Notes under the pieces: generated by a model
Database searches by the model: none
What the model was told of the DNA's origin: nothing
Seen by the model: the letters and a program-made list of their open reading frames with translations, nothing else
Shown here: positions 1 through 64,000 of the stretch, one piece after another
How positions within the stretch are numbered: position 1 is the first letter of the stretch
Layout of the letters: each line of letters opens with the position of its first letter
Made by a program: the position numbers and the translations under genes
NCBI GenBank assembly: GCA_910586305.1
Contig: CAJUGS010000014.1
Span: 360-64,359, forward strand
Reading direction: 5' to 3'
Length of the DNA stretch: 64,000 nucleotides
DNA from: an uncultured Duncaniella sp.
GTDB taxonomy: Bacteria > Bacteroidota > Bacteroidia > Bacteroidales > Muribaculaceae

Positions 1-1063
1 AGAGCTTTTCGTGTTGGAATCAGTTACTTACGATGATGTTCGGGCAACTTACCAACCGCGAGAGCCTCCGCGATCTGATTGTCGCTACCGAAGCTCACTC
101 GGGAAAACTCTATCATCTCGGCATGGGAAAATCGGTAACTCGCAGCAATCTTAGCAAAGCCAACGAGCAGCGCGACTATCGCATTTTCGAGGAGTTCGCC
201 TACTTCATGATAGCGCAGGCAAGAAGCAAGAGGCAGACCGATATTTTAAACTCGGAGGGAACGTTTATGCTTTTGATTCGACAACGATAGACCTATGTCT
301 CGCCGTGTTCGACTGGGCAAAATTCAGACGAAACAAAGGCGGCGTCAAGGTGCATACGCTATACGATATCGAAGCACAAGCCCCTGCATTCTTGCATATT
401 ACCACAACTTCGGTTCACGACTCAAAGGCCATGCCGGAGATTCCGCTTGAAGCTGATGCGTACTACATATTCGACCGGGGCTATAACGATTTCGCCAATC
501 TTTTCCGCATACACACCATCGGAGCCTGCTTCGTAGTCCGGGCCAAAAGTAACCTCAGGTACAGGGTTGTCAGCTGGAAAAGAAGGCTGCCAAAGGGCGT
601 CCTATCGGATTCGATTATCGAGTTTACCGTCTATAAAAGTGCCAAGGTATATCCCGAAAAGTTGCGTAGAGTAGTGTTTCAGGATGAGGAGACCGGTGTG
701 ATTTACACGTATCTCACCAACGATATGGAGTCATCCGCACTCGTTGTCGCCAACCTATACAAGAACCGATGGAGCGTGGAACTTTTTTTCAAATGGGTCA
801 AGCAGCACCTCAAAATCAAGAAATTCTGGGGAACATCTGAAAATGCGGTACGCATCCAAATATATTGTGCCATGATTACTTATTGCCTCGTGGCGATAAT
901 GCAACATGATATGCAGCTGGAGCGAAGCGTTTACGAAGTTCTTCAGATTCTTGGAATCTCGCTTACTGACAAAACCCATATACGGGACTTGTTCGACAAA
1001 AAGAATATCAACGATGTCAAAGTTCTCTATGGTTCAAGTGAACCGAATTTATTTAATTTTTGA
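1..1063 (+). pseudogene. IS4-family DDE transposase, 5' end cut by the window edge and frameshifted (ORFs 33-290 and 305-1063)
   Basis: ORF2 has the IS4-type C-terminal block YKNRWSVELFFKWVKQHLKIKKFWG. ORF1 (FGQLTNRESLRDL...) is the N-terminal part. The ORF2 frame stays open upstream of 305 and reads FKLGGNVYAFDSTTIDLCLAVFDWAKF, so the two ORFs join if one T is added to the T4 run at 244-247. Confidence 0.85.
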
Positions 1064-1320
1064 CCCCGTCCATTTTTAGTGGACAGTAGTGTACAAAGTT
1101 ATAAATTTATTTTGGATTAGCCGCTATTGCTGAATGATTTAGGCGTACATTATGTATTATTACTCCCAAAATATGGTCAACTGACCGATTTTTTGGAGTA
1201 AGCCTACTGCTTACCACATATCATTCTCTTTCTTGGACATGGCGGCGATTTCGTCGGCTATCTCCTCGGAGGAGAGCTTTATGTAGTCCATGAAGAAATC
1301 GATTCAACCTTCTGGGATGC

Positions 1321-1737
1321 GTGGATCCCTTTTCTCTTGACATCATACAGTCTCACTCTATGGTTTATGTGGATGCCGAGCAGACAAAGACATTTCTTCA
1401 AAAGGTAAGGCTCGCCTCTGGTGATACTCCGGTCTCCATTGTTCTCGACAATGCCCGTTATCAGCATTGTCAGGCAGTAAAGGATAAGGCGGCCGAGCTC
1501 GGAATCAACCTCTTATTTCTGCCTCCGTACTCTCCGAACCTCAACATAATCGAAAGGTTTGGAAGTATACAAAACGTCAGGTTTTGGCTGGAAAGTACTT
1601 CGACTCCCCGGCCAAATTCCATGAGACTCTCAGGTTCTTTTTTTGAGGTTGATTATATCAATCATAAACCGAATCTCAGCTCATTGCTGACTCTTAGATT
1701 TCAATCATTCGAAAATGCACATTTACTTTGTGCGTGA
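1321..1737 (+). pseudogene. IS630-family (DDE_3) transposase, C-terminal fragment with internal frame errors
   Basis: VLDNARYQHCQAVKDKAAELGINLLFLPPYSPNLNIIER is the IS630/Tc1-type DDE region. Between T runs at 1558-1560 and 1638-1644 the expected peptide (WKYTKRQVLAGKYFDSPAKFHETLRFFF) lies in another frame. There is no N-terminal half. Confidence 0.75.
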
Positions 1738-1868
1738 GCTATAATACCCCTGCACAAGTCTAATCTTAATACTTTATCTGACAGAATCATCCCATCCTCA
1801 ATCTTAAAAATATAAGATGCCGTCTCTCCCTTTATATAATCAAGATATTCTTCTATCGTTATATTCCT

Positions 1869-2230
1869 TCAATAGACGCCTTCATACTGTTTTATCGCTT
1901 TTACGATTTCCCAATCATTACTTTTTGGTTCAATTTCATCAGGCTGGTCCGACATCATGCGGGTGATGCCCTTATGCCCGGGCTGACCGCCAGGCTTCTT
2001 CCCGCTTTTCTCACGCAGCGAAGATGTGCGCCTCTTGATTTCGTCACCCATACGCTCTTTGGACGGCGGCACACTGCTGTTGCCGGAGTTCTTTGGCGGC
2101 TGCGGGTCTCATACTTTGACAGCTTCTCACGCAAGTCTTTGTTCGGGTCAAGCCGAAATTGAAGACCGTTTCGGTGATTCACTCGAACGCATGACTGCTG
2201 TAATAGCCCGTCACAGCGCATACTTCGCAC
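1869..2230 (-). pseudogene. IS66-family transposase, N-terminal fragment, frameshifted
   Basis: MPPSKE...SLREKSGKKPGGQPGHKG is the typical IS66 TnpC N-terminal motif. It is split over two overlapping minus-strand ORFs (1869-2072 and 1955-2230) and loses similarity after GHKGITRMMSDQPDEI. Confidence 0.6.
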
Positions 2231-2536
2231 TGCATTTTCTCAATCATCCAGGTGTGTCTGGCACATCTGTTTCGCGAATGTCAGTATCTCAATGAACTTG
2301 ACAGGGGGCTGGAATGGTCAAAGTCTGTGGAAAGCCTCTTTCAGGAAGCCATTCACGTGCGCAATCAGAAGCCGACGGAGTCGATTAACCCGCAGACATG
2401 GCTTGACCGCCTTGACAAACTCATTGATGAAAACCTGTCCAAGCTCAATGAAAAATTTTACACCTTCAAGAACGGCCTGCTGAAATGCCGTGACTGTCGG
2501 ATGGAAGACGAAATGTTTCATGGTGATACCGTTTAG
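2207..2536 (+). pseudogene. IS66-family transposase, C-terminal fragment
   Basis: QVCLAHLFRECQYLNELD...WSKSVESLFQEAIHVR matches the IS66 C-terminal CxAHxxRE block. It is on the opposite strand to, and abuts, the N-terminal fragment. Confidence 0.55.
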
Positions 2537-2658
2537 GATACATAACGAGACTATGGTAGGGCGATTGATGTTTGCCACGCTCGGGATTATTGATTAATTT
2601 TGTAAATAAGTTTTGGCAATTTACAAAGCGTACTTATCTAATTATATAGCTAGACTAG

Positions 2659-5600
2659 ATGAATCTACTCAGAGGTATCACATTTTTTTGTTCATTGGTG
2701 TTTGCCGCCGCGGTCTCCGCGACGGAACATCATGTGTTCCGCAGGCTTGAAATAGCTAATGGAATGTCAAACAACAATGTCAAGACTATTCTGAAAGACA
2801 AGAAAGGATTTCTTTGGGTCGGAACGGCATCCGGGCTGAACCGTTATGACGGCTATGGGTTCCGACAGTACGGACTCATGTCATCGACTGAGTCCATTGA
2901 TGATTATCTGAGCGACATCTGGTCGTTGCAGGAGGATTATGACGGTAATATCTGGGTGAGAGGCTATAAGTATTACTCGGTTTTCAATCGTGATAAAGAT
3001 GCGTTTTCGGTTGAGGTGCCGAAGCTGCTGGCTGGATATGGAATTGAAGTGACTGACAACTATTGTGTGTATGTTGACCGCAGTCGGAATCTGTGGGTAT
3101 TGACTGACAATACGATACACTTTTTTGATATGTCGGCCAGAAAACTGAAGTCGATACCCCATTCGATTGGTACGCTATATTCAAACATCGGTATATCAGA
3201 TGATTCGGCAGGGTTGTACATCCTGATGGAAACTGGAGAGATATACACCATCGACAAATCCCGGCTGACAATAGGACACACAGATGGACCTGAAGGCATC
3301 AACAGCGCCAATCACATATATGCCGATTATCAGCATGGACTGTGGCTGTTTTCGGACCACAATGACGATATTTTTTATCGGAAGCAATCGTCCCGATGGG
3401 TTCGGTTGCCGTTGCCGAGCTCCAGTCTGACCCAAAGTAAGGGCGTCTGCAGTATCCTTGATGATAAAAGTGGCCATGTCTTGATTGGGACTGACCACAA
3501 CGGTCTGTTTATCTACAGCCAGTCAAGTGGGGAGCTGGAGTCGTTTGTCCACGATTCGATGACGCCAGGGACGCTCCCGTCCAACAATGTCTCCTATATC
3601 TATCAGGATTCTGATAATACTATCTGGTTCGGACATAACAAATCAGGTATATCATATTATAACAACGACCTGCTTCAGTTTGAAAATTTCAGCCTATGCA
3701 GAGGCCTTGACGTAGCATCGCTGCTCACTGACAGCAGAAACAATCTGTGGATAGGCACCGATGGCAACGGTCTGCTGATCCTTCGCCCCGGAAGCGAGAC
3801 CATAGAACGGATGCCGGCTGTGTTCAACGGCTCGATAATCTGTCTGGAAGAAGATTCCGACGGCCGCATATGGGTCGGCAGCTACGGCAACGGTCTTTAC
3901 TGCATCGACGGCAACAACGTCAGACATTTCACAACCGCCAACAGCTCACTCATATCAGACATCATATGGGCCCTTCAGAACGACGAAGCGGGCAATATCT
4001 GGATAGCAACACTTAAAGGAACACAATATGTCAGCGGCAAAACAGACAATTTCATATCCGTCCTTACAGCCAAAGGTGAACAGATCAACTCCATGTGTCT
4101 CCACTCAGACAAGGGCGACACAGTCTATATCGGATCATTCGACGGCTTATATAAAGTTGATACAGCCACAAAAAAAGCAAGCGCACACTTCACAAACCGC
4201 CGCAATACCCAAAGCCTGAAACAAGGATTTGTTTCCCAGATCTATAAAGACCGCGAAGGGCGCCTGTGGGTGGGTCATAACCAAGGCCTCACGATCTGGG
4301 ACACAGCACGTGACTCAATGTATTACCTTGATAAAAAGAGCGGACTGTGCGACAACATGATCCGAGCCATCCTCGAAGACAATGACGGCCACATATATGC
4401 ATCGACAAGCAACGGTCTCTCAATAATCACCGTCCTGGAGTCCGCCGACGGGGCTCTGAGCTACAGCATGAGAAACTACACTAAAAAAGACGGTCTCAAA
4501 AGCACATTTTTCAATTCAAAAGCCGTCACTTGCCCCGACAGCAGCTCCATTCTGTTCGGAACCTCAGACGGCTGCATCTCGTTCTATCCTGAAAAAGTGT
4601 TCAGAGACCGGTGCATGCCTCCTGACATACTGTTCACCGATCTTTACATCGGAGGCACACGCATAGGCATCGACTCTCTCTATGAGGACCGCCTGATTCT
4701 TAAAAATGCGCTGGAGGCAACAAAGCAGATAGAACTCAGCTATGACGACAGACTTATCACAATCGAATTTACAGTCTGTGACCTTACCGGCCAATCCGGA
4801 GTCCGCTATGCCTATATGCTTGAAGGCATTGACTCCAGATGGATCTTTTCTGATGAAAACAAAGTGACTTTCACTTCACTGCCATATGGCAATTACAGAC
4901 TTCTGGTAAAATCCGGACTTCCGAACGGCAACTGGAAAGAAGATCCGGCCATACTTGAAATCCGCGTCAGACCTCCGTTCTACATGTCCATCTGGGCATG
5001 TATCATATACCTCTTCATTATTATCGGCGGTGTAATACTGGTGACAGCTCTCATCAGAAGAAGACACCGCCAGAAACTCGCCATCCAGCGACAGACTATC
5101 GAAAGCCAGCAGATTGTACGCGTCAATGAACTCAAGCTCAAATTCTTCACTAACATCAGCCACGATCTGCGCACACCGCTCACTCTTATCATGGCACCTC
5201 TACAGGTCTTGCTTGACGAAGTGAAGGATGAGCCGACGAAAAAGAAACTGCTGACAATCTTCTCAAACGCCCGACGGCTTCTCGACCTCATCAACACCCT
5301 GCTCGATTTCCGCAAACTCGATGTAGGAGCTGAAGGACTCCACTGTCGTAGAGATGACATCATGCGCTTCATCAGCGAACAGTGTGCCCTTTTCACAGAC
5401 TACGCGGCAAACCGCGGCATGAATTTTACCGCCGAATGCGATCCGTCAGGCTATATGATGGACTTTGACTCCGCGAAAGTAGGCAAAATCCTTAACAACC
5501 TGTTGTCAAATGCTTTTAAATATACTCCTGACGGAGGAAATGTAAGCGTGAAAGCCACTCTGAAAAATGGAGACCTGATAATCCGCATCGCCGACAGCGG

Positions 5601-6657
5601 ACAAGGCATAACCCCGGAAGCAAAAAAACATATCTTCGAACGCTTCTATCAGGGCGAGCAAGGCAACCATAAAACCGGAAGCGGAATCGGGCTGCATATA
5701 GCTAATGAATACGCCCGCATGCACGGAGGCGGTATCACAGTCAGCGACAACCATCCCAAAGGATCTGTATTCACGCTGACTCTACCGGTTGACGGATGCT
5801 CCGCTCAATCCAATCCTGAAAAAAACTCCGGCGCCTCCGGGACTCCGGCCGAACCATCGGCTCCTGAAAACATTTCTGAAGAATTATCTGCCGCAGACTC
5901 TCCAGCCACCATTCTTATTGTGGATGACAACGAGGAGTATCGCGATTTCATAGCCGACACTCTATCCAAAGACTACACGATATTTAAAGCCGGCAACGGA
6001 CGTGAGGCGCTTGACATCATGGCCAAAGAAAACATCAGCCTGATTGTTAGCGATGTGATGATGCCGGTTATGGACGGAATGGAACTATGCCGGCAGGTCA
6101 AGACCAATATCCGGTGGTCTCACATCCCAGTCATACTGCTGACCGCCAAAACCGCTGAGGAATACCGTCTCGAAGGGCTCGAACTCGGAGCCGACGACTA
6201 TCTGACCAAACCGTTCAATCTCAGTCTCCTGCAACTGCGCATAAAGAAATTCATAGACCTGTTCGAACGCAACCACCGGATGTTCAGCAATAAGCTCGAT
6301 GTCTCCCCAAGCGAGATCACCATAACCTCACTTGATGAGAAACTCGTTGAAAAAGCCATTCGCATTGTCGAGGAGCATATGAGCGACTCTGACTTCTCCG
6401 TCGAGTTACTGAGTTCCGAACTTGCCATTAGCCGCGGATATCTCTATAAAAAGCTTATGGCTATCACAGGCAAAGGCCCGGCCGAATTCATACGCACCAT
6501 CAGGCTGAAACGCGCCCGGCAGCTGCTTGAGCAAAGCCAGATGCAGGTTGCCGAGATCGCCTACATGTGCGGTTTCAACTCTCCGCGACGCTTTGCCCAG
6601 AATTTCAAAAACGAGTTCGGAATGTTACCTTCTGAGTTTTTGAAGGGTCGTACATGA
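2659..6657 (+). CDS. Hybrid two-component system sensor kinase/response regulator with AraC-type HTH (PUL regulator)
   Basis: 1332 aa. Signal/TM segment, then periplasmic beta-propeller-like repeats (GLNRYDG, GTDGNGL, SYGNGLY), then a TM helix. HisKA box FFTNISHDLRTPL, HATPase (GSGIGLHIA), receiver (ILIVDDN...SDVMMPVMDG...LTAK), and a C-terminal AraC HTH. Confidence 0.95.
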   Translation: MNLLRGITFFCSLVFAAAVSATEHHVFRRLEIANGMSNNNVKTILKDKKGFLWVGTASGLNRYDGYGFRQYGLMSSTESIDDYLSDIWSLQEDYDGNIWVRGYKYYSVFNRDKDAFSVEVPKLLAGYGIEVTDNYCVYVDRSRNLWVLTDNTIHFFDMSARKLKSIPHSIGTLYSNIGISDDSAGLYILMETGEIYTIDKSRLTIGHTDGPEGINSANHIYADYQHGLWLFSDHNDDIFYRKQSSRWVRLPLPSSSLTQSKGVCSILDDKSGHVLIGTDHNGLFIYSQSSGELESFVHDSMTPGTLPSNNVSYIYQDSDNTIWFGHNKSGISYYNNDLLQFENFSLCRGLDVASLLTDSRNNLWIGTDGNGLLILRPGSETIERMPAVFNGSIICLEEDSDGRIWVGSYGNGLYCIDGNNVRHFTTANSSLISDIIWALQNDEAGNIWIATLKGTQYVSGKTDNFISVLTAKGEQINSMCLHSDKGDTVYIGSFDGLYKVDTATKKASAHFTNRRNTQSLKQGFVSQIYKDREGRLWVGHNQGLTIWDTARDSMYYLDKKSGLCDNMIRAILEDNDGHIYASTSNGLSIITVLESADGALSYSMRNYTKKDGLKSTFFNSKAVTCPDSSSILFGTSDGCISFYPEKVFRDRCMPPDILFTDLYIGGTRIGIDSLYEDRLILKNALEATKQIELSYDDRLITIEFTVCDLTGQSGVRYAYMLEGIDSRWIFSDENKVTFTSLPYGNYRLLVKSGLPNGNWKEDPAILEIRVRPPFYMSIWACIIYLFIIIGGVILVTALIRRRHRQKLAIQRQTIESQQIVRVNELKLKFFTNISHDLRTPLTLIMAPLQVLLDEVKDEPTKKKLLTIFSNARRLLDLINTLLDFRKLDVGAEGLHCRRDDIMRFISEQCALFTDYAANRGMNFTAECDPSGYMMDFDSAKVGKILNNLLSNAFKYTPDGGNVSVKATLKNGDLIIRIADSGQGITPEAKKHIFERFYQGEQGNHKTGSGIGLHIANEYARMHGGGITVSDNHPKGSVFTLTLPVDGCSAQSNPEKNSGASGTPAEPSAPENISEELSAADSPATILIVDDNEEYRDFIADTLSKDYTIFKAGNGREALDIMAKENISLIVSDVMMPVMDGMELCRQVKTNIRWSHIPVILLTAKTAEEYRLEGLELGADDYLTKPFNLSLLQLRIKKFIDLFERNHRMFSNKLDVSPSEITITSLDEKLVEKAIRIVEEHMSDSDFSVELLSSELAISRGYLYKKLMAITGKGPAEFIRTIRLKRARQLLEQSQMQVAEIAYMCGFNSPRRFAQNFKNEFGMLPSEFLKGRT

Positions 6658-6770
6658 TTCATGATACATCGCGACGCATTCCAGAACACATAATGACATA
6701 AGACTATCCGGAGGCTGTAACTATATTTGTTTCAGCTAATCATTATCAGCCTCTAACACAAATCAGTCTT

Positions 6771-8270
6771 ATGTTATCAAAAAAACAACTTGCCGGCATT
6801 TTTGCTGTCACCTTACTTATAAACGGTACTTCCGCGGCAGAAGCCATGACAGACCATCAGTTTGAAAAAACGCCGAAACTCGGCACCGGAAACTGCAATC
6901 CACTGCTCGACTTTCTGCATGTAGCCGATCCGACAGCCGTGGTGCATGACGGGCGTGTGTATGTCTACGGAACAAACGACCAGCAGGAACTTGACTCCGT
7001 GGGGCGCGATGGCAAAAACAGCTACGCACATATCCATTCGCTCGCTATGATGTCGTCAGATGATATGGTAAACTGGACCTACCACGGAATCATCGATGTG
7101 GAACAGGCTGCCCCCTGGACCGGCGAAAAAGGCGTATCATGGGCTCCGTCCATAATCTCACGCACCGAAAGTGACGGCCTGACTCATTTCTATATGTACT
7201 ACTCCCACGGTGGAGGCGGTGTCGGTGTCATCACCGCCACTTCTCCTGTAGGCCCCTGGACCGACCCGCTCGGTCATGACCTTATAGATGTGAACACCCC
7301 CGGACTTACAGACTGCCCGGCCCCCTTCGATCCGGGTGCGGTCATTGACGAAAACGGCGTAGGCTGGCTCTCATTCGGAGGAGGACGTAGCTCAAAAGCC
7401 ACTACATTTCTGCCCGGAAGCGCCCGCATAGTCCGCCTCGGAAGCGACCTTCTGAGTCTCGACAGCGAAATCAGCGAAATTCCCGCTCCATACTTCTTTG
7501 AAGCCAGTGAGCTGAACTATATAAACGGCACATGGGTCTACTCCTACAGCACCGATTGGGTCGACCGCACCGAATGGAATGATCCTGAAGTCTCGCACCC
7601 CTCAATCTGTTCGATCGGTTATATGACATCGACCGACCCGCTCAACCGCGACAGTTGGAAATTCCGCGGCGACATTCTCAAAAATCCTCATGACTATGGG
7701 ATGGAATACACCAACAATCACACCCACTTCCTGCGTTTCAACAACGAATATTACATCTTCTATCACACCAATCACCTTGCTGACTTCAGAGGCATCACTA
7801 CCGGCTACCGGAATATCTGCGTAGACCGACTTGATGTTGACGAAAACAGCGTCGCAATACCGACCGGACAGATGACCCAGACCGGAGTCGCACAGATCAA
7901 ACCGCTCGATCCGTTCGCGTGGCAGCAGGCCGAGACCGTAGCCGCCACCTCAGGCATAAAATTCGAACACACTGACGTGGCAGGCAACATGGTTGCCTGC
8001 GGATTAGGCTCAGGTCAGCAGTCTGAAGTCCGTGGCGCAGATTTCGGGAAAGGAGCTTCTCGATTCGAAGCCAAAGTCAGAGGCAAAGGTGTTATCGACA
8101 TCCACATCGGAAGTTCCAAAGGCAAGCGCGTAGCAAGTCTCGTCATTGATCACCCCCAATGGCAGACCGTCAGCGTCCGGCTCGGCAAAAAGCTCAAAGG
8201 GAGCCAGGACCTCTGCTTCGTCTACCGGGACGGCGATTTCAAATTCGACGAATGGCGTTTCATCCGCTGA
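6771..8270 (+). CDS. GH43 glycoside hydrolase (arabinofuranosidase/xylosidase type) with C-terminal CBM6-like module
   Basis: Signal peptide. GH43 catalytic-type motifs VADPTAVVHDG, FDPGAVIDENG, FFEASEL. The C-terminal ~130 aa are beta-sandwich-like and end in FKFDEWRF. Confidence 0.85.
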   Translation: MLSKKQLAGIFAVTLLINGTSAAEAMTDHQFEKTPKLGTGNCNPLLDFLHVADPTAVVHDGRVYVYGTNDQQELDSVGRDGKNSYAHIHSLAMMSSDDMVNWTYHGIIDVEQAAPWTGEKGVSWAPSIISRTESDGLTHFYMYYSHGGGGVGVITATSPVGPWTDPLGHDLIDVNTPGLTDCPAPFDPGAVIDENGVGWLSFGGGRSSKATTFLPGSARIVRLGSDLLSLDSEISEIPAPYFFEASELNYINGTWVYSYSTDWVDRTEWNDPEVSHPSICSIGYMTSTDPLNRDSWKFRGDILKNPHDYGMEYTNNHTHFLRFNNEYYIFYHTNHLADFRGITTGYRNICVDRLDVDENSVAIPTGQMTQTGVAQIKPLDPFAWQQAETVAATSGIKFEHTDVAGNMVACGLGSGQQSEVRGADFGKGASRFEAKVRGKGVIDIHIGSSKGKRVASLVIDHPQWQTVSVRLGKKLKGSQDLCFVYRDGDFKFDEWRFIR

Positions 8271-8376
8271 TCACACATTGCCATAGACACAGACGCTCTA
8301 TACATATTAGAAGTCGTTAAAAACAACCTCTTAAACCTGAAAACATTTATCATCTTACCATTAATATCATGAAGTT

Positions 8377-11300
8377 ATGCAAGTCGCATTGAAAAAACAA
8401 CGGCACCTGTTACGATTGATAGTTGCCGTGTTGCTGGGATGTGTTGTCTTCCCAAGTTTTGCACAGGACTTTAAACTTACCGGCGTGGTCAGAGGCGCTG
8501 ATGACAACATGCCTCTGATCGGAGCCACAGTAAGAGTCCAGTCCGGAGCAGTCACTGTCACTGATGCCGATGGCGCTTTCAGCGTCAACGTCAGAAAAGG
8601 ACAGACAGTGACATTCTCCTACATCGGCTACACAACCCAAAGCATCAAAGTCAGTGACAGATCCAAAGTCGAGATCTATCTCAAGGAAGACTCCAGGACG
8701 CTGGATGAAGTAGTGGTTGTCGGTTACGGAACCATGAAGCGCAGCGACCTGACAGGATCTGTGGTATCAGTCTCTGCGGAAGACATCAAAAAAACCGTGG
8801 CCACATCGCTTGACCAGGCTCTTCAGGGCCGTGCTGCCGGTGTGCAGGTGACGCAGAACTCCGGCGCCCCCGGCGGCGGTATCTCGGTCAGCATCCGAGG
8901 CACAAACTCGCTCAACGGCAACGAGCCTCTCTACGTAGTCGACGGTGTGCCCCTCTCAGGCCAGGCCGACGGCAATTCAAATGCTCTTTCAGCCATCAAC
9001 CCCTCTGACATCGTGTCAATGGAAGTGCTGAAAGACGCATCGGCCACAGCCATTTACGGTTCACGCGCGAGCAACGGCGTGATCATGATCACTACCCGAC
9101 GCGGTGAAGCAGGAAAAACCAAACTCAGCTATGAAGGTTATTACGGAATCCAGAACATCCCCGACCGCCTCGACGTAATGGACCTGCGCCAGTTCGCCAC
9201 CTACCGTAACCTCCGTGCCGAGGTGATGGGATTCGGCGCCACCAAGGAATTCGCCGATGTCTCTATTCTCGGCAAAGGCACCGACTGGCAGGACGAAATC
9301 TTCAGAACAGCCCACATGCACAACCACCAGCTGACAGTCTCAGGCGGCAACGACTGGGGTAAATATGCCATCGGCTTAGGCTATCTCGGTCAGGACGGTA
9401 TTGCTATCGGATCAGATTTCGAGCGTCTGTCAGGTCGAATCAACATCGACACCAACATCACCAAATGGCTTTCATTCGGTGTCAGCGCCTCTTTGAGCCG
9501 CACAAAGCAGACCAACACGATTGACAACGGCAATATCATCCGCACCGCACTCGACCAGCACCCCAACGTACCTGTCAGAAACCCTGACGGATCATACGGC
9601 TATCAGACCGAAGACAACAACTTCGGCACATTCTATGCAAACCCCGTGGCCGATGCTCTGCTCCGCGAAGATTATAACCGCGGAACTGACTTCTACGGCA
9701 ACCTGTTTGCCGACTTCAAGATCATCGACGGTCTGAATCTGCGTGTGGAATACGGCGGAGGCTTCAACTACAGCAACCACTACTATTACCGCCCGACTTA
9801 CGACTACGGCTATTTCATTCAGGACTCTGAAAGTTCACGAAGCGCAAGCAACGGCAAGAACTATTTCTTCAAGACATTCCTGACCTACGACAAGCACATA
9901 CGCAACCACTCGTTCAACGTGATGATCGGTCATGAGTCAAGTGAAAACGAATATGAATATCTCTCCGGAAGCCGAAAAAACTACTTCCTCAACTCAGTCC
10001 ACGAACTTGTAGCCGGCGATGCGCTGACAGCCAAAAACAACAGTTCGAGAGGATCAGGCTCGATGGAGTCATATTTCGGACGCGCCAACTACAATTTTGC
10101 CGACCGCTATCTGCTGACCTTCACACTGCGTGCCGACGGATCTTCGAACTTCGGCAAAGCCAACCGCTGGGGCTGGTTCCCGTCAGCAGCCTTCGGATGG
10201 CGCATCTCTCAGGAAAAATTCATGAAAAACGTAGAGCCTGTCAATAACCTCAAACTGCGTTTAGGCTGGGGTATAGTCGGAAATCAGAACGCCGGAGCAT
10301 ACGCCTACGGCACCACTATGGCTTCAAGCGCCACTATCTGGGGCGCAGGATTCTACGCCGGAAACTACTCCAACGACAAACTCAAATGGGAAGAGACAAA
10401 ATCGTACAACGTAGGTCTTGATCTGACCATGTTCAACAACAGACTCGAATTCATAATCGACGCCTATCTTAAAAAGACAGACAATCTGCTTATGCAGGCC
10501 TCACTGCCTGACTACGTGACCTCCATCATCTCCTCACCTTGGGTCAATGCCGGAGCCATAGAAAACAAAGGCTTCGAATGGACTCTCAACACCGTCAACA
10601 TCAGCACCCGCGACTTCTCATGGCGTACAGGATTCACCTTCTCGCTTAACCGCAACAAGGTGACCAAGCTCTACACTAAGACATCAAGCATCACCGGAAA
10701 GATCGGAGCTGACACCTATACCAACACCGTTGTCGGACAGCCCGTTGGCCAGTTCTACGGCTACAACGTAATCGGCATGTTCAAGGAAGCTGACGATTTC
10801 TATGTCAAAGACAAGAACGGCGACTTCATGCTTGACGACAACTTCAACAGAATTCTCGTGGCAATTCCTGAAGGCAAAACAATCAAGGAGAACGAGATCT
10901 GGTATGGCGACTACATATTCGAAGACGTGAACAAAGACGGAGTAATCAATGAAAGCGACCGTAAGTTCATAGGCAATCCTGAGCCAAAATTCACTTACGG
11001 ATTCAACACCACCCTTACTTACAAAGACTTTGACTTCAACCTCTCACTTGTAGGAGTACAGGGCAACAAGGTGTTCAACTACCTGCGCCAGGTCTACACA
11101 GACCCTATGAGGAACTCCAATCTTCTTCTGGAAACCACAAGGCTCGCCAACGTAGGGCTCATTGATCCTGACGGAGGCCATACGTTTGAAAACATGCATG
11201 TCATCAACTCCGACGCCCGTATCTGCCGCATCGCTCTTGATAATTCGAACAACAACAACCGCATGAGCAGCTATTTTGTTGAAGACGGTTCATATCTGCG

Positions 11301-11532
11301 CGTCAAGAACATATCATTGGGCTATACTTTCCCGAAACAGCTGATCAAGCGTGCAAGCATCGAGAACCTCCGCCTCTATTTCAACGTGCAGAATCCTTTC
11401 ACATTCACCCGCTACAAAGGATTCGACCCAGAAATCGGAGCCTACAACTACAACGTGCTCACACGCGGCATCGACTATGCCCGCTATCCGTCACAGGTGA
11501 TCTACACCTTCGGACTCAATGTCTCACTTTAA
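8377..11532 (+). CDS. SusC/RagA-family TonB-dependent outer-membrane transporter
   Basis: 1051 aa. CarboxypepD_reg-like N-terminus (GVVRGADDNMPLIGATVRV), TonB box/plug (DEVVVVGYGTMKRSDLTGSV), C-terminal barrel ending in F. Immediately followed by SusD. Confidence 0.95.
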   Translation: MQVALKKQRHLLRLIVAVLLGCVVFPSFAQDFKLTGVVRGADDNMPLIGATVRVQSGAVTVTDADGAFSVNVRKGQTVTFSYIGYTTQSIKVSDRSKVEIYLKEDSRTLDEVVVVGYGTMKRSDLTGSVVSVSAEDIKKTVATSLDQALQGRAAGVQVTQNSGAPGGGISVSIRGTNSLNGNEPLYVVDGVPLSGQADGNSNALSAINPSDIVSMEVLKDASATAIYGSRASNGVIMITTRRGEAGKTKLSYEGYYGIQNIPDRLDVMDLRQFATYRNLRAEVMGFGATKEFADVSILGKGTDWQDEIFRTAHMHNHQLTVSGGNDWGKYAIGLGYLGQDGIAIGSDFERLSGRINIDTNITKWLSFGVSASLSRTKQTNTIDNGNIIRTALDQHPNVPVRNPDGSYGYQTEDNNFGTFYANPVADALLREDYNRGTDFYGNLFADFKIIDGLNLRVEYGGGFNYSNHYYYRPTYDYGYFIQDSESSRSASNGKNYFFKTFLTYDKHIRNHSFNVMIGHESSENEYEYLSGSRKNYFLNSVHELVAGDALTAKNNSSRGSGSMESYFGRANYNFADRYLLTFTLRADGSSNFGKANRWGWFPSAAFGWRISQEKFMKNVEPVNNLKLRLGWGIVGNQNAGAYAYGTTMASSATIWGAGFYAGNYSNDKLKWEETKSYNVGLDLTMFNNRLEFIIDAYLKKTDNLLMQASLPDYVTSIISSPWVNAGAIENKGFEWTLNTVNISTRDFSWRTGFTFSLNRNKVTKLYTKTSSITGKIGADTYTNTVVGQPVGQFYGYNVIGMFKEADDFYVKDKNGDFMLDDNFNRILVAIPEGKTIKENEIWYGDYIFEDVNKDGVINESDRKFIGNPEPKFTYGFNTTLTYKDFDFNLSLVGVQGNKVFNYLRQVYTDPMRNSNLLLETTRLANVGLIDPDGGHTFENMHVINSDARICRIALDNSNNNNRMSSYFVEDGSYLRVKNISLGYTFPKQLIKRASIENLRLYFNVQNPFTFTRYKGFDPEIGAYNYNVLTRGIDYARYPSQVIYTFGLNVSL

Positions 11533-11543
11533 CCTGAACACCA

Positions 11544-13127
11544 ATGAAAAAACTATATATTCCATTGATCGCGATCGCTGCCGCTTCATGCGTTGCATCA
11601 TGCAGCGACGACTATCTTGAGAAACTCCCGCAGGGAAACTATGTGGACGGAACTTTCTATGTCTCCGACAAAGCACTCGAATCAGCGACATCCGTACTCT
11701 ATAACAGGCCCTGGTTTGAATATAACGGAGAAGGCGCGCTTTGCATCAGCAGTCTCGCCAATGAATGTTTCGACGCCTGGAACTTCCCGCAGTTCAACAC
11801 CATGCAGGTCACCGCACTTGACAGCCACCTGTCAAACATCTGGAGGTCATTCTATGCCGTAGTGACGATGTCAAACTCTGTCATTGAGGCCTGCGAGACC
11901 AAAGCGACAGCCGACTGCACCGAAGAGGGAATCCATCGCGCCATCGGTGAGGCGCGCCTGATGCGTGCTGCCGCATATTTCTATGCCCTGCGTCTATGGG
12001 GCCCGGTTATCCTCTTCGAACACAATCAGGAGATAGTCGACAACCCTGTGCGGCCTCTCAACAAGGAAGAAGACGTGTTCAGATTCATCATCCGTGACCT
12101 TGAATATGCCGCTGAATATCTACCTGAATCATGGACCAAAGGGCGCGCCACCTGCTGGGCCGCAAAAGCTCTTCTTGCAAAAGTCTACCTCAGCCGCTCC
12201 GGATGGAACGGAGGAAACCGCGACGAGGCCGACCTTGAAAAATGCAAGGAACTCTGCGAGGACGTCTGCACCAAAAGCGGACTGAAACTGCTCCCCACAT
12301 ATGCCGATCTCTTCAAATACAAATTCAACAACAATGAGGAATCTCTGCTGGCCATGCAGTGGGTACCTCTCGGAGAATGGGGAACACAGAACACGCTTTA
12401 CTCTATCCTCTCATTCTCTGACATCTCCGGAGGCGTAGCCGCATGGGGTTCTCCATTCGCACCGCTCGAAATGCTCGACCAGTACGAACATTCCGATACA
12501 ATCCGCCGCAACGCCACATATTTCACCCAGCACTCGTTCTATCCCGAACTCTGCATGGACAAAGGCGGCTATCACTACGACAAGGAAAACGCCCAGCTCA
12601 AGAAAGGCGCCATCGGTGGGCCTGACGATGACAATGACGGCTATGTGGCTCCCATGAGCTCTCCGCTCAACACCTATATAATACGTCTCGCCGACACTTA
12701 TCTTACCTATGCGGAAGCCTGCCTCGGCAATCAGGAAAAACTCACCGGCGGCCCAGGCCTCGAATACTTCAACAAAGTCAGAGAAAGAGCCATGATCGAC
12801 CCCAAGACATCCGTGACATTCGATGACATTATCCGTGAGCGCCGCATTGAATTCTGTTTGGAATACACCAACTGGTATGAATACATCACCTGGTTCAAAT
12901 GGAAACCTGAAAAGATTCTCAATCTGATCAACAATCAGGAACGTGGCACCCGCGCTGACAAAATCAAAAAAGATTCCGACGGCGAACTGATAATCGAAGG
13001 CATCATCCAGCCTACCTCACCGGTAGTCGTGATAGCAAGCAAGATGTTCATGCCCTATCCTGAAAACGATGTGATCCAGAATCCGCTGCTCAAAGCAGAA
13101 CCTGTCAGCTATAATTTCAAGGACTAA
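11544..13127 (+). CDS. SusD/RagB-family nutrient-binding outer-membrane lipoprotein
   Basis: Lipoprotein signal (AAASCVASCSDDYLEK), 527 aa, TPR-like SusD pattern (RAAAYFYALRLWG, KALLAKVYL). Positioned 11 nt after SusC. Confidence 0.92.
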   Translation: MKKLYIPLIAIAAASCVASCSDDYLEKLPQGNYVDGTFYVSDKALESATSVLYNRPWFEYNGEGALCISSLANECFDAWNFPQFNTMQVTALDSHLSNIWRSFYAVVTMSNSVIEACETKATADCTEEGIHRAIGEARLMRAAAYFYALRLWGPVILFEHNQEIVDNPVRPLNKEEDVFRFIIRDLEYAAEYLPESWTKGRATCWAAKALLAKVYLSRSGWNGGNRDEADLEKCKELCEDVCTKSGLKLLPTYADLFKYKFNNNEESLLAMQWVPLGEWGTQNTLYSILSFSDISGGVAAWGSPFAPLEMLDQYEHSDTIRRNATYFTQHSFYPELCMDKGGYHYDKENAQLKKGAIGGPDDDNDGYVAPMSSPLNTYIIRLADTYLTYAEACLGNQEKLTGGPGLEYFNKVRERAMIDPKTSVTFDDIIRERRIEFCLEYTNWYEYITWFKWKPEKILNLINNQERGTRADKIKKDSDGELIIEGIIQPTSPVVVIASKMFMPYPENDVIQNPLLKAEPVSYNFKD

Positions 13128-13153
13128 AATAGTGGTATATCAAACGAAATAAC

Positions 13154-14674
13154 ATGATAACAATGAAAAACTATATAAGCTGTTTCTGCGTGGCCATCGT
13201 GTGCATGATGCAGATGCTGTGTTTTGTCTCCTGCAAATCAGACGGAGATGACGGAGTTCAGCCTGTGATCACCGGAGTCCGCGCGATTGATCCGGAAAAG
13301 GCCGACAGCCTGTTCACCGAATCAGACCCCTGGGATATAATTGTCCTCGTAGGCCGTAATCTCGGCGGGGCGAAAGAGATCTACATTAACGACCAGAAGG
13401 TTTCTTTCAACCCCACGTATGCCACCCCGACCCACATAATACTCTCGATTCCTGGCGAGCTTAAGCTCGTGGGTGCCAATCCTGAACTGAAATCAGAGAT
13501 CAGAGTTGTCACCAGCCACGGCACCGCTACATATGCGTTCCACATCAACTCCCCGGCTCCATATCTCATATCATATACTGCCGACTGGACCGATGACATG
13601 CCACTGTTGCCCGGACAGGAGATACGCATTAAAGGTGAAAACTTCTATGAAGTGGAAAGTCTCTATCTCACAGACTTCAATCCCCTTGAAGTTGATGACG
13701 ACGGAAACCCGGTCGAGCCGGAAGGTCCGGTGACTAAATATGAGATCACCGACTATGAAATCGGGGCCGATTTCGACCTCATCACCGCAAAACTCCCAGC
13801 CACAGTTCTCGAAAAAGGCTATATCGTGATCGAATGCCACTCCGGATCATCGGTAATCGGATTCACCTCCGCCAAGCCCAATCCGCCGGTAATCGAGGAA
13901 ATTTCATCTGACATGCCTGTATGGGGCGAGCCATGCACTCTCTTCGGCAAGGAATTCAATGATCCTGTGGCCATCATCATCGGCAAAAACGAAATCACTA
14001 TTCCGGCCAAAGACATCACAGTCAATGATGACAAAACTCAGCTCACATTCACACTGCCCACTCTGCCTGAAAAAGGCGGACGCCTGATCCTCGTGACCGA
14101 GCAGGGCCGCGACACAATACCTTTCTATCAGAAGAGCGCCGTACTGATCGACTTCGACAGTTTCGGATGCTATTTCTGGGGCGGAACCGACAGTGGCAAA
14201 GTAGTTGACCAGACTTCAGCCAATAACAAACCGGCCAACACTTCCGGCCAATTCTGGGGAATCGAAGGAACCACACAATTCAACAACGGATGGTGGGGAC
14301 CTCTCTACCTCGGCGAGTCACAGATACCCGACATTCCTGAGAGCACCCCGATCGAAGACATCGAGTTCCGCTACGAATGCTATATGCACTATCCTGAAGT
14401 CGAAGGCATGGAATGCTGGTTCATTCTCTGTGACGGAAGTGACTTCAAGGGCCAGTACACGTTCAACGGCTACCATGATCGCATCACCGGCAAATGCGAG
14501 ACCGGCAGATGGATGTCTTGTTCCATACCGCTGAGAAATCTCGTCACCGGAGGCAGCACCTATGGTGACATCAGACTCTCACTGACATCGGTCTATCTCC
14601 ATCTCTGCAACGAACTGGCCGAACAGGATGTGGCAGTCTACTTCGACAACTTCCGTCTGTATGTCATACAGTAA
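13154..14674 (+). CDS. Surface lipoprotein with three IPT/TIG-like Ig repeats plus a C-terminal ~170-aa domain (SusE/F-position surface glycan-binding protein candidate)
   Basis: Lipobox LCFVSCKSDGDD. Repeats PVITGVRAIDP...GRNLGG, PGQEIRIKGENF, PPVIEEISS...LFGKEF. It occupies the SGBP slot after SusD. Confidence 0.6.
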   Translation: MITMKNYISCFCVAIVCMMQMLCFVSCKSDGDDGVQPVITGVRAIDPEKADSLFTESDPWDIIVLVGRNLGGAKEIYINDQKVSFNPTYATPTHIILSIPGELKLVGANPELKSEIRVVTSHGTATYAFHINSPAPYLISYTADWTDDMPLLPGQEIRIKGENFYEVESLYLTDFNPLEVDDDGNPVEPEGPVTKYEITDYEIGADFDLITAKLPATVLEKGYIVIECHSGSSVIGFTSAKPNPPVIEEISSDMPVWGEPCTLFGKEFNDPVAIIIGKNEITIPAKDITVNDDKTQLTFTLPTLPEKGGRLILVTEQGRDTIPFYQKSAVLIDFDSFGCYFWGGTDSGKVVDQTSANNKPANTSGQFWGIEGTTQFNNGWWGPLYLGESQIPDIPESTPIEDIEFRYECYMHYPEVEGMECWFILCDGSDFKGQYTFNGYHDRITGKCETGRWMSCSIPLRNLVTGGSTYGDIRLSLTSVYLHLCNELAEQDVAVYFDNFRLYVIQ

Positions 14675-14713
14675 ACCTCAAAACAGCCACTAACACAGAT
14701 ATAACAAAACGAT

Positions 14714-16246
14714 ATGAGACATCTGAATATAATTCCAATCGTTCTATCTCTGTTGCTTTCATTCGGCAGCCTCTCATGTTCCGACAACAATGACGTCTAT
14801 GACACAGAAGACATCCACTTCGTGCTCGAAAACGATGTACTGTCATTTCAGAGAGAAAGCAACTCTAACAACTTCCGCATCAAGTCAGCTGTCACTCCGC
14901 AGATCTCATGCAGCGAAAACTGGGTCAGCCTCAAGCTCGAACGCCTGACCGCTTCAATCTATCGCCTCTATGTCACCGTTGATGAAAACAACGGTGACAG
15001 CAGATCGGCAGAGGTGACAATCAAATCCGATAACGAGACCAAGACTCTGACCGTCAATCAGTCGGCCCTTGCCCAGGCTTCAGTGCATGAAATAGCTGAC
15101 TGGCTGGGTCTGGGATGGAATCCCGGCAACCAGATGGATGCCTACAAAAACGGTGTCGCCGACGAACTCTGTGACGGCAACTATCCGCTGACTCAGGAAC
15201 TCTTCAACAAGATCAAGGCAGCCGGCATCAAGACTGTGCGTCTGCCGGTAACATGGTTCGGACATATCGGAGCCGCACCTGACTACAAGATCGACGACCG
15301 CCTCGAACGAGTGGCCGAGATTGTGGGCTATGCCGAAAATGCAGGTCTCAACATAATTGTCAACATCCATCATGACGGTTCTGGCGGCTACGGCTTCTGG
15401 CTCGATTTCAAAGGCGCAGCCGCAAACATAGCCAAAAACCTTGAGGTTGAAGACGAAATCCGCAAAGTATGGACACAAATTGCAGAACGGTTTGTCGACA
15501 CCGGTGATTTTCTGATTTTCGAAGCCTTCAACGAAATCCATGACGGAGACTGGGGCTGGGGCGCGAACACCACAGACAACGGTCACCAGTACCGACTCCT
15601 CAACGAATGGAACCAGCTGTTTGTGAACACCGTGCGTGCCACCGGAGGCAAAAATGCCACACGCTATCTCGGAATCCCCGGCTATGCCGGAGGCTGGGAA
15701 CTTGTGGAGCATCTCGAACTGCCAAAAGACCCCGCTACAGGACGTCTGCTCGTCTCGGTCCACTGCTACTCTCCCGGCAAATTCTGCATGGAATTCTATG
15801 ACGAAGGCGGCAACTGGACATATCTCCCCGAATGGGGCCACACTGCATCCGAAGGCAAATATCCCGCCGATGATGTAGATGAAGAAGGCCTTGCCGACAT
15901 TTTCAAGGGCTTGAAAGAAAGATTCACTGACAAAAACATCCCTGTCTATATCGGTGAATTCACCTGCACCAATCGCCCGGCCGGCCGCGAAAGCGCATTC
16001 CGCGACTACTATCTTGAATATTTCTGCAAGGCAGCTCATGACTGCTGTCTGTCACCTGTGTTCTGGGATAACGGAGGCAAAGGCCTCGGAGCAGGCCAAG
16101 GCGCCATCTTCGACCGTCAAACCGGTGATTTCGTACATTCCAATGCAGCCTCTGTCGCCGCGATGGTACGCGCCGTTTCCGACCACAGTCCCGAATATAC
16201 TCTTGAAAGTATCTATGAAAGAGCTCCCGCTCCTGAGGCAATGTAA
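14714..16246 (+). CDS. BACON-domain + GH5 endo-glycanase lipoprotein (subfamily unresolved)
   Basis: Lipobox SFGSLSCSDNN. BACON-like N-terminal domain (CSENWVSLKL...AEVTIKSDNETKTLTVNQ). GH5 motifs VRLPVTW, IVNIHHD, FEAFNEIHD (acid/base Glu), VYIGEF (nucleophile Glu). Confidence 0.85.
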   Translation: MRHLNIIPIVLSLLLSFGSLSCSDNNDVYDTEDIHFVLENDVLSFQRESNSNNFRIKSAVTPQISCSENWVSLKLERLTASIYRLYVTVDENNGDSRSAEVTIKSDNETKTLTVNQSALAQASVHEIADWLGLGWNPGNQMDAYKNGVADELCDGNYPLTQELFNKIKAAGIKTVRLPVTWFGHIGAAPDYKIDDRLERVAEIVGYAENAGLNIIVNIHHDGSGGYGFWLDFKGAAANIAKNLEVEDEIRKVWTQIAERFVDTGDFLIFEAFNEIHDGDWGWGANTTDNGHQYRLLNEWNQLFVNTVRATGGKNATRYLGIPGYAGGWELVEHLELPKDPATGRLLVSVHCYSPGKFCMEFYDEGGNWTYLPEWGHTASEGKYPADDVDEEGLADIFKGLKERFTDKNIPVYIGEFTCTNRPAGRESAFRDYYLEYFCKAAHDCCLSPVFWDNGGKGLGAGQGAIFDRQTGDFVHSNAASVAAMVRAVSDHSPEYTLESIYERAPAPEAM

Positions 16247-16302
16247 CTACACTATATAATAGGTGCAATTAATAAATATCTAAGGTCGTTTTTTAATCGT
16301 AT

Positions 16303-16356
16303 CCTCTGTCCGTGTCAGCGACAGAACCGGAGGCTGACACGGTCAGAGGATTTTTC
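16303..16356 (+). terminator. Intrinsic-terminator-like hairpin between GH5 and the next GH43
   Basis: cctctgtccgtgtcagc (16303-16319) pairs with gctgacacggtcagagg (16333-16349): 17 bp with one central mismatch and a 13-nt loop, followed by aTTTTT (16350-16355). Confidence 0.6.
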
Positions 16357-16368
16357 ATACTATTCGCC

Positions 16369-17799
16369 ATGAATAAAGCAGTTCACCGCCACATAACGGC
16401 AACAGCCATCGGTCTGACAATCGCTGCCACAGCCTGGGCACAGCGTCCGATAGTGCAGACCAATTTCACTCCCGATCCGGCTCCGATGGTCTACAATGAT
16501 ACCTTCTATATCTATACCGGCCATGATGAGGACGGCCGCCACGATGAATTCGTAATGAATGAGTGGAGAGTATATTCATCAAAAGACATGGTTAACTGGA
16601 CCGACCACGGCTCTCCGATGTCCCTTGACACCTTCAGCTGGGCCGAATGGGGCGCCTGGGCCTCACAATGTATCGAGCGCAACGGTAGATTCTACTGGTA
16701 TGTATGCTGCGTGGACAGCAACACTCACGACATGGCTATAGGCGTGGCCGTAGCCGACAGTCCAACAGGACCATTCACCGACGCTATAGGAGCGCCCCTT
16801 GTCAGTGATCCGGGCGGCTATATTGACCCTACAGTCTTCATCGAACCTGACGGAAACGCCTGGCTCTACTGGGGAAACCCCGGCCTGTGGTGCTGCAAAC
16901 TGAACCACGACATGATATCCTATGATAAAAATTTTACCATCAGCGGAAATCATGCCGAAAAAGTCAAGGATGGCGTCTACAAATTCATTCAGACCGAAGA
17001 TTCCTTCGGCGGACCGGAGAAACTTGCCGAAGGCACTGCCTTCACTGATTACAAAGACCTCTACGAAGAAGGGCCCTGGTTCTACAAACGCAACGGCAGC
17101 TACATTCTCGCCTATGCCGCAGGCGGAGTTCCGGAACACATATCGTATTCGGTAAGCGACTCCCCCTGGGGACCGTGGAAATACGCCGGACAGATCATGC
17201 CCCTTCAGGAAATGGGCTCATTCACCAACCATTGCGGAATAGCCGACTTCAAAGGACGGCACTATTTCGCCTATCACTGCGGCACTCTTCCCGGCGGCAG
17301 CGGTTTCAACCGGTCTACGGCGATCGAACAGTTTGAATACAATCCTGACGGCTCTCTCCCGATAATCCTTCCCACGACCAAAGGCCCGGACCCGGTCGGC
17401 ACACTCAACCCTTACTCCCGCGTCGAAGCCGAGACTATAGCCTGGTCAGAAGGTCTGAAGACTGAGCCGAACGCAAAGACAGGCATCTATGTTTCCGACA
17501 TACACAATGGTGACTATCTTCAGGTGCGCGAAGTTGATTTCGGCAAAAAATCGCCCTCGCGGCTGACTGTCTCGGTGGCAAGCGCACTCCGGGGAGGAAC
17601 ACTCAACGTCTACTCCGGCGGCACAGACGGGCAACTCATTGCCTCGGTCAAAGTCCCACCGACCGGCGGCTGGGAAGAATGGAAATCCGTGACTGTGCCA
17701 GTAACCGCTCCTGTCACCGGCATCCATGACCTCACCTTCGCCTTCAGCGGCCGGAAAGGCTGCAAGCTTTTCAATTTCGATTTCTGGAAATTCGACTGA
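16369..17799 (+). CDS. GH43 glycoside hydrolase with C-terminal CBM6-like module
   Basis: Start moved to ATG 16369 (MNKAVHRH...AWAQ signal peptide) because the ORF-track GTG start at 16312 lies inside the terminator hairpin. GH43 motifs FTPDPAPMVYND, IDPTVFIEPDG, YEEGPWFYKRNG. The CBM6-like tail ends in FNFDFWKF. Confidence 0.85.
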   Translation: MNKAVHRHITATAIGLTIAATAWAQRPIVQTNFTPDPAPMVYNDTFYIYTGHDEDGRHDEFVMNEWRVYSSKDMVNWTDHGSPMSLDTFSWAEWGAWASQCIERNGRFYWYVCCVDSNTHDMAIGVAVADSPTGPFTDAIGAPLVSDPGGYIDPTVFIEPDGNAWLYWGNPGLWCCKLNHDMISYDKNFTISGNHAEKVKDGVYKFIQTEDSFGGPEKLAEGTAFTDYKDLYEEGPWFYKRNGSYILAYAAGGVPEHISYSVSDSPWGPWKYAGQIMPLQEMGSFTNHCGIADFKGRHYFAYHCGTLPGGSGFNRSTAIEQFEYNPDGSLPIILPTTKGPDPVGTLNPYSRVEAETIAWSEGLKTEPNAKTGIYVSDIHNGDYLQVREVDFGKKSPSRLTVSVASALRGGTLNVYSGGTDGQLIASVKVPPTGGWEEWKSVTVPVTAPVTGIHDLTFAFSGRKGCKLFNFDFWKFD

Positions 17800-17822
17800 T
17801 CCATAACACCCGCACAGAAACA

Positions 17823-19919
17823 ATGAAAAAAATCCAACTTCTCATAGCATCGGCATTACTGTCCGTCACCACCTCATTCGGCCAACAGAAATCATGGACT
17901 GCCGACAACGGCAACGGCACTTTCACAAACCCGCTGTTCTACGATGAATTTTCCGACCCTGACATCATCCGTGTCAATGACACATTCTATCTTGTCGGGA
18001 CCACCATGCACTGCAATCCAGGACTCGTGGTCCTCGAATCAAAAGATCTTGTCAACTGGGACTTCTGCAGTTACGCCTTCGACCGAATAGACATCGACGA
18101 TCCTCGCTTCCGGCTCGAAGACGGCAAAGAAGCATACGGACAGGGCATATGGGCCCCGTGCATACGTTATCATGACGGAACTTTCTACATCTTTTCCAAC
18201 ATAAACGGAATAGGCATGCAGGTCTACACAGCCTCTGACCCGAAAGGGCCCTGGAAACATTACAGCCTCGGAGGCTGGATACATGACCTGTCTGTACTCT
18301 TTGACAACGGCCGCATATACGCCATCCACGGCTACGACGAAGTGCACTGCATCGAGATCAAGCCTGATTTCAGCGGCTATGTAGATGGCAGCGACCGTTG
18401 CATCATACCCGCCGGAAACGCTATGGGTGAAGGCCACCACGCCTACAAGATCGACGGGAAATACTATATCATCAGCGCCGACTACTCCCCTATGGGACGC
18501 ATGATGTGTGCGCGCGCCGACCGCCTCGAAGGACCCTACGAAACCCGCGTCATCAGCTGCCGTGAAACCCTGGGCACTGAACATTCCACATGGGCCACAG
18601 ACATCCCTATGGACGGCGCCATGCCGGAACCGGGCAAATGGCGCCTGAAAACCGGCAAACCGAATGCCGACAACATGGGCTGCGCCACACTCCACCAGGG
18701 CGGAATAGTACAGCTCGAAAATGGCGACTGGTGGGGCTTTTCGATGCTTGACTTCCTTGCCGTGGGCCGCACCACCTGCCTGTCGCCTGTGACATGGGTG
18801 GACGGATGGCCCTATTTCGGCCTCCCCGGCAACCTTGGCCGCACGCCGCGCACTTGGCTGAAACCGCAGGTCAGCGCAACAGTGAAACCACACGCACCCT
18901 ACACCCGCAGCGACAATTTCGACAGCGGCCGGCTCCAGCCCGTCTGGCAGTGGAACCATCTGCCAGATGACAGCCAGTGGTCTCTGCGCAAAGGCCGTCT
19001 ACGGCTGAACTCACTTCCGGCCAAAGATCTCTATTGGGCAAAAAACACCCTCACCCAGCGTGGCATAGGTCCGGTATCCGTAGCCACAGTGACCCTCGAC
19101 GCATCCAAAATGAAGAAAGGCGATGTGGCAGGTCTCGGACTGCTCAACATTCCGTATGAATGGATAGGCATCGAGGTAAAAGACAACGGGCCGGTCATAA
19201 GCTTCTATGACCTTGGAACCGACACAACCATCGAGCAGCCTCTTAAAAAACCGGAACTGCACCTGCGAATAACAGGCGACTTCGAGCACGAATGGGCGCA
19301 GTTCAGCTACAGTACCGACGGCCAAAGTTTCAATGACATAGGCGGCAGAATGGTGATCCCCTATCAGACAAAAACCTTCCAGGGTGCACGCTATGCCCTC
19401 TTCGCGTTCAACCGTCTTCTCTCCAAAGGCGGCTATGCCGAATTCGACAATTTCACCGTTGACGAACCGCTTGCCGACCGCAGCGGCAACATTCCGCTCG
19501 GCAAGACCGTCACCATAAGTAATCTGGCCAACGGCCACAGACTGGTGGCCCACCGGCGCAAAATGGTGCTCTCGGCATGGCAGGGAGACAAAGACTTTGA
19601 TTCTGTCAACACCCGGTTCAGAGTCCATGACCGAGGCAACGGCAAGGTTGTGCTCGAAGCCGTCAACGGCAATGGCTTCATGACCGTGGCCGGACTCGGC
19701 TTGTCCGGTGACCTCCGCCTGTCAGCCACTGAGACCGATGACTGCCTTTTTATGTGGCAGGACATGCTCCACGGCCAGTGTATGCTTCTGTCTCTGAAAA
19801 CAAACCGCTATGTTGGAACCGATCCGGCATCCGGCGAGACCTATGGAGCCGACTGGCCCGGCACCTCCGCAAGCCGGCTCGGCGGCACTGTATTCCAGTG
19901 GGAAGACTCAGAATTATAA
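17823..19919 (+). CDS. GH43 beta-xylosidase/arabinofuranosidase-like enzyme with C-terminal beta-sandwich and an extra C-terminal domain
   Basis: Signal peptide. FSDPDIIRVNDTFYLVGTT, GIWAPCIRYHDGTFYIF, HDLSVLFDNG, GEGHHAYKIDGKYYI. The XynB-like C-terminal concanavalin-like region plus ~150 further aa bring it to 698 aa. Confidence 0.85.
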   Translation: MKKIQLLIASALLSVTTSFGQQKSWTADNGNGTFTNPLFYDEFSDPDIIRVNDTFYLVGTTMHCNPGLVVLESKDLVNWDFCSYAFDRIDIDDPRFRLEDGKEAYGQGIWAPCIRYHDGTFYIFSNINGIGMQVYTASDPKGPWKHYSLGGWIHDLSVLFDNGRIYAIHGYDEVHCIEIKPDFSGYVDGSDRCIIPAGNAMGEGHHAYKIDGKYYIISADYSPMGRMMCARADRLEGPYETRVISCRETLGTEHSTWATDIPMDGAMPEPGKWRLKTGKPNADNMGCATLHQGGIVQLENGDWWGFSMLDFLAVGRTTCLSPVTWVDGWPYFGLPGNLGRTPRTWLKPQVSATVKPHAPYTRSDNFDSGRLQPVWQWNHLPDDSQWSLRKGRLRLNSLPAKDLYWAKNTLTQRGIGPVSVATVTLDASKMKKGDVAGLGLLNIPYEWIGIEVKDNGPVISFYDLGTDTTIEQPLKKPELHLRITGDFEHEWAQFSYSTDGQSFNDIGGRMVIPYQTKTFQGARYALFAFNRLLSKGGYAEFDNFTVDEPLADRSGNIPLGKTVTISNLANGHRLVAHRRKMVLSAWQGDKDFDSVNTRFRVHDRGNGKVVLEAVNGNGFMTVAGLGLSGDLRLSATETDDCLFMWQDMLHGQCMLLSLKTNRYVGTDPASGETYGADWPGTSASRLGGTVFQWEDSEL

Positions 19920-19936
19920 TCCAACCCGAAACAATT

Positions 19937-19970
19937 ATGAACAGAATAATCATATGAACAGAATAATCAG
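19937..19970 (+). repeat. 17-bp tandem duplication spanning the start codon of the next gene
   Basis: atgaacagaataatca at 19937-19952 is repeated at 19954-19969. Copy 1 encodes the mini-ORF MNRIII-stop (19937-19957), which overlaps the real ATG at 19954. Confidence 0.9.
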
Positions 19971-21483
19971 CACAGCCATCTCCATTATCAGCATTCTGTC
20001 ATGGGCTACGGCAGCCAGAGTTTCCGCAGCCCCGGCAGTAGAGCAGTGGAAAATATTCGAACTCTCATTCCGGCAGAAAGCCGGACAGCATCCGTTTGAC
20101 AACATCGACTCCGGATGCACCTTCATCAACGGCTGCGACACCGTAAAAGTCAGCGCATTCTATGACGGCAACGACACATATAAAATCCGCTTCATGCCCC
20201 ACAAGCCCGGCCGGTGGACCTACCGCACTTCCGGAAACAGTCCGAAATCGAATCTGCGGGGCAGTTTCGATTGCCTCCCGGCATCACCCGGAAACCACGG
20301 TCCTGTCAGAGTCAACTCGCTCGGATTCGCCTACTCCGACGGAACCGCCTACATCCCCGTGGGTACTACCTGCTACGCATGGACACATCAGCCCGACAGC
20401 CTCATACAGCTGACACTCGAAACCCTCCGCAACAGCTGTTTCAACAAAATCCGAATGTGCATATTCCCCAAAAGCTACGACTGGAACCGCAACGAACCGA
20501 TTCTATACCCTTTCGAAGGTGAGACCGGCAGCTGGGATTTCAACCGTCTCAACCCCGCCTATTTCAGAAATATCGAACAGTGCATCGCCTCGCTTGACAG
20601 CCTCGGCATCGAAGCCGATCTGATTGTCTATCATCCCTATGACCGCTGGGGCTTCAGCAAACTCGACAGGGAAACCAGAGACCGCTACATGCAATATGTC
20701 ATCTCCCGCTTCAGCGCATTCAAAAACGTCTGGTGGAGCATGGCCAACGAATATGACTTCATGGATGCCTATACTGAACAGGATTGGAAATACCATCTTG
20801 AATTTTTTGCTGACAATGACCCGTATGACCATTTGAGAAGTATCCACAACGGGGTGAAACTTTATGACCACAGCGACCCGAATGTGACCCATGTAAGTAT
20901 TCAGGCACCCGATACCGACAATGCCGGCAACCTGTGTCGCACATATTGCAAACCGGTCATATATGATGAGTGTCGTTATGAGGGCAACATTCCTTGGGTG
21001 TGGGGCACACTGTCAGGTGAAGAAATGGTTCAGAAGTTCTGGAGCGGTTTTCTTTCGGGCGGATTTGTCGGACACGGCGAGGTGTTGCTGACCGACAGTT
21101 CGGTGGCTCCTGAAAAGTCTGATGAGGTCCTCTGGTGGTCAAAGGGGGGAACACTCCGCGGCAAGAGCCACGAACCCATCAGGTTTCTAAAGAAAATTCT
21201 TGAAAAGTCTCCTGAAGGGGCAAAGCCTGTAAAAGGTATTACCGGATGGCAGAATTATCCCACCCTCGGGTGTGATGACAAATGGTTTCTGGTATACACA
21301 GGTCGAGACATCCATCGCCAGATGGTGCTTGAACTTCCCGACGATTCGGATTATGAAATCTCTTTGATTGATACCTGGAACATGAATGTCATTCCGGTCG
21401 AAGGTCGATTCCGCGGCCGGTCTATAGTTCCGATAAAGGAACTGCCCTATATGGCCATCATCATAACCGCTGTCACCAACTGA
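19954..21483 (+). CDS. DUF5060/DUF4038-type putative glycoside hydrolase (clan GH-A-like, GH140-related fold)
   Basis: Start set at ATG 19954 (MNRIISTAISIISILSWATA signal). N-terminal Ig-like module (WKIFELSF...YKIRFMPHKPGRWTY), then a TIM-barrel-like part (NKIRMCIFPKSY...WWSMANEYD). The family assignment is from memory. Confidence 0.6.
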   Translation: MNRIISTAISIISILSWATAARVSAAPAVEQWKIFELSFRQKAGQHPFDNIDSGCTFINGCDTVKVSAFYDGNDTYKIRFMPHKPGRWTYRTSGNSPKSNLRGSFDCLPASPGNHGPVRVNSLGFAYSDGTAYIPVGTTCYAWTHQPDSLIQLTLETLRNSCFNKIRMCIFPKSYDWNRNEPILYPFEGETGSWDFNRLNPAYFRNIEQCIASLDSLGIEADLIVYHPYDRWGFSKLDRETRDRYMQYVISRFSAFKNVWWSMANEYDFMDAYTEQDWKYHLEFFADNDPYDHLRSIHNGVKLYDHSDPNVTHVSIQAPDTDNAGNLCRTYCKPVIYDECRYEGNIPWVWGTLSGEEMVQKFWSGFLSGGFVGHGEVLLTDSSVAPEKSDEVLWWSKGGTLRGKSHEPIRFLKKILEKSPEGAKPVKGITGWQNYPTLGCDDKWFLVYTGRDIHRQMVLELPDDSDYEISLIDTWNMNVIPVEGRFRGRSIVPIKELPYMAIIITAVTN

Positions 21484-21507
21484 TTGTCACAGAAATTTTC
21501 AAAACTT

Positions 21508-21668
21508 ATTTAACGTGAGTTCGATATAAGCAATATACCATTCAACAATAAAACAATCAGCCATTTAGATTTGCACTAAATGGCTGATTTTCTTGGTGTT
21601 CTCGCGAAAAATCCGTAAATTTATAGTGCCTAATTAACGTGATTTCTTATATCGAACTCACGTTAAAT
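21508..21668. repeat. 161-bp element bounded by perfect 23-bp inverted repeats, with nested hairpins (MITE-like or inverton-like)
   Basis: atttaacgtgagttcgatataag (21508-21530) is the exact reverse complement of 21646-21668. A third ttaacgtga copy lies at 21634-21642. tta flanks both ends (21506-21508 and 21668-21670). Confidence 0.8.
21555..21596. terminator. Bidirectional intrinsic terminator between convergent genes
   Basis: aatcagccatttag (21555-21568) pairs with ctaaatggctgatt (21576-21589): 14-bp perfect stem, 7-nt loop. T-rich on the plus side (ttttctt) and A-rich upstream (aataaaac), which gives a U tract for the minus strand. Confidence 0.7.
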
Positions 21669-21707
21669 TATGGATAATCCTGGTCATGGTATTTTTTGTC
21701 AAATGAT

Positions 21708-22412
21708 TTATTTGTTTTGCAGTTCCTCAATTATTTTCCACATATGTCCAACAAGCTCTCGGAGTTCGTCAATCCGCATCTGCTGCTCTTCGTTTTGTAT
21801 CATTAAATCTGCTATTCTCTTCTCAATTTCTGAAGAATTTAACTCTTGGTATTCAATTCTTTCTTTGTTTTCTCTTGTCAGATGGTAGATTTGTTCTGAG
21901 ATGTCTCGGAGTTCTTTGGCGTTTTCTTCGAGATCTATTACAGAAGCTTGGATTCTGGCGATATCATTCGTGTTTTTTTCAGCGTGACATCTGTTGTCAT
22001 ACACCATTTCGCGAAGTTCTTCGCAGTCGCCGGATCTGGCTGCATACATGGCTGTCGGGACTGACTGTATCCCCGAGGTGTAGACCGTGGTGTAGTCAGA
22101 GCCTCCTTTGAGATCTATGCCGACCTGCAGGAGAAGGCCCTCGCATGTCCAGTTGACATCTGAAAGACCGTTTTCGACAGTGCTTCCTATCTGCCACTTT
22201 ACAAGTCCCTGCGAAGACGACTTGACGACAGTCTCTTCCGCGAATAAGATGTCGTCGCCGGCGACGATGGCAAATCTGAGACCAATTGATGTGTCAGCAG
22301 CCGGGTTTCCATCAGCATTGTTTATAACAGCTTGATAATTCATGGTGTTAAGTCCGGCCAACATGGAGAGAGTGGAGAGAGCGGCTATAATGAGAGTAAG
22401 AAATTTTTTCAT
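21708..22412 (-). CDS. Secreted hypothetical protein: N-terminal beta-rich domain plus ~90-aa C-terminal coiled coil
   Basis: Signal peptide MKKFLTLIIAALSTLSMLAG. The NYQAVINNADGNPAADTSIGLRFAI motif recalls repeats at the N-termini of Bacteroidota tail-fibre-like surface proteins (from memory). The C-terminus is heptad-rich (IDLEENAKELRDISEQIYHL...IDELRELVGHMWKIIEELQNK). Confidence 0.5.
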   Translation of the reverse strand: MKKFLTLIIAALSTLSMLAGLNTMNYQAVINNADGNPAADTSIGLRFAIVAGDDILFAEETVVKSSSQGLVKWQIGSTVENGLSDVNWTCEGLLLQVGIDLKGGSDYTTVYTSGIQSVPTAMYAARSGDCEELREMVYDNRCHAEKNTNDIARIQASVIDLEENAKELRDISEQIYHLTRENKERIEYQELNSSEIEKRIADLMIQNEEQQMRIDELRELVGHMWKIIEELQNK

Positions 22413-22915
22413 TTTACGACGAATTTAAAGGATTTGTGAGTATTGTTTTTGGTTACAGCCATGGCAATATACAGGCCGGGGGAGAGTGTTGGTAGTTTTA
22501 CGACGGTGCTATATGCTCTGCTGACAATGATTTGTCCGGAGATCTCGGTTACTACTACTTTGCACTGTGAGCTTCCATCTGGAAGTGTCACAAGCAGTGT
22601 GTGCGTTTCTTCACAATAGGCAATCTCCGGGCGGTCATTCTCGGTATACTGGGTCAGGTCGAGACTTGAAGAGCTCTGTGACACTCCAGTGAGCGTGGCA
22701 AAGAGGCCTTGCAATACAGGAATGTCGCCTTCCGTTACTTCCGGAAGGGATATAGGCGACCCTATTTCCTGACTTATTGATAGTCCGGCAAGCGTTGTGA
22801 CTGAGATTTCGGATGTGTAGTCCTGTAGGGTAATTTCCGGAGTTTGCGAAGATGAATATACCGGAATAATCACTCCTACTGAAAGGGCTACAATACCTTT
22901 TCTGATAAGAGTCAT
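22409..22915 (-). CDS. Small secreted protein with T9SS (Por) C-terminal sorting domain
   Basis: 168 aa, N-terminal signal. The C-terminus CKVVVTEISGQIIVSRAYSTVVKLPTLSPGLYIAMAVTKNNTHKSFKFVVK fits the type-A CTD pattern. It overlaps the downstream gene by 4 nt (ATGA). Confidence 0.55.
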   Translation of the reverse strand: MTLIRKGIVALSVGVIIPVYSSSQTPEITLQDYTSEISVTTLAGLSISQEIGSPISLPEVTEGDIPVLQGLFATLTGVSQSSSSLDLTQYTENDRPEIAYCEETHTLLVTLPDGSSQCKVVVTEISGQIIVSRAYSTVVKLPTLSPGLYIAMAVTKNNTHKSFKFVVK

Positions 22916-23308
22916 AGCTAAATTGTTTAGAGTGTGATATTGCTTTCAGACGTTTTGGGCCTGAATGTTACATATTTGGATAGTTGCAAGTGAAATACAT
23001 TGGTCGGGTTGTTGATTATAGCCGTCAGAGACAAGAATGGCATAGGTATTAGGTCAACATATCATAAAGAAAAAATACATTTGTTTGACTAATAATCCAT
23101 TTAATATGCAAAATTAATGGATAAATGTTTTATTTAACCCCTTTAGATTGTTAAGATTTGCTAAAGAAAAGTGTGTTTCTTTTTATGATACTTTGTGAGA
23201 TGGTGCATTATCCGATTGTAGTTTGTGTTTTTGAGATGTGACAAATATTAGTTAATTTTACATTCTGAAACGATATGAATATGAAAACTCACATACAATT
23301 TGAATAAT

Positions 23309-24634
23309 ATGAAAGGTGGACCTGTTGAATTAGCGCGGATTTCGACCTTGCGCGGACTTCTCGGGCTTTCTCCCGTAGTGGTCTTTATGTTGGCCTATCT
23401 TGCTGTGTCGATTGTCATCGGTGATTTCTACAAGATGCCTCTCTCGGTGGCGATTCTTGTGGCTTCGATATGGGGTATGGTGGTCTATACCGGTGGAGGC
23501 AGTCTTGCGTCTCGCATAGAGACGTTCTCACGTGCGGCGGCACATCCGAGCATAATGTATATGGTGTGGATCTTTATCATGGCCGGTGCGTTTGCCTCTG
23601 TTGCGAGGGAGATTGGTGCTGTTGATGCCACGGTAGAGCTTACACTCAGATGCTTTCCTGCAAGATTCATCGTGCCTGGCCTTTTCGTGGCAGCCTGTCT
23701 CATATCGCTTTCCATCGGCACTTCGGTCGGCACTGTGGTGGCCCTCACTCCTCTTGCGGCAGATATAGCCGGTATGTCGGGCGACAGTCTGGCGTTCTAT
23801 GTTGCCGTGGTGCTTGGAGGAGCGTTTTTTGGCGATAATCTTTCGTTTATTTCCGACACCACCATTGCCGCTACCCGTTCGCAGGGATGCAAGACGGCCG
23901 ATAAGTTCAGGGCTAATCTTTGGATTGCGCTTCCGGCGGCCATAGTCACTCTCGTTGTATATGTGCTGATGAGTTCCGGAGCGTCTCAGCCTGTGGTCGA
24001 GGGCCATCATTCTCCATGGCTGGTGGTGCCATATGTAGTCGTCCTTGTTGCAGCTGCCTGTGGTGTGAATGTTATGATAGTGCTATTGCTCGGACTTGTC
24101 TCTGCTTTACTGCTTGGCATTTTGGACGGATTCAGTATAATATCGCTTTTCGGAGCCATGGGGGCCGGTATAGGTTCCATGGGCGACCTCATAATAGTCA
24201 CCCTTCTGGCTTCGGGAATGCTCGGCATCATCAAGGCCGCCGGTGGCATTCAGTATCTGCTTCAGTGCCTGTCGGCGCGCGTGAGCGGTCTGCGGGGTGC
24301 GCAGGGATGCATAGCCGTGCTGGTGGCACTCGTCAACCTGTGTACCGCTAACAACACTGTTGCCATTATTACGGTAGGAGGTATAGCTCGCGAAATCTGT
24401 GGCCGTTATGGGGTGGATCCGCGCAAGAGCGCGTCGCTGCTCGACTCCTGCTCGTGTATTGTGCAGTGTCTTATTCCCTACGGGGCACAGACTCTCCTTG
24501 CCACTTCGCTTGCCGGTATCCCTCCGGTGGCTCCATTTGTGTATCTGTACTATCCTTGGGCGCTTGCCGCAATGGTGGTTCTTTCCATTCTGTTCCTGTT
24601 TCCCGGCTCCTATTCCCGCAAGACAGCCGATTGA
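23309..24634 (+). CDS. nhaC: Na+/H+ antiporter, NhaC family
   Basis: About 441 aa and polytopic. The GGAFFGDNLSFISDTTIAATRSQG motif is typical of NhaC. ATG 23309 is preferred over the TTG at 23300. Confidence 0.8.
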   Translation: MKGGPVELARISTLRGLLGLSPVVVFMLAYLAVSIVIGDFYKMPLSVAILVASIWGMVVYTGGGSLASRIETFSRAAAHPSIMYMVWIFIMAGAFASVAREIGAVDATVELTLRCFPARFIVPGLFVAACLISLSIGTSVGTVVALTPLAADIAGMSGDSLAFYVAVVLGGAFFGDNLSFISDTTIAATRSQGCKTADKFRANLWIALPAAIVTLVVYVLMSSGASQPVVEGHHSPWLVVPYVVVLVAAACGVNVMIVLLLGLVSALLLGILDGFSIISLFGAMGAGIGSMGDLIIVTLLASGMLGIIKAAGGIQYLLQCLSARVSGLRGAQGCIAVLVALVNLCTANNTVAIITVGGIAREICGRYGVDPRKSASLLDSCSCIVQCLIPYGAQTLLATSLAGIPPVAPFVYLYYPWALAAMVVLSILFLFPGSYSRKTAD

Positions 24635-24645
24635 GCGGAGACTTG

Positions 24646-26112
24646 TCAGAACGACCGCTCGCGTCGTGAGGCATCGATACGCAGAAGTATGAACAGCAGG
24701 AATGTGAAGCCCCACAGCGACGAGCCTCCGTAACTGAAGAACGGGAGCGGAATGCCTATGACCGGACACAGTCCTATCACCATTCCTATATTGATGGCTA
24801 TGTGGAATATCAGATAGCTTGCCACGCAGTAGGCATAGACTCGCCCGAACACTGTCGGCTGTCGCTCGGCAAGAGATATGATGCGTAGGATGAGGATGAG
24901 AAAGACAACAAGAACTGCTGCCGAGCCGACAAATCCCTCCTCTTCGCCTATGGTACAGTAGATGAAATCGGTGTGCTGTTCAGGCACGTACTTCAGTTTG
25001 GTCTGTGTCCCGTTGAGAAAACCCTTGCCATATATACCGCCCGATCCGATGGCGATTTTTGACTGGTTGACATTGTAGCCTGCTCCACGCAGGTCCTCTT
25101 CGATACCAAGCGCCACTTTGATACGCATCTGCTGGTGGGGCTGGAGGATGGACGTGAAAGCGTAGTCGACAGAGAACATGAATATTATAGAGGCCACGGC
25201 AGTGCCCACTGTGATGATGAGGTTTCGTGCCTTGGTCTTGAACATGAGCAGCACGCAGTAGGCCAGCGCAACGGCGATTACCCCCATGAAATAGAAAAGG
25301 CCCGGCACACTCACGCCCAGCATTTCGAGTACTCCTACAATGACACCGGTCCCGACGAACCAGAGGAAAACGTTTCTGGCCCCTTCGAGGTGTTTGCAGT
25401 ATATGGCCAGCATGGCCACTATAAGCACCATGATCATGATGAAAACCGCAGCCTGGCCTGATGGTATGCCCACAATCATGCTCCCTGTGAATTTCACCTC
25501 GACTACAAAGAATACCACGGCGCAGAATGCTGCCAGAAGCACCAGGCCGCTCATACCCTCGCGATAGAGCACGAAGAAAAGCGACAGATATACCAGGGCC
25601 GAACCTGTCTCCTTCTGTCCTAAGATGAGAATGATCGGCAGGAAGATAATCAGCAGGGCTCGGATGTAGTTGGCTCTTGATGCATTGAGCACGAAGTTGT
25701 AGCTCGAGAAGAGTTTGGCCAGGCATAGTGCCGTGGCGAATTTTCCGAACTCGGCCGGCTGGAGGCTCATGGGGCCTATCACAAGCCACGACCGAGAGCC
25801 TTTGATGTCAGGCGCTATGAATATCGTCACCAAGAGTAGTAAAAGCAACCCGCCATATATGACGTAGGCATAGTTTTCATAGACCCTCACGTCAATGAGC
25901 AGAAGCACGAGTCCGAGTCCGAGCGACAGGCCTATCCAACGGAATTGCTTGCCGGAAAACTCTGTGAAACTCAGCATATTCGCATGGTCGAAGTCATAGC
26001 TTGCAGCATAGATGCTGACCATTCCGGCCATAACGAGGAGAATGTATAGCACCACGGTGAACCAGTCGACGTAGCGCAGGGTTGATGATGATTTTTCGTC
26101 CTGTTGTCTCAT
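24646..26112 (-). CDS. rodA: SEDS-family peptidoglycan glycosyltransferase RodA
   Basis: 488 aa, ~10 TM helices, FtsW/RodA motifs (GSRSWL, QPAEFGKF, DFIYCTIGEEEGF, PLPFFSYGGSS). Directly downstream of mrdA in the mre cluster. Confidence 0.9.
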   Translation of the reverse strand: MRQQDEKSSSTLRYVDWFTVVLYILLVMAGMVSIYAASYDFDHANMLSFTEFSGKQFRWIGLSLGLGLVLLLIDVRVYENYAYVIYGGLLLLLLVTIFIAPDIKGSRSWLVIGPMSLQPAEFGKFATALCLAKLFSSYNFVLNASRANYIRALLIIFLPIILILGQKETGSALVYLSLFFVLYREGMSGLVLLAAFCAVVFFVVEVKFTGSMIVGIPSGQAAVFIMIMVLIVAMLAIYCKHLEGARNVFLWFVGTGVIVGVLEMLGVSVPGLFYFMGVIAVALAYCVLLMFKTKARNLIITVGTAVASIIFMFSVDYAFTSILQPHQQMRIKVALGIEEDLRGAGYNVNQSKIAIGSGGIYGKGFLNGTQTKLKYVPEQHTDFIYCTIGEEEGFVGSAAVLVVFLILILRIISLAERQPTVFGRVYAYCVASYLIFHIAINIGMVIGLCPVIGIPLPFFSYGGSSLWGFTFLLFILLRIDASRRERSF

Positions 26113-26120
26113 GCGGCGTG

Positions 26121-27983
26121 TCAGTGTTTTTTTGTTCCGGCAAACTGTATGGTGTTGCTGTTAAACATTCTTTCTTCGATATATTTTCTCTCTGGTGCTA
26201 TGCATCCCTTGAGATATTTCTCCATCACGAGCGATCCGATCGGTACTCCGAACGTGGCTCCGAAACCGGCGTTCTCCACATAGACGGCTATTGCGATTTT
26301 CGGGTCATGATAGGGGGCGAATCCCATGAAGGCCGAGTGGTCACGTCCGTGTGGGTTCTGTGCCGTACCAGTCTTTCCACACACCTCAATGTCCGGAAGG
26401 TTGGCCAGGCGGCAAGTACCGCCGGTCACAGCCATACGCATTCCCTCGGCAATGTCGTTATACCAGTGGGAAGCTATGGACGGGTGGTGTACTTCGAGAT
26501 ATTCGGCCGGGAGCACCGTATCCTGTATCTCCTTGACTACATGGGGCGTCACATAGTGTCCGCGGTTGGCTATGGTGGCCGAGAGATTGGCTATCTGTAG
26601 TGGAGTGGCGAGAATCTCTCCCTGCCCGATTGAAATGGATATGATGGTATTAGCACTCCAGTGGCCGTCGCCATACCACTTGTTGTAGAAATCCACATTG
26701 GGGATGAATCCTCGGTATTCGCCGGGAAGGTCTACTCCGAGCTTGTAGCCGTAGCCCATCGACACCATATGCTTTTTCCAGATGTCGAAAGCAGCTGCCG
26801 ACGAGCCGTATTTACCCCTCTTGTCGATCATTGCCTTGAAACCCCAGCAGAAGTAGGCGTTGCACGATGTCTGTAAGGCCGGTTTGAGCGGTAGGGGAGA
26901 GCCATGACCGTGGCATCCCACTCTGAGTCCGCCAGAGATGAAGCCATGGTAGCAAGGGAACATTGTGCCTGTGGTGATTATACCCTCTTCAAGAAGTATG
27001 AGACCCTGTGTGGGCTTGAAGGTCGATCCTGGAGGATATGTGGCCTGGATGGCGCGGTTGAAGAGGGGCTTGTCGGGGTCCTTCATCAACTTGTTGTAGT
27101 TGGTGCCGCGCTCTCGACCTATCAGCAGGGATGGATCGTAGGATGGAGCCGATACCAGGCAGAGTATCTCTCCTGTAGCAGGTTCGATAGCCACCACCGC
27201 ACCTTTTTTATTCATCATCAGTGATTCGGCATACTGCTGGAGCTCTATGTTGAGGCTGAGTTTTACGTTGCGTCCGGCCACGGCATCGCGGTCGAGTGCG
27301 CCTTCCTCATATCGTCCTTGTATTCGTCCGAGTGCGTCGCGCATCAGCACTTCCACTCCTTTCTGTCCTCTCAGCTGCTCTTCATAGGTGTGTTCGATAC
27401 CTATGTCGCCTATGTAGTCACCAGGCCTGTAGTAGAGGTCGCGGTCGATATCCTTCTGCGACACTTCGCGTATATTGCCCAGCACATTGGCTGCTGCTTT
27501 GTAGTTGTATTCGCGCAATATCCTTTTCTGGATATAGAATCCCGGAAAACGATACAGTTTTTCCTGTAATCGGCCATAGTCTTCGGCTGTGAGGTGGGTG
27601 AGGAGCCGTTGGGGCGAATATGTGGAGTAGGCCGGATTCTTGCGTCTGTCTCGGATGTCGGCAAACCTTTTCACCAATTCATCGCGGGTGATTCCTACGG
27701 CATTGCAGAAATCAATGGTGTCGAATTCGGCTACGTCGCGCGGGATTATCATCACGTCGTAGGCCGGCTGGTTGTACACCACCAGTCTTCCGTCACGGTC
27801 ATAGATGATGCCTCGCGAGGGAAACACCGCCTTGCGAAGGAAGGCATTGGAATCGGCATATTCCTTGTATTTGGAGTCGGCTACCTGGAGATTGAAAAGC
27901 CTGACAAGGTATATGAGGACAATAACTGTGATAAAACCACCGATTACGTAGCGACGGCGGGCGAGATTATAGTCTTTTCTCAC
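26121..27983 (-). CDS. mrdA: Penicillin-binding protein 2 (elongasome transpeptidase)
   Basis: 620 aa, N-terminal TM anchor. Transpeptidase motifs STFK (PPGSTFKP), SCN, KTG (GKTGTAQ). Confidence 0.92.
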   Translation of the reverse strand: MRKDYNLARRRYVIGGFITVIVLIYLVRLFNLQVADSKYKEYADSNAFLRKAVFPSRGIIYDRDGRLVVYNQPAYDVMIIPRDVAEFDTIDFCNAVGITRDELVKRFADIRDRRKNPAYSTYSPQRLLTHLTAEDYGRLQEKLYRFPGFYIQKRILREYNYKAAANVLGNIREVSQKDIDRDLYYRPGDYIGDIGIEHTYEEQLRGQKGVEVLMRDALGRIQGRYEEGALDRDAVAGRNVKLSLNIELQQYAESLMMNKKGAVVAIEPATGEILCLVSAPSYDPSLLIGRERGTNYNKLMKDPDKPLFNRAIQATYPPGSTFKPTQGLILLEEGIITTGTMFPCYHGFISGGLRVGCHGHGSPLPLKPALQTSCNAYFCWGFKAMIDKRGKYGSSAAAFDIWKKHMVSMGYGYKLGVDLPGEYRGFIPNVDFYNKWYGDGHWSANTIISISIGQGEILATPLQIANLSATIANRGHYVTPHVVKEIQDTVLPAEYLEVHHPSIASHWYNDIAEGMRMAVTGGTCRLANLPDIEVCGKTGTAQNPHGRDHSAFMGFAPYHDPKIAIAVYVENAGFGATFGVPIGSLVMEKYLKGCIAPERKYIEERMFNSNTIQFAGTKKH

Positions 27984-28518
27984 TGTGGGGAGTCATTAGG
28001 GAGTCTGCGCCGAGCATGAGCAACATCGACAGGACTGTGCTGGCTATGACGCGCAGGACGAGTTGGAGAGGATTGAAGAATGTGAACGACTCTATCAGGA
28101 AAATGAGAGAGCAATACAATAGCGACATAGTGAGCAGATACTTGAGGTAGACTGCCGTTCCGAGCGACTGGAGCGTAGGCTCGGGACGTGTCAGGTCCTC
28201 CTCACGGGGCACATATAGTCGAAGGATAGGACGGCGGAACATGGCCAGAACTGTGCATGACAAGGCGTTCATGCCGGGAGTGTCGGAGAAGATGTCGACC
28301 ACGAGACCAAGAAGGAAACCCACGGTCAGCACCTGATTGGTGTTCATCGTGATGGGCAGACGCACGATGACATAAATGAACACCATCGGCACTGCCAGGT
28401 TGAAGAGGCAGATGTGGTTGAACACGAGCACTTGGGCAAGTACGAGTACAACCGACAGAACTATGAATTGCAGTGCGGTCTTGCTCATATCTGTGTCAGA
28501 ATTCGTCTTTAATTTCAA
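27967..28518 (-). CDS. mreD: Rod shape-determining protein MreD
   Basis: Small polytopic membrane protein located between mreC and mrdA. An alternative start at 28488 (MSKTALQF...) would remove the 23-nt overlap with mreC. Confidence 0.8.
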   Translation of the reverse strand: MKLKTNSDTDMSKTALQFIVLSVVLVLAQVLVFNHICLFNLAVPMVFIYVIVRLPITMNTNQVLTVGFLLGLVVDIFSDTPGMNALSCTVLAMFRRPILRLYVPREEDLTRPEPTLQSLGTAVYLKYLLTMSLLYCSLIFLIESFTFFNPLQLVLRVIASTVLSMLLMLGADSLMTPHSEKRL

Positions 28519-29350
28519 GCTCCTTTTCCACAGTCTGGAGCTCTGTTTTCATATTGTCGCGTATCACGCGGACAGTGGAGAGAGTCGAGAAATCGGTGAA
28601 GAGCTTCACGCGCAGAGTGTAGAAGTTGTCTTCCCTGTCACGTTGGCCCGACAGGATGGTGCCGATAGGCACTCCTTCGGGAAATACTGACGAGTATCCG
28701 CTGGTCACCACTGTGTCACCCTTGACGAAGCGGGCGTGTTTGGGCAGCTCCTCGAGAATGGCCTCGCCGGGGTCTTTGCCGTCCCATACGAGCGATCCCA
28801 CCTGGGCGGCTCCCTTCACCTTGCAGGATAAGCGCAGGTAGGGGTTGAGCACCGAGATGAGTCGGGCGGTATGGTCGCCCACCACGTTGACAATGCCTAC
28901 TATACCGTTCTGGTCCATCACACCCATTTCAGGCTCGATTCCGTCGAGCCGTCCCTTTTCGATAGTGATATAATTGTGGGAGTGGTTGATGGAGTTGTTG
29001 ATTACATCGGCTATTATGAAGTGGTAGCGTGCCAGTGCCGAGTCAACGGTCATAGTGTCGGCATACACTTTCTGGTTGTGGGTGCGTATTATCTCTTTCA
29101 GACGATATATCTCAAGCTCGAGATCAGAGTTGCGCCTCTGAAGGTCTTCGTTGATATCTCGAAGCGAGAAGTAGGAGGTCACCGAGTTGGCAGTGCGGTA
29201 GACGGCCGACGAGGCAACATTGGCCGAGGTGAGATAGACATGATGCTGGAACGGGTTGCCCGAGAAGAGCAACACGCAGCTTGCCGTGACGTAGAGGGCA
29301 AAGAGAAACCAACTGCTGTATTTTACGAGAAATTTGAGTAGCTCGTTCAC
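28496..29350 (-). CDS. mreC: Rod shape-determining protein MreC
   Basis: 284 aa. N-terminal anchor, coiled coil (LQRRNSDLELEIYRLKEI), C-terminal beta domains (TSGYSSVFPEGVPIG). Confidence 0.9.
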   Translation of the reverse strand: MNELLKFLVKYSSWFLFALYVTASCVLLFSGNPFQHHVYLTSANVASSAVYRTANSVTSYFSLRDINEDLQRRNSDLELEIYRLKEIIRTHNQKVYADTMTVDSALARYHFIIADVINNSINHSHNYITIEKGRLDGIEPEMGVMDQNGIVGIVNVVGDHTARLISVLNPYLRLSCKVKGAAQVGSLVWDGKDPGEAILEELPKHARFVKGDTVVTSGYSSVFPEGVPIGTILSGQRDREDNFYTLRVKLFTDFSTLSTVRVIRDNMKTELQTVEKELEIKDEF

Positions 29351-29428
29351 GTGAGAGGGTGGGTATATAGCAAATTACGGGGACGTGCCATGACGCACGT
29401 CCCTGTAATCTATGAGAAGTTGTGTTTG

Positions 29429-30448
29429 TCAGCGGATGAGAAACGAGAATGTCTCTATGTTCTTGAGAGCCACGCCTGTACCCTTGGCTACTGCGAGGAG
29501 GGGATCCTCGGCTATGTGGAACTGGATTCCGATCTTGTCGGTGAGGCGTTTGTCAAGTCCTCTGAGCATCGCGCCACCGCCGGCAAGGAATATACCGTTG
29601 GCCACGATGTCCGAGTAGAGTTCGGGCGGAGTCTCGTCGAGAGCCTGGAGCACGGCAGCCTCAATGCGCGAGATGGATTTCTCGATACAGTGTGAGATTT
29701 CCTGATAGCTCACGGGCACCTCCATGGGGAGCGCGGTCATCTTGTTGGGACCATGGACGATGTAGTCTTCCGGCGGATTCTCAAGCTCGGTGAGGGCCGA
29801 TCCGACATGAATCTTGATCTGTTCGGCTGTACGCTCGCCAACCTTCACGTTGTGTACACGGCTCATGTGTTCCATGATGTCGTCGGTGAGGTCGTCGCCC
29901 GCCACCTGGATGCTCTTGTTGGATACGATGCCGCCAAGTGAGATGACGGCAATCTCGGTGGTGCCGCCGCCTATGTCGACAATCATGTTGCCCTGTGGAG
30001 CAAGCACGTCGATGCCTATGCCGAGCGCGGCAGCCATGGGCTCATAAATCATGTAGACGTCACGTCCGCCGGCGTGTTCCGACGAGTCGCGGACAGCACG
30101 GATTTCCACCTCGGTGGAGCCCGACGGGATGCCCACTACCATTTTCATCGAAGGAGAGAACCAATTGCTCTTCGAGCTGGCCTTCTTGATGAGGCCGCGT
30201 ATCATCATTTCAGCGGCGTTAAAGTTGGCTATCACACCCTTACGAAGCGGACGTATGGTCTCGATGTCGTCGTTTTCCTTGCCTTGCATCAGTTTGGCCT
30301 GGCGACCAACGGCTTTTAGTTTGCCGGTGCGCTTTTCGATGGCCACAATCGATGGCTCGTCAATGACGATCTTGTCGTTGTGTATGATGATCGTATTGGC
30401 CGTTCCGAGGTCAATGGCGATCTCTTTGGTTAGTGAGAACAATCTCAT
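29429..30448 (-). CDS. mreB: Actin-like rod shape-determining protein MreB
   Basis: 339 aa. IAIDLGTANT, VVGIPSGSTEVE, IVDIGGGTTE, GIFLAGGGAMLRGLD. Confidence 0.97.
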   Translation of the reverse strand: MRLFSLTKEIAIDLGTANTIIIHNDKIVIDEPSIVAIEKRTGKLKAVGRQAKLMQGKENDDIETIRPLRKGVIANFNAAEMMIRGLIKKASSKSNWFSPSMKMVVGIPSGSTEVEIRAVRDSSEHAGGRDVYMIYEPMAAALGIGIDVLAPQGNMIVDIGGGTTEIAVISLGGIVSNKSIQVAGDDLTDDIMEHMSRVHNVKVGERTAEQIKIHVGSALTELENPPEDYIVHGPNKMTALPMEVPVSYQEISHCIEKSISRIEAAVLQALDETPPELYSDIVANGIFLAGGGAMLRGLDKRLTDKIGIQFHIAEDPLLAVAKGTGVALKNIETFSFLIR

Positions 30449-30492
30449 GTTGCTTGTTGTCTTCTTTTAAAATGGAGAGAATAAGGGGAAAA

Positions 30493-32043
30493 TTAGTGCT
30501 TGAAGTGACGGAAGCCTGTGGTCACCATTGCGATGCCGTTTGCGTTGCAGTAGTCTACGCTCTCGTTGTCGCGGATGGATCCTCCGGGGTGTACTACTGC
30601 GGTGATTCCTGCTTTGCCGGCTATTTCCACGCAGTCGGGGAAGGGGAAGAATGCGTCAGAGGCCATCACGGCACCGTTGAGGTCGAGGCCGAATGATGCA
30701 GCCTTCTCGATGGCATGACGAAGGGCGTCGACACGAGATGTCTGGCCCACACCGCTGGCGAGGAGCATATTGTTCTTGGCCAGAACGATGGCGTTGCTCT
30801 TGGAGTTCTTCACAATCTTATTGGCAAACAGAAGGTCGGAAGCCTGCTCGGGAGTAACTGCGAGGGTGGTTACCTGTTTGAGGTCGTCGAGAGTCTCTAC
30901 CTTGAGGTCGCGGTCCTGTACGAGCGCACCGTTGAGACACGATCGGAACTGGCGGGTGGTGGTGAGGGGTGACTTCTGCACCAGGATGATGCGGTTCTTC
31001 TTCTGTTTGAGTATTTCGAGAGCCTCGTCGGTATAGGCGGGTGCCATTATTACTTCGAAGAAGATCTTGTTGATTTCCTCGGCAGCCTCGGCATCAATTG
31101 TGCCGTTGGTGATGAGTACGCCGCCAAACGCGCTTACGGGGTCGCCGGCAAGAGCGTCCTTCCAGGCCTCGGCTATAGTGGGGCGCGATGCAAGTCCGCA
31201 GGCATTGTTGTGTTTGAGGATGGCGAATGTGGGGGTCTCTGTGCCAAACTCCGAGATAAGCGACACTGCAGCATCGATATCAAGAAGGTTGTTGTAGGAG
31301 ATTTCTTTGCCGTGGAGCTGTTCGAACATCTCGTCAAACTTGCCGTAGAATGTACCCTTCTGATGGGGGTTCTCTCCATAGCGCATAGCCTTGGAATCGT
31401 CAAATGCTATGCGGAGTTCCTCGCAGGAGGGGATAGCGCTTTCCACCTCTGTGGAAGCGAAGTAGTTGTAGATATCGGTGTCGTAGCCCGACGAAACGGC
31501 GAAAGCCTGTCCGGCAAACCAGCGACGCTCCTCGAGCGACGACTCTGCACCGTTGCGACGGAGCATCTCGGCGAGGGGTGCATACTGGGCCTTGGAGGCT
31601 ACGATGACTACATCCTTATAGTTTTTGGCGGCGCCGCGGATGAGCGAGATGCCACCTATGTCGATTTTTTCGATAATGTCCGCCTCAGGAGCGCCTGACG
31701 CTACTGTTGCGCTGAAGGGATAGAGATCAACAATCACGAGGTCAATCTCGGGAATCTCATATTTTGCAATCTGCTCGCGGTCGCCGTCGTTGTCGCGACG
31801 GTTGAGGATGCCGCCAAAGACTTTGGGATGAAGTGTCTTAACTCGACCTCCCAGGATTGAGGGATAGCCGGTCAGATCCTCGACGGCGGCACATTCGTAG
31901 CCGAGGCTCTCGATGAATGTGCGGGTGCCTCCAGTCGAGAGAAACTTTACTCCGTTGCTATTCAGAAGGGTCAGGATTTCTTCCAGACCGTCTTTGTGAA
32001 AGACCGACACAAGGGCAGTCTTTATTTTCTTATTGTCAGACAT
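30493..32043 (-). CDS. purH: Bifunctional AICAR transformylase / IMP cyclohydrolase PurH
   Basis: ALVSVFHKDGL (MGS-like domain), LSTGGT, GGILNRR, and a C-terminal AICARFT domain ending in RHFKH. Start set at ATG 32043, because the upstream TTG at 32073 lies inside a TAATTTTG -7 box. Confidence 0.95.
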   Translation of the reverse strand: MSDNKKIKTALVSVFHKDGLEEILTLLNSNGVKFLSTGGTRTFIESLGYECAAVEDLTGYPSILGGRVKTLHPKVFGGILNRRDNDGDREQIAKYEIPEIDLVIVDLYPFSATVASGAPEADIIEKIDIGGISLIRGAAKNYKDVVIVASKAQYAPLAEMLRRNGAESSLEERRWFAGQAFAVSSGYDTDIYNYFASTEVESAIPSCEELRIAFDDSKAMRYGENPHQKGTFYGKFDEMFEQLHGKEISYNNLLDIDAAVSLISEFGTETPTFAILKHNNACGLASRPTIAEAWKDALAGDPVSAFGGVLITNGTIDAEAAEEINKIFFEVIMAPAYTDEALEILKQKKNRIILVQKSPLTTTRQFRSCLNGALVQDRDLKVETLDDLKQVTTLAVTPEQASDLLFANKIVKNSKSNAIVLAKNNMLLASGVGQTSRVDALRHAIEKAASFGLDLNGAVMASDAFFPFPDCVEIAGKAGITAVVHPGGSIRDNESVDYCNANGIAMVTTGFRHFKH

Positions 32044-32070
32044 GCGGTAACTATTGGATTTTTCAGACTG

Positions 32071-32078
32071 CAAAATTA
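32071..32078 (-). promoter_or_regulatory. Bacteroidetes-type -7 box (TAATTTTG) for the purH-mre operon
   Basis: The reverse complement of caaaatta matches TAnnTTTG, ~28 nt upstream of the purH ATG. Confidence 0.4.
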
Positions 32079-32335
32079 CACAAAAATACCCACTAACGAA
32101 AGTCGAGGAATGATTAATAATGTGGTAAAGTTCGAAAAACCACCATGGTTAATGTATTTTAACATTTACGTGCCTTTTATGCTGTTTTTTGTTTTATGCA
32201 ATTGCCTTGTTGCGGGAGGACTGAAAAAGACGGTTTCTGACACTGGTTCCATTTCAGTAAAAGTGTATTTGTAGCGGAAAATATGGCTGTTTATGAAAAA
32301 AAGTTACTTTTTCCGATAAAAATATTGAAAATTGT

Positions 32336-32366
32336 TTTGAATTATGAAATTTTAGTTGTAGTTTTG
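32336..32366 (+). promoter_or_regulatory. Bacteroidetes-type promoter of the trp operon (TTTG-N19-TAGTTTTG)
   Basis: TTTG at 32336-32339 and TAGTTTTG at 32359-32366, with a 19-nt spacer. This fits the TTTG / TAnnTTTG consensus. The leader ATG lies 19 nt downstream. Confidence 0.55.
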
Positions 32367-32384
32367 CGACAGAACAAAGAAAAT

Positions 32385-32450
32385 ATGACAAATCTATTAC
32401 ACAATCGCACTTATTGGTGGCGCGTCGGTAACAATTATCGATGGCGATAG
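32385..32450 (+). CDS. trp operon leader peptide (21 aa, MTNLLHNRTYWWRVGNNYRWR)
   Basis: Short ORF with tandem Trp codons at 32415-32420 and a third at 32442-32444. It sits between the promoter and an intrinsic terminator, directly upstream of trpB. Confidence 0.7.
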   Translation: MTNLLHNRTYWWRVGNNYRWR

Positions 32451-32520
32451 TGTTTTTGCCCCATAAGGTAATGCGATCGTTGCTTTCCCAATTTCAACAT
32501 TCCTGCAGAAAAGCACATAC

Positions 32521-32564
32521 AGCCATCGAGTTTCGACAGAGAAACCACGATGGCTTTCTTTTTT
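32521..32564 (+). terminator. trp attenuator (intrinsic terminator in the 5' leader)
   Basis: agccatcg (32521-32528) pairs with cgatggct (32548-32555). An inner stem gtttc/gaaac (32530-32534 with 32541-32545) closes a 6-nt loop. This is followed by ttctttttt (32556-32564), 39 nt before the trpB ATG. Confidence 0.75.
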
Positions 32565-32602
32565 AGCAAGTTTCCAATTCCCCCATTTACCATTCAAAGA
32601 AT

Positions 32603-33808
32603 ATGAATAAGTTCCACTCCACACTTCCGGTCGATGCCGATGGCTACTATGGCCGATTCGGAGGTGCATATATCCCAGAGATTCTCCATGCAAATGTCAG
32701 CCGTCTTTCCGAGGCTTTCCACCGTTATGCGGCCGACGAGGAGTTCAACAGAGAGCTCGACCTTCTGCTTCGTGATTATGTCGGTCGGCCCACGCCGTTA
32801 TATCGTGCCGACCGTCTTAGCGAGATGTACGGCACCAATATCTATCTCAAGCGCGAAGACCTCTGCCACACCGGAGCGCATAAAATCAATAACGCGCTTG
32901 GTTCTGTCCTTCTGGCAAAGCGTATGGGCAAGACACGCATTATTGCCGAGACTGGTGCCGGGCAACACGGAGTGGCCACAGCCACGGCCTGTGCGCTCAT
33001 GGGGATGGAGTGTGTGGTATATATGGGCGCGCTCGATGTCGAACGCCAGTCGCCTAACGTAGAGCGTATGAAGATGCTTGGTGCCAGGGTGGTGCCTGTG
33101 CATTCGGGCAATAAAACTCTCAAGGATGCCACTAACGAGGCCATACGCGACTGGTGTTGTAATCCCGACAGTTTTTATGTGATAGGTAGCACTGTGGGGC
33201 CGCACCCGTATCCTGAGATGGTGGCCCATTTTCAGAGTGTTATAAGTCGCGAGATACGCAGTCAGCTTCTGAGTCAGACCGGACGCGAATGTCCCGACTA
33301 TGTGGTGGCTTGTATAGGTGGCGGAAGCAATGCCGCCGGTGCGTTCTATCATTTCATTGATTCTCCGGAGGTGAGGCTCGTAGCCGCAGAGGCCGCCGGA
33401 CTTGGTGTTGACTCCGGACAGACCGCTGCTACTATCCATGTGGGAAGCGAGGGTATAATCCACGGTTCCAAGACTTTGGTGATGCAGACACCCGACGGAC
33501 AGATTGTGGAGCCTTATTCTGTCTCGGCTGGACTTGACTACCCCGGCATAGGTCCTCTGCACGCCTATCTGGCCGAGACGGGACGAACCGAGGTTCTTGC
33601 CGTGACTGACAGCATCGCTCTTGATGCGGCTTTCCGCGTAACACGCACCGAGGGTATTATACCGGCCTTAGAGTCGGCCCACGCACTCGGAGTTCTGGAG
33701 ATGAAGAGATTTGCTCCCGATGATATCGTGGTTGTCAACCTCTCGGGACGAGGCGATAAGGATATGCACACTTATATGGCTCTTAAAGACACACTTAAAA
33801 ACACTTGA
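32603..33808 (+). CDS. trpB: Tryptophan synthase beta chain
   Basis: [26 protein letters not shown] (PLP lysine), GGGSNAAG; 401 aa. Confidence 0.97.
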
Positions 33809-35214
33809 AAGTAATGAAACACATACTTAGAGTCGCATCCCGGCTCCTGCCGGCCGATATGGAGACACCGGTGGGTATATATCTGAAATTGCGTGACCTG
33901 TATCCCGAGTCGGCACTTCTTGAGAGTTCCGACTATCACACTTCTCGCAACTCGGTGAGCTACATAGGCGTATGCCCCATAGGCTCGTTCACGGTTGTCA
34001 ACGGCAGTATAGAGCGTGTCTATCCCGATACCGAACAGATTATTACTACGATTGATGCTGATACTGATGTCGTGGCCGAACTTCGGGACTATGTTGAATC
34101 TTTCGAGACGGACGGTGACAGCGAAAACGGTATTAACGGCCTTTTCGGTTATACGGCCTATGATGCAGTGAGATATTTCGAGCAAGTGGATGTGAGGCAA
34201 AAGGAGGAGAAGTTCAGTGCGGTCCCGGACATGAAGTACATATTATACCGCTATGTCATAAGGCTCAATCACTACCACAGTCAAATGACTGTCTTCGAGC
34301 ATATACCCGTAGGAGGAAGCGAGTCTATCGACGAACTTGTGAGCGTGATGCACAACAATAATATACCCTCCTATCCGTTTGGAGTCAGTGGCAATCCTAC
34401 ATCAACACTCACCGACGATGAGTATATGGAGATGGTGCGCCGTGGGGTGGCCCATGCTATGCGTGGCGACGTGTTTCAGATAGTGCTTTCGCGGCGTTTC
34501 GCCCAGAAATTTGCCGGAGACGAGTTTAATGTCTACCGTGCCCTGCGTTGTGTCAATCCGTCACCCTATCTCTTTTACTTCGATTTCAGCGATTTCCGCA
34601 TATTCGGTTCTTCGCCCGAGACCCATATGCGTATAGAGGGAGATACCGCCTACATTGACCCTATAGCCGGAACTTTCCGACGAACAGGTGACGATGCGCG
34701 TGACCACGAGCTTGCACGTGCCCTTCTTGAGGATGAAAAGGAGAATGCCGAGCACATCATGCTTGTCGACCTCGCCCGCAACGATCTCTCGCGTGGCGGA
34801 GCCACTGTCAACATAGAGTTTCTGCGACAGATACAGTTTTACAGCCATGTTATTCATATGGTATCGCGCGTGAGCGGAAAGCTTCCTGCCGGTGCCGACA
34901 CATTCCGTCTCTTTGCAGGCTCTTTCCCGGCCGGGACTCTCAGCGGTGCCCCCAAGGTGAGGGCCATGCAGCTTATCGACGAAATTGAACCACACAGCCG
35001 CATGACATATGGCGGATGCATAGGTTTCATAGGGTTTAACGGAGATCTCAACCAGGCCATCACTATACGTAGCTTTCTCAGTCTTGACTCCACGCTGTAT
35101 TTTCAGGCCGGGGCCGGAGTGGTGGCGGCTTCTGTGCCGGAGAATGAACTGCAGGAAACCAACAACAAACTCGGTGCGCTAATCGGCGCTCTCAAATATG
35201 CTGAAAACTTCTGA
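33805..35214 (+). CDS. trpE: Anthranilate synthase component I
   Basis: 469 aa. Chorismate-binding motifs ([36 protein letters not shown]). 4-nt overlap with trpB. Confidence 0.95.
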
Positions 35215-35217
35215 ACT

Positions 35218-35799
35218 ATGCGACTACTAATACTTGACAACTACGATTCGTTCACCTACAACATTGTTCATGCTGTGAGACAGCTTGGTGTTGAGCCTGT
35301 GGTGAGACGAAATGATTGTATCGGACTTGACGAGGTTGCCGGATTTGACAAAATTATCATTTCTCCCGGTCCTGGTATTCCGTCCGAGGCAGGAGTTCTT
35401 CCGCTTCTGCTACAACGTTATGCCTCGCATAAGTCGATTCTCGGCGTGTGTCTCGGTTACCAGGCCATAGGAGAGTGTTTTGGCGCACGGCTCAGAAACC
35501 TTCCGAAGGTGTGGCACGGCCTCAAATCCACAGCGAGGATTATGGTCCCCGACTATCTTTTCGCCGGGTTGCCGGATGAGTTTCAGATCGGTCGTTACCA
35601 TTCGTGGGTGGTTGACGGTGATGGTTTCCCGTCATCTCTCGAAGTCATTGCCGTGAGTCCCGACGGCGAGATTATGGCTCTCCGCCATCGTGATTTCGAT
35701 GTCAGGGGAGTGCAATTCCATCCCGAGTCAATTCTCACTCCCCTTGGCGGCAAGATTATTGAAAACTGGTTAAGCCACACTGATTCACGAATTTTATGA
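35218..35799 (+). CDS. trpG: Anthranilate synthase component II (glutamine amidotransferase)
   Basis: ILDNYDSFTYN, GVCLGYQAIG (nucleophile Cys), VQFHPES. Confidence 0.95.
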   Translation: MRLLILDNYDSFTYNIVHAVRQLGVEPVVRRNDCIGLDEVAGFDKIIISPGPGIPSEAGVLPLLLQRYASHKSILGVCLGYQAIGECFGARLRNLPKVWHGLKSTARIMVPDYLFAGLPDEFQIGRYHSWVVDGDGFPSSLEVIAVSPDGEIMALRHRDFDVRGVQFHPESILTPLGGKIIENWLSHTDSRIL

Positions 35800-36791
35800 A
35801 AGATATTCTCAACAAGATGTTTGAGCATCGCAGCCTCTCCCGTGAAGAGTCGCGTGATGTGCTTCTAAATATTGCTGACGGTCGTTACAATGACGCTATG
35901 CTTGCGGCGTTTATGACGGTCTTCCTCATGCGCAGCATCACGCTCGACGAGTTGCGTGGCTTCCGTGATGCCATTCTCGAACGCCGTGTCCCGGTGGATT
36001 TCGGCGGTGTCAAAGCAATTGATATTGTCGGCACGGGAGGCGACGGAAAGAATACATTTAATATTTCCACTGCAGCTTGCTTTGTGGTTGCCGGAGCCGG
36101 TCGGAAAGTAGTGAAACACGGCAACTACGGTGCGACTTCGGTGTCTGGAGCGTCCAATGTGCTTGAGAACCACGGTATAGTGTTTACATCCGACCGTGAC
36201 CGCCTGGCGCGCTCTCTTGAGGAGAGTGGTGTGTGCTATCTTCACGCTCCTTTCTTCAGCCCGGCTCTGAAGAGTGTCGGACCTGTGCGCAAAGCTCTCG
36301 GTGTTCGTACATTCTTCAATATGCTCGGGCCGCTTGTCAATCCAGTCCTCCCGTCCTATCAACTTCTCGGGGTCTACAACCTCAGGCTGCTCCGACTTTA
36401 CGGATATATCGCCGAGGAAGAGGGGGTGAACTGCACTGTGGTACATTCGCTTGACGGATATGATGAAATTTCTCTTACATCCCCTTTCAAAGTCCGGACA
36501 TCAGAAACCACTCGACTATACTCTCCGCAGTCGCTCGGGTTTGCCGGATGCTGTGAGGAGGACCTTTGGGGAGGAGCTACAGTGGCCGAGGCCTCGGCCA
36601 TTTTCGACTCAGTGCTTGCCGGCACTGCCGGACGCGCCCGTACAGACTGCGTTGTGGCAAATGCTGCTTTCGCACTTCTCACCCTTGAGCCGGAACTCGC
36701 CATTTCAGATGCTGTCTCACTTGCACGTGAGTCCATCGAATCGGGACGTGCGAAAGAGGCTTTTGTAAAATTCGTGAAACTCAATTCCTGA
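35796..36791 (+). CDS. trpD: Anthranilate phosphoribosyltransferase
   Basis: DIVGTGGDGKNTFNISTAA, KHGN, and a typical 331-aa length. Confidence 0.95.
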   Translation: MKDILNKMFEHRSLSREESRDVLLNIADGRYNDAMLAAFMTVFLMRSITLDELRGFRDAILERRVPVDFGGVKAIDIVGTGGDGKNTFNISTAACFVVAGAGRKVVKHGNYGATSVSGASNVLENHGIVFTSDRDRLARSLEESGVCYLHAPFFSPALKSVGPVRKALGVRTFFNMLGPLVNPVLPSYQLLGVYNLRLLRLYGYIAEEEGVNCTVVHSLDGYDEISLTSPFKVRTSETTRLYSPQSLGFAGCCEEDLWGGATVAEASAIFDSVLAGTAGRARTDCVVANAAFALLTLEPELAISDAVSLARESIESGRAKEAFVKFVKLNS

Positions 36792-36794
36792 CTT

Positions 36795-37559
36795 ATGGAA
36801 AATATACTGTTACGGATTCTCGACAATAAGCGGCGAGAGGTCGAGGCCACCGCCGGAGTACTCCCCCACGAAAGCTGCATAAGTCCTCAGAAAGTGATAT
36901 CCATGTCAAGGGCTCTTGCCGATGATTCTGTTGGCATCATAGCCGAATTCAAGCGTTGCTCTCCTTCGCGTGGTATGATACATCCTCGGGCGCTTGTCGA
37001 TGAAGTTGTCGGCTCTTATGCATCGGCCGGTGCGGCTGCCTGTTCTGTGCTCACGGACACTCCTTTTTTCGGCGGATCTCTTGTCGATCTCGACGTGGCA
37101 CGCGAGACAGTCTCGATTCCGTTGCTCCGAAAGGACTTCATAGTTAGCAAATACCAGATTGCAGAGGCGTGTCTTCACGGAGCGAATGCCATCCTGCTCA
37201 TTGCGGCAGCGTTGAGTCGCGAGGCCATAGAGAAATTCACTCGTGAGGCTCACCGCTATCACCTCGAGGTGCTTCTTGAACTCCACTCCATGGCCGAACT
37301 CGATAAGTTCTGTCCGGATGTGGACATGGTCGGAGTAAACAACCGTGACCTCACCACTTTTCACACCGACCCCGCTCTTTCGCTGAAAATGGCCTCCGAG
37401 TTGCCCGATACGGTTGTCAAAGTGGCCGAGAGCGGACTCACCTCGATGGACGAGGTGCGTCGCCTTCGCGATGTCGGATATCGAGGGTTTCTGATAGGGG
37501 AGGCATTCATGAAACACCCCAATCCTGGAGATGCTCTCCGTAATTTCCTTGAAAGATGA
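36795..37559 (+). CDS. trpC: Indole-3-glycerol-phosphate synthase
   Basis: IIAEFKRCSPSRG, LRKDFI, VNNRDL, ESG. Confidence 0.93.
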   Translation: MENILLRILDNKRREVEATAGVLPHESCISPQKVISMSRALADDSVGIIAEFKRCSPSRGMIHPRALVDEVVGSYASAGAAACSVLTDTPFFGGSLVDLDVARETVSIPLLRKDFIVSKYQIAEACLHGANAILLIAAALSREAIEKFTREAHRYHLEVLLELHSMAELDKFCPDVDMVGVNNRDLTTFHTDPALSLKMASELPDTVVKVAESGLTSMDEVRRLRDVGYRGFLIGEAFMKHPNPGDALRNFLER

Positions 37560-38152
37560 AAATCAAGGTATGTGGTCTTCGTGATCCGCAGAATATTTGC
37601 GACGTGCTCTCTCTCGGTCCCGACTATGTTGGTTTCATCTTCTACGCACGCTCGCCCCGCAATGCTCTCCTCCTTCCGCCCGAGTCGGTTGCAGCCCTGC
37701 ACGGCGGAAAGGGAGTGGGGGTGTTCGTTGACTCCCCGGCGGCATACATTCATGACATATGTTCGCTTTACAGACTGTCGGCCGTCCAGCTCCACGGTTC
37801 CGAATCGCCATCCTTCTGTAGTGAATTGTCAGCTTCGGGGCTCACTGTGTTCAAGGCTGTCGGGATTTCCGAATCAGTCGACTGGCATGAAGTCGCGGCC
37901 TATGAAGGATGTGTGGATATGTTTGTCTTTGACACACTATCCTCCTCCCATGGCGGCACCGGACGCAAATTCGACTGGTCTGTTCTATCGCGATACCCTC
38001 TTTCTGTCCCCTATCTTCTAAGTGGAGGAATTGCACCGGATGATGACATTCCGGATTTATCGGGTCTGGCGGGAGTGGATCTCAACAGTCGCTTTGAGGA
38101 TGCCCCTGGAATGAAAAATATTGAAAAACTTCGAAAATTCTTTGAAAAATGA
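37556..38152 (+). CDS. trpF: Phosphoribosylanthranilate isomerase
   Basis: MKIKVCGL, YVGFIFY..SPR, LQLHG, and its position in the operon. Confidence 0.9.
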   Translation: MKIKVCGLRDPQNICDVLSLGPDYVGFIFYARSPRNALLLPPESVAALHGGKGVGVFVDSPAAYIHDICSLYRLSAVQLHGSESPSFCSELSASGLTVFKAVGISESVDWHEVAAYEGCVDMFVFDTLSSSHGGTGRKFDWSVLSRYPLSVPYLLSGGIAPDDDIPDLSGLAGVDLNSRFEDAPGMKNIEKLRKFFEK

Positions 38153-38925
38153 ATAGAATAGACTCACTCTTTGCCCGTAAGGAGCGCGACATACTTTCTG
38201 TATTTGCCACAGCCGGTTTTCCTTCTCTTGATTCCACTGTCGGTGTCATTGAGGCGCTTGCCGCACGCGGAGTCGATATGGTCGAGATAGGTGTGCCGTT
38301 CTCCGATCCCATGGCCGACGGAGTGGTGATACAGCACAGTTCCGATGTGGCAATAGCCAACGGTATGACTCTTGCCCGACTCTTTGAGGATGTTCGGGAA
38401 GCCCGTCGTCGTGTGCCTGAGATGCCTTTTGTGCTCATGGGATATCTCAATCCAATGTTGAGGATGGGGATTGAGACAGTTTTCATGAAGTGTCGCGAGG
38501 CAGGTATCGATGGAATTATCATACCGGATTTACCGTTTGCGGAATATATGCGTGACTACAAACCTCTCTGTGCCCGCTATGGCCTCCACATGATAATGCT
38601 CATCACTCCCGAGACCAGTCCGGAACGTATTAGACTCATAGACAGCGAATGCTCCGGATTCATCTATATGGTTTCAACGGCCTCCACAACAGGCACCCGC
38701 GAGAAGTTTGGTCCGGAGGCTGTCGACTATTTCCGGCGCATAGCCGGGATGGACCTTGTTCACCGCAGGCTCATCGGGTTTGGCATATCCAATCCGGGCA
38801 CATTCGGCGAGGCCTGCCGTTACTCGTCCGGTGCCATCATAGGCTCGCTCTTCATACGTTGTCTTGAGGACTGTTCTTCTTCGGCCGAGGCTGTCGACAC
38901 ACTTCTTGCGACAATAGGCAGGTAG
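38149..38925 (+). CDS. trpA: Tryptophan synthase alpha chain
   Basis: VEIGVPFSDPMADG, GFIYMVS, GFGIS; 258 aa. Confidence 0.95.
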   Translation: MNRIDSLFARKERDILSVFATAGFPSLDSTVGVIEALAARGVDMVEIGVPFSDPMADGVVIQHSSDVAIANGMTLARLFEDVREARRRVPEMPFVLMGYLNPMLRMGIETVFMKCREAGIDGIIIPDLPFAEYMRDYKPLCARYGLHMIMLITPETSPERIRLIDSECSGFIYMVSTASTTGTREKFGPEAVDYFRRIAGMDLVHRRLIGFGISNPGTFGEACRYSSGAIIGSLFIRCLEDCSSSAEAVDTLLATIGR

Positions 38926-38977
38926 AGATTTTTTTCGTAACTTTGTGCCGTTATTCTAATTCTCACATATATTTACC

Positions 38978-40399
38978 ATGAAGACATTTTTCTTAGCAGT
39001 CGCGGCACTGCTCTTCGGATTGTCTCAGGCTTCGGCCTACGACACAGCTTCAAAAGCTTGGAATGAGATATATCCGGCCATCGAGAGTCAGATAAAGGCT
39101 CCGGAATTTCGCGATAAGGACTATCGTCTGCTCGACTATGGCAAGCGTTCGTCGACAGAGGGATTTCTATACACCGAGATGATTAACAGCCTCATCGAAC
39201 GTTGTTCCTCCGAAGGCGGAGGCCGAGTGGTGATACCGCGTGGCACATGGTTCACCGGTCCGATTACTCTCAAAAGCAATGTCAACCTGCATCTCGAGGA
39301 GGGTGCCACCCTTCTGTTTACCTCCGATTTAAATGAATATCCCATCGTCTATACTCACTGGGAGGGAGTGAAGTGCTACAACTACCAGCCTATGATTTAT
39401 GCCTTCGAGCAGGAGAATATTGCTGTTACCGGCAAAGGCACTATCGACGGAGGTGCTTCGCGCGACAATTGGTGGGCCATGTGTGGTGCTCCTCGTTTCG
39501 GTTGGAAGGAAGGAATTGTGTCGCAGCGCATAGGCCGTCCGCTGCTTCTCGAATGGAATGAGAAAGGTGTGCCTGTGGAGCAGAGACGTCTCGGCGATGG
39601 CTACGGTATGCGTGTGCAGCTTCTCAATCCTGTTGGTTGCCGCAATGTACTCATCGAGGGTGTCACCATGTTGCGTTCGCCGTTTTGGGTCATTCACCCT
39701 GTCCTCTGTGAGAACCTCACAGTCAGGAACGTCCATGTTCAGAATGACGGCCCCAACGGAGACGGATGTGACCCGGAGTCGTGCAAGAACGTTCTTATTG
39801 AGGGATGTTACTTCGATACTGGTGACGACTGTATAGCCATCAAGAGCGGGCGAAACCGCGACGGTCGTCTCGCCAACGTCCCCACCGAGAATGTAATCGT
39901 GCGCAACTGCAAGATGAAAAACGGTCATGGCGGAGTCGTTGTCGGAAGTGAGATTGCCGGAGGTTACAAATATCTCTTTGTGGAGAACTGCGACATGGAT
40001 TCCCCCGAACTCGAGAGGGTGATACGCATCAAGACTAATGATTGTCGTGGAGGTGTGATTGAGAATATCTTTGTGCGCAATGTCCGTGTGGGACGCTGCA
40101 AGGAGGCTGTTCTCAAGATTAATCTCCAGTATGACCGCAAGGAAGCCTGCAACCATATCTATCCACCTATTGTTCAGAATGTATTCCTTGAAAACGTCAC
40201 CTGTCATGAGAGCAAATACGGCATCATGATGGTGGGTTATGAAAACATCTGCAATATACGTAACGTAGAGCTTAAAAACTGCGACTTCACTGGTGTGACA
40301 TCAGGTGGAAACTATCTGTCCGGTCTCGCCGAAGGTGTCAATCTCGTCAACGTTCGCATTAATGGAGCCCCTTGCACCTCGCTCACTTCTGAAAAGTAG
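38978..40399 (+). CDS. GH28 glycoside hydrolase (exo-/endo-polygalacturonase-like)
   Basis: Signal peptide. GH28 motif set NDGPNGDGCDP, DTGDDCIAIKSG, GHGGVVVGSE, RIKT. A TAACTTTG box lies at 38939-38946 upstream. Confidence 0.88.
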   Translation: MKTFFLAVAALLFGLSQASAYDTASKAWNEIYPAIESQIKAPEFRDKDYRLLDYGKRSSTEGFLYTEMINSLIERCSSEGGGRVVIPRGTWFTGPITLKSNVNLHLEEGATLLFTSDLNEYPIVYTHWEGVKCYNYQPMIYAFEQENIAVTGKGTIDGGASRDNWWAMCGAPRFGWKEGIVSQRIGRPLLLEWNEKGVPVEQRRLGDGYGMRVQLLNPVGCRNVLIEGVTMLRSPFWVIHPVLCENLTVRNVHVQNDGPNGDGCDPESCKNVLIEGCYFDTGDDCIAIKSGRNRDGRLANVPTENVIVRNCKMKNGHGGVVVGSEIAGGYKYLFVENCDMDSPELERVIRIKTNDCRGGVIENIFVRNVRVGRCKEAVLKINLQYDRKEACNHIYPPIVQNVFLENVTCHESKYGIMMVGYENICNIRNVELKNCDFTGVTSGGNYLSGLAEGVNLVNVRINGAPCTSLTSEK

Positions 40400-40428
40400 T
40401 GTGACAGAGGCGATATACAAACGTGCAT

Positions 40429-40478
40429 AAAAAACTCCGGAAGTCTGTAACTCAGTAGCAGACTTCCGGAGTTTTCTT
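40429..40478. terminator. Bidirectional intrinsic terminator (GH28 / PurF-like convergent pair)
   Basis: aaaactccggaagtctg (40431-40447) pairs with cagacttccggagtttt (40459-40475): perfect 17-bp stem including flanking A/T runs, 11-nt loop. Confidence 0.85.
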
Positions 40479-40493
40479 TATCGTTACGGAAGA

Positions 40494-41933
40494 TTATTCC
40501 GGATGTTCCTCGGCGTAAGCGGTGTCGGGATGTATGCCGGTACCGTCAAAGCAGTGGGTACAGATGCGACACTTGGGCAGGCCGATTGACTCGACGAGAT
40601 CCTCGATTTTGCTGAACTTCAGTGTCGATAGTCCGAGTCTGTGCGCCACTTCGGCCACCATACGTTCGTAGCGGGGTGAGCCTGTGGTGGCATACTCGTC
40701 GAGATGTGCGTTTTCGTCACCCTCGAAATCCTTGATGATCTGGCGTGTGATGAGTTCCATATCGCTCTTTGACGATGTGAAACCGATGAAGGGGCATCCG
40801 TAGACAAGTGGCGGACATGAGATGCGGGCGTGTACGGTGTTGGCGCCGCATTCAAAGAAGGTGCGCACATTGTCGCGGAGCTGTGTGCCTCTCACGATTG
40901 AGTCATCGCAGAAAACCACGCTCTTGCCGTTGAGCACAGCCTTGTTGGGAATGAGCTTCATCTTAGCCACAAGATCGCGACGCGACTGGTTGCCGGGTGT
41001 GAAGCTGCGTGGCCATGTCGGAGTGTACTTAAGCACAGCGCGACGGTAGGGGATACCGCTTCCTTCGGCATAGCCGAGTGCATGGCCTACGCCGGAGTCG
41101 GGAATACCGCACACGCAGTCTGCGTCAGTCGGGTCTTCTTTGCCCATTGCGCGTCCGCCTGCCTCACGCACGTCCTCTACGTTGATACCAAGATAATCGC
41201 TGGCGGGGAAACCATAGTATACCCACAGGAAGGAGCAGAATTGCTCTCTATTGCCGGGAGTGCGGAGCACCTCCATCGAGTCGGCACGGAGTCTCACCAC
41301 TTCGCCGGGGCCGAGGTCCCTCACCACCTTGTAGTCGAGATTGGGGAATGCGCAGGTCTCGCTTGTTGCTGCATATGCTCCATCCTTGTGGCCGATTACG
41401 ATTGGTGTACGGCCCATATAGTCGCGGGCGGCTATGATGCCGTCCTCGGTGAGTATGAGCATTGAGCATGAGCCCTTGACCTTGCGATAGACAAGATCGA
41501 TACCCTCTTCGAAAGTCTTTCCCATGTTAATGAGAAGTGCCACAACCTCGGTCTGGTTGATATTGTTGGCCGAGAGTTCGCTCAGGTGCATACGTTCGGC
41601 GAGAAGCTCGGCGGCGATTTCGCGAAGATTGTTAATCTTGGCTACTGTCACCACTGCGTAACGTCCTAAGTGTGAGTTGACGATGATGGGTTGGGGGTCG
41701 GTGTCGCTGATCACTCCGAGACCCTGGTTGCCGTGGAAAGAGTCGAGTTCGTCCTCGAATTTCGAACGGAAATAGTCACGCTCAAGTGAGTGAATCTTGC
41801 GATTGAAGCCCTTCTCAGGGTCGAAGGTCACAAGTCCGGCACGTTTTGTGCCGAGATGGGAATTGTAGTCTGTGCCATAGAACAGATCTGTTATGCACGG
41901 ACGGGCCGAGACGGTGCCAAAAAAACCTCCCAT
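40494..41933 (-). CDS. Amidophosphoribosyltransferase-like protein (PurF-like) without the N-terminal catalytic Cys
   Basis: PRPP-binding loop VVFCDDSIVRGTQL and a class-II GATase-like N-domain, but the N-terminus is MGGFFGT rather than MCG. Start set at ATG 41933, because the 37 upstream codons of the ORF contain a TACCTTTG promoter box. Confidence 0.75.
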   Translation of the reverse strand: MGGFFGTVSARPCITDLFYGTDYNSHLGTKRAGLVTFDPEKGFNRKIHSLERDYFRSKFEDELDSFHGNQGLGVISDTDPQPIIVNSHLGRYAVVTVAKINNLREIAAELLAERMHLSELSANNINQTEVVALLINMGKTFEEGIDLVYRKVKGSCSMLILTEDGIIAARDYMGRTPIVIGHKDGAYAATSETCAFPNLDYKVVRDLGPGEVVRLRADSMEVLRTPGNREQFCSFLWVYYGFPASDYLGINVEDVREAGGRAMGKEDPTDADCVCGIPDSGVGHALGYAEGSGIPYRRAVLKYTPTWPRSFTPGNQSRRDLVAKMKLIPNKAVLNGKSVVFCDDSIVRGTQLRDNVRTFFECGANTVHARISCPPLVYGCPFIGFTSSKSDMELITRQIIKDFEGDENAHLDEYATTGSPRYERMVAEVAHRLGLSTLKFSKIEDLVESIGLPKCRICTHCFDGTGIHPDTAYAEEHPE

Positions 41934-41979
41934 AATTCGTTTGTAAGATGTGTATGACTGGTTTTGAAATTTGAAAGTG

Positions 41980-41987
41980 CAAAGGTA
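41980..41987 (-). promoter_or_regulatory. -7 box (TACCTTTG) for the PurF-like gene
   Basis: The reverse complement of caaaggta matches TAnnTTTG, ~47 nt upstream of ATG 41933. It separates this gene transcriptionally from the operon upstream. Confidence 0.4.
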
Positions 41988-42055
41988 GTAAAAATCCCTA
42001 AACTGAGAAAGAACGTGTTCTCTCTGTTGCTTATTTTTTTTCAAAACGTTGTGGC

Positions 42056-45000
42056 TCAGTTCACCACTGAATCGAGGTCGAGCTTACGCAGAGTGAGTAT
42101 AGTGAGGATGTCGGGATTCCGGCTTTCCGTCGTGACAGGGATATACGGGAAGAATGGAGTGAGAAACCGCCTCCAGCGGTCGGTGTCATCAGCTGTCACC
42201 GAGGCAAGGACAAAGCGGCATTCAGCAGAGTTGTCGTTGGCTATGTGGCGTGTGGCCACGTTGCTCATGCGGTTGAGACTCATGAACGTTTCTTGTGGCG
42301 TGGGTTGGGCAAGGTATGGATAGTGGATTCGCCCGGTGAGGTAGTTGACAATGTTGAAATCCTTGAAAATCTCGCATAGACTGTCGCGCACGGTTGACTC
42401 GATGATTTCGCGCGGATCATCGGCCTCTTCCGAGGAGGCGTAAGAGGCAAATAGCTTGGTGAGATCTATACGGCTCACTATGCACGGTGCCGAGTTGTCA
42501 AAGAAAGCCTCGAGCGCAGCCGGATTGGTAAGGCTCACGAACATTGCCTCATTGAATGCATCAATTGACTCCGACCTGGCTGTGGCCTCGTCATACCACT
42601 CGGAAAGCATGGAGTTGTAGTCGGCCAGACGGCGGTAGAGGGCGTCGAGCTTCATATTGGCTTCGTGGAGTGAATCGATAACCATACCGGCTGTGTGGAA
42701 ACGCAGCTGTGTTTCAAGCAGCATCCTGCGTTGCAAGGATATTTGAGCTGCGATTTCCTCCATCTCACTCTGCAAATCATGCCGGTGGTTGCGGCAGGCT
42801 GTGCGGTAGTACAGCCACACCATCACCGTTATAAAAATGATAGCTCCGGCCACAATGCTCGTCCATAGGGTGTCGAGTGTGAATACCTCCAGGGAGACGA
42901 GAAGTATGAATATGCCGAGGGCTATTACCGATGCTCCGCTCCAGACCAGGGCGCGGCTGAGATACGTCTTGCGGAATAGCTTGAGCCGTTCCGGGAAGGC
43001 GTTCATTAGTTTGCGGTGGCGTGCCTCGAGATTGGATATGCTTTCCTGCTGTCTTTCTTCGGACAGACATCTCAGTTCGTCGCGCACATTGGGAAGACAT
43101 AGCCGCTCGATGAGATGGCGATAGTAGCGGTAGTTGGTCTCGTATAGCTTAGTCAGGCTTTCGAGTCTCACCCGCGCTTCGTCAAGAGTGTTGGATATGG
43201 CCGCGATTTTTATCTGGGTTTCTGTTCCGGCAAACGGTGCTGTCAGTTGAGGCACACGTCCTCCTTTCTGGCCTTCGGGTGCTTGCTCGGTAGTCTGTGT
43301 GATTATACAGGCAAAGTTGTTGAATTCCGGGTCGTCCACGTAGGCCGATGAGATGTAGCAGTAACCCTTGTCGCCAAAGTCTTTGCCCCAGGAGTTGCGC
43401 ACGATATAGCACTTGTCGATTTCCGAATAGCCTGTTATTACCATTGCGTGGTATCCTTCCTCGCCTTCGGCTATCTCGCTCTCGGTGGGTCGGCCCACAT
43501 GGCCGTCTGGAGTGTGGGGGAAGGATGGATATACCTTGAGAGAGAACCCCACCGGATAGCCTTCTGACAGGGCGGAGGTGAGCAGCCTGTGGTTGGTCTC
43601 GATGCATTCCATCCTGCTTCCCTCGGTCATGAGTGGTATTTGGCAGGCTTTGAGCACTCTGTGGCCTTCGGCTTCCGAGGTAGCGGCGGCCGAGGGTGGC
43701 ACGGATATATTTTCCGGAGAATAGGGACACAGTTCCTCGGTGCATATGCCGAGTCGTCCCATCACGGAGAGCTGCTCGTAGAAGTTGCTCCCTCCTTCGG
43801 GGCGCCCGGACATAACGTTGCTGTGATAGAAGAGAAATCTCTCGCTCAGTGATGCTTCCGGGCTATTGCTGCTTTCGGAGTGGAGGCGGTTGATGATGTA
43901 TTCATACATCGCTGTCGTTGCAAACGATGAGCAGGATCCGACACTACCCTGGCTTCTGACGGCCGAGAAGTAGCGTCGCAGGTCAACGGACGGGAGTATC
44001 TTGAGATCCGGGGCGGGTGTGTATTTAGCATCGAGTGGTTGCTCGCGTATTTCGAAATTGCCGGGGCGGTGGTGTATCTCCTCGCGACGGCGTGAGGCCT
44101 CCTCGTTGTTAAGATTTTTGCGCAACATTTCAAGTTCGGATTCCTTGCCCCTTATATAAGAGGTAAGGTCAAGGATGTCCGACTTGAGGCGTTTTATCTC
44201 TGGAAGCGGGTTGAATGCATGGTTGTTTGCTTCGTCCTCCACATACTCCATGCGCGCCTGGTCATAGTGATAGCGTTTCAGCTCGGGGAAGTTCTGTGGT
44301 GTGGGCAGAAGACCGGTGTACAGTGCGTTGCGATTGAACGAATCGATAAATATCGATGCCGGTTCGGTGTAAGCATCGTCGAAATACAGTGGTTCCTGTT
44401 TGTACAGCATTCCTTTCAGTCGCGGATTGTCGCGGCCAAGAAGAAGTGCCAGCGTTGCTTCACGTTCGGGCAGTGAGAGGGCCGGGTTGTTGACAAACTC
44501 TGTGATTCGGTCCGTGAGTGCCCGGGTGCTGCGTTGTAGAGCCGGGTAAATCTGTCCGGCTATGTCGCTTTCGGACAGTTTGCGCTCATATAGCGGGCTC
44601 ACTTCGCTGTTGTAGAAGTCGTTGTAGAATCCCTCGATTCCGTTCAGCGCGTTCATAGCCCGTTCGGCTGCGCCCTGAGTGTCGACAGTGGTCTGTGTGA
44701 TTCCGTTTTTCTCAAGGGTCGAGGCCACAGTGCGGTTGAGGAGGTAGTCAGTGATTTCCCATCGGTCAAACCGCAGGCGGGCAAGTCCGATGCTGATGAG
44801 ATTGGAAGATCCGGCCGGGAAGAATCCCGGTGTAATCACTGTCGCATAGTTCTCTGAAAGAGATGCTATTATTGATGCGATGAACTCCGAGAGGCGACGG
44901 AGTGTGAATCCTATCGCCGCACCGGTAGCCACATAGTCGTCAACGAGTGCCAGTGAGCAGTGGAATCTCGACGAGGCTGTGAGGGCGTCGATGGAGCGAA

Positions 45001-45397
45001 TATTCTCCTTCTGTATCTCTCGGCAGTCGGCCGGAAGTTCGTGTCCGAGCAGATGGGCGAGGTTGTATTGCAGCCCTATTATGTCGAGAGAAATAGAGTT
45101 TCCTGTCTGCTCCACAGCCTCGATGATATTCCTGGCCGTTTCAGCAGCCTCCGGCACGAACAACGGTATGATGGCAATGGTGTGGAGAGTTGTGTCGGCC
45201 GAGTCTATCGTGATATGCTCGCGATACATACCCGCCAGGCTCGATGTGAGCCGGTCTGTCGTCAGTCCATCGCAGTCGAGCGGTGTGTAGAGACTTGGTA
45301 ATTGTGGCGTTTTAGCCACGGCAAGACTCACCTCGGTGGAGAGTTGCCCGGTTATGGGCGATGGCCATAGGCCGATGATGGGTGTGGCGGGATGCAT
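42056..45397 (-). CDS. 1113-aa multidomain protein: N-terminal Rossmann-like (possibly degenerate tubulin-like) domain, coiled coil, papain-like C1 cysteine peptidase, coiled coil, TM hairpin, C-terminal domain
   Basis: C1 catalytic set with papain spacing: Q483-G-S-V-G-S-C489 (the Cys codon is 43931-43933), YH650AMVITGY, IVRN668SW670G. Two TM helices at aa ~816-836 and 845-864 (nt 42806-42952). No signal peptide. 13 nt downstream of the tubulin-like gene. Confidence 0.8.
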   Translation of the reverse strand: MHPATPIIGLWPSPITGQLSTEVSLAVAKTPQLPSLYTPLDCDGLTTDRLTSSLAGMYREHITIDSADTTLHTIAIIPLFVPEAAETARNIIEAVEQTGNSISLDIIGLQYNLAHLLGHELPADCREIQKENIRSIDALTASSRFHCSLALVDDYVATGAAIGFTLRRLSEFIASIIASLSENYATVITPGFFPAGSSNLISIGLARLRFDRWEITDYLLNRTVASTLEKNGITQTTVDTQGAAERAMNALNGIEGFYNDFYNSEVSPLYERKLSESDIAGQIYPALQRSTRALTDRITEFVNNPALSLPEREATLALLLGRDNPRLKGMLYKQEPLYFDDAYTEPASIFIDSFNRNALYTGLLPTPQNFPELKRYHYDQARMEYVEDEANNHAFNPLPEIKRLKSDILDLTSYIRGKESELEMLRKNLNNEEASRRREEIHHRPGNFEIREQPLDAKYTPAPDLKILPSVDLRRYFSAVRSQGSVGSCSSFATTAMYEYIINRLHSESSNSPEASLSERFLFYHSNVMSGRPEGGSNFYEQLSVMGRLGICTEELCPYSPENISVPPSAAATSEAEGHRVLKACQIPLMTEGSRMECIETNHRLLTSALSEGYPVGFSLKVYPSFPHTPDGHVGRPTESEIAEGEEGYHAMVITGYSEIDKCYIVRNSWGKDFGDKGYCYISSAYVDDPEFNNFACIITQTTEQAPEGQKGGRVPQLTAPFAGTETQIKIAAISNTLDEARVRLESLTKLYETNYRYYRHLIERLCLPNVRDELRCLSEERQQESISNLEARHRKLMNAFPERLKLFRKTYLSRALVWSGASVIALGIFILLVSLEVFTLDTLWTSIVAGAIIFITVMVWLYYRTACRNHRHDLQSEMEEIAAQISLQRRMLLETQLRFHTAGMVIDSLHEANMKLDALYRRLADYNSMLSEWYDEATARSESIDAFNEAMFVSLTNPAALEAFFDNSAPCIVSRIDLTKLFASYASSEEADDPREIIESTVRDSLCEIFKDFNIVNYLTGRIHYPYLAQPTPQETFMSLNRMSNVATRHIANDNSAECRFVLASVTADDTDRWRRFLTPFFPYIPVTTESRNPDILTILTLRKLDLDSVVN

Positions 45398-45410
45398 TGC
45401 GTGCGTAGTG

Positions 45411-48194
45411 TCAGAATTCGTCGGTGATGTAGTTCATTTCTTCATTGAGAATGTCGGCGGTCGCCTTGAGACGCGGATCCTCAAGCTGCTCGATGGTGTA
45501 TTGGCAGCCTGAGAAGTCGGTGAGGTATGTCCCGTCGTCCACTGAGGCCTTGGCCCGGCGCAGACGGTCGAGCATTGTGGTGTCTTCGCCAGGCATACCC
45601 ACTTTGTCGCGCTCTTTTTCTATTTCGGGAGCGATAATGTCAAGATTGTCAATTAATGTAGAGAGCGCTTCCTCTCGGCTTGCACCGAGTTGGACGCGGT
45701 AGCCGTTGAGAGGTTTGCCGCCCATGGCCCGGCTGCGTATTATATAGGCCTCCTTGCTCGGATCGCGCACGATGATGCCAGCAACGATGGCAAATGTCCA
45801 CAGGGCAATGACCTTGGAGCGTGAGATGTCGTCGTGTGGCTCAAGGTCGAAGCGTTCACGTTTCATACGTCTGGCCATCTCGGCATCGAAGTGGCTGGTA
45901 AACTCCTTGTCTTCTTCAAAACGGTTGTATTCCAGAATATAGTTGTCAAGGGAGGTCAGCGTGAAAGCGGGCACAACGCCTATCTGGCGGTAGATGATGA
46001 TGCGGTCGCTTATACCTGTGGTGGAGTAGTCAACCGAGCTGGAACCGGGAAGTATGTTGCGCAGGTGGTCGCGACGCGAGATGCGCGATTTTGCCTTGTC
46101 GGCCACACCGACATAGAAGTTGTCGACAGGACGGTCTTTGATGTCCGAGTCGTAGCCACGGTAGCTGTAGGTGAAGAGAGGCATGGCCTTGCTGACCGCG
46201 CGGTGGCACAGACGGTCGAAACTGTCATCGTCCATTGCGTCGATAACCTGGTCGATGGTGGTGTTCTTGAGTTCTTTTACCTTGGGTAGTGTGGAGGCGA
46301 AGTCGTTGAACAAACGCGATGTCTCGGCAGCCGACATGGTCGAAATTGTCTGTATGCCACCGTCGGTAGACATGAACTTGATGAAGTCGTTGAACACAAT
46401 GTCCTGGGCCGGACAGGTGATTTTCTCGGCTTCCGGACCGGTGAGGTCTACCTGGAAGAGGTTGGAGTTGCCGATGTTGAGAAGCTTGCGCTCTATGGTG
46501 CGTCCACACTCCTCGTCGACGGCATGGAGGTTGGAGAGGATGATGTTGACGCGGTCAAACGACTGACCTATGCGGGTGCGTAGCCAGTAGTAGAAGTCAC
46601 GGGCCATCTGTCGGCGTGTGATTTCGCGCCGGGTTCTGGCCACTGTCATGGTTCGGTCACACACCTCGGCTGAAAGCTCTCTGCGCTTGCCTCCCGAGAA
46701 TATGCCTCGTGTCTCCGACAGTTCTTTGCAGGTGCTTTCGAGCGAGCTTTCCTGGCGTGGAAGCAGTTCTTCCAGTCCCTTCATCTCAGTGTGCATCTCT
46801 CCGTCACACAGCTCTATCTGTGTCAGTATGGCCTTGAGTATATGTTCGCACAGGTATATGCCGCATTCGCGGTTGGACTGCTCCTTCATGAAGTCGGAAA
46901 GGGCTATGTCCACACGGCTTTTGAGTGCGTTGAGTTTTTCAATGAGCGACTCGGGACTTTCTGTGGCAATATTGGCGAGGAAGTGGTCCACCTCCACCTT
47001 GGGATTTTCCGGACTTTCGATTTCCGAGAGTGACCTTGGGGAGGCTGCTGGCATGAAATAGTCGATTACGTCGTCTTTTTCGAGGTTCTCGCGTATGCGT
47101 GTGTTGGTGAACCAGTTGTTGGCAAGCACCGATGGATCGTCACATCCGCCGTTGCGCATACGGTTGATAATCTGGCGTATGGCTTTCAGTGTGTATATTT
47201 CGCTGAGTGTATGGCTGCTGAAGAGAATCTCCGATACGCCGAATCCGGCTGCCCATGCTTTTTTGTTGCGGATATCCATGGTGCCGTCGTTAATCTGCTT
47301 GGCCACGTTGTCGCTCACAGACGCAGTGGCTACGCTCAGTTCGCCGGTGGAGGTTACGAGCGCCAGAGATATCATCTCGCACAACTGGTCGACGTTGGAG
47401 AACATATCGTTGTTCTCGTTGCGGTTGTCAATGAAATAGAAGGCTGTGAACGGACGTTCGCGCACCATCTCGGTCGAACGTAGCCACTTCAGTTCCACCG
47501 GCAGAGAGCCTGGTCCCAGATGCATCAGGAAGTCGAGGTCGCGTATTGCACCCATGGCATTGGGGCGTACACGTGCCATTCCTGCACCGTGCATCATGGC
47601 TCTGAACACGTCGGCCATCACGGCATAGCCCGAGAGTTTGGCTTCCGGAAGTATTCGCTTGATGAGGTAGGCCATGTTGAGGAAAGTGCCACACCCTGTG
47701 CCTCCGCCGAGCGAGAACACAAGGTGTACTTCCACTTCGTTGGAGAGAAGTCCGTAGCGTGGATTGTCGATGATGGCTGCCGAGTTGATCTGGCGCAGTT
47801 TTGATGATAGTGAGTTCACCACGTCATCCTCGCGTATGGTGACGGCAAAGCGGCCGTTCGTTCGTATCGCCCCTGCTCCGATATTCAGCGATGTCAGCGC
47901 GGCTGTATTGCAGGCCGGAATCCAGCCGAAGTTGCCGGGGGTGCGCAGATAGATGGCCGATGGCGAATTTACGGATATGGGAAGTTGCTCCGACGACGAG
48001 AGGGTGATGGGTGTTCCGTCTTTGGCGGGAAGTGATTTGTTGTACACGCCTCCGTCGGTGTCAATACCGAGAAATCCCAGCATTGGAGGTATTTCTCCAT
48101 AGGTGTCATAGAGTATCTTCTTGGTGTGGAGGAGTGCGTTCATGCCTGTGCCGCCAAGGCCGATGAAGAGAGTGCGTCTGAGTTTGGTAGCCAT
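45411..48194 (-). CDS. Divergent tubulin/FtsZ-superfamily GTPase (Tubulin_2-like), 927 aa
   Basis: T1 GLGGTGMNA (aa 12-20). T3 GAGAIRTNGR (aa 106-115), with the same spacing as FtsZ GAGANPEVGR. T4/tubulin signature GGGTGCG (aa 163-169, nt 47688-47708). A long, uncharacterised C-terminal ~600 aa follows. Confidence 0.8.
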   Translation of the reverse strand: MATKLRRTLFIGLGGTGMNALLHTKKILYDTYGEIPPMLGFLGIDTDGGVYNKSLPAKDGTPITLSSSEQLPISVNSPSAIYLRTPGNFGWIPACNTAALTSLNIGAGAIRTNGRFAVTIREDDVVNSLSSKLRQINSAAIIDNPRYGLLSNEVEVHLVFSLGGGTGCGTFLNMAYLIKRILPEAKLSGYAVMADVFRAMMHGAGMARVRPNAMGAIRDLDFLMHLGPGSLPVELKWLRSTEMVRERPFTAFYFIDNRNENNDMFSNVDQLCEMISLALVTSTGELSVATASVSDNVAKQINDGTMDIRNKKAWAAGFGVSEILFSSHTLSEIYTLKAIRQIINRMRNGGCDDPSVLANNWFTNTRIRENLEKDDVIDYFMPAASPRSLSEIESPENPKVEVDHFLANIATESPESLIEKLNALKSRVDIALSDFMKEQSNRECGIYLCEHILKAILTQIELCDGEMHTEMKGLEELLPRQESSLESTCKELSETRGIFSGGKRRELSAEVCDRTMTVARTRREITRRQMARDFYYWLRTRIGQSFDRVNIILSNLHAVDEECGRTIERKLLNIGNSNLFQVDLTGPEAEKITCPAQDIVFNDFIKFMSTDGGIQTISTMSAAETSRLFNDFASTLPKVKELKNTTIDQVIDAMDDDSFDRLCHRAVSKAMPLFTYSYRGYDSDIKDRPVDNFYVGVADKAKSRISRRDHLRNILPGSSSVDYSTTGISDRIIIYRQIGVVPAFTLTSLDNYILEYNRFEEDKEFTSHFDAEMARRMKRERFDLEPHDDISRSKVIALWTFAIVAGIIVRDPSKEAYIIRSRAMGGKPLNGYRVQLGASREEALSTLIDNLDIIAPEIEKERDKVGMPGEDTTMLDRLRRAKASVDDGTYLTDFSGCQYTIEQLEDPRLKATADILNEEMNYITDEF

Positions 48195-48233
48195 GATATA
48201 TTGTTTGATAGGTTTTTCTTTGGAAAGTGTGGG

Positions 48234-50048
48234 TTAGACTGAAAGATAGGTCTTGTCTCCGGTGTTGATATTTGTGAGAGTGTATTCATTTCCCTTTTCG
48301 AGGCGAGCCGTGGGTGCGATGTCCCAGATTGAATTACGTGTCATTCTGGCTGCATTGCGGGCAGGGAGTAGTTCGATGGCAGGTGTGAAGTGGTCGGCGC
48401 GGATATATATTATCCTGCCTGTGAATATGCGACTGAAAATGTTCTGGCTCTCTCTGCGGGAAGTCAGCACTGCTTTTCTGGCCCCGCGAAGCCGCTTTGT
48501 GGCAAAGTAGCTTCCGGGTCCTTGCATCTGTATGGTGAGTGACTTGAAAGTGGGGTATACCATTCTTTTAATAAACAGAAACCACAGTATCAGTGCGGAC
48601 AGCAACACTATGCCAATCCATACCAGCAGGGTCTTCAGCGGGTTCCAGTCGACACTGTATGTGGTGCGGAAGGGTAGTTCGCTCACAGCCCCTATGCTCA
48701 CACCATTCAGCATTTCAATATCGCGACTGTCGCGGTTGACGAGACTGAAATACCTCTTGCCGGTTTCTGCATCGGTGTCAAATGTGATGCCCAGCCGGGC
48801 TTCCTTTCCGGGCTCGACGATGAATGTCTCTCCCGGTCCAACAGGCTGTCCGTTGAAGCTGACTTTGAAGTCGGAGGAGTCGCCGTTGGCCGGCACGACC
48901 GCGAGGACAGCCATTGGGTGGTCGTTGTCTGTGTTGGTGAATTTCGCAGCTAGGTCTATCACTATTTCTTCCTGGGGCGCGGCATCGCTCCACAGAAAAG
49001 CCGGATACCATTCGGCACCAGGTTTCACAATAACCTCGTCGGTGTCGCCACCGAGCAGTGACAGTTTGCGCAGGGCGCGGTTGGCCATGATTACTGTAAC
49101 CTCGGGATTGACTATCGTCATGTGCGGGTCCTTGGAGTTGACTGTGAATGTGAACTCATACATCCCGTCTTCATCGGTCTCCTCAGCGAGGCGGTTGTTA
49201 AGCTCTTCCACCGAGATGTCTCCACGTGGAGAGAATCTCACATTAATATTATAGTCGGAGCTTTTGCCTCCCTCCACGCTGACGTTGAAAAAACGGTCGG
49301 CACATTTTGCCTCTACAGGATAGGGTTCCTTCTCGCTGAATCCAATACTATATGTCTTGTTGAGTTCGAGTGTGTTTGCATATATCACGTTGCCAATGTC
49401 GGATATGGTCGGTATCTCTCCATCCGTACATTTGATACTGTAGGCGTCCGAACATCCGGCCAATGCTTCGTCAAGAGCAGGATCGGAGGCCACCCCATCG
49501 AGCATCACGTAGAAAAACTGTGTGTTTTTATGGGCTGCACACCACTCTCTGATGAGACGGCACACGGCTGGCGTGCCGTGTACCTCGTCCTTGCCATCGG
49601 TGAGAAGGTATACGCGGTTGTCCATGGCCGGATTGACATTTCTCATGCCGGCCTTGAAGGCCTCATAGATATTTGTCTTGGAGTGGGGTGTAGAGATGAT
49701 TTTGTCGAGTCGCTCGAGAATTCCGGCCCTTTTCTTTTCATATTCGCTTCCGTCGAAAACGATTTCATTGAATGGATTGTCCTGGAACGGGACTATGACA
49801 AATCGGCTCTCCGGGTCATGGCTCTGGCGTGTCACAGTTCTGTCAAGAGCATTCTTGGCCGGTTCCCACATATTAATTTCCGGACTCTTCATGGAAGCCG
49901 TGCAGTCAAATATATATATGTAGTTGCGCTGCCTCTGGGCCGAAACGGTGACGCTGCTGAAAACGAGCAGAAAGAGTGTCGCTAAAATCACAGAGGTGTA
50001 CTGTCGGGCGCATGATGTGCGCCATACGGGGAAATGTGATATCATCAT
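48234..50048 (-). CDS. Exported von Willebrand factor A (MIDAS) protein with a C-terminal TM anchor and ~110-aa cytoplasmic tail
   Basis: Signal/anchor VILATLFLLVFSSVTVSAQ. MIDAS D63-C-T-A-S67 (nt 49893-49907), T140, LLTD166G. Beta-rich middle region. TM LLVWIGIVLLSALILWFLFI (nt 48570-48635) followed by KR-rich residues. Residue numbers count from the ORF-track start at 50093. The start is probably ATG 50048 (MMISHF...), because the upstream codons are AT-rich and contain a TATATTTG box. Confidence 0.8.
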   Translation of the reverse strand: MMISHFPVWRTSCARQYTSVILATLFLLVFSSVTVSAQRQRNYIYIFDCTASMKSPEINMWEPAKNALDRTVTRQSHDPESRFVIVPFQDNPFNEIVFDGSEYEKKRAGILERLDKIISTPHSKTNIYEAFKAGMRNVNPAMDNRVYLLTDGKDEVHGTPAVCRLIREWCAAHKNTQFFYVMLDGVASDPALDEALAGCSDAYSIKCTDGEIPTISDIGNVIYANTLELNKTYSIGFSEKEPYPVEAKCADRFFNVSVEGGKSSDYNINVRFSPRGDISVEELNNRLAEETDEDGMYEFTFTVNSKDPHMTIVNPEVTVIMANRALRKLSLLGGDTDEVIVKPGAEWYPAFLWSDAAPQEEIVIDLAAKFTNTDNDHPMAVLAVVPANGDSSDFKVSFNGQPVGPGETFIVEPGKEARLGITFDTDAETGKRYFSLVNRDSRDIEMLNGVSIGAVSELPFRTTYSVDWNPLKTLLVWIGIVLLSALILWFLFIKRMVYPTFKSLTIQMQGPGSYFATKRLRGARKAVLTSRRESQNIFSRIFTGRIIYIRADHFTPAIELLPARNAARMTRNSIWDIAPTARLEKGNEYTLTNINTGDKTYLSV

Positions 50049-50062
50049 TAAGGATTTATTCG

Positions 50063-50094
50063 CAAATATAAACATTATAATTGGATTGCACAAG
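50063..50094 (-). promoter_or_regulatory. Candidate promoter of the vWA/tubulin-like/protease operon
   Basis: The reverse complement of caaatata (50063-50070) is TATATTTG, which matches TAnnTTTG. The -33 element is only partial (cTTG, 50091-50094). It would give a very short 5' UTR before ATG 50048. Confidence 0.35.
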
Positions 50095-50104
50095 TGAATT
50101 TTTT

Positions 50105-50135
50105 TTTGTTGTTGCTTGAAATGTTTGTAACTTTG
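50105..50135 (+). promoter_or_regulatory. Bacteroidetes-type promoter of pta-ackA (TTTG-N19-TAACTTTG)
   Basis: TTTG at 50105-50108 and TAACTTTG at 50128-50135. Confidence 0.5.
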
Positions 50136-50208
50136 TGGCTAATATCAATCATCAATCAACAATCCGCAAGCAAAAGCATAGCTTAAATATATTAATACCA
50201 ACACACAA

Positions 50209-51225
50209 ATGGGACTTTTTGAAAAACTTACCGCCAAGGCCAAGGCCTCTCGCCAGCGTATCGTGCTTCCCGAAGGCACAGAACCACGCACACTCACAGC
50301 CGCCGACCGCCTCATCGAAGAGGGTGTTGCCGATATAATACTCATCGGTGATCCCAAGGAGATTCACACTATGGCCGACTCTCTCAAGCTCAAGAATATT
50401 GAGAAGGCTACTATCGTCAATCCTGCAGATGAGAAGGTGATCGACAAGTATGCTCCTATCTTCTTCGAGCTCCGCAAGAAGAAAGGCATCTCTATGGATG
50501 AGGCCCGTATGACCGCTGCCAACCCCCTCTATCTCGGCTGCCTTATGATCAAGGCAGGTGATGCCGACGGCCAGGTGGCAGGAGCGCAGAACACCACAGG
50601 CAACGTGCTTCGCGCAGCCTTCCAGGTAATCAAGACCAAACCCGGCATCAATGTGGTGTCCGGAGCTTTTGTTATGGTCCTTCCCGAAGACTCCCCCTAT
50701 GGAACAAACGGTCTGCTCATCTTTGCCGACTGTGCCGTTATTCCCAATCCCACTGCTCCCGAACTTGCGCAGATTGCCGTGTCGGCAGCCCAGACAGCCC
50801 GCGACATTGCCGGAATGGAGCCCCGCGTTGCCATCCTCAGCTTCTCTACCAAGGGTAGCGCTAAGCACGAGATGGTCGACAAGGTGATCGAAGCCACAAA
50901 GATAGCCCAGAAGATGGCTCCCGAGCTCTCTCTCGACGGTGAGCTCCAGGCCGATGCCGCTCTCGTGCCCAGCGTAGCCAACTCCAAGGCTCCCAACAGT
51001 CCTCTTTCGGGCCGTGCCAACGTCCTCGTATTCCCCTCGCTCGAAGTGGGCAACATCGCCTATAAGCTTGTGCAGCGTCTCGGTGGCGTAGAGGCTGTGG
51101 GTCCCGTGCTCCAGGGTCTTGCCGCTCCTGTCAACGACCTTTCGCGCGGATGTTTCCCCGAAGACATCTACAAGACTGTCATCATTACTTGCAACCAGGC
51201 CATTGGTCTTAAGGAGAACGCTTGA
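50209..51225 (+). CDS. pta: Phosphate acetyltransferase
   Basis: 338 aa. RIVLPEG.EPRTL, GDADG.V.GA, and a PTA_PTB-family C-terminus. Confidence 0.95.
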   Translation: MGLFEKLTAKAKASRQRIVLPEGTEPRTLTAADRLIEEGVADIILIGDPKEIHTMADSLKLKNIEKATIVNPADEKVIDKYAPIFFELRKKKGISMDEARMTAANPLYLGCLMIKAGDADGQVAGAQNTTGNVLRAAFQVIKTKPGINVVSGAFVMVLPEDSPYGTNGLLIFADCAVIPNPTAPELAQIAVSAAQTARDIAGMEPRVAILSFSTKGSAKHEMVDKVIEATKIAQKMAPELSLDGELQADAALVPSVANSKAPNSPLSGRANVLVFPSLEVGNIAYKLVQRLGGVEAVGPVLQGLAAPVNDLSRGCFPEDIYKTVIITCNQAIGLKENA

Positions 51226-51293
51226 CAGGACCTTCCCCCTATCCCCATCCTGTAATTCAACTTTACCGTTACTCCTAAAAAAATAAAACTTTC

Positions 51294-52493
51294 ATGAAAA
51301 TATTAGTGCTTAACTGCGGCAGCAGTTCTGTAAAATATAAACTTATCGACACATCTTCAGATGTTGTCATGGCCGAGGGCGGAGTCGAGAAGATCGGTCT
51401 TCCCGACGGATTCCTCAAATATAAGAAGGCCGATGGTTCAAAGGCAATCCTTGAGCTTGGCCTTGTTGACCACCTCGGCGCGGTGAAGGCTGTGCTCCAT
51501 CTTCTCGCTGACCCCGTGGAGGGTTGCATCAAGAGCTTTGATGAAATCGATGCCGTTGGTCACAGAGTGGTACACGGTGCAGAGAAGTTCTCCGAGAGCG
51601 TACTTATCACCGACGAGGTGAAGGAGATGATCAAGCAGTGCTACGACATCGCTCCCCTTCACAATCCCGCCAACATGACCGGTATCGACGCCATCACCTC
51701 ACTGATGCCCGATGTACCACAGGTAGCTGTGTTTGACACTGCTTTCCACCAGACTATGCCCGCCAAGGCATTCATGTATGCTCTTCCCTACAAGTATTAT
51801 GCCGAGGACGGTGTGCGTCGCTACGGATTCCACGGCACCAGCCACCGCTATGTGTCGCAGCGTGTCTGTGAGTTCCTCGGTGTCGACATCAAGGATAAGA
51901 AAATCATCACCTGCCACATCGGCAACGGTGGCTCTATTACTGCCGTAGAGGGTGGAAAGAGCATCGACACCTCTATGGGTCTCACTCCCACCGAGGGCCT
52001 TATGATGGGAACACGTGTTGGCGATGTCGATCCCGGCGCGCTTGCGTTCATCATGCTCAAGCACAACCTCAGTGCCGCCGACCTGCAGAAGATTATCAAT
52101 AAGGAGAGCGGTATGCTTGGTATCAGCGAGATCTCAAGCGATATGCGCGAGATCGAGGCTGCTGTGAATTCGGGCGATGCACGTGCCAAGCTCGGCCTTG
52201 ATATGTATGAGCACCGCATCATCAAATATATCGGTTCATATGCGGCCGAGATGGGTGGCGTGGACATTATCGTCTTCACCGGAGGTGTCGGCGAGAATCA
52301 GACTGACCTTCGCGAATCGGTGTGCGCTCCGCTCGCGTTCATGGGTGTGAAGATCGATGCCGATGTCAATGCCAATACTCGTGGCAAGGAGGCGGTTATT
52401 TCTACTCCCGACTCTAAGGTCACCGTCGTTGTCATTCCTACCGACGAGGAGCTTATGATAGCCCGCGACACCGAGTCTATCGTAGGTAAGTAA
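51294..52493 (+). CDS. ackA: Acetate kinase
   Basis: MKILVLNCGSSSVKYKL, VGHRVVHGAEKF, GFHGTSH, FTGGVGEN. Confidence 0.97.
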   Translation: MKILVLNCGSSSVKYKLIDTSSDVVMAEGGVEKIGLPDGFLKYKKADGSKAILELGLVDHLGAVKAVLHLLADPVEGCIKSFDEIDAVGHRVVHGAEKFSESVLITDEVKEMIKQCYDIAPLHNPANMTGIDAITSLMPDVPQVAVFDTAFHQTMPAKAFMYALPYKYYAEDGVRRYGFHGTSHRYVSQRVCEFLGVDIKDKKIITCHIGNGGSITAVEGGKSIDTSMGLTPTEGLMMGTRVGDVDPGALAFIMLKHNLSAADLQKIINKESGMLGISEISSDMREIEAAVNSGDARAKLGLDMYEHRIIKYIGSYAAEMGGVDIIVFTGGVGENQTDLRESVCAPLAFMGVKIDADVNANTRGKEAVISTPDSKVTVVVIPTDEELMIARDTESIVGK

Positions 52494-52512
52494 TTCTCAC
52501 GAATGATACATA

Positions 52513-52566
52513 AGAGGGACGGGATGGTTGTTAAATTGAACATATCCCGTCCCTCTATCGTTTTTT
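52513..52566 (+). terminator. Intrinsic terminator after ackA
   Basis: agagggacgggat (52513-52525) pairs with atcccgtccctct (52544-52556): 13-bp perfect stem, followed by atcgTTTTTT. Confidence 0.85.
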
Positions 52567-52744
52567 ATCCGGACAAGTCCGGAGGACTGCTGTCAGCCTG
52601 ATTAATTCAGCCTATTGTCCATTGAAAATGGATTTTCCCATTGGGAGATTTGCCTGCAAAAGATTTTATTCCATATATCCTTTCGAAGTTATCAATGAAT
52701 TGGCCTGACGACACTATATGTAACACTATATACATTAAAGATTT

Positions 52745-53641
52745 ATGACAAAGATTCGTGCTGCCGTGGTAGGCTACGGCAATATCGGGAAGTTTACAGT
52801 GGAGGCTCTTGAGGCCGCTCCCGATTTCGAGATTGCAGGCGTTGTGCGCCGCAAAGTGACGGATATCCCCGCCGAATTGGCTTCCTACAAGGTTGTCACC
52901 GACATCCGCGAACTTGGCCATGTGGATGTGGCTATTCTCTGCACACCCACACGCGAGGTGGAGAAGTATGCTCTGGAGTTTCTTGCTATGGGCATCAACA
53001 CAGTCGATAGTTTTGACATCCACACCAAGATTGTCGAACTGCGTCGCTCGCTTGGCGAAGCTGCCCGCAAGGCCGGCAAGGTGGCTGTGATTTCGGCCGG
53101 ATGGGATCCGGGAAGTGACTCGGTGGTACGCACCCTCATGGAGGCTGCTGCTCCAAAGGGACTCACTTACACTAATTTCGGCCCAGGTATGAGTATGGGC
53201 CACACTGTGTGTGTGAAGTCAAAGGCCGGTGTGAAGAACGCTCTCTCCATGACAATGCCTCTTGGTGACGGTGTGCACCGTCGCATGGTGTATGTGGAGC
53301 TTGAGCCTGGCGCAAGTCTCCAAGAGGTGGCCAAGGCTGTGAAGGAGGATCCCTATTTTGCGTCTGACGAGACCCACGTAATGGCTGTGGAGAGTGTGGA
53401 TGCCGTGAAGGATATGGGCCACGGTGTGCATATGGTTCGCAAGGGTGTCTCGGGCAAGACCCAGAACCAGCGTTTTGAGTTCAATATGTCAATCAATAAT
53501 CCTGCTCTGACAGCCCAGTTACTCGTTGGTGTGGCACGTGCTTCAATGCGACTCGCCCCCGGTGCCTACACTATGATCGAGATTCCTGTGGTCGACCTTC
53601 TCCCCGGTGACCGTGAGGAGCTTGTGGGGCATCTGGTGTAA
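52745..53641 (+). CDS. ddh: meso-Diaminopimelate D-dehydrogenase
   Basis: 298 aa. IRAAVVGYGNIG Rossmann N-terminus, SAGWDPG, MSMGH. Confidence 0.88.
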   Translation: MTKIRAAVVGYGNIGKFTVEALEAAPDFEIAGVVRRKVTDIPAELASYKVVTDIRELGHVDVAILCTPTREVEKYALEFLAMGINTVDSFDIHTKIVELRRSLGEAARKAGKVAVISAGWDPGSDSVVRTLMEAAAPKGLTYTNFGPGMSMGHTVCVKSKAGVKNALSMTMPLGDGVHRRMVYVELEPGASLQEVAKAVKEDPYFASDETHVMAVESVDAVKDMGHGVHMVRKGVSGKTQNQRFEFNMSINNPALTAQLLVGVARASMRLAPGAYTMIEIPVVDLLPGDREELVGHLV

Positions 53642-53668
53642 AAACTTGACCTATATAAAACCATTTCA

Positions 53669-53704
53669 GAAGGCCATACTTCCGTTTCCCGGAGTGTGGC
53701 CTTC
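53669..53704. terminator. Hairpin between the convergent ddh and symporter genes
   Basis: gaaggcca (53669-53676) pairs with tggccttc (53697-53704): 8-bp stem with a 20-nt loop that can pair internally. The U tract is weak. Confidence 0.4.
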
Positions 53705-53707
53705 CTT

Positions 53708-55039
53708 TCAACTGTATCTCACCTGCTTTCTGAGCAGTAGCAGGGTTATCATGGTGGGGAAAGCCATGAGGGCATAGAACAGATCGCAGAAACCTACGGC
53801 CATTCCCAGCGGCATTACGGCGAATATGACGAGAGTGGCTATGAATACCCAGATGTAGTGGCGGCCGTGTTTCTCGCCAAACAGGTAGGAGGCGCAGCGT
53901 GTGCCGTAGAAACTGTAACTGAACATCGACGAGAGGGCAAAGCACAGCACTATGACCATGAGCAGGTATTCGCCCCACGGAATGGCTTTTCCGAATGCCC
54001 CCATGGCTATCGACAGTCCTCTGATACTGCTGTCGGATGCTTCGAAATCTCCACACAGTAATAGTGAGAGAGCTGTTAGCGTACATACGAATCCCGAGTC
54101 GATACCTGGTCCAAGCATGGCTATGAGTGCCTCGCGTCTCGGGTTGGTGTTGGAGGAGGCTCCGTGCATGATGGTTGCAGTTCCCACTCCTGCATCGTTG
54201 ACAAGGGCCGCTCTTCGCGCCCCGATGACGGCAATGCCGACGAGCGCGCCCCATCCTGCTCTCAGGTTGAATGCTTCGGCAAATATTGAACGGAATACAC
54301 CGGGAACTTCCGTTATATGTGTGGCAATGATATATAGCACAAGCAGGAAGTAGAGCCCCACCATGGCCGGAACGAGCCATGAGGCCACAGAGGCTATCCG
54401 TCTGATGCCGCCGATGGTGACGAGCGTCACCACAAGAGCGATGGTTATTCCTATGAGAAGACGGAAAAGAGTGTCGGCTCCCAGACCGGTGCTGACCGAG
54501 AAATCTTCGAGCCATCCTGGACGCGGAAGAGTGGTGGTGAGAGCCTCTGTGAGCTGGTTGGCATTCATGATGCAGAGGGTTCCGAACATTCCCGCCACAG
54601 CAAATGTTATGGCGAGCCACCGCCACTGCTGTCCGAGGCCTTTCTCAATAATATACATTGTTCCGCCGGCAGGGGTCCCGTCTGGCAGAGTGGCCTTGTA
54701 GCGCGTAGTGAGGTATCCTTCGTGGTATTTTGTTGCCATGCCGACTATGGCACTCACCCACATCCAGAATATTGCACCCGGACCACCCATGACGAGAGCT
54801 ATAGCCACGCCGGCTATATTGCCCATACCCACGGTGGCGGCCACAACAGATGCAAGGGCCTGGACTGACGAAATCTGTGAGCCGGAATCGCGACTCTGTT
54901 TCTCACGCAGTACTCTGAGCGATGAGGGGAGGGAGCGGAGTGACACGAGGCCCGAGCGGAGGAGCAGAAAGAGTCCTCCCCCTATGAGAAGAATGAAGAG
55001 CGGCACTCCGCATATGAGGTCGGCTATGGAATTAATCAT
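53708..55039 (-). CDS. Alanine/glycine:cation symporter (AGCS family)
   Basis: ISSVQALASVVAATVGMGNIAGVAIAL..GGPGAIFWMW is the AGCS signature. Start set at ATG 55039 (MINSIADL...). The 99 upstream codons of the ORF overlap the TPM gene and are Arg-rich out-of-frame sequence. Confidence 0.9.
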   Translation of the reverse strand: MINSIADLICGVPLFILLIGGGLFLLLRSGLVSLRSLPSSLRVLREKQSRDSGSQISSVQALASVVAATVGMGNIAGVAIALVMGGPGAIFWMWVSAIVGMATKYHEGYLTTRYKATLPDGTPAGGTMYIIEKGLGQQWRWLAITFAVAGMFGTLCIMNANQLTEALTTTLPRPGWLEDFSVSTGLGADTLFRLLIGITIALVVTLVTIGGIRRIASVASWLVPAMVGLYFLLVLYIIATHITEVPGVFRSIFAEAFNLRAGWGALVGIAVIGARRAALVNDAGVGTATIMHGASSNTNPRREALIAMLGPGIDSGFVCTLTALSLLLCGDFEASDSSIRGLSIAMGAFGKAIPWGEYLLMVIVLCFALSSMFSYSFYGTRCASYLFGEKHGRHYIWVFIATLVIFAVMPLGMAVGFCDLFYALMAFPTMITLLLLRKQVRYS

Positions 55040-55047
55040 GGTTGTCT

Positions 55048-56313
55048 TTACCAGTTTCCGCTGGCTCCTCCTCCGCCTGTCATACCTCCTCCAAACGAGC
55101 CTCCTCCAAAGCTTCCGCCACCTCCGCCACGTCCGGCCGAACCGAGGATGGCTCCGAGTGCTGCCGCTGCCGCGGCATCGCTCTCCTTGCGGGGAATCTT
55201 GAAATAGCGGTCGTCGTGGTGTCCGCAGTTGCGACACACAAGGCGGTCCATACCCTGTCCCTCGTATTGGGCGGTGGCCTGGCGCAGGATGCGTCGTTCG
55301 GTCACGCCGAGAGTGCGGGCGTGGCATTTGGGACATTCCTTGTAGGAACTGCTGTCGTTGACAAACGGGAATATATCAGTCTGGTGACATTTGGGACAGT
55401 GCCACACGTCGTAGTCCACCGAATTGAGTCTTTCCTCCATATCCTGTGCCGGTGTGAGGTAGTCATTGTCGTGCTCCTCGTCTATCAGTTTCATACCTGA
55501 GCCACAGTGGGGACATTTGTGTTTTCTGTGCCGTATGTTGCGCATCTTCCACCACAGTATAAGAAAAGCCGGAAGTCCCATACCGAGTGTGAGACAGGCT
55601 ATGATGGCAAGGGCGAGCCTGTATTTTCTGAGACTTCTCCAACGGTCTACGTCATCGAGTTTGCGCGTTGAAAACAATATGATTATAGAGAAGACAAAGA
55701 CAAGTGCGGCAACGAGTACTGCGAGTCCAAGAACGGCTTGGAACAGCGTGTCGGAATCGAGTGTATTGATCTGTATGGCATCGTTTGGTCTGTCGGATTT
55801 CAATTCGTCACCGAGGCTCGGGTCACGGACTATTTCTCCAAGTCGAGACACACCTGCAGTGATGCCTCCGTCATAGTCTCCTTCGCGGAATTTAGGAAGC
55901 ATGAAGTCTCGGATTATGCGTCCGGCCACAATGTCGGGGACTGCTCCCTCCACTCCATAGCCTGTGCGAATTATGGCTGCACGGTCGTCTGTCGACACAA
56001 GCACAAGCAGGCCGTTGTCTTTGTCGGCCTTGCCTATTTTCCATTTTTCGAAGAGTTTTGTGGCGAATTCATCGGGCGTATAGTCGGGGTCGACCTCGTC
56101 AACTGCCACCACGACAAGTTCCACTGAAGTGTCGGTCCAAAGAGACTTGATGTAGTTGTCGAGGGTGCTGACTGTAGCCGGAGACAACACGCCCGATGGA
56201 TTTGAGACATATCTGTTGCGGTCGGCGACGTGGACATTGGGCACTTCGTCGAGTGTTATAGCCGGTGCTATGAGTGGCAGCAGCAGGGAGAGCAGAAATA
56301 ATAGCTTTTTCAT
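55048..56313 (-). CDS. TPM-domain (TLP18.3/YgcG-like) protein with a TM helix, two zinc ribbons and a Gly-rich tail
   Basis: Signal peptide. TPM domain (VELVVVAVDEV...GLLVLVSTDDRAAIIRTGYGVEG). TM segment. Four CxxC pairs (CPHC, CPKC, CPKC, CRNC). The tail is GGGGGSFGGGSFGGGMTGGGGASGNW. Confidence 0.8.
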   Translation of the reverse strand: MKKLLFLLSLLLPLIAPAITLDEVPNVHVADRNRYVSNPSGVLSPATVSTLDNYIKSLWTDTSVELVVVAVDEVDPDYTPDEFATKLFEKWKIGKADKDNGLLVLVSTDDRAAIIRTGYGVEGAVPDIVAGRIIRDFMLPKFREGDYDGGITAGVSRLGEIVRDPSLGDELKSDRPNDAIQINTLDSDTLFQAVLGLAVLVAALVFVFSIIILFSTRKLDDVDRWRSLRKYRLALAIIACLTLGMGLPAFLILWWKMRNIRHRKHKCPHCGSGMKLIDEEHDNDYLTPAQDMEERLNSVDYDVWHCPKCHQTDIFPFVNDSSSYKECPKCHARTLGVTERRILRQATAQYEGQGMDRLVCRNCGHHDDRYFKIPRKESDAAAAAALGAILGSAGRGGGGGSFGGGSFGGGMTGGGGASGNW

Positions 56314-57680
56314 CAGTTGTTTATTTTCAGACTCATACCGTTGAGTCGACGGTATAGGTCGAGAGCATACACGTCGGTCATGCCCGATATATGATCGAGC
56401 ACAGCCTGGATTTTACCATAGAGTGTGGGAGAGTCTATCTCGTATTGCTGAGGCACTTTGGCCAGAAGGAGTTTGGAATAGTTGAGCCCCGGGTTGCTGA
56501 CGGCTTTGACAAGCTCGTCGATGAGAAACGAGATGATGCGTGTGCCCGCAAGCTCAATCTCCACCACGTCGCCGTCACTGTAGATTTTTTTCCATGAAAG
56601 TGCCTCGCATCGCCGGTAGGCCTCGCGTTCGCGTTCCGGGATGTGGTTGATGAGCGCGCCTCGAAATGTGCCTGCAAGAATCTCTTCCTCGTGTTTGACG
56701 AATGTTTCGGCACACTTTTCAACGAGTAGCCCGACGATGCTCGACCGCAGATAGGCAATCTTCTCGTTGGCATCGTCTACGTAGCCCATCACTCTCTCTA
56801 TGTGGTTTCGGCGGGCTTCGTCGAAGTAGCTGAGCAGAAGTGGTATCACCTCTTCGGTAGAAAGGATTTTGAGTTTGTGGGCATCCTCGATGTCCATTAT
56901 CTCGTAGCAGATATCGTCGGCAGCCTCCACGAGGTAGACCAGCGGGTGGCGCGCATATCGAATGAGGCCGGCCGGAGAGTGGAGAGGCAGGAGGCCGAGT
57001 TCGTCGGCCACGCGTATGAAGCTTTCGCGCTCGCTGTCGAAGAATCCGAATTTGCCGTGTTCTCCGGCCAGTGAGGACTCGAATGGATATTTCACTATCG
57101 AAGCCAGGGTGGAGTAGGTCATTGCAAATCCTCCCTGACGGCGGCCGTTGAAGCGATGGGTGAGCAGACGGAAGGTGTTGGCGTTGCCTTCGAAATGTGT
57201 GAGGTCCTGCCACTGGGCTTCGGTGAGTTTCTCGCGCAGTTGACGTCCGGCGCCTTCACTGAAGTAGGTGGCTATGGCTTTCTCGCCCGAGTGGCCAAAC
57301 GGCGGATTGCCGAGATCGTGGGCCAGACATCCGGCAGCCACTATGTCGCCGATGCTGTCGAGACAAGCGGTCCATTTCTCACCTGCATGGTTTTCGCGCA
57401 GCCTGATAGCTGCCTCGGTAGCAAGCGAGCGTCCAACACACGCTACTTCAAGGCTATGGGTGAGGCGATTGTGTACGAAGATGCTCCCCGGGAGCGGGAA
57501 CACCTGGGTCTTGTTTTGCAGCCGTCGGAACGGAGAGGAGAAAATGAGGCGGTCGAAGTCGCGCTGGAAGTCGCTGCGGACCCCCTGCTTCGAGTCGTGG
57601 TAGTGTTCGAGACCAAATCTTTTGTCGCTCACCAACTTCGCCCACGACATCCGTGCTGTTGTGTCGGTATGTGCATTCAC
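56313..57680 (-). CDS. dgt: dGTP triphosphohydrolase-like HD-domain protein
   Basis: FQRDFDRLIFSSPFRRL, RLTHSLEV, HDLGNPPFGH; 455 aa. Its stop overlaps the TPM start (TGATG). Confidence 0.88.
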   Translation of the reverse strand: MNAHTDTTARMSWAKLVSDKRFGLEHYHDSKQGVRSDFQRDFDRLIFSSPFRRLQNKTQVFPLPGSIFVHNRLTHSLEVACVGRSLATEAAIRLRENHAGEKWTACLDSIGDIVAAGCLAHDLGNPPFGHSGEKAIATYFSEGAGRQLREKLTEAQWQDLTHFEGNANTFRLLTHRFNGRRQGGFAMTYSTLASIVKYPFESSLAGEHGKFGFFDSERESFIRVADELGLLPLHSPAGLIRYARHPLVYLVEAADDICYEIMDIEDAHKLKILSTEEVIPLLLSYFDEARRNHIERVMGYVDDANEKIAYLRSSIVGLLVEKCAETFVKHEEEILAGTFRGALINHIPEREREAYRRCEALSWKKIYSDGDVVEIELAGTRIISFLIDELVKAVSNPGLNYSKLLLAKVPQQYEIDSPTLYGKIQAVLDHISGMTDVYALDLYRRLNGMSLKINN

Positions 57681-57907
57681 TTTGCGAAGTTAACAAATTT
57701 CATTGGTAAATGGAAGAACGGAAGCATTATTTTATGTGAAGATGGTGGCTGGCCGAGGTTTGACTTTACACGTCGGATGGTGTCGGGATAGGCTCTTTCT
57801 GAGGCGGGCAGTTTCATGAGAGGTGTGGCGTTTTTTGCAAAGATACTGTCGGTAAGAGCATGGAAAGGTGCGATAATGTCGCGTTGCAAGTCAGTTTAAG
57901 CACGTAT

Positions 57908-57940
57908 TTTGTCGTTTTATGAGGAAATTGTCTAAATTTG
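57908..57940 (+). promoter_or_regulatory. Candidate trkAH promoter (TTTG-N21-TAAATTTG)
   Basis: TTTG at 57908-57911 and TAAATTTG at 57933-57940. ATG at 58001. Confidence 0.45.
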
Positions 57941-58000
57941 CGGGCCGAAAGACCAATTCGCGTGTTAATAATACGTAAACAGGTACAAAAGAGGTATAAG

Positions 58001-59335
58001 ATGAAGATTATAATTGCCGGTGACGGCGAGACCGGGTCACATATAGCCCGGACATTGTCCATCGAGAGCCAGGATGTGGTGCTTATGGGCAATAACAACG
58101 AGCATTTGGCCGAGCTTGATGCGGTGAGCAATTTCATAACATTCGAGGGAAGTGCCATTTCGAGAGCCAATCTGCTCCGTTGTGGAGCAGACAGAGCCGA
58201 CCTGTTTGTGGCCGTTACACCCGACGAGACTGTCAATATCCTTGCTTGCGAGATTGCCAAGGACTGTGGTACACGCCGATGTGTGGCGAGGGTGGACAAC
58301 CCGGAGTTGGATTCCGAGACTGACAAGAGTCTGTTCAGCCGTCTCGGTATCGACTTCACCATCTATCCCGAGAAGCTTGCGGCAGTGGAGATAAAGCATT
58401 TCATCGAACACAACTGGGTGAACGACTGGATTGAGCTCCATGGCGGGGCGCTGATGGTGACGGGTGTGAGAATGAACCCCGGAGGCTCGATGTGTGGCAG
58501 GCTCCTACGCGAGGTGCCCAGCAATCCACGCCGGTTCCATGTGGCGGCTATTAAGCGTGGCGACACTATTGTGATACCGCGTGGCGACGACCGTCTTCTC
58601 GAGGGTGACACCATATACTTCTCTGTACTCCCGACCGACTGCAACGCAATAGCTCCTTTGTGTGGCCGAAATCCGGCTGTGGTAAAGCGCATCATGATTT
58701 CCGGCGCCGGAAGGGTGACTGAGAATGTGCTTGAGCTCATTGCCCGAAGGTATAATGTGACGGTGATTGATCCCGACCGCGACAGATGCAATGTGATAGC
58801 GTCGAGGTTTCCTGATGTTGTGGCGGTCAATGCCCGCGCCAACGATATATCGACGCTTAAGGAAGAGGGGATAGAGAAGTGTGATATGTTTCTTGCTCTC
58901 ACCGGAAGTTCCGAGACCAATATAGTGTCGTGCATGGTGGCCCGCGAGCATGGTGTGAGAAAGACTGTGGCCCGCATCGAGGAACTACAGTATATGCCTG
59001 AGGCGGAAAGTCTTGCTATCGATAAGATTGTCAACAAGAAGCTGCTCAACGCTGGCAAGATACTCAGTGTGCTTCTCGACAGTGATGTGTCCACGGCCCA
59101 GTGTATGTCGCTCGGCGCTGTGGAGCTTACAGAGATTGTAGCCCGAGAGGGAGCACGCATCACTTCGGCGCCTGTGGCCGAACTGGGACTGCCGAGAGAT
59201 TTCACTGTGGCCGGCATCATACGCAACCACACCGGTATGCTTGTGGAAGGACGTACGATTATCGCTCCGGGCGATCATGTGCTGGTGTTCTATGCTCCGG
59301 GGGCTTTGAATAAAGTGACACGTTATTTCAGATAG
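58001..59335 (+). CDS. trkA: Trk potassium uptake system, NAD-binding subunit TrkA
   Basis: MKIIIAGDGETGSH and a second Rossmann motif IMISGAGRVT. Two RCK_N/RCK_C pairs. Start moved to ATG 58001. Confidence 0.92.
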   Translation: MKIIIAGDGETGSHIARTLSIESQDVVLMGNNNEHLAELDAVSNFITFEGSAISRANLLRCGADRADLFVAVTPDETVNILACEIAKDCGTRRCVARVDNPELDSETDKSLFSRLGIDFTIYPEKLAAVEIKHFIEHNWVNDWIELHGGALMVTGVRMNPGGSMCGRLLREVPSNPRRFHVAAIKRGDTIVIPRGDDRLLEGDTIYFSVLPTDCNAIAPLCGRNPAVVKRIMISGAGRVTENVLELIARRYNVTVIDPDRDRCNVIASRFPDVVAVNARANDISTLKEEGIEKCDMFLALTGSSETNIVSCMVAREHGVRKTVARIEELQYMPEAESLAIDKIVNKKLLNAGKILSVLLDSDVSTAQCMSLGAVELTEIVAREGARITSAPVAELGLPRDFTVAGIIRNHTGMLVEGRTIIAPGDHVLVFYAPGALNKVTRYFR

Positions 59336-59338
59336 ATC

Positions 59339-60802
59339 ATGGCACATTCCGTTAAAATAAGTTCGGTTGTGAGAATCATGGGCAGGCTGGTGCTTGTCGA
59401 AGCAATGCTCTTGCTTGTTCCTCTTGCTGTGTGCCTGGTCTATGGTGAGTCCGAATGGTTCGGATTTGCCGTAGCGGCGGTGGCTGCCACGATTACGGGC
59501 GGTATGGCCGAGTTGCTGACACGTCGTACTCCGGCCACTATACGAAGTCGCGAGGGATTCATCATCACGTCACTCATCTGGGTGGTGTTCGCATTGTTCG
59601 GTGTGATACCTTTCATGCTCAGTCGTGAGCCACTGGGCTTCACCGATGCTGTGTTCGAAGTGATTTCGGGACTCACCACCACCGGAGCGAGCATGATAGT
59701 CGATGTTGAGGCGCAGAGCCACGGGATACTCTTCTGGCGCGCGTTTACACAGTGGATAGGCGGTCTTGGCATAATTCTTTTCATGCTTGCCGTGCTTCCC
59801 GAGCTCAACAAGGCGTCTGGTATCTCCATGTTCCAGGCAGAGGCTACGGGCATCACTCACGACAAGTTGCATCCCCGCATCAGGCAGACTGCGTTGTCGG
59901 TGTGGGGTGTCTATTCGGTATTGACCGTTGTCTCGGTTTTGCTCCTGTGGGCCGGACCGATGAATCTGTTTGACAGTGTGTGTCAGACGTTTGCAGCTGT
60001 TGCTACAGGTGGCTTCACCACACGCAATGCAGGAGTGGGTTATTGGCATTCAGACTATGTATTGGTTGTGCTGACACTGGTGATGTTTGTTGCCGGATTG
60101 AATTTCATGATGATGTATGCCGCGGTGCGCGAGGGAGTGGGCCGCATTCTCCGTAACTCGGTGTTCAGATGTTTCTGTCTTGTCACAGTCTCGGCTTATT
60201 TTCTGCTGCTTGTGTCGGCTCTGATGCGTGGCGAGGCCGACAGTGTGGACCATATGGTGGTTTATCCGATGTTTCATGTCGTATCGGCCATTACATCTAC
60301 CGGTTTCTCCATCAGTGAGGCTGAAGGGTGGGGTGAGTTCGCTCTCTTTCTGACCATTCTGCTCATGATATGCGGTGCCTGCACCGGTTCGACCTCTGGT
60401 GGCATCAAGGTTGACCGTTTCATGGTGCTGAGAAGCCACTGTCTTAATGAGATAAGACGTACCGTGTTTCCGAAGCGTGCCTATGTGGTTCATCTTAACG
60501 GCAGTGCTCTGAGCGGACAGCTTGTGGCGCGTATCATGGCTTTCGTGACTCTCTATCTTCTTTCCATAGTCGTATTCACAGGGGTAGTCACGATGTTTGG
60601 CTATACCCTTGTAGATTCGCTTTTCATGGTTTGTTCGTGCATCGGGTGTAATGGTCTGGGTTATGGTGCGACTGGTGTCGAGGGGTCGTATGCATCGCTG
60701 CCCTATGCAGTGAAATGGGTGCTGACGGTGGTGATGCTCGCCGGACGTCTCGAACTCTTCACCTATCTCGTGCTGCTGTTGCCTTCGTTCTGGCGTAGGT
60801 AG
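59339..60802 (+). CDS. trkH: Trk potassium transporter membrane subunit TrkH
   Basis: 487 aa, polytopic. Selectivity-filter-like repeats (SGLTTTGAS, ATGGFTT, TSTGFS, TSGGIKV). Confidence 0.92.
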   Translation: MAHSVKISSVVRIMGRLVLVEAMLLLVPLAVCLVYGESEWFGFAVAAVAATITGGMAELLTRRTPATIRSREGFIITSLIWVVFALFGVIPFMLSREPLGFTDAVFEVISGLTTTGASMIVDVEAQSHGILFWRAFTQWIGGLGIILFMLAVLPELNKASGISMFQAEATGITHDKLHPRIRQTALSVWGVYSVLTVVSVLLLWAGPMNLFDSVCQTFAAVATGGFTTRNAGVGYWHSDYVLVVLTLVMFVAGLNFMMMYAAVREGVGRILRNSVFRCFCLVTVSAYFLLLVSALMRGEADSVDHMVVYPMFHVVSAITSTGFSISEAEGWGEFALFLTILLMICGACTGSTSGGIKVDRFMVLRSHCLNEIRRTVFPKRAYVVHLNGSALSGQLVARIMAFVTLYLLSIVVFTGVVTMFGYTLVDSLFMVCSCIGCNGLGYGATGVEGSYASLPYAVKWVLTVVMLAGRLELFTYLVLLLPSFWRR

Positions 60803-60832
60803 ATGGCGATGGGTTAAAAGGTAGATATACAG

Positions 60833-60890
60833 ACACCCCCGCGATGAGTCGCTATATGATGCCGACTGTATCGCGGGGGTGTGATTTTTG
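60833..60890 (+). terminator. Intrinsic terminator after trkH
   Basis: acacccccgcgat (60833-60845) pairs with atcgcgggggtgt (60870-60882): 13-bp stem plus an inner agtcg/cgact stem, followed by gaTTTTTg. Confidence 0.85.
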
Positions 60891-60910
60891 TAGCGGTTAC
60901 GGAGCCGTGA

Positions 60911-61912
60911 TTATTCGGCCTTTCCTGCAGAGCCGAGAACGGCTACAATCTTGTGCTTGTAAAGCTTCTCCATGTTATCGCGGGCCGGACCGAGGTATTT
61001 GCGGGGGTCGAATTCGGCGGGCTTCTCAGCGAGAACCTGACGAACGGCTGCTGTCATGGCGAGACGGCTGTCAGAGTCGATGTTGATCTTGCAGACATCC
61101 ATCTTTGCAGCTTTGCGGAGCTCTTCTTCAGGAATACCGATAGCGTCGGGGAGCTTGCCGCCAAATTTGTTGATGGTGTCAACCTCGTCCTGGGGAACGG
61201 AAGAAGATCCGTGGAGTACGATGGGGAGGTTGGGGAGCTTGTTCTGTACAGCCTCGAGAACGTCGAAGGCCAGAGGGGGAGGAACGAGACGGCCAGTCTT
61301 CGGATCGAGGGTGCACTGTTCGGGCTTGAACTTGTAGGCACCGTGGCTTGTACCGATGGAGATGGCGAGGGAGTCAACGCCTGTGCGGGTGGCGAAGTCG
61401 ATTACTTCCTCGGGGTCGGTGTAGGTGTGGTGGTCGGATGAAACCTCGTCTTCCACACCGGCGAGAACGCCGAGTTCGCCCTCTACGGTCACGTCATACT
61501 GATGTGCGTAGTCGCATACCTGCTTGGTGAGAGCCACATTCTCCTCGTAGGGGAGGTGTGAACCGTCGATCATGACAGAGGAGAAGCCGTGCTCGATGCA
61601 GTCCTTGCAGAGCTCGAAGCTGTCACCGTGGTCGAGGTGAAGCACGATTTCGGGATGCTCCCAGCCGAGGCTCTTGGCGTAGTCTACTGCGCCCTGGGCC
61701 ATATAGCGGAGAAGGATGGGGTTGGCGTAGTTGCGAGCGCCCTTCGATACCTGGAGGATGACGGGTGACTTCTCGTCGGCTGCGGCCTTGATGATGGCCT
61801 GGAGCTGCTCCATGTTGTTGAAGTTGAACGCGGGCACGGCATAACCGCCTTTGATAGCCTTGGCAAACATCTCTTTGGTGTTCACGAGGCCTAATTCCTT
61901 ATAACTTACCAT
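60911..61912 (-). CDS. fba: Class II fructose-1,6-bisphosphate aldolase
   Basis: VPAFNFNN, LHLDHG, HGSS, and other class II FBA motifs. Start set at ATG 61912 (MVSYKELGL...). A TACCTTTG box lies at 61964-61971 on the minus strand. Confidence 0.95.
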   Translation of the reverse strand: MVSYKELGLVNTKEMFAKAIKGGYAVPAFNFNNMEQLQAIIKAAADEKSPVILQVSKGARNYANPILLRYMAQGAVDYAKSLGWEHPEIVLHLDHGDSFELCKDCIEHGFSSVMIDGSHLPYEENVALTKQVCDYAHQYDVTVEGELGVLAGVEDEVSSDHHTYTDPEEVIDFATRTGVDSLAISIGTSHGAYKFKPEQCTLDPKTGRLVPPPLAFDVLEAVQNKLPNLPIVLHGSSSVPQDEVDTINKFGGKLPDAIGIPEEELRKAAKMDVCKINIDSDSRLAMTAAVRQVLAEKPAEFDPRKYLGPARDNMEKLYKHKIVAVLGSAGKAE

Positions 61913-62004
61913 TGTTATATAATTATTGTTTAGGGTTGACTTCGATAATAGAATTGTACCACGCAAAGGTAATGTTTTTTTTCATTTTTTGCAATTCTAT
62001 TTTC

Positions 62005-62035
62005 TTTGGTTTTGTGGGCGGATTGTTTACCTTTG
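62005..62035 (+). promoter_or_regulatory. Candidate promoter of the ABC ATPase gene (TTTG-N19-TACCTTTG)
   Basis: TTTG at 62005-62008 and TACCTTTG at 62028-62035. Confidence 0.45.
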
Positions 62036-62067
62036 TGTAAAAATTTAAAAAGATTGTTACAATAGGT

Positions 62068-63480
62068 ATGACACCATGCATCATTGAGTTTGTTTCGCCC
62101 GTATTGCGGTATGGAAATGTCACTATCCGCTCGGTCGAGGGTTGCGGCATAGTGGAAGGTGTGACGGTTGTGGCCGGCCCCAACGGTGCCGGAAAAACCA
62201 CGCTCGGCACTATCATTGAGAAAGGCCGGTATGCGTTTGGCAACCGTCTGCGTTTCAGTCGCGATGGAATGACGGTGAAGATGCTTAAATTTACGGATAT
62301 ACATTCTTTCACGGGTGTGGATGTCTTGAGGTTCGACCAGCGGTTGGAGTCATCGGAAAACGAGTTTGTCCCCACTGTGGGCGAGATTATGGGCTCAAGG
62401 CTTGACGATAAGCGCTGGGATGAGCTATGTGGCGCGCTGGCTCTGGATGACGTGGCCGGGAAAAAGATCAATTTCCTGTCGAGCGGGGAGTTGCGCAAGC
62501 TGCTGGTGATAAATGCGCTTATGTCGTCGCCCGACATTCTTGTGCTCGACAATCCATATATAGGTCTTGACGCGCCGTCGCGTGGCGAGCTTGACCTGGC
62601 ACTGCAGCGTCTCAAGGCCGGCGGAATGTCGATAGTGATGTTGCTGTGTGACAATGCGGAGATACCGTCATATGCGGATTCGGTGATATCTCTGACTGAT
62701 TGCGCCGTTGTCGGACAAATATTCGGCCGTGAGGCTGTCTCGAAACTCAGCGAGGAGACGTGCCGGTGGCCGGGAGAGATTCCTGAGCTTCCCGTGGCCG
62801 TGGCCGAGATTCCTCACCACGAGGTGGCTTTCTCTATTTCGCAGGGGGTACTCCGATATGGTGACCGCACTGTGTTGAGTGGATTCGACTGGGTGGTGAG
62901 ACGTGGCGAACGCTGGATGCTCACCGGCCCTAACGGAAGTGGAAAATCACTACTGCTAAGTATAGTGTGTGGCGATAATCCACAGGCGTTTTCCAACTGT
63001 GTGCATATTTTCGACCGTAGGCGCGGTAGCGGGGAGACTCTCTGGGACATAAAGGACAATATAGGCTATGTATGCCCCGAGATGCAGCTCTATTTCACGT
63101 CGCCTCTCACTGTCGAGGGGATTATCGTGGAGGGTATGCGTCCGATTTTAAAACGATATGGCCGTCCTACGGAGGCGGAACTGTCGGTGGCCGGACAATG
63201 GATGAAGCTGCTTGAAATCGACCATCTTGCCGGACGACGTTTCAGAGACCTATCGTCGGGCGAACAGCGCATGGTGCTTCTTGCCAGGGCGTTTGTGAGG
63301 CAGCCTGCACTCTTGGTGCTCGATGAGCCTTTTCAAGGTCTGGATGCCCACCGCAAGGAGCTTCTTCGAAGAGTGATCGACACTCTTCTCGACAATAGAG
63401 GAACGACACTTATATTTGTCACTCACTATCCCGACGAGCTTCCGCGCTCGGTAGACAAAGTGAAGAATATCCGTGGATGA
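62068..63480 (+). CDS. Tandem ABC ATPase without a membrane domain (ModF-like)
   Basis: Two cassettes. Cassette 1: GPNGAGKTTL, LSSGELRKL, LVLDNPYIGLD. Cassette 2: GPNGSGKSLL, LSSGEQRMV, LVLDEPFQGLD. There is no adjacent permease. Confidence 0.85.
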   Translation: MTPCIIEFVSPVLRYGNVTIRSVEGCGIVEGVTVVAGPNGAGKTTLGTIIEKGRYAFGNRLRFSRDGMTVKMLKFTDIHSFTGVDVLRFDQRLESSENEFVPTVGEIMGSRLDDKRWDELCGALALDDVAGKKINFLSSGELRKLLVINALMSSPDILVLDNPYIGLDAPSRGELDLALQRLKAGGMSIVMLLCDNAEIPSYADSVISLTDCAVVGQIFGREAVSKLSEETCRWPGEIPELPVAVAEIPHHEVAFSISQGVLRYGDRTVLSGFDWVVRRGERWMLTGPNGSGKSLLLSIVCGDNPQAFSNCVHIFDRRRGSGETLWDIKDNIGYVCPEMQLYFTSPLTVEGIIVEGMRPILKRYGRPTEAELSVAGQWMKLLEIDHLAGRRFRDLSSGEQRMVLLARAFVRQPALLVLDEPFQGLDAHRKELLRRVIDTLLDNRGTTLIFVTHYPDELPRSVDKVKNIRG

Positions 63481-63702
63481 GAGCCAAAAGTGTGTTATGG
63501 AAGTATGTTTTTGAACATATCGGGAGTGTCTGTTGTTTAGTGTTGTAAAAGCTAATGTCTAATCCCTCACTAAACTGTTTACGACAATGAAAACCAAAGA
63601 ACTTCTCCATCGACTCGGCGATCTTTATCGCGAGTCGGCACGTATGATCTACGAGAATCCACTCAATCATTGATATATCCGGCTTTGCCCGACGGTGAGG
63701 CC

Positions 63703-63737
63703 ATAAAAAGAAAGGAGACGGCCATATGGCCATCTCC
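63703..63737 (-). terminator. Intrinsic terminator for a minus-strand transcript entering from the right edge
   Basis: Near-palindrome ggagacggccatatggccatctcc (63714-63737). On the minus-strand RNA all 10 stem pairs form (one is G-U) around an AUAU loop, followed by UUUCUUUUUAU (the complement of 63703-63713). On the plus strand the same position is an A-C mismatch and there is no U tract. Confidence 0.5.
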
Positions 63738-64000
63738 TAAAATCAGTCTTATACCGCTTCGTCCGTCTCTAACAAAGAGACCGGCGAGGCGATTATTTTA
63801 CCGTCTGTCATCGCCTTGCTGAGAGAAGAGAGTCTGTGCTTTTTATGTCGATTATTGTATGGTTGATATTCCGGGGCAATATGCCCGGGCGTCGACAGCC
63901 ATTAGCGTAAAACTCAAGAATGACTTATGTATGTAGAATCGTTAGGACTGTATGGGCTACTCGAGCCCATGCCGTTTGTAAAAGCAATACAAAGATGAGG

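Follow-up and report, generated by a model that had tools for sequence, protein, structure and literature searches.

Within the 64,000-nucleotide stretch of DNA analysed here (the window), from an uncultured gut Bacteroidales bacterium, three adjacent genes form a strongly conserved operon encoding a vWA protein, a highly diverged tubulin-like GTPase and a scaffold protein with a papain-like peptidase. The operon belongs to the vWA-FtsZl1 class, which was catalogued computationally by Makarova and Koonin in 2010 (Biol Direct 5:33, PMC2875224), and is a compact Bacteroidales version of that class rather than new as a kind. The earlier note on this DNA had called it a candidate novel system, an overstatement because the operon falls within this class and because the trio of Bacteroides caccae ATCC 43185 is already given in Additional file 5 of that paper as BACCAC_02056 (hypothetical), 02057 (FtsZl1) and 02058 (COG4870 cysteine protease). 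Four aspects are new here: the protease is inserted into a conserved scaffold protein, from which it is missing in some relatives; the vWA gene occurs both fused and split; a secreted nuclease or ion-channel gene directly follows the trio in some relatives; and relatives in Thermaceae adjoin BrxL. We tentatively favour, as one possible reading, a three-protein machine at the inner membrane that serves as a conflict module, sensing the envelope and responding by proteolysis.

The three co-directional ORFs (48234..50093, 45411..48194 and 42056..45397, minus strand) are separated by 39 nt (48195-48233) and 13 nt (45398-45410), and the ORF coordinates bear out the spacing given in the earlier note. 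The promoter boxes that it had placed before the first gene and before the next gene downstream are likewise present:
48234..50048, minus strand: gene 1, 604 aa, predicted exported vWA-MIDAS protein, anchored in the membrane near its C-terminus and ending in a cytoplasmic tail
45411..48194, minus strand: gene 2, 927 aa, FtsZl1 / Tubulin_2 GTPase
42056..45397, minus strand: gene 3, 1113 aa, scaffold protein with a papain-like peptidase insert and a predicted membrane hairpin
50063..50070, minus strand: TATATTTG, a Bacteroides-type -7 promoter box, 15 nt upstream of the gene 1 ATG
41980..41987, minus strand: TACCTTTG box before the next gene, GATase_7 (ATG at 41933)
The ATG at 50048 is the likely start of gene 1; the ORF also offers a TTG at 50093, downstream of which the TATATTTG box lies, and public gene calls give a length of 604 or 613 aa. 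The TACCTTTG box marks the 3′ boundary of the module. Because the excess of the 8-mer in the window is only mild (33 observed versus 21 expected), the boxes are weak evidence by themselves. The trio is flanked by the PurF-like GATase_7 gene downstream and by divergent pta-ackA upstream, as previously described.

Gene 1 is predicted to place a vWA domain with a complete MIDAS in the periplasm, to cross the membrane once and to end in a conserved cytoplasmic tail of ~110 aa:
49938..50048, minus strand: signal peptide (aa 1-37), hydrophobic segment at aa 19-37, predicted cleavage between VSA and Q
49404..49928, minus strand: vWA domain (aa 41-215), with MIDAS residues D48-x-T50-x-S52, T125 and D151
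48639..49403, minus strand: predicted periplasmic middle region (aa 216-470), the least conserved part
48570..48626, minus strand: predicted transmembrane helix (aa 475-493), directly followed by KR
48237..48569, minus strand: conserved, predicted cytoplasmic tail (aa 494-604), with Q535 invariant and F542 and G544 nearly invariant
The signal peptide and the predicted membrane topology agree with the export proposed earlier, and the A/Q cleavage junction is conserved in the 30 orthologues compared. Bacteroidetes signal peptidase I substrates typically have glutamine at +1. The five MIDAS residues are invariant or nearly so across orthologues. The vWA domain fell under threshold in a single-sequence Pfam search (VWA_4, 16 bits versus 27), and a profile built from the 30 orthologues matched solved vWA domains (4cn8, E=1.7e-14; complement C2, E=1.5e-6). 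Mean pairwise identity is 0.28 in the middle region versus 0.36 in the vWA domain, and in split variants the middle region is encoded as a lipoprotein gene of its own. A gene 1 homologue lies directly upstream of gene 2 at every locus with complete flanks.

For gene 2, sequence and an AlphaFold model (pLDDT 85) point to a cytoplasmic location and to a tubulin/FtsZ fold in which the GTP-binding loops are intact, together with a long coiled-coil stalk and its own C-terminal domain:
47145..48194, minus strand: tubulin/FtsZ-like domain (aa 1-350), from sequence and AlphaFold/Foldseek
48144-48161, minus strand: T1 loop GLGGTG, in that domain
47688-47708, minus strand: T4 loop GGGTGCG (aa 163-169), in that domain
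47310-47312, minus strand: invariant D295, at the start of a helix in the H8 position
46476..46862, minus strand: coiled-coil stalk, two long helices (aa 445-494 and 501-573) in the AlphaFold secondary structure, pLDDT ~90
45414..46469, minus strand: C-terminal alpha/beta domain (aa 576-927), matching no recognised family
The tubulin domain matches Tubulin_2 (PF13809; aa 9-343, E=1.4e-42). The structural check proposed in the earlier note returned a tubulin-superfamily fold: the top 50 Foldseek matches in the PDB are all tubulin, gamma-tubulin, CetZ or BtubB chains (best E=4.7e-5). Gene 2 thus shares its fold and the T1 and T4 glycine loops with FtsZ, TubZ/PhuZ and tubulins, but differs from them in a 580-aa extension unique to the FtsZl1 family and in a genomic context devoid of division or plasmid-partition genes. 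A Pfam search with gene 2 gave no PF00091, FtsZ_C or Tubulin_C match, and its orthologue profile gave no sequence-level match to solved tubulins or FtsZ. We infer that gene 2 hydrolyses GTP, polymerises and activates the gene 3 protease.

A hairpin appears to tether gene 3 to the inner face of the membrane, and a papain-like peptidase, its catalytic residues intact, is inserted between an N-terminal domain specific to the family and a C-terminal domain:
44828..45397, minus strand: N-terminal alpha/beta (Rossmann-like) domain (aa 1-190), AlphaFold pLDDT ~90 over aa 1-150
43298..44005, minus strand: Peptidase C1 domain (aa 465-700), from Pfam
43949-43951, 43931-43933, 43448-43450 and 43394-43396, minus strand: catalytic residues Q483, C489, H650 and N668, respectively
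42812..42940, minus strand: predicted membrane hairpin (aa 820-862), two hydrophobic helices joined by a short acidic loop, with basic residues on either side
42059..42790, minus strand: predicted cytoplasmic C-terminal domain (aa 870-1113), matching no recognised family
The peptidase matches PF00112 (aa 470-685, E=2.9e-16), and its nearest match among solved structures is 3ois (E=3.2e-20 over 226 residues), deposited as 'Cysteine protease'. All four catalytic residues are invariant in all 72 aligned homologues. Thus, the three domain calls of the earlier note hold, it had named the catalytic C489 and the T4 loop correctly, and the topology prediction supports its membrane-tethered protease. 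Gene 3 has the Q-C-H-N residues and the NSWG motif of C1A papain-family peptidases; whereas those are typically zymogens, secreted or lysosomal, that carry a signal peptide and propeptide, the gene 3 domain is internal to a hairpin-anchored, predicted cytoplasmic protein. The N-terminal domain lacks a nucleotide-binding motif and had no Foldseek match at E<1e-3, the weak matches mixing SDR, FtsZ, TubZ and small-GTPase folds. The C-terminal domain gave a weak hhalign hint of likeness to gene 2 aa 502-742 (E=0.0027, probability 11%), which an HMM search did not confirm.

The trio is a real, strongly conserved set and one functional unit. Its order and strand are kept at 76 of 80 related loci (tblastn); a 77th, with a diverged, split gene 1 (L071), was recognised on inspection, and contig ends truncate the remaining three. 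Across these loci, gene 2 is 32 to 68% identical to that of the window, most of the gaps between the genes measure 0-50 nt, and the single ORF of one public protein (P0214) encodes both a gene 3-like part and a Tubulin_2 domain. Flanking genes are almost never common between loci (187 of 238 flanking ORFs fall into separate clusters), in agreement with the self-contained module and the co-occurrence across Bacteroidales anticipated in the earlier note. That the three genes are chance neighbours or decaying remnants that do not work together can hardly be maintained. One low-coverage assembly (L083) does have gene 3 split in two, but the synteny persists down to 32% identity and across two phyla, the gaps are short, the ORFs are intact, and the catalytic, MIDAS and GTP-loop residues are invariant; we therefore rejected this explanation.

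Like the operons described in 2010, the module has a gene 2 that matches PF13809 end to end and adjoins a vWA gene whose product has membrane segments and an intact MIDAS. The 2010 paper discusses vWA, kinase, P-loop GTPase and OmpA-like partners but not the protease-bearing third gene, and all of these except vWA are absent from the window module. It could not place the T6-H7 elements of FtsZl1, whereas the AlphaFold model of gene 2 aligns to tubulins over ~350 columns. Kaur, Burroughs, Iyer and Aravind (2020, eLife 9:e52696, PMC7159879) described operons of tubulin, vWA and GTPase genes as NTP-dependent conflict systems. Their GAP1-N2-type systems resemble the module in the fusion of a tubulin-domain protein with a coiled coil or a helical C-terminus, in an extracellular vWA domain on a membrane protein, in action predicted close to the membrane and in components that vary by lineage. 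By contrast, those systems, from Firmicutes and Actinobacteria, carry GAP1-N2, paired TRAFAC GTPases and FNIII-repeat proteins, none of which is encoded in the window module or conserved beside it; the paper does not describe a papain-like protease scaffold, and its sole mention of 'papain' concerns a peptidoglycan peptidase in a different system. These two papers agree with the statement in the earlier note that divergent FtsZ-like families with vWA neighbours had been noted only computationally, and both functions it had suggested, a conflict system (PMC7159879) and membrane remodelling (PMC2875224), are already in them. Among the papers searched, none reported an experiment on any FtsZl1 protein or on the function of the trio.

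In the conflict reading, a periplasmic protein ligand would bind the MIDAS site of gene 1, and its binding would be relayed across the membrane through the gene 1 tail to set off GTP-dependent assembly of gene 2 on the membrane. This assembly would cluster the gene 3 scaffold and turn on its protease, which would then cut cytoplasmic targets. The module would thereby survey the envelope for phage or other invaders, whose detection would lead to growth arrest or death, and the protease would be one among several exchangeable outputs. The anatomy and topology, the single functional unit, the exchangeable output, the conservation pattern, the two-phylum spread, the BrxL context in Thermaceae and the study of Kaur et al. 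speak for this reading. Against it stand the lack of any PADLOC-DB match (0 of 3 proteins, in line with the earlier note, which had recognised no named defence system), the housekeeping neighbours, the absence from the viral contigs searched and the lack of observed strain-level variation. Its supporting evidence is weakened by the export of the linked nucleases, by a Thermaceae third gene unlike gene 3 and by the nature of the BrxL linkage.

Relatives number at least 484 among 185,579 species genomes, and the gene 3 N-domain family comprises 221 clusters at 50% identity among 1.84 billion representatives. The module occurs in Bacteroidota (Bacteroidales) and Fibrobacterota (Fibrobacter), and the GTPase is its most conserved component (mean identity 0.60 in the tubulin domain versus 0.17-0.38 for the periplasmic and scaffold parts). 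Presence/absence polymorphism within the species, raised in the earlier note, was not seen: the module is on each of the 23 contigs examined that carry the exact Pta protein of the window, and it lies beside the same GATase gene in the closest related species, so it looks vertically inherited. In Bacteroidales, the 125 genes immediately beside the module have ordinary metabolic and envelope functions, none of the defence-system profiles matched more than two of them, and the module was not found in the viral contigs searched. A serious alternative, only somewhat less probable than the conflict reading, is a membrane-remodelling or cytoskeletal machine, in which gene 2 would polymerise on the inner membrane, anchored by genes 1 and 3, to shape the membrane or organise vesicle or envelope biogenesis in normal physiology, the protease trimming components of the assembly. 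It accords with the context-based prediction of membrane remodelling that Makarova and Koonin made for the FtsZl1 class, with two membrane-inserted proteins and a third of cytoskeletal fold with a long coiled coil, with housekeeping and envelope neighbours outside any defence island, and with the constancy across the 23 contigs and in the sister species. However, the patchy distribution counts against it because one would expect to find a core envelope function more widely.

The module varies in its output end. In Fibrobacter and several other representatives, gene 3 keeps both scaffold domains and the hairpin but lacks the peptidase, and gene 1 is fused or split among relatives. We compared the ORF directly after the gene 3 stop within one clade, whose gene 2 proteins are 77-90% identical. 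This ORF, 3-6 nt from the stop apart from a short overlap in L026 and a gap of 73 nt in L034, is an Endonuclease_NS gene in L031, L034 and L056 and an Ion_trans channel gene in L026 and L027; L025 has no linked gene, its next ORF being on the opposite strand, and in L030 a housekeeping GH2 glycosidase follows. An Ion_trans gene is also present at the Fibrobacter loci. The linked nucleases carry signal peptides and are exported rather than cytoplasmic suicide effectors. Small DUF6565 lipoproteins are encoded near the module. As envelope proteins, these lipoproteins, the exported nucleases and the channels would suit membrane remodelling, but the presence or absence of the peptidase and the differing appended genes among close relatives would be unusual for a structural machine. 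The same variants bear on transmembrane signalling of envelope or nutrient status, which we regard as improbable. Here the vWA domain would bind a periplasmic or host-derived ligand, the GTPase would act as a switch, and the protease would cleave a cytoplasmic regulator to alter gene expression, with no role in conflict. The layout of a sensor outside, a membrane and a protease inside fits such a pathway, as do the carbohydrate and central-metabolism genes around the module at many loci and its stability within the species, but peptidase-less variants with channel or nuclease genes misfit regulator cleavage, no DNA-binding protein or sigma/anti-sigma partner is conserved beside the module, and a 927-aa tubulin-fold coiled-coil protein would be an unusual switch for simple signalling.

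Distant relatives in the order vWA, Tubulin_2 and third large gene lie on the Thermaceae megaplasmids NC_014213.1, NZ_CP021131.1 and NC_019387.1. Their vWA domains are homologous to that of gene 1 (hhalign E=7.5e-13), and gene 2 aligns at 27-32% identity over its first 320-510 residues. However, their third gene (~680 aa) has no detectable similarity to gene 3 and no peptidase, and the annotated vWA proteins have no signal peptide at the annotated start. A BrxL-like gene (BrxL_N and BrxL_ATPase) lies directly downstream of the cassette in all three records, a linkage that may reflect a shared island only. One of the cassettes lies between identical IS701 copies, and another adjoins DUF1156, helicase and HEPN genes.

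On the minus strand of the window, three large open reading frames (ORFs) run in the same direction with intergenic gaps of 39 nt and then 13 nt, and their coordinates bear out the compact arrangement described in an earlier note made from the sequence alone. The three genes, in order of transcription, and the two boxes at this locus are as follows.

48234..50093, minus strand: ORF of gene 1, exported vWA-MIDAS protein
45411..48194, minus strand: gene 2, tubulin-like GTPase (FtsZl1/Tubulin_2)
42056..45397, minus strand: gene 3, protease-bearing scaffold
50063-50070, minus strand: box TATATTTG, between the gene 1 ATG and an upstream TTG
41980-41987, minus strand: box TACCTTTG, upstream of the next gene, GATase_7 (public call start 41933)

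The ATG at 50048 is the likely start of gene 1, giving a protein of 604 amino acids (aa); public gene calls give either 604 or 613 aa. The boxes had been read as separate promoters for the module and for the gene that follows it. Both are present, which is consistent with that reading, and they are weak evidence alone, as the 8-mer is enriched only mildly in the window, with 33 occurrences where 21 are expected. Simple terminator and sigma-70 scans performed no better than shuffles. The module is flanked downstream by the GATase_7 gene and upstream by the divergent pta-ackA.

Gene 2 encodes a 927-aa protein that matches Pfam Tubulin_2 (PF13809) over aa 9-343 with E=1.4e-42 (146.6 bits against a cut-off of 27, covering profile positions 1-355 of 356). 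It has a T1 loop, GLGGTG (aa 12-17), and a T4 loop, GGGTGCG (aa 163-169), in which Cys replaces the Ser/Thr of the signature GGGTG(S/T)G; residues G12, G14-G17, G164-G167 and G169 are unchanged across 46 homologues. An AlphaFold model of the protein, built from 46 sequences, has a mean pLDDT of 85, and its best 50 Foldseek matches in the PDB, aligned over 340-450 columns, are all members of the tubulin superfamily (beta/gamma tubulin, CetZ and BtubB). The best match has E=4.7e-5 and 211 matches have E<=1e-3, with modest TM-scores of 0.33-0.47 on the target. The family match and the modelled fold together uphold the proposal that gene 2 is tubulin/FtsZ-like. The fold is revealed by structure comparison only: an orthologue profile of gene 2 found no tubulin or FtsZ match among solved-structure sequences, which argues that the family is very divergent. 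Past the tubulin-like part, the model contains two long helices (aa 445-494, 50 residues, and aa 501-573, 73 residues) and then an alpha/beta domain of no recognized family. The protein thus has the FtsZl1 layout of an FtsZ-like domain, a coiled coil and a C-terminal domain, and gene 1 beside it is the vWA operon partner expected of FtsZl1. The invariant D295, which in the model starts a helix in the H8 position after an H7-like helix, is a candidate for the catalytic acidic residue of the T7 loop/H8 type. An NCBIfam search with the three module proteins returned no match.

The gene 1 protein taken singly scores below the Pfam vWA threshold (16.1 against 27 bits), and a profile built from 30 orthologues hits vWA domains of solved structure with E=1.7e-14 to 7e-4, including 4cn8 (E=1.7e-14) and complement C2 (E=1.5e-6). 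The orthologue at L036, a related locus in which the gene is split, scores above the Pfam VWA cut-off. The MIDAS comprises D48-x-T50-x-S52, T125 and D151, of which D48, S52, T125 and D151 are invariant in the 30 sequences, and the signal peptide ends at a conserved junction of A and Q. The exported vWA protein with a complete MIDAS recognized in the earlier note is therefore corroborated by the orthologue profile, the signal peptide and the retained MIDAS residues. After a strongly hydrophobic helix (aa 475-493) come KR and about 110 aa of conserved tail, a pattern predicting that the vWA domain lies outside and the tail inside. In about 30 of 80 related loci, gene 1 is split into two overlapping genes, the first encoding a vWA protein with a signal peptide (about 335-345 aa) and the second a protein of about 300-315 aa with the C-terminal helix and tail, which in the one example inspected, L036, bears a lipoprotein-type signal.

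Gene 3 encodes 1113 aa, with a Peptidase_C1 domain over aa 470-685 (E=2.9e-16; 60.7 bits against PF00112, cut-off 20.7), whose nearest solved structure is 3ois (E=3.2e-20). All 72 of the homologues aligned retain Q483, C489, H650 and N668. Unlike the secreted zymogens of peptidase family C1, which have a signal peptide and an inhibitory propeptide, gene 3 has no N-terminal hydrophobic segment or signal peptide, and its peptidase domain is internal (aa 465-700). Two hydrophobic helices with a short acidic loop and basic flanks (aa 820-862) form a hairpin, a topology that would leave the two termini, and with them the protease, on the cytoplasmic side. With the family match, the invariant catalytic set and this hairpin, the call of a membrane-anchored papain-like protease stands. 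The protease is an insert in a conserved scaffold, because peptidase-less homologues exist: the Fibrobacter homologue (868 aa) has no Peptidase_C1 match and retains the N-domain, hairpin and C-domain in the alignment, and five further gene 3-family representatives of 824-866 aa (P0199, P0218, P0246, P0262 and P0272) also have no Peptidase_C1 match.

These features support an assembly of three parts that spans the membrane: a vWA receptor in the periplasm, a tubulin-like GTPase in the cytoplasm, and a scaffold, anchored in the membrane, that bears the protease. For such an assembly we infer a ligand, GTP-driven assembly, activation of the protease and substrates for it. A module so built could serve plain transmembrane signalling, which we consider unlikely.

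The remainder of gene 3 bears on how the scaffold might work. Its N-terminal ~150 residues are modelled as a Rossmann-like alpha/beta fold with pLDDT of ~90 (63-82 up to residue 180). For this N-domain, Foldseek found nothing below E=1e-3 in either the PDB or BFVD, and the weak matches intermix SDR, FtsZ, TubZ, EF-Tu and Rab folds. By hhalign, the N-domain aligns with gene 2 over 27 columns only (probability 0.6%), and the C-domain aligns with gene 2 aa 502-742 (E=0.0027, probability 11-13%); with an HMM of the C-domain, gene 2 proteins ranked no higher than background ORFs. It seems improbable that the scaffold is a second, degenerate tubulin-like subunit that has lost the GTP loops of its N-domain and caps, or co-assembles with, a membrane gene 2 polymer. 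In such a cytoskeletal immune switch, triggered from outside the cell through the vWA receptor, assembly would gate the embedded effector: in Bacteroidales this would be the papain-like protease, in other groups a channel or nuclease encoded alongside. The N-domain forms a small family of 221 clusters (50% identity) out of 1.84 billion representatives, and most members have 1100-1250 aa. A second protein search, with an alignment of gene 3 homologues, found no further full-length homologue beyond the nine known, and its one extra match (P0132, 833 aa) is weak and unrelated, with 19% coverage. One public representative, P0214 (1609 aa), carries the gene 3 N-domain, Peptidase_C1 and Tubulin_2 in one ORF; either the fusion is genuine or the ORF reads through two neighbouring genes, gene 3 being followed by gene 2. 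In L083, a low-coverage assembly of the same species, gene 3 (8798-12138) is broken into two called ORFs, one of 589 aa and one of 524 aa, probably through an assembly error or a frameshift.

Relatives of gene 2 number at least 484 among 185,579 species genomes. Eighty loci were kept, from Muribaculaceae, Paludibacteraceae, Prevotellaceae, Bacteroidaceae, Alistipes, Tannerellaceae and two Fibrobacter assemblies, and tblastn places genes 1 and 3 on either side of gene 2, in the same order and on the same strand, in 76 of them. Inspection added L071 as the 77th, its gene 1 being both split and diverged, and the remaining three are cut by contig ends. Gaps within the module are mostly 0-50 nt. 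The surroundings are not conserved: neighbouring ORFs fall into many clusters (238 into 187), genes common to the flanks of the window occur at only four loci, and synteny of those flanks does not extend beyond the sister species. What is conserved is the unit itself, of three genes or, where gene 1 is split, of four, and both the co-conservation of the trio and its self-contained nature, which had been proposed from the unrelated flanking genes, are borne out. The presence/absence polymorphism between strains that had been raised was not found within the species of the window; a look-up of the exact Pta protein of the window yielded 23 contigs that were read, all of which carry the module. 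A scan of viral contigs for the module found nothing, and a phage collection search gave one weak, partial, unannotated match. At L071 (Paludibacteraceae), a second Tubulin_2 gene (17803-18636), preceded by a TPM-domain ORF, lies ~3.4 kb past gene 3, suggesting tandem FtsZl1 modules of differing composition. Locus L034 (CAVCPY010000280.1) is labelled Eggerthellaceae and its gene 2 shares 90% identity with that of L031, a Bacteroidales assembly; most likely the contig was mis-binned.

Pfam and PADLOC scans of the 125 immediate neighbours at the Bacteroidales and Fibrobacter loci revealed a housekeeping mix, in which no defence-system profile was matched by more than 2 proteins. Recurrent neighbours are limited to DUF6565 lipoproteins, Endonuclease_NS proteins and Ion_trans channel proteins, at these loci:

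Small lipoproteins: L032, L035, L036, L072 (about 5709-6074); L040, L041, L044, directly after gene 3
Endonuclease_NS, downstream of gene 3: L028 8320-9105; L031 7245-8021; L034 12764-13546; L056 14248-15027; L041 14635-15513
Ion_trans: L026 9069-9875; L027 14243-15025; L064 15463-17532; L067 9848-12166

The small lipoproteins (~120 aa) lie directly beside the module in 7 loci, and 7 of the 125 neighbours match DUF6565; scanned individually, the L032 protein is confirmed as DUF6565 and the L040 protein has no Pfam match. The Endonuclease_NS gene starts 3-5 nt past the gene 3 stop at three loci (L028, L031 and L056) and 73 nt past it at L034, and its product has a signal peptide at all four; that of L041 has an N-terminal hydrophobic segment instead and is encoded by the second gene downstream. 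The Ion_trans (voltage-gated-type channel) gene starts 5 nt past the gene 3 stop in L027 and overlaps gene 3 in L026. Both Fibrobacter loci, where gene 3 is peptidase-free, have a larger Ion_trans protein downstream. Within a clade sharing 77-90% identical gene 2, the slot after gene 3 holds a nuclease, a channel or a GH2 glycosidase, the last a housekeeping gene in L030; in L025 the next ORF is on the opposite strand. Two Muribaculaceae loci of different gene 2 subclades, L007 (14356-16776) and L016 (14440-16860), have an 806-aa ORF ~300 nt past gene 3; HSP70 and TPR domains were identified in the single copy scanned, that of L007. HSP70 partners are a theme of the conflict systems of Kaur et al. 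2020 (PMC7159879).

No PADLOC-DB v2.0.0 family matched any of the three module proteins at E<=1, in agreement with the earlier note, which recognized no named defence system. The description that it gave of the module is real and sound overall; its label of a candidate novel system does not hold, since the trio falls in the known FtsZl1-vWA class and was listed for Bacteroides caccae in 2010. Makarova and Koonin 2010 (PMC2875224) defined FtsZl1, a branch of the tubulin/FtsZ superfamily that ranks among its most divergent, found a vWA gene with membrane segments and an intact MIDAS in most FtsZl1 operons, and predicted that the system remodels membranes. In their Additional file 5, BACCAC_02056 (hypothetical), 02057 (FtsZl1) and 02058 (COG4870 cysteine protease) appear without comment, and the culturable strain Bacteroides caccae ATCC 43185 carries the same trio. 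Kaur et al. 2020 (PMC7159879) interpreted operons of tubulin, vWA and GAP1-N2/GTPase genes in Firmicutes and Actinobacteria as NTP-dependent conflict systems. Both these and the module combine a coiled-coil tubulin with a membrane protein bearing an extracellular vWA domain; however, the GAP1-N2 systems contain GAP1-N2 and TRAFAC (DO-type) GTPase genes, whereas the module has no P-loop GTPase match, and neither family recurs among neighbours of the related loci. Santana-Molina et al. 2023 (PMC9871819) regarded the Tubulin_2 group as divergent and set it aside. The literature searched contained no experimental work on FtsZl1, PF13809, the BACCAC genes or tubulin-like defence. The module is thus a Bacteroidales variant of a class known only computationally, with a third component previously unanalysed.

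More distant relatives occur on three Thermaceae megaplasmids, in the gene order vWA, Tubulin_2, a hypothetical protein of ~680 aa and a BrxL-like gene:

L087, NC_014213.1
L088, NZ_CP021131.1
L089, NC_019387.1

The BrxL-like gene consists of BrxL_N and BrxL_ATPase without the Lon protease domain. In Allomeiothermus silvanus (pMESIL01), identical copies of IS701 flank the three-gene cassette on both sides, and in Meiothermus taiwanensis it is preceded by DUF1156, helicase and HEPN genes. The Thermaceae vWA domains are homologous to gene 1 (E=7.5e-13), and the third gene has no detectable similarity to gene 3. A defence-island location is thus found for these distant relatives only, and not for the Bacteroidales and Fibrobacter loci.

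For FtsZl1, two incompatible functions, membrane remodelling and immunity, have been proposed from genome context, a question now ~15 years old. We tentatively favour a role in conflict or surveillance, because the output appears exchangeable (the peptidase comes and goes, and a nuclease or channel gene is sometimes appended), conservation is much stronger in the GTPase than in the sensor and scaffold parts, the module is patchily distributed across phyla, and the Thermaceae relatives lie beside BrxL and other defence-type genes. Counting against this role are the lack of a defence profile match, the housekeeping neighbourhoods in Bacteroidales, the stability of the module within the species of the window and the export of the linked nucleases. 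Membrane remodelling, as predicted in 2010 from genome context, is a serious alternative that we consider somewhat less likely; were the module membrane-shaping, it would add one more cytoskeletal system to a dominant group of gut bacteria. If instead polymerization of a tubulin homologue gates a protease in response to a periplasmic ligand, this would represent a new use of the tubulin fold and a new type of bacterial transmembrane signalling. The Bacteroidales form, with three genes, one promoter region and a clear outside-to-inside layout, is the smallest self-contained version and a good experimental entry point, and the predicted enzymatic output of gene 3 could be removed by a single point mutation, C489A.

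The sequence of the window is also matched by contig CARAWL010000014.1 of the uncultured assembly GCA_948942395.1, and its closest relatives among the matches listed are Duncaniella and other Muribaculaceae assemblies. At positions 20001-24000, the G+C content falls to 0.46-0.47 and the GC and AT skews flip sign, which suggests a change of the dominant coding strand.

Follow-up and report, generated by a model that had tools for sequence, protein, structure and literature searches.

A papain-fold peptidase and a transmembrane hairpin inserted in a likely FtsZl1 paralogue of Bacteroidales

What is a papain-like protease doing inside a protein encoded next to a tubulin-like GTPase, and on which side of the membrane would it work? 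We have addressed this question for a gene of an uncultured Duncaniella sp. located in a stretch of DNA of 64,000 nucleotides (the window), using the ORF listing, the translation and comparison with homologues. The gene (42056..45397, minus strand, stop codon included) starts with ATG and codes for 1113 residues, and its full-length homologues are 22–47% identical. Our analysis goes a long way to show that the product is a paralogue of FtsZl1, the tubulin-like GTPase encoded just upstream, that is devoid of the GTP-binding loops and carries one block inserted between two long stalk helices. The predicted contents of this block, largely established as well, are a xylellain-type papain-fold peptidase with intact catalytic residues, a linker and a hairpin of two membrane helices.

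The peptidase domain and its orientation

The papain-fold cysteine peptidase domain (C1A, xylellain-type, MEROPS family C1) occupies aa 470–700 (43298..43990, minus strand). The Pfam profile Peptidase_C1 (PF00112) matched aa 470–685 with an E-value of 2.9e-16 and 60.7 bits (cut-off 20.7), and the match spanned profile positions 4–205 of 220. The motif QGSVGSC, from aa 483, provides Q483 and C489 with the Q-x5-C spacing of papain, YHAMVITGY (from aa 649) contains H650, and IVRNSWG (from aa 665) contains N668 and W670; the catalytic codons are 43931–43933 for C489, 43448–43450 for H650 and 43394–43396 for N668, all on the minus strand. The best solved relative was xylellain (3ois, E 2.3e-20 over aa 456–693), whose Cys, His and Asn blocks line up with the query, and 41 PDB C1 chains matched at E<=0.01. 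The five residues Q, C, H, N and W were invariant in 11 out of 11 close homologues and also in the 110 family representatives (full-length, one per 50% cluster), down to 22% identity. Judged by sequence, the similarity is far beyond chance and the protease is intact and under purifying selection, in line with the original prediction of an intact papain-like protease with exact papain spacing.

No Inhibitor_I29 domain was detected by Pfam in the 1113 aa, and AF2 predicted aa 397–442 as a single long helix, in agreement with the coiled coil, and the lack of an I29 prodomain, described upstream of the protease. A conserved D-x-x-Y-x-P segment (aa 456–461) is common to the N-terminal extension of xylellain. 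Xylellain shares the complete Q/C/H/N/W set, has this segment just ahead of the mature domain and has no I29 prodomain either, but it is a stand-alone enzyme of 291 residues, whereas here the peptidase is an insert in a membrane-tethered protein of ~1100 aa, in which nothing similar to xylellain residues 1–43 was found. The view of C1A peptidases as normally secreted zymogens is valid for eukaryotes. Among prokaryotes, both short (xylellain-type) and multidomain C1A peptidases devoid of signal peptides have been described, the intracellular ones being of this kind (PMC10380794). A cytoplasmic C1A peptidase without I29 prodomain is nothing unusual in bacteria.

In line with the original claim, a Kyte-Doolittle scan found neither a hydrophobic segment nor a signal peptide at the N-terminus. 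The sole hydrophobic stretch (aa 813–868; 42794..42961, minus strand) consists of two helices of ~20 residues joined by the eight-residue loop FTLDTLWT, the adjacent pair already described, and is predicted from hydropathy and flank charges to be an N-in/C-in transmembrane hairpin. It is preceded by a linker (aa 720–812; 42962..43240, minus strand) that is rich in K/R beside the membrane and that sequence, conservation and the boundary scan described below place within the inserted block. The flank upstream of the hairpin has six K/R against one D/E, RTACRNHRH directly follows the second helix, and the loop is uncharged. The family shows the same pattern, with a hydrophobic span of 45–70 aa at this position in 94 of the 110 members and flanks with 3.5 and 4.5 K+R per 15 residues. 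The Cys22 that forms a disulfide in papain is replaced here by Val. On the basis of hydropathy and the positive-inside rule, the sequence is compatible only with a cytoplasmic protease: a signal peptide is missing, the TM helices are even in number, K/R are found on both flanks and Cys22 is replaced. The earlier placement of both large portions on the cytoplasmic side is therefore supported. All the large parts of the protein would be cytoplasmic, and the hairpin would pin the tip of the stalk to the inner membrane, a topology that we consider largely demonstrated.

Relationship of the flanking regions to FtsZl1

The partner gene (45411..48194, minus strand) codes for a tubulin-like GTPase of 927 aa, FtsZl1, recognized by Pfam as Tubulin_2 (PF13809, E 1.4e-42), with an AF2 model that retrieves CetZ, TubZ and tubulin. 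Its GTP loops T1 (GGTG) and T4 (GGGTGCG) are intact, and these glycine loops are invariant. By AF2 and hhalign, two parts of the protease-bearing protein correspond to it. The outgoing stalk helix, a coiled coil (aa 391–445; 44063..44227, minus strand), is the homologue of FtsZl1 aa 443–497, and the return stalk helix together with the C-terminal alpha/beta domain (aa 869–1113; 42059..42793, minus strand) is the homologue of FtsZl1 aa ~498–738.

The pairwise hhalign comparison of the two proteins, suggested along with the original prediction, gave a colinear alignment across the excision junction: when aa 446–865, i.e., the protease and the hairpin, were removed, aa 391–445 plus 866–1104 aligned to FtsZl1 aa 443–738 with a score of 44.6 (P 4e-4, 266 columns). 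Block shuffles preserving 10- or 30-column segments scored 19.4±3.0 (0 out of 80 reached 44.6) and 23.2±2.2 (0 out of 60), and the controls fell between 18 and 26, the reversed profile at 26. The hhalign probability of the best alignment was 35%, in runs without the secondary-structure term and with shallow profiles on the FtsZl1 side. In a scan of excision boundaries the optimum was sharp at the removal of aa 446–865, and the insertion point corresponds to a GGK break between the FtsZl1 helices 445–494 and 498–573. At low stringency, three colinear sub-alignments fuse into a single one of 593 columns. The secondary structure of the C-domain in the AF2 models agreed with that of FtsZl1 at 76% of positions, with 14 of 16 strand residues matched, against at most 59% in shifted registers, and the pairing of the C-terminal ILTILTL with RIIIYRQ in FtsZl1, first proposed by eye, was recovered by the profile alignment. 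A family profile of the C-terminal region found 248 representatives, and the best 150 of them all match at the C-terminus of proteins of ~1100–1250 aa or fragments. Simpler searches were negative: a profile built only from Thermaceae FtsZl1 gave no signal against the flanks, hmmsearch with the flank HMMs did not match FtsZl1 sequences, the flanks had no Pfam match, and the Tubulin_2/Tubulin profile matched neither 10 N-domains at E<=10 nor the whole protein. Taken together, the stalk and C-domain are very probably homologous to those of FtsZl1.

The N-terminal domain (aa 1–330; 44408..45397, minus strand) is Rossmann-like alpha/beta according to AF2, Foldseek and hhalign. Its first 155 residues were modelled with a pLDDT of ~90 as alternating beta and alpha elements, and neither Pfam nor PDB gave a sequence match. 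Foldseek returned generic Rossmann-like matches, with FtsZ, TubZ and PhuZ (E 6.5e-3 to 2.5e-2) among SDR, Rab and EF-Tu, whereas 46 of the 50 matches of the FtsZl1 model were tubulin, CetZ or TubZ at similar E-values. An inactive tubulin domain is therefore a plausible reading of the N-domain model. With hhalign, a block comprising aa 147–303 aligned to FtsZl1 250–437 (score 29.4, reached by 0 of 60 shuffles, z ~2.6) with a secondary structure agreement of 72%, against at most 63% in shifted registers, and aa 1–79 aligned to FtsZl1 2–79 with P 0.083. These correspondences replace those originally drawn between aa 72–85 and T1, between aa 146–165 and T4, and between ISIGLARLRFD and NAMGAIRDLDF, none of which exceeded shuffled sequences. 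The loss of the glycine-rich nucleotide loops was confirmed, as T1 (GGTG) and T4 (GGGTG[ST]G) are absent from both the protein and the family consensus. We lean slightly towards the N-domain being a degenerate version of the GTPase and intermediate region of FtsZl1. The idea of an inactive tubulin-like copy with an inserted protease and hairpin stands for the stalk and C-domain, and the tubulin ancestry of the N-domain is weakly indicated.

A conserved cassette and its known relatives

The first gene of the cassette (48234..50093, minus strand) codes for a vWA membrane protein, characterized by translation, hydropathy and Pfam, with a MIDAS and one TM (aa ~483–514). It has a signal-peptide-like N-terminus, translation probably starting in fact close to residue 16 of the ORF as listed, and a conserved cytosolic tail of ~105 aa. 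The Pfam match was weak (VWA_4), the MIDAS motifs IYLFDCTxSM and YLLTDG are conserved, and VWA and VWA_2 are recorded for one orthologue (L034). The three genes lie on the same strand with intergenic gaps of 13 and 39 nt. The order vWA, FtsZl1, protease-bearing gene was found in all 30 genome loci recovered and in four of five divergent contigs, the fifth (L036) being cut upstream; a frameshifted member (L031) also has the FtsZl1 gene upstream. The genes flanking the cassette differ between related genomes, and it therefore behaves as a movable unit. In the window its neighbours are core genes, a purF-like gene on one side and pta-ackA on the other; no plasmid copy was found and phage matches were limited to the peptidase domain, all of which weakens its resemblance to the mobile islands typical of defence systems. 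None of the three proteins matched any PADLOC-DB v2 family at E<=0.1. The existence of an autonomous three-gene cassette conserved across Bacteroidales can be considered largely established.

There is prior evidence of similar operons. Makarova and Koonin (2010; Biol Direct 5:33, PMC2875224) predicted a role in membrane remodelling and vesicle biogenesis for FtsZl1-vWA operons. Their Additional file 5 includes a Bacteroides caccae triplet, BACCAC_02056, 02057 (FtsZl1) and 02058, the last as a 'COG4870 cysteine protease' of 1152 aa that is listed but never discussed. The cassette described here has the adjacent MIDAS vWA gene, the membrane-associated partners and the single operon that characterize such systems: a vWA membrane protein with intact MIDAS precedes a clear FtsZl1, in which a tubulin/FtsZ GTPase domain at the N-terminus is followed by a long coiled coil and by a further domain at the C-terminus. 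The cassette differs in that partners of the OmpA, kinase and P-loop GTPase types are absent. Three aspects seem to be new, namely the derivation of the flanks from FtsZl1, the presence of protease and TM hairpin in one insert at the tip of the stalk, and the predicted cytoplasmic location of the protease. We found no experimental study of any FtsZl1 system in the literature searched.

Kaur, Burroughs, Iyer and Aravind (2020; eLife 9:e52696, PMC7159879) classed modules of tubulin plus extracellular vWA as NTP-dependent conflict systems, and interpreted the GAP1-N2 systems as regulated, cytoskeleton-like assembly that controls effectors; the Firmicutes versions have two tubulin-domain genes. 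These systems also pair a membrane protein whose vWA is extracellular with a protein that has a tubulin domain and a coiled coil at its C-terminus, and the two-tubulin versions are a precedent for a pair of FtsZl1 paralogues. However, GAP1, the DO-type P-loop GTPase with zinc ribbons and the FNIII-repeat protein are absent from the ~8 kb flanks of the cassette, the second 'tubulin' copy here has lost its GTP loops and bears a TM hairpin in addition to a papain-fold peptidase, and the lineage is Bacteroidales instead of Firmicutes or Actinobacteria.

Proposed function and alternative explanations

The cassette probably couples GTPase assembly to proteolysis. The pseudo-paralogue would pair with FtsZl1 via the shared stalk and C-terminal domain and act as the membrane tether of the GTPase. 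A ligand bound by the periplasmic vWA domain would be relayed through the cytosolic tail of this protein to control GTP-dependent FtsZl1 assembly, which would cluster or unmask the prodomain-less protease for the cleavage of cytoplasmic or membrane-proximal targets. In this view the protease would not be a digestive enzyme but would act as effector in a threshold system gated by NTP, one of the 'conflict or stress response' type. We infer the physical pairing with FtsZl1, the gating by GTP and the substrate. Active and inactive partners are known in the tubulin superfamily (alpha/beta-tubulin, BtubA/B), and caspase, CHAT and metacaspase effectors of NTPase systems provide examples of protease activation platforms. 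By analogy with the former, one partner of a paralogue pair may have become specialized, although here the inactive one has lost nucleotide binding altogether; by analogy with the latter, a prodomain-less cysteine protease may be controlled by NTP-dependent oligomerization, although it belongs to clan CA and not to clan CD. The best overall explanation, to which we give an even chance, is that a pseudo-FtsZl1 serves to tether the GTPase to the membrane and also bears an effector protease under the control of assembly; for the gating mechanism as such the chance is somewhat under even.

A protease that is periplasmic or released, and that cooperates with the periplasmic vWA domain in attacking extracellular or envelope substrates, would fit the secretion of C1A peptidases in eukaryotes and the predicted location of that domain. 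This is very improbable, since the 812 residues that precede the first TM would need to be translocated without a signal peptide, and the even TM number, the K/R-rich flanks around an uncharged loop, the Val in place of Cys22, the homology of the flanks to a cytoplasmic GTPase and the intracellular prokaryotic C1A peptidases without signal peptides (PMC10380794) all speak for the other side. That homology could itself be questioned. The aligned region is largely helical, HMM-to-sequence searches miss FtsZl1, Pfam and the Thermaceae profile are silent and the hhalign probability reaches 35% at best, so coiled-coil composition might be all that is shared by an ordinary multidomain C1A peptidase and the FtsZl1 operon in which it happened to settle. 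We regard such a coincidence as improbable, because the score was never reached by block shuffles or by the reversed profile, peaks at a single excision boundary and is accompanied by three independent colinear sub-alignments, and the globular beta-containing part matches strand on strand.

The alternative that deserves most weight keeps the same anatomy, but makes the cassette a housekeeping machine for membrane remodelling or cytoskeletal functions, with the protease serving in maintenance by processing or turning over FtsZl1 filaments, the vWA tail or envelope proteins. It agrees with the 2010 prediction (PMC2875224), with three proteins that are all membrane-associated or membrane-tethered, with the core metabolic surroundings and with a gene order kept across many Bacteroidales without plasmid or phage copies. 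It is at odds with the differing flanking genes of a movable unit and with the recurrence of FtsZl1 beside caspase, CHAT, BrxL, TIR and other defence genes across phyla, and a link to division or vesicle genes did not emerge; we consider it unlikely, at roughly one chance in four.

A broader and rather speculative extension is that FtsZl1 systems generally consist of an active tubulin-like GTPase and a degenerate paralogue as effector adaptor, which in Bacteroidales would have acquired, at the tip of its stalk, a papain-fold protease together with a membrane hairpin. The third gene of the Thermaceae FtsZl1 loci (~680 aa, with neither protease nor TM) may be the same adaptor, partnered with the neighbouring Lon-like BrxL. 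Under this extension the cassette would be a cytoskeleton-derived, GTP-gated proteolytic switch, the tubulin-based counterpart of caspase activation platforms, with a role in defence triggered at the envelope, or in programmed arrest, of abundant gut bacteria. In favour of an effector role of the protease, FtsZl1 modules elsewhere adjoin other proteases or death-type effectors: three Thermaceae plasmids have BrxL, a Lon-like protease, Nostoc has CHAT, caspase and S8 genes, and Azospirillum has three caspase-family genes. Within the family studied here, one locus (L033) has a TIR-LRR gene 8 nt after the protease-bearing gene.

The C1 peptidase and its cassette

The protease-bearing gene at 42056..45397 (minus strand; ORF listing and translation) encodes 1113 residues, here called the C1 protein, and is the third of a three-gene cassette. 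The FtsZl1 gene, located 13 nt upstream (45411..48194, minus strand), codes for a tubulin-like GTPase that matches Pfam Tubulin_2 (E 1.4e-42), the FtsZl1 family having been defined computationally by Makarova and Koonin 2010 (PMC2875224). Its loops GGTG and GGGTGCG are invariant among relatives, and CetZ, TubZ and tubulins made up 46 of the 50 top Foldseek matches of its AlphaFold model. The next gene upstream (48234..50093, minus strand) codes for a vWA protein whose N-terminus resembles a signal peptide; it has conserved MIDAS motifs (IYLFDCTxSM and YLLTDG), one TM segment near aa 483-514 and, on the cytosolic side, a conserved tail of ~105 residues. When one genome per species was scanned, the vWA, FtsZl1 and C1 genes were found in this order and on one strand in 30 of 30 loci, all of them from Bacteroidales and mostly from Muribaculaceae, and the genes on either side were not conserved between loci. 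The same cassette was present in four of five contigs with divergent members (the fifth, L036, is cut upstream of the C1 gene), with the vWA split into two genes in two of these four; the split genes code for about 300-335 aa in the L033 clade and likewise in L037. In the Bacteroidales contig L033, where the member is at 22% identity, a TIR_2-LRR gene (L033:11515-13155) begins 8 nt past the stop of the C1 gene on the same strand.

The catalytic motifs are exactly where the original prediction had put them: QGSVGSC starts at aa 483 (Q483, C489), YHAMVITGY contains H650, and IVRNSWG contains N668 and W670. Pfam Peptidase_C1 matches aa 470-685 (E 2.9e-16). The nearest solved structure to the protease is the Xylella xylellain (3ois, E 2.3e-20), whose Cys, His and Asn blocks line up with those of the C1 protein and which has in common with it a conserved D-x-x-Y-x-P segment directly ahead of the catalytic domain. 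None of the five catalytic-site residues varies among 11 close homologues, and all five are kept in 110 of 110 full-length sequences that represent 50%-identity clusters, at overall identities down to 22%. As had been anticipated, the Pfam search found no I29 prodomain, which is usual among bacterial C1A peptidases of the xylellain type and of the multidomain type, the intracellular ones being also without signal peptide (PMC10380794). Val stands at the position of papain's disulfide Cys22. Besides the catalytic Cys, the conserved cysteines of the protease domain (43298-43990) are C552 (96%), C680 (92%) and C697 (67%). In public records the only name given to family members is 'C1 family peptidase'. 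Xylellain-type C1 domains resembling this one were found in the jumbo phage genomes LR756511.1 and LC667451.1 (25-28% identity, E 1e-14 and 2e-8), which fits the published acquisition of short bacterial C1A peptidases by large phages.

Relationship of the flanking regions to FtsZl1

Neither the N-terminal 456 nor the C-terminal 248 residues of the C1 protein had a sequence match in Pfam or PDB, and nothing was found for the N- and C-domains in Pfam, NCBIfam, PADLOC and PDB sequences. HMM searches with the flank profiles over all ORFs of the fetched loci recovered no FtsZl1, and a first hhalign run with 31 close sequences, too shallow a set, gave P 0.6 for the N-domain and P 0.017 for the C-domain. 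The signal rose only once 110 diverse members of the family and FtsZl1 sequences of other phyla were included (the FtsZl1 profile was extended with Thermaceae, Nostoc and Azospirillum plasmid sequences). With the 110 diverse members, C1 aa 870-1103 were colinear to FtsZl1 aa 502-737 (score 30.3, P 0.0044), a score reached by 0 of 60 block shuffles, and the C-terminal pairing proposed by eye (...ILTILTL with ...RIIIYRQ) is contained in this alignment. The C-domain profile gave no signal with a three-sequence Thermaceae FtsZl1 alignment.

We have deleted aa 446-865 in silico from the C1 protein, joined the flanks and realigned them to FtsZl1. After this excision, aa 391-445 plus 866-1104 matched FtsZl1 aa 443-738 across the junction, over 266 columns, with a score of 44.6 and P 4e-4. 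Shuffling 10-column blocks gave scores of 19.4±3.0 with a maximum of 28.7 (0 of 80 reached the observed value) and 30-column blocks gave 23.2±2.2 (0 of 60). Three controls also stayed below the observed value, with 26.2 for the profile in reverse, 18.3 for the vWA family and 21.5 for the middle part that had been cut out. When another 420-residue block was removed, or either boundary was moved by 25-45 residues, the score did not exceed 36; a 14-residue shift of the 5' boundary (excising 460-865) gave 42.6. Since the optimum is found at one excision, the inserted unit is a single block made of a linker, the protease, a second linker and the TM hairpin. In the FtsZl1 model the insertion site corresponds to a brief GGK interruption that separates helices 445-494 and 498-573, the longest two, and this interruption would be the tip of a coiled-coil hairpin. 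Independent support is provided by the predicted structures. When FtsZl1 (nine rows) and the C1 C-domain were modelled together, in separate alignment blocks, the DSSP states along the sequence-derived alignment agreed at 76% (in shifted registers, 44% on average and at most 59%) and 14 of 16 C-domain strand residues landed on FtsZl1 strands. The stalk and C-domain of the C1 protein are thus very probably homologous to FtsZl1.

The model of the N-domain is confident over aa 1-155 (pLDDT about 90), with an alternating beta/alpha, Rossmann-like arrangement. In Foldseek it had no match at E <1e-3, and the list obtained was generically Rossmann, with FtsZ, TubZ and PhuZ amid FabI/SDR, Rab, EF-Tu and flavodoxin-like folds. 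The list for the true FtsZl1 model, whose E-values were about as weak, consisted almost entirely of structures from the tubulin superfamily. C1 aa 147-303 align to FtsZl1 250-437 (score 29.4, 0 of 60 shuffles, z about 2.6, secondary structure 72% alike) and aa 1-79 are in register with FtsZl1 2-79 at P 0.083 only. These N-terminal blocks are colinear with the strong C-terminal one, and at low stringency they merge into one alignment of 593 columns. The GTP-binding glycine loops are absent from the C1 protein in any mapping. We lean towards whole-length paralogy, with a degenerate GTPase domain, as the likely situation. The original prediction of a degenerate paralogue of FtsZl1 was borne out in part: it holds for the C-terminal two thirds, is no more than likely for the N-terminal 'tubulin' domain and was wrong in three of its four residue-level pairings. 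None of the N-terminal pairings made by eye beat shuffles in windowed profile comparisons, and for C1 aa 60-110 vs. FtsZl1 1-50 the score was below the null mean.

Two other assignments for the N-domain were dropped, a degenerate P-loop (G9-x4-P-I-T16), as G9 is not conserved, and a degenerate vWA MIDAS, as no vWA structure appeared among the top Foldseek matches. A search of a set of 5.8 billion proteins with the N-domain profile retrieved only two fragments, one of which (P0013) is a frameshifted divergent member. In L031:1983-5041 (JGI 3300005284) a frameshift within the conserved NPLPE[IL]KR motif breaks up a divergent member, which gene calling gives as two genes that overlap (434 aa and at least 599 aa); this reflects either a sequencing error or a pseudogene.

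Membrane topology

By hydropathy analysis the C1 protein has no N-terminal hydrophobic segment and one hydrophobic stretch (aa 813-868), formed by two helices and an uncharged 8-residue loop, in agreement with the missing signal peptide and the adjacent helices described originally. Six K/R residues precede this hairpin and RTACRNHRH follows it, and a hydrophobic span of 45-70 residues with K/R-rich flanks on both sides is kept in 94 of the 110 family representatives. As the catalytic pattern is invariant across a family that mostly keeps the hairpin as well, it is not due to chance. Several features place both large portions of the protein, by prediction, in the cytoplasm, the same-side reading already proposed: a signal peptide is lacking, the first TM is reached only after 812 residues, the TM count is even and conserved, the flanks are positive on both sides, Cys22 is replaced by Val and the flanking regions are probable homologues of a cytoplasmic GTPase. 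Given that bacterial C1A peptidases of these two types normally have no prodomain, and the intracellular ones no signal peptide, the surprise is in the host protein and the operon, not in the cytoplasmic location.

In FtsZl1, aa 790-813 (window 45756-45827) make up a moderately hydrophobic helix, VIALWTFAIVAGIIV (Kyte-Doolittle 1.63; AF2 helix 792-804), that sits in the C-terminal extension, outside the region common with the C1 protein. It could be either buried core or membrane-binding.

Gene contexts and possible function

No other branch of the tubulin/FtsZ superfamily is as divergent as FtsZl1, and in the literature searched we found no experimental test of any FtsZl1 protein, its function having been without experimental proof since 2010. 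Comparative genomics had already brought out the association of FtsZl1 with vWA, and Additional file 5 of the 2010 paper lists the gene triplet for Bacteroides caccae, with the third gene as 'COG4870 cysteine protease', which was never discussed (PMC2875224). The cassette is a compact three-gene FtsZl1 version in Bacteroidales, with a relative recorded in this cultivated species. Within the literature searched, what is new is the proposal of an FtsZl1 paralogue as the carrier of the protease, the finding that protease and membrane hairpin are one insertion at the stalk turn, with mapped boundaries, and the wide conservation of the family (at least 110 full-length cluster representatives, with the catalytic residues in all).

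In three Thermaceae plasmids the vWA, FtsZl1 and a gene for a hypothetical protein of about 680 aa adjoin brxL, and further neighbours vary by plasmid (RecQ or other helicases, DNA methyltransferase, HEPN and WYL genes). The FtsZl1 module of Nostoc (pNPUN01) comes after S8, CHAT and caspase genes, and that of Azospirillum (p2) is flanked by three caspase-family genes, with OmpA genes also beside it. FtsZl1 thus seems to be linked repeatedly to proteases and defence genes. The clan CA protease would join those of clan CD (caspase, CHAT) and of the Lon type near FtsZl1 in other phyla. The third gene of the Thermaceae plasmids (L038:11703-13742, L039:11719-13779 and L040:11728-13761) codes for neither TM nor protease, and its termini resemble the C1 family (HPTLLLFFPSxxSLL at the N-terminus, VVLFRLLYPLAP near the C-terminus). 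Against the excised C1 profile it gave three hhalign sub-alignments, colinear and nearly in register, each non-significant (P 0.08-0.19), and comparison with FtsZl1 also gave colinear sub-alignments, each non-significant. This third gene may encode an orthologue of the C1 adaptor that lacks the protease.

The FtsZl1-vWA pair has been read computationally as a membrane-remodelling machine (PMC2875224), and modules of tubulin and extracellular vWA in Firmicutes/Actinobacteria as NTP-dependent 'conflict systems', cytoskeleton-like assemblies controlling effectors; the Firmicutes versions have two tubulin-domain genes (PMC7159879). The gene contexts that we retrieved favour the conflict-system reading over membrane remodelling because of the brxL, caspase, CHAT, S8 and TIR-LRR neighbours of FtsZl1 modules. 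Against it count the PADLOC search, which gave no match for the cassette proteins, and the situation of the Bacteroidales cassette, which is chromosomal, has core genes around it and did not turn up on plasmids (neither did a plasmid copy of the N-domain), with phages matching the peptidase domain only. The same anatomy might instead serve a housekeeping membrane or cytoskeletal role, which we consider rather unlikely.

The anatomy of the C1 protein is largely established; the pairing, the gating and the substrates are what we infer for a mechanism that we put forward tentatively, as a real possibility. An assembly-gated protease would work as follows: the C1 protein, as a pseudo-FtsZl1, would pair with FtsZl1 via the common stalk and C-domain and tie it to the inner membrane, the input would come from the periplasmic vWA domain, and GTP-dependent assembly would gate the prodomain-less protease, which would be the output. 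The C1 protein would then exemplify a tubulin-superfamily pseudo-enzyme and a domain insertion into a coiled-coil hairpin. Its single catalytic cysteine is an obvious enzymatic read-out for the cassette, and the paralogue with its stalk-tip insertion leads to a concrete structural hypothesis about binding partners, membrane position and output, through which the question of FtsZl1 function becomes testable.

In the window, the cassette has a purF-like gene on one side and pta-ackA on the other. The former, immediately downstream of the C1 gene (40494-42044, minus strand), matches GATase_7. Class II amidotransferases start with Met-Cys; the likely N-terminus here is MGGFFG, and the ORF as listed opens with a TTG lying 12 nt beyond the C1 stop, so the start codon is uncertain. 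Elsewhere, the window carries a polysaccharide-utilisation locus (2659-21483, plus strand) with a 1332-aa hybrid two-component regulator, a SusC-like TonB receptor, a SusD-like protein, a GH43 and further ORFs, a PBP2-type transpeptidase (26121-27983) and a GH28 (38978-40399), all of which is ordinary Bacteroidales core content.

Follow-up and report, generated by a model that had tools for sequence, protein, structure and literature searches.

Gene B, in the 64-kb stretch of Duncaniella DNA analysed here (the window), encodes a 927-aa product (protein B) that a first reading of the sequence suggested to carry the nucleotide-binding loops of FtsZ and tubulin without being the cell-division FtsZ. 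To which family does such a protein belong, how far does it resemble a filament-forming GTPase, and what role do its neighbors point to? We recovered the open reading frame exactly as originally predicted; it starts with ATG and is the sole tubulin signature within the window. Its features are:

45411..48194, minus strand: gene B, FtsZl1 / Tubulin_2-family protein, 927 aa (PF13809, AF2, Foldseek)
47145..48194, minus strand: tubulin/FtsZ-like GTP-binding domain, aa 1-350 (conservation in 140 representatives, hhalign)
47259..47285, minus strand: loop G304-K312 (GTMDIRNKK; family consensus GxxDxxNK), after the H7-like helix 286-303 in the AF2 model
46470..46862, minus strand: coiled-coil stalk, aa 445-493 and 501-575, both very long helices (AF2 secondary structure)
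45414..46157, minus strand: C-terminal alpha/beta domain, aa ~680-927 (AF2)

Protein B is a member of the FtsZl1 family

The loops lie where the original prediction had placed them: T1 (GLGGTGMNA) at aa 12-20 (nt 48135-48161), T3 (GAGAIRTNGR) at aa 106-115 (nt 47850-47879) and the T4 signature (GGGTGCG) at aa 163-169 (nt 47688-47708). To these we add a T2-like DTD (D45-T46-D47), whose D45 is invariant among 140 family representatives. Across the same 140 sequences, at identities down to ~24%, the residues of T1 (G12-G17), T3 (G106-R115) and T4 (G163-G169) are almost invariant. No fewer than 109 of the 140 keep each of the individual positions G12/G14/G15/T16/G17, D45, G106/R111/G114/R115, S161/G164-G167/G169, N212, N257 and D295/N296, and for most positions the figure is 129-140. 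The Cys at position 6 of the T4 signature, which had seemed out of place, is real and is ordinary within the family (Ser in 62, Cys in 44 and Ala in 27 of the 140 representatives). In FtsZ the spacing between T1 and T4 is ~85 aa. The corresponding stretch of protein B is longer, as had been noted, with a length of ~142-151 aa rather than the ~135 aa first estimated, and hhalign against FtsZ places inserts at aa 46-105 and 137-152.

Protein B matches the Pfam profile PF13809 (Tubulin_2) with a score of 146.6 bits (cut-off 27; E = 1.4e-42) over aa 9-343, spanning profile positions 1-355 of 356. Because of this score and the near-invariance of the loops across the 140 representatives, we do not regard the loops as a chance resemblance. 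Relatives number 2302 representatives at 50% identity (E <= 1e-3); among the matches listed, 120 of 120 homologs carry PF13809, and NCBI already names homologs "tubulin-like domain-containing protein".

This family is not new. PF13809 ("Tubulin like") is the FtsZl1 family described in 2010 by Makarova & Koonin (PMC2875224), characterized by inserts between T1 and T4, a T6-H7/T7 region that cannot be aligned, an extended coiled coil followed by a helical tail, and a neighboring vWA gene. The unusual features singled out in the original prediction are therefore real but not novel, since they define an already named family. It is nearly certain that protein B belongs to FtsZl1 / Tubulin_2, a branch of the tubulin-FtsZ superfamily, and is not cell-division FtsZ. 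Whether FtsZl1 forms filaments at all is a question posed in PMC2875224 and PMC3160578, and in the literature we searched we found no biochemistry or other experimental characterization of FtsZl1 since 2010.

The match to PF00091 is below threshold (E = 0.15; 12.7 bits, cut-off 33) and covers the T4 region only, the Pfam profiles for the FtsZ_C and Tubulin_C domains do not match protein B, and searches of PDB sequences with protein B alone or with a 58-sequence profile returned coiled-coil noise and no FtsZ or tubulin. A fold comparison was therefore needed. The AF2 model of protein B (pLDDT 89.8, pTM 0.73) supports the reading of a tubulin/FtsZ-fold domain in a protein other than division FtsZ: the best 50 PDB matches found by Foldseek are all CetZ, FtsZ, tubulin or BtubA, headed by CetZ2 (4b45_A, E = 8.5e-7) and including S. 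aureus FtsZ (4dxd) and tubulin (4u3j) near the top. The listed matches all have probability 1.00, with target-normalized TM-scores of up to 0.50. A fold search of BFVD gave weak matches to phage FtsZ/PhuZ and a non-significant dynamin-like match (probability 0.38). Protein B is a real but very divergent FtsZ/tubulin relative.

The region beyond helix H5

Using four PDB-verified FtsZ sequences, hhalign aligned aa 9-227 of protein B to residues 15-165 of B. subtilis FtsZ (P = 0.0013), whereas against one or two FtsZ sequences the match was too weak. The alignment, a local one, reaches no further than H5 (aa 227), so T7 and H7 cannot be placed by sequence; assignments past H5 are read from the succession of secondary-structure elements along the AF2 model, and those of H7 and T7 are tentative. 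The candidate positions are N212 for T5/H5, D256-N257 for T6 and D295-N296 for H7. No canonical T7 motif (NxDxx[DE]) occurs in protein B, in agreement with the first reading. By position, a single loop in the model could be T7-like, and we put it forward tentatively: the non-canonical GTMDIRNKK, in which K311 is kept in 131 of 140 representatives and position 307 is Asp in 69 and Asn in 30. In a low-confidence alternative hhalign alignment, the positions facing the catalytic Asp of FtsZ are not conserved as acidic in the family. The S7-S10 sheet that would follow H7 is not seen in the AF2 model, which has nothing but helices past strand 313-324.

The long tail that had been noticed after the GTPase core is ~575 aa in length. 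A profile of the stalk region matches only coiled-coil proteins in the PDB; the stalk also agrees with the "extended coiled-coil" described for FtsZl1. The C-terminal domain has no Pfam match, contains a buried hydrophobic helix (aa 792-804) in the AF2 model, and overlaps a segment (aa 654-740) with an alignable counterpart in the C-terminal domain of protein C, described below. In sum, the N-domain of protein B has the tubulin fold, its T1-T4 loops are intact and its candidate residues for base and ribose contacts are conserved; a long coiled coil forms the stalk behind it, and the tail is an alpha/beta domain.

Gene B is the middle gene of a conserved cassette

The neighbors of gene B in the window are non-dcw genes, as originally predicted: they encode a vWA protein and a papain-TM protein, and beyond these are a PurF-like gene, GH28, trp genes and pta-ackA. 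Between pta and the PurF-like gene lie just three genes, which form the cassette A-B-C. Its features in addition to gene B are:

48234..50048, minus strand: gene A, ~604 aa, vWA-TM protein (homolog profile, hydropathy)
42056..45397, minus strand: gene C, 1113 aa (Peptidase_C1, AF2, Foldseek, hhalign)
44093..45397, minus strand: pseudo-tubulin domain followed by helices, protein C aa 1-435 (Foldseek, hhalign)
43298..44020, minus strand: papain-like cysteine peptidase domain, protein C aa ~460-700, predicted cytoplasmic
42803..42955, minus strand: TM hairpin of two hydrophobic helices, protein C aa ~815-865 (hydropathy, AF2)

We searched for related loci with a 15-sequence alignment and found A-B-C in the same order at 80 of the 84 loci compared. 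The median gap between B and C is less than 10 nt, and several loci have 4-nt overlaps. The three tightly packed genes remain linked in Fibrobacter as they do in gut and rumen Bacteroidales. Relatives are present in at least 523 species-level genomes, with identity roughly following taxonomy; the genomic position of the cassette differs from genome to genome, and its flanks are mostly housekeeping genes. Conservation is highest in the GTPase domain, at a mean identity of 42% to the window protein, and in the papain domain, at 48%. We found no hypervariable region in the cassette proteins, and the GC content of the cassette resembles that of the surrounding window. A copy, BACCAC_02056-02058, is carried by the culturable Bacteroides caccae (strain ATCC 43185), and the supplement of PMC2875224 already lists this trio in the species as a 535-aa hypothetical protein, a 913-aa FtsZl1 and a 1152-aa COG4870 cysteine protease.

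Two other genes were considered as parts of the cassette and rejected. At 83 of 84 other loci the cassette lacks the PurF-like gene (40494-42044, minus strand), which in the window has a start codon and a Bacteroidetes-type TAnnTTTG box to itself, and the ORF at 50152-50868 (minus strand) overlaps pta on the opposite strand and has no family match. At one locus (L085) the cassette adjoins a Cas3-like helicase, and at another (L087) its neighbors are a transposase and a caspase-like C14 peptidase. PADLOC-DB v2 gave no match at E <= 0.01 for A, B, C or two flanking ORFs, PHROGs gave none for protein B, and proteins A, B and C contain no Walker A or NKxD motifs.

Protein A comprises a signal peptide, a periplasmic vWA domain with a MIDAS motif, a beta-rich region, one TM helix and a cytoplasmic tail of ~95 aa; its start codon was picked from an alignment of homologs and is uncertain. 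A profile of 29 homologs matches vWA domains in the PDB (PTMP1, E = 1.1e-11; ITIH4; complement C2), and the MIDAS motif is intact, with D48, S52, T125 and D151 invariant. In many relatives gene A is split into a vWA gene and a TM gene.

Protein C combines a protease with a probable degenerate tubulin-like domain

Protein C is made up, in order, of a degenerate tubulin-like N-domain, a coiled coil, a papain (C1) peptidase, a TM hairpin and a C-terminal domain related to that of protein B. A profile search for further homologs gave 8 hits. The peptidase matches Peptidase_C1 (PF00112; E = 2.9e-16), and Foldseek pairs it with xylellain (E = 6.4e-9). Residues Q483, C489, H650, N668 and W670 are kept in 46 of 46 Bacteroidales homologs, and with its Gln-Cys-His-Asn set intact in a C1 fold the domain looks active, judging by its sequence. 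The AF2 model of protein C has a pLDDT of 76.6; confidence is low in part of the protease domain because the input alignment had only 11 sequences. In three Fibrobacter homologs the whole papain domain is cleanly absent, which places the protease outside the conserved core of the system. Both ends of the TM hairpin are cytoplasmic by the positive-inside rule, and AF2 places helices around it at aa 769-835 and 844-941.

The first 435 residues of protein C have a tubulin/FtsZ-like alpha/beta fold without the glycine-rich nucleotide loops. In Foldseek searches of the whole model the leading matches are xylellain and cathepsin L, followed mostly by TubZ and FtsZ; once proteases are set aside, 40 matches remain, and TubZ, FtsZ and gamma-tubulin make up 26 of them (E 0.02-0.13, probability 0.91-1.00). 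Aligned directly to protein B by hhalign, C144-231 matches B247-346 with a score of 35.0 and C1-27 matches B1-28 with a score of 20.9 (reversed-profile maximum 24.0). The matches between the two proteins are collinear. With hhalign P-values of 0.01 and 1e-4 and the Foldseek E-values above, the statistics for paralogy are moderate. A "DDY...GAxIGF" stretch tried as the T4 equivalent was rejected, as hhalign puts it at S6/T6. Protein C looks like a degenerate FtsZl1 paralog, and this may be the new element here.

A possible role for the cassette

Our best explanation, held with a little less than even confidence, is that protein B is a GTP-gated, membrane-tethered assembly or switch and not a division filament. 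Conservation of the loops suggests that the canonical pocket would bind GTP. Since T7 and the C-domain are missing, FtsZ-type treadmilling protofilaments are probably not formed; protein B would more likely be a GTP-gated dimerization or oligomerization module, and a novel filament geometry is possible. Its partner would be the degenerate paralog, protein C, contributing its two terminal domains, and together they would resemble a pair of one active and one inactive tubulin. The TM hairpin of C and the cytoplasmic tail of A would anchor the assembly at the inner membrane, where it would couple periplasmic events at the MIDAS-vWA domain to the cytoplasmic, active-looking papain-type protease. 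A more specific version, in which B and C are an active/pseudo "tubulin pair" at the inner membrane and the periplasmic MIDAS-vWA domain triggers their GTP-dependent pairing or oligomerization and so turns the protease on, we consider unlikely.

We see very little prospect that protein B is a canonical cytomotive filament (FtsZ-, TubZ-, PhuZ- or CetZ-like) serving division, DNA segregation or cell shape. The fold, the CetZ2 top match and the intact T1-T4 loops agree with such a role, but the sub-threshold PF00091 match, the missing FtsZ_C/Tubulin_C domains and canonical T7, and the extra residues behind the GTPase domain do not; nor does the location of the gene, which is outside the dcw cluster, is not plasmid- or phage-borne, has pta-ackA, GH28 and trp genes nearby, and has no TubR-like partner. 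Loss of T7 and of the C-domain, together with the large inserts between T1 and T4, might instead mean that the tubulin-like domain is a structural relic, a scaffold that works without GTP. This is highly improbable: the phosphate-binding glycine loops and candidate base contacts are near-invariant in 140 divergent representatives, which is hard to explain without nucleotide binding, and the degenerate paralog C illustrates how real loss of the nucleotide loops looks.

Makarova & Koonin originally proposed a part in membrane remodeling or vesicle biogenesis (PMC2875224), and FtsZl1 could polymerize non-canonically on the inner membrane and remodel the envelope with the vWA and membrane proteins, for example in making Bacteroidales outer-membrane vesicles. 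Both partner proteins are membrane-anchored, one of them periplasmic, and the GTPase head with its long helical stalk is loosely dynamin-like, the BFVD match being non-significant; the single architecture in more than 500 species, with identity roughly tracking taxonomy, no hypervariable region and GC content like the surrounding window, also fits. Against it, the cassette contains no known membrane-bending module and remodeling offers no obvious part to the cytoplasmic cysteine protease, strongly conserved as it is; we regard this reading as possible but doubtful. We think it rather unlikely that the cassette is a conflict or anti-phage system of the abortive-infection type, analogous to those of Kaur et al., in which the extracytoplasmic vWA domain would sense the invader, multimerization of the tubulin-like NTPase would set a threshold and the papain domain would be the effector. 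Kaur et al. described tubulin + vWA operons as conflict systems (PMC7159879), the cassette has a different genomic place in each genome, single loci lie beside the Cas3-like helicase or the transposase and C14 peptidase, and the effector-like protease is a removable module. However, PADLOC found nothing for A, B or C and PHROGs nothing for B, there is no DO-GTPase or GAP1 gene, the hallmarks of those systems, and no P-loop motif in A, B or C, the effector is constant in all 46 Bacteroidales homologs instead of being swapped, the flanks are mostly housekeeping genes and there is no hypervariable sensor region. For the output of the cassette, we lean slightly towards a conserved envelope-associated function over a conflict or suicide response.

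As the result of a genome scan, this is the re-discovery of an already annotated family. Few branches of the tubulin/FtsZ superfamily are as divergent as FtsZl1, whose Bacteroidales version is abundant in gut and rumen genomes with a simple, fixed three-gene architecture. Its abundance, this architecture and a culturable carrier make it a practical entry point to a tubulin-fold GTPase without T7 or an activation domain. If our reading of the B/C pair is true, a protein of the tubulin superfamily would be a transmembrane signaling or cell-fate switch, not a cytoskeletal filament, and would be widespread in gut Bacteroidales.

Comparison with known systems

With FtsZ, CetZ, TubZ and tubulin, protein B shares the N-domain fold and the T1-T4 loops, but it has no canonical T7 or C-terminal GTPase-activating domain, matches PF00091 only below threshold, and has a ~575-aa tail and a different genomic context. 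Alpha/beta-tubulin and BtubA/B offer an analogy only: there, too, adjacent paralogs share the tubulin fold and one is stripped of catalytic or nucleotide motifs, whereas protein C has lost all the nucleotide loops and carries a protease and a TM hairpin, and a heterodimer is hypothetical here.

The conflict operons of Kaur, Burroughs, Iyer & Aravind (2020) encode one or two tubulin-domain/coiled-coil proteins together with TM proteins that have an extracellular vWA domain, and those in Firmicutes have two tubulin-domain genes per operon (PMC7159879). They resemble the cassette in fusing the tubulin domain to a coiled-coil/alpha-helical C-terminus, as in protein B; in having a TM protein with an extracellular vWA domain, as in gene A; and in their paired tubulin genes, comparable to B and pseudo-tubulin C. 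They differ in their DO-GTPase, GAP1 and FNIII-repeat genes, which are absent here (for GAP1, as judged by gene content), in their Firmicutes and Actinobacteria hosts, where ours are Bacteroidales or Fibrobacter, and in having variable components in contrast to a fixed papain-like domain.

From FtsZl1 as described in PMC2875224 there is no essential difference: protein B agrees with it in the inserts, the loss of alignment after H5, the coiled coil, the helical C-terminal region and the vWA neighbor, and is a member. To that description the present analysis adds a confident three-dimensional model, conservation of the GxxDxxNK loop, candidate residues for T6 (N257) and H7 (D295/N296), a vWA partner in fused and split forms, and a protease protein that we infer to be a degenerate FtsZl1 paralog.

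A member of the FtsZ-like 1 family within a three-gene cassette

Protein B, the FtsZ-like protein of the window, is encoded by the middle one of three tightly spaced genes on the minus strand, which we refer to as A, B and C:

48234-50048, minus strand: gene A; signal peptide, vWA domain, beta-rich region, one transmembrane (TM) helix and a tail
45411-48194, minus strand: gene B; 927 aa, ATG start
42056-45397, minus strand: gene C; 1113 aa, papain-family domain and a TM hairpin

B carries the only tubulin signature in the 64-kb window, and its loops lie exactly where the original prediction had placed them: T1 (GLGGTGMNA) at aa 12-20, T3 (GAGAIRTNGR) at aa 106-115, and T4 (GGGTGCG) at aa 163-169. 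The protein matches Pfam Tubulin_2 (PF13809) with a score of 146.6 bits (E = 1.4e-42; the gathering score is 27) over profile positions 1-355 of 356, a match well past chance level. The classical Tubulin/FtsZ model, PF00091, gives at best E = 0.15, near T4.

PF13809 is the 'FtsZ-like 1' (FtsZl1) family of Makarova and Koonin (2010; PMC2875224), the two having been equated in PMC9871819. As described by those authors, FtsZl1 proteins have family-specific inserts in the T1-T4 interval, H5 is the last alignable element, the T6-H7 region has no confident alignment, similarity to the C-terminal domain of FtsZ and tubulin is absent, and the architecture includes an extended coiled coil and a mostly helical C-terminal region. 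The genomes also carry a conventional FtsZ elsewhere, and a vWA-domain protein is an operon partner (PMC2875224). All the oddities listed in the original prediction are already covered by that paper. B is a member of a family that was named in 2010 and is in Pfam, and even its exact gene neighborhood is tabulated in the supplement to PMC2875224, where Bacteroides caccae ATCC 43185 has the same trio: BACCAC_02056 (535 aa), the FtsZl1 protein BACCAC_02057 (913 aa), and BACCAC_02058, a COG4870 cysteine protease of 1152 aa.

By searching a database clustered at 90% identity we found that 978 of 8000 scored candidates match at E <= 1e-5; PF13809 is present in 120 of 120 among the matches listed, and NCBI labels some of the homologs 'tubulin-like domain-containing protein'. 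At 50% identity, 2302 representatives match at E <= 1e-3, and the architecture of about 920 aa is kept down to about 24% identity. In the literature searched we found no experimental work on FtsZl1 members; a 2011 review (PMC3160578) states that the function of these proteins is unknown and that they may not form filaments.

B has the tubulin/FtsZ fold and conserved nucleotide loops

An AlphaFold2 model of B, built on a 58-sequence alignment, has a mean pLDDT of 89.8 and a pTM of 0.73, with no segment below 50. Foldseek found 543 matches to this model in the PDB at E <= 1e-3, and the top 50 are solely CetZ, FtsZ, alpha-, beta- or gamma-tubulin, and BtubA (best match CetZ2, 4b45_A; E = 8.5e-7, probability 1.00, target-normalized TM 0.50). 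Against viral models the matches are limited to phage FtsZ, tubulin and PhuZ, all of them weak. The PDB matches confirm the tubulin/FtsZ fold, whose absence the original prediction had named as a refutation, and its view of B as a tubulin/FtsZ-fold protein other than the division FtsZ is supported.

A profile-profile alignment with four FtsZ sequences pairs B aa 9-227 with B. subtilis FtsZ 15-165 (P = 0.0013), placing T1, T2 (NTD/DTD), T3, T4 and S5 in register and ending at H5. Three of the four sequences were confirmed as matching PDB entries (M. jannaschii and M. tuberculosis FtsZ residue by residue, B. subtilis FtsZ end to end with 642 bits); the fourth is what we take to be E. coli FtsZ.

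We counted conservation of the pocket in 140 diverse FtsZl1 representatives:

Conserved positions of B in the 140 representatives
T1: G12, G14, G15, T16, G17; near-invariant
T2: D45; 140/140
T3: G106, A107, G108, R111, G114, R115; near-invariant
T4: S161, G164, G165, T166, G167, G169; near-invariant
Start of H5-like helix (predicted): N212 (139/140), D221
'IDN' directly past S6-like strand (predicted): N257 (129/140)
Helix 286-303, 'SDNVAKQ' (predicted): D295 (109/140), N296 (119/140)

The three rows marked as predicted rest on the order of secondary-structure elements in the model and on motif resemblance: 'IDN' resembles FtsZ 'IPND', and 'SDNVAKQ' resembles 'ADNVLRQ' in H7 of B. subtilis FtsZ. 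GTP binding by B is very likely.

Helix 286-303 is followed by a conserved loop, G304-x-x-D-x-x-N-K312 (K311 in 131/140; position 307 is D in 69 and N in 30), and then in the model by a long strand (313-324) and helices only, with no S7-S10 sheet. The original prediction could not recognize a T7 synergy loop by eye, and indeed the canonical NxDxx(D/E) is absent from B. Loop 304-312 was paired with the T7 of FtsZ in one low-confidence alignment only, in which the residues opposite the catalytic aspartates have no conserved acidity. Canonical in-trans activation through T7 and FtsZ-type longitudinal contacts are unlikely in B. The remainder of the protein is modeled as follows:

Regions of B in the AlphaFold2 model
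aa 351-440: helical region
aa 445-493 and 501-575: stalk of two very long helices
aa ~585-670: helical bundle
aa ~680-927: alpha/beta domain

The hydrophobic stretch at 790-810 is modeled as a helix within the alpha/beta domain and is not an obvious TM segment.

The cassette is conserved and its location is not

We compared 84 loci, comprising 80 species-level genomes plus metagenome contigs, from hosts that include Muribaculaceae, Prevotellaceae, Paludibacteraceae, Rikenellaceae and Fibrobacter. A, B and C occur in the same order in 80 of the 84, with B ranging from 59% down to 31% identity to the protein in the window; at the four incomplete loci the gene lies on or close to the edge of a contig, or its match is too weak. 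The median gap between B and C is less than 10 nt, and several pairs overlap by 4 nt. The three-gene linkage is obligate. The chromosomal site differs in each genome examined, and the neighbors are usually housekeeping genes. In the window the flanks are unrelated and on the opposite strand (pta-ackA upstream, GH28 and the trp operon downstream), and the GC content of the cassette (0.535) matches that of the window (0.516).

Neighboring genes in the window
40494-42044, minus strand: PurF-like amidophosphoribosyltransferase paralog, likely true start ATG ~41933
50209-51225, plus strand: pta (PTA_PTB, E = 2.5e-120)
55048-56313, minus strand: 421-aa protein with an N-terminal TPM domain (E = 4.5e-37)

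The PurF-like gene has a GATase_7 domain, scores 189 bits against TIGR01134 (well under the 350-bit equivalog cut-off), and has a hairpin and T-run terminator downstream. We rejected it as part of the cassette because a separate Bacteroidetes-type TAnnTTTG box (TACCTTTG) precedes it and because it is unlinked in other genomes, save one (L068) with a 66%-identical copy 2.3 kb downstream of the cassette. A 238-aa ORF at 50152-50868 (minus strand) has no family match, overlaps pta, and is almost certainly spurious. The TPM protein has weak zinc-ribbon-like matches (YjdM, Lar), and its ORF partly overlaps that called for a 542-aa Na/Ala symporter (53708-55336), so the start of one or the other was probably called too far upstream.

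In two single genomes the cassette adjoins other genes: a Cas3-like HD/DEAD helicase (L085:5115-7295, minus strand), and a DDE transposase fragment with a caspase-like C14 peptidase (L087:16559-19505). These are too sporadic to be evidence of a defense island.

A is a vWA protein and C is a putative degenerate paralog of B

The family profile of A matches vWA domains in the PDB (PTMP1, E = 1.1e-11), the residues D48, S52, T125 and D151 of its metal site (MIDAS) are invariant in 29 homologs, and its C-terminal cytoplasmic tail of about 95 aa is conserved. In many rumen and gut Bacteroidales, A is encoded by two adjacent, slightly overlapping genes, one for the vWA part (~330 aa) and one for the TM-containing part (~305 aa), for example L030:6077-7081 with 7068-7976, and L043:5941-6972 with 6962-7903. 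This makes the vWA domain a separable subunit. The start and promoter of A are uncertain: TATATTTG, at 50063-50070 on the minus strand, fits the Bacteroidetes -7 consensus TAnnTTTG as a consensus match only, and sits 15 nt before the ATG taken as the start (50048), within a longer ORF that starts with TTG.

C has no signal peptide. Its papain-family domain (PF00112, E = 2.9e-16) keeps Q483, C489, H650, N668 and W670 in 46 of 46 Bacteroidales homologs, and about aa 815-865 are predicted to form a TM hairpin whose two ends lie in the cytoplasm. The AlphaFold2 model has an overall pLDDT of 76.6 (N-domain mostly 80-93), falling below 50 across aa 478-584 (window about 43646-43966, minus strand), the N-terminal half of the papain domain, despite the clear Pfam match and the conserved catalytic residues. 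The shallow 11-sequence alignment is probably the cause, or the region may be genuinely flexible or pro-peptide-like. Three Fibrobacter genomes have C homologs of about 867 aa (L062:10778-13384, L066:5148-7754, L077:10745-13345) that lack exactly the papain domain and retain the N- and C-terminal domains. There, an extra lineage-specific gene starts <=2 nt from the C stop; it encodes 709 aa with a Fib_succ_major domain in L062, and 992 aa with no Pfam match in L077.

The first PDB matches of the C model are of papain type (xylellain, E = 6.4e-9; cathepsins L and K), and among the next 40 there are 26 to TubZ, FtsZ or gamma-tubulin (E 0.02-0.13, probability 0.91-1.00, 240-310 aligned columns). 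Comparison of profiles of C (49 sequences) and B (140 sequences) by hhalign gave four collinear matches:

Matches between the C and B profiles
C 1-27 with B 1-28: score 20.9, P = 0.3
C 144-231 with B 247-346: score 35.0, P = 0.01
C 731-770 with B 535-574: score 20.4, P = 0.33
C 1029-1106 with B 654-740: score 53.3, P = 1e-4

The best score with a reversed B profile as control was 24.0, and an independent run gave the C-terminal match a probability of 60.6%. Where T1 and T4 would lie, C lacks glycine-rich loops. We think there is a good chance that C is a pseudo-tubulin paralog of B into which a protease and a TM hairpin have been inserted. The reading of C as a degenerate FtsZl1 paralog is possibly a new point.

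Possible roles of the cassette

The MIDAS of A and the papain catalytic residues of C are intact in sequence, and the membrane topology of both proteins is predicted. In the mechanism we propose, B would bind GTP and pair with C through N- and/or C-terminal domains that are homologous between the two; the resulting complex would be anchored to the inner membrane by the C hairpin and by the TM helix and tail of A, and would connect a periplasmic vWA domain with a cytoplasmic protease. The interest of B lies in a family that is functionally blank and in an apparent, testable pairing of active and pseudo tubulins with a membrane-anchored protease.

Such a complex might have a conserved envelope or remodelling function, or it might act in conflict, and we keep both readings. 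One fixed architecture across hundreds of species points to the envelope, as do the host-like GC content and housekeeping flanks, the absence of a hypervariable region, and the absence of PADLOC matches, while the variable chromosomal position and the modular protease are what a role in conflict has on its side. That role also has a precedent in the DO-GTPase/GAP1-N2 conflict systems of Kaur et al. (2020; PMC7159879), which include Firmicute operons that combine two tubulin-domain/coiled-coil genes with TM proteins bearing an extracellular vWA domain.
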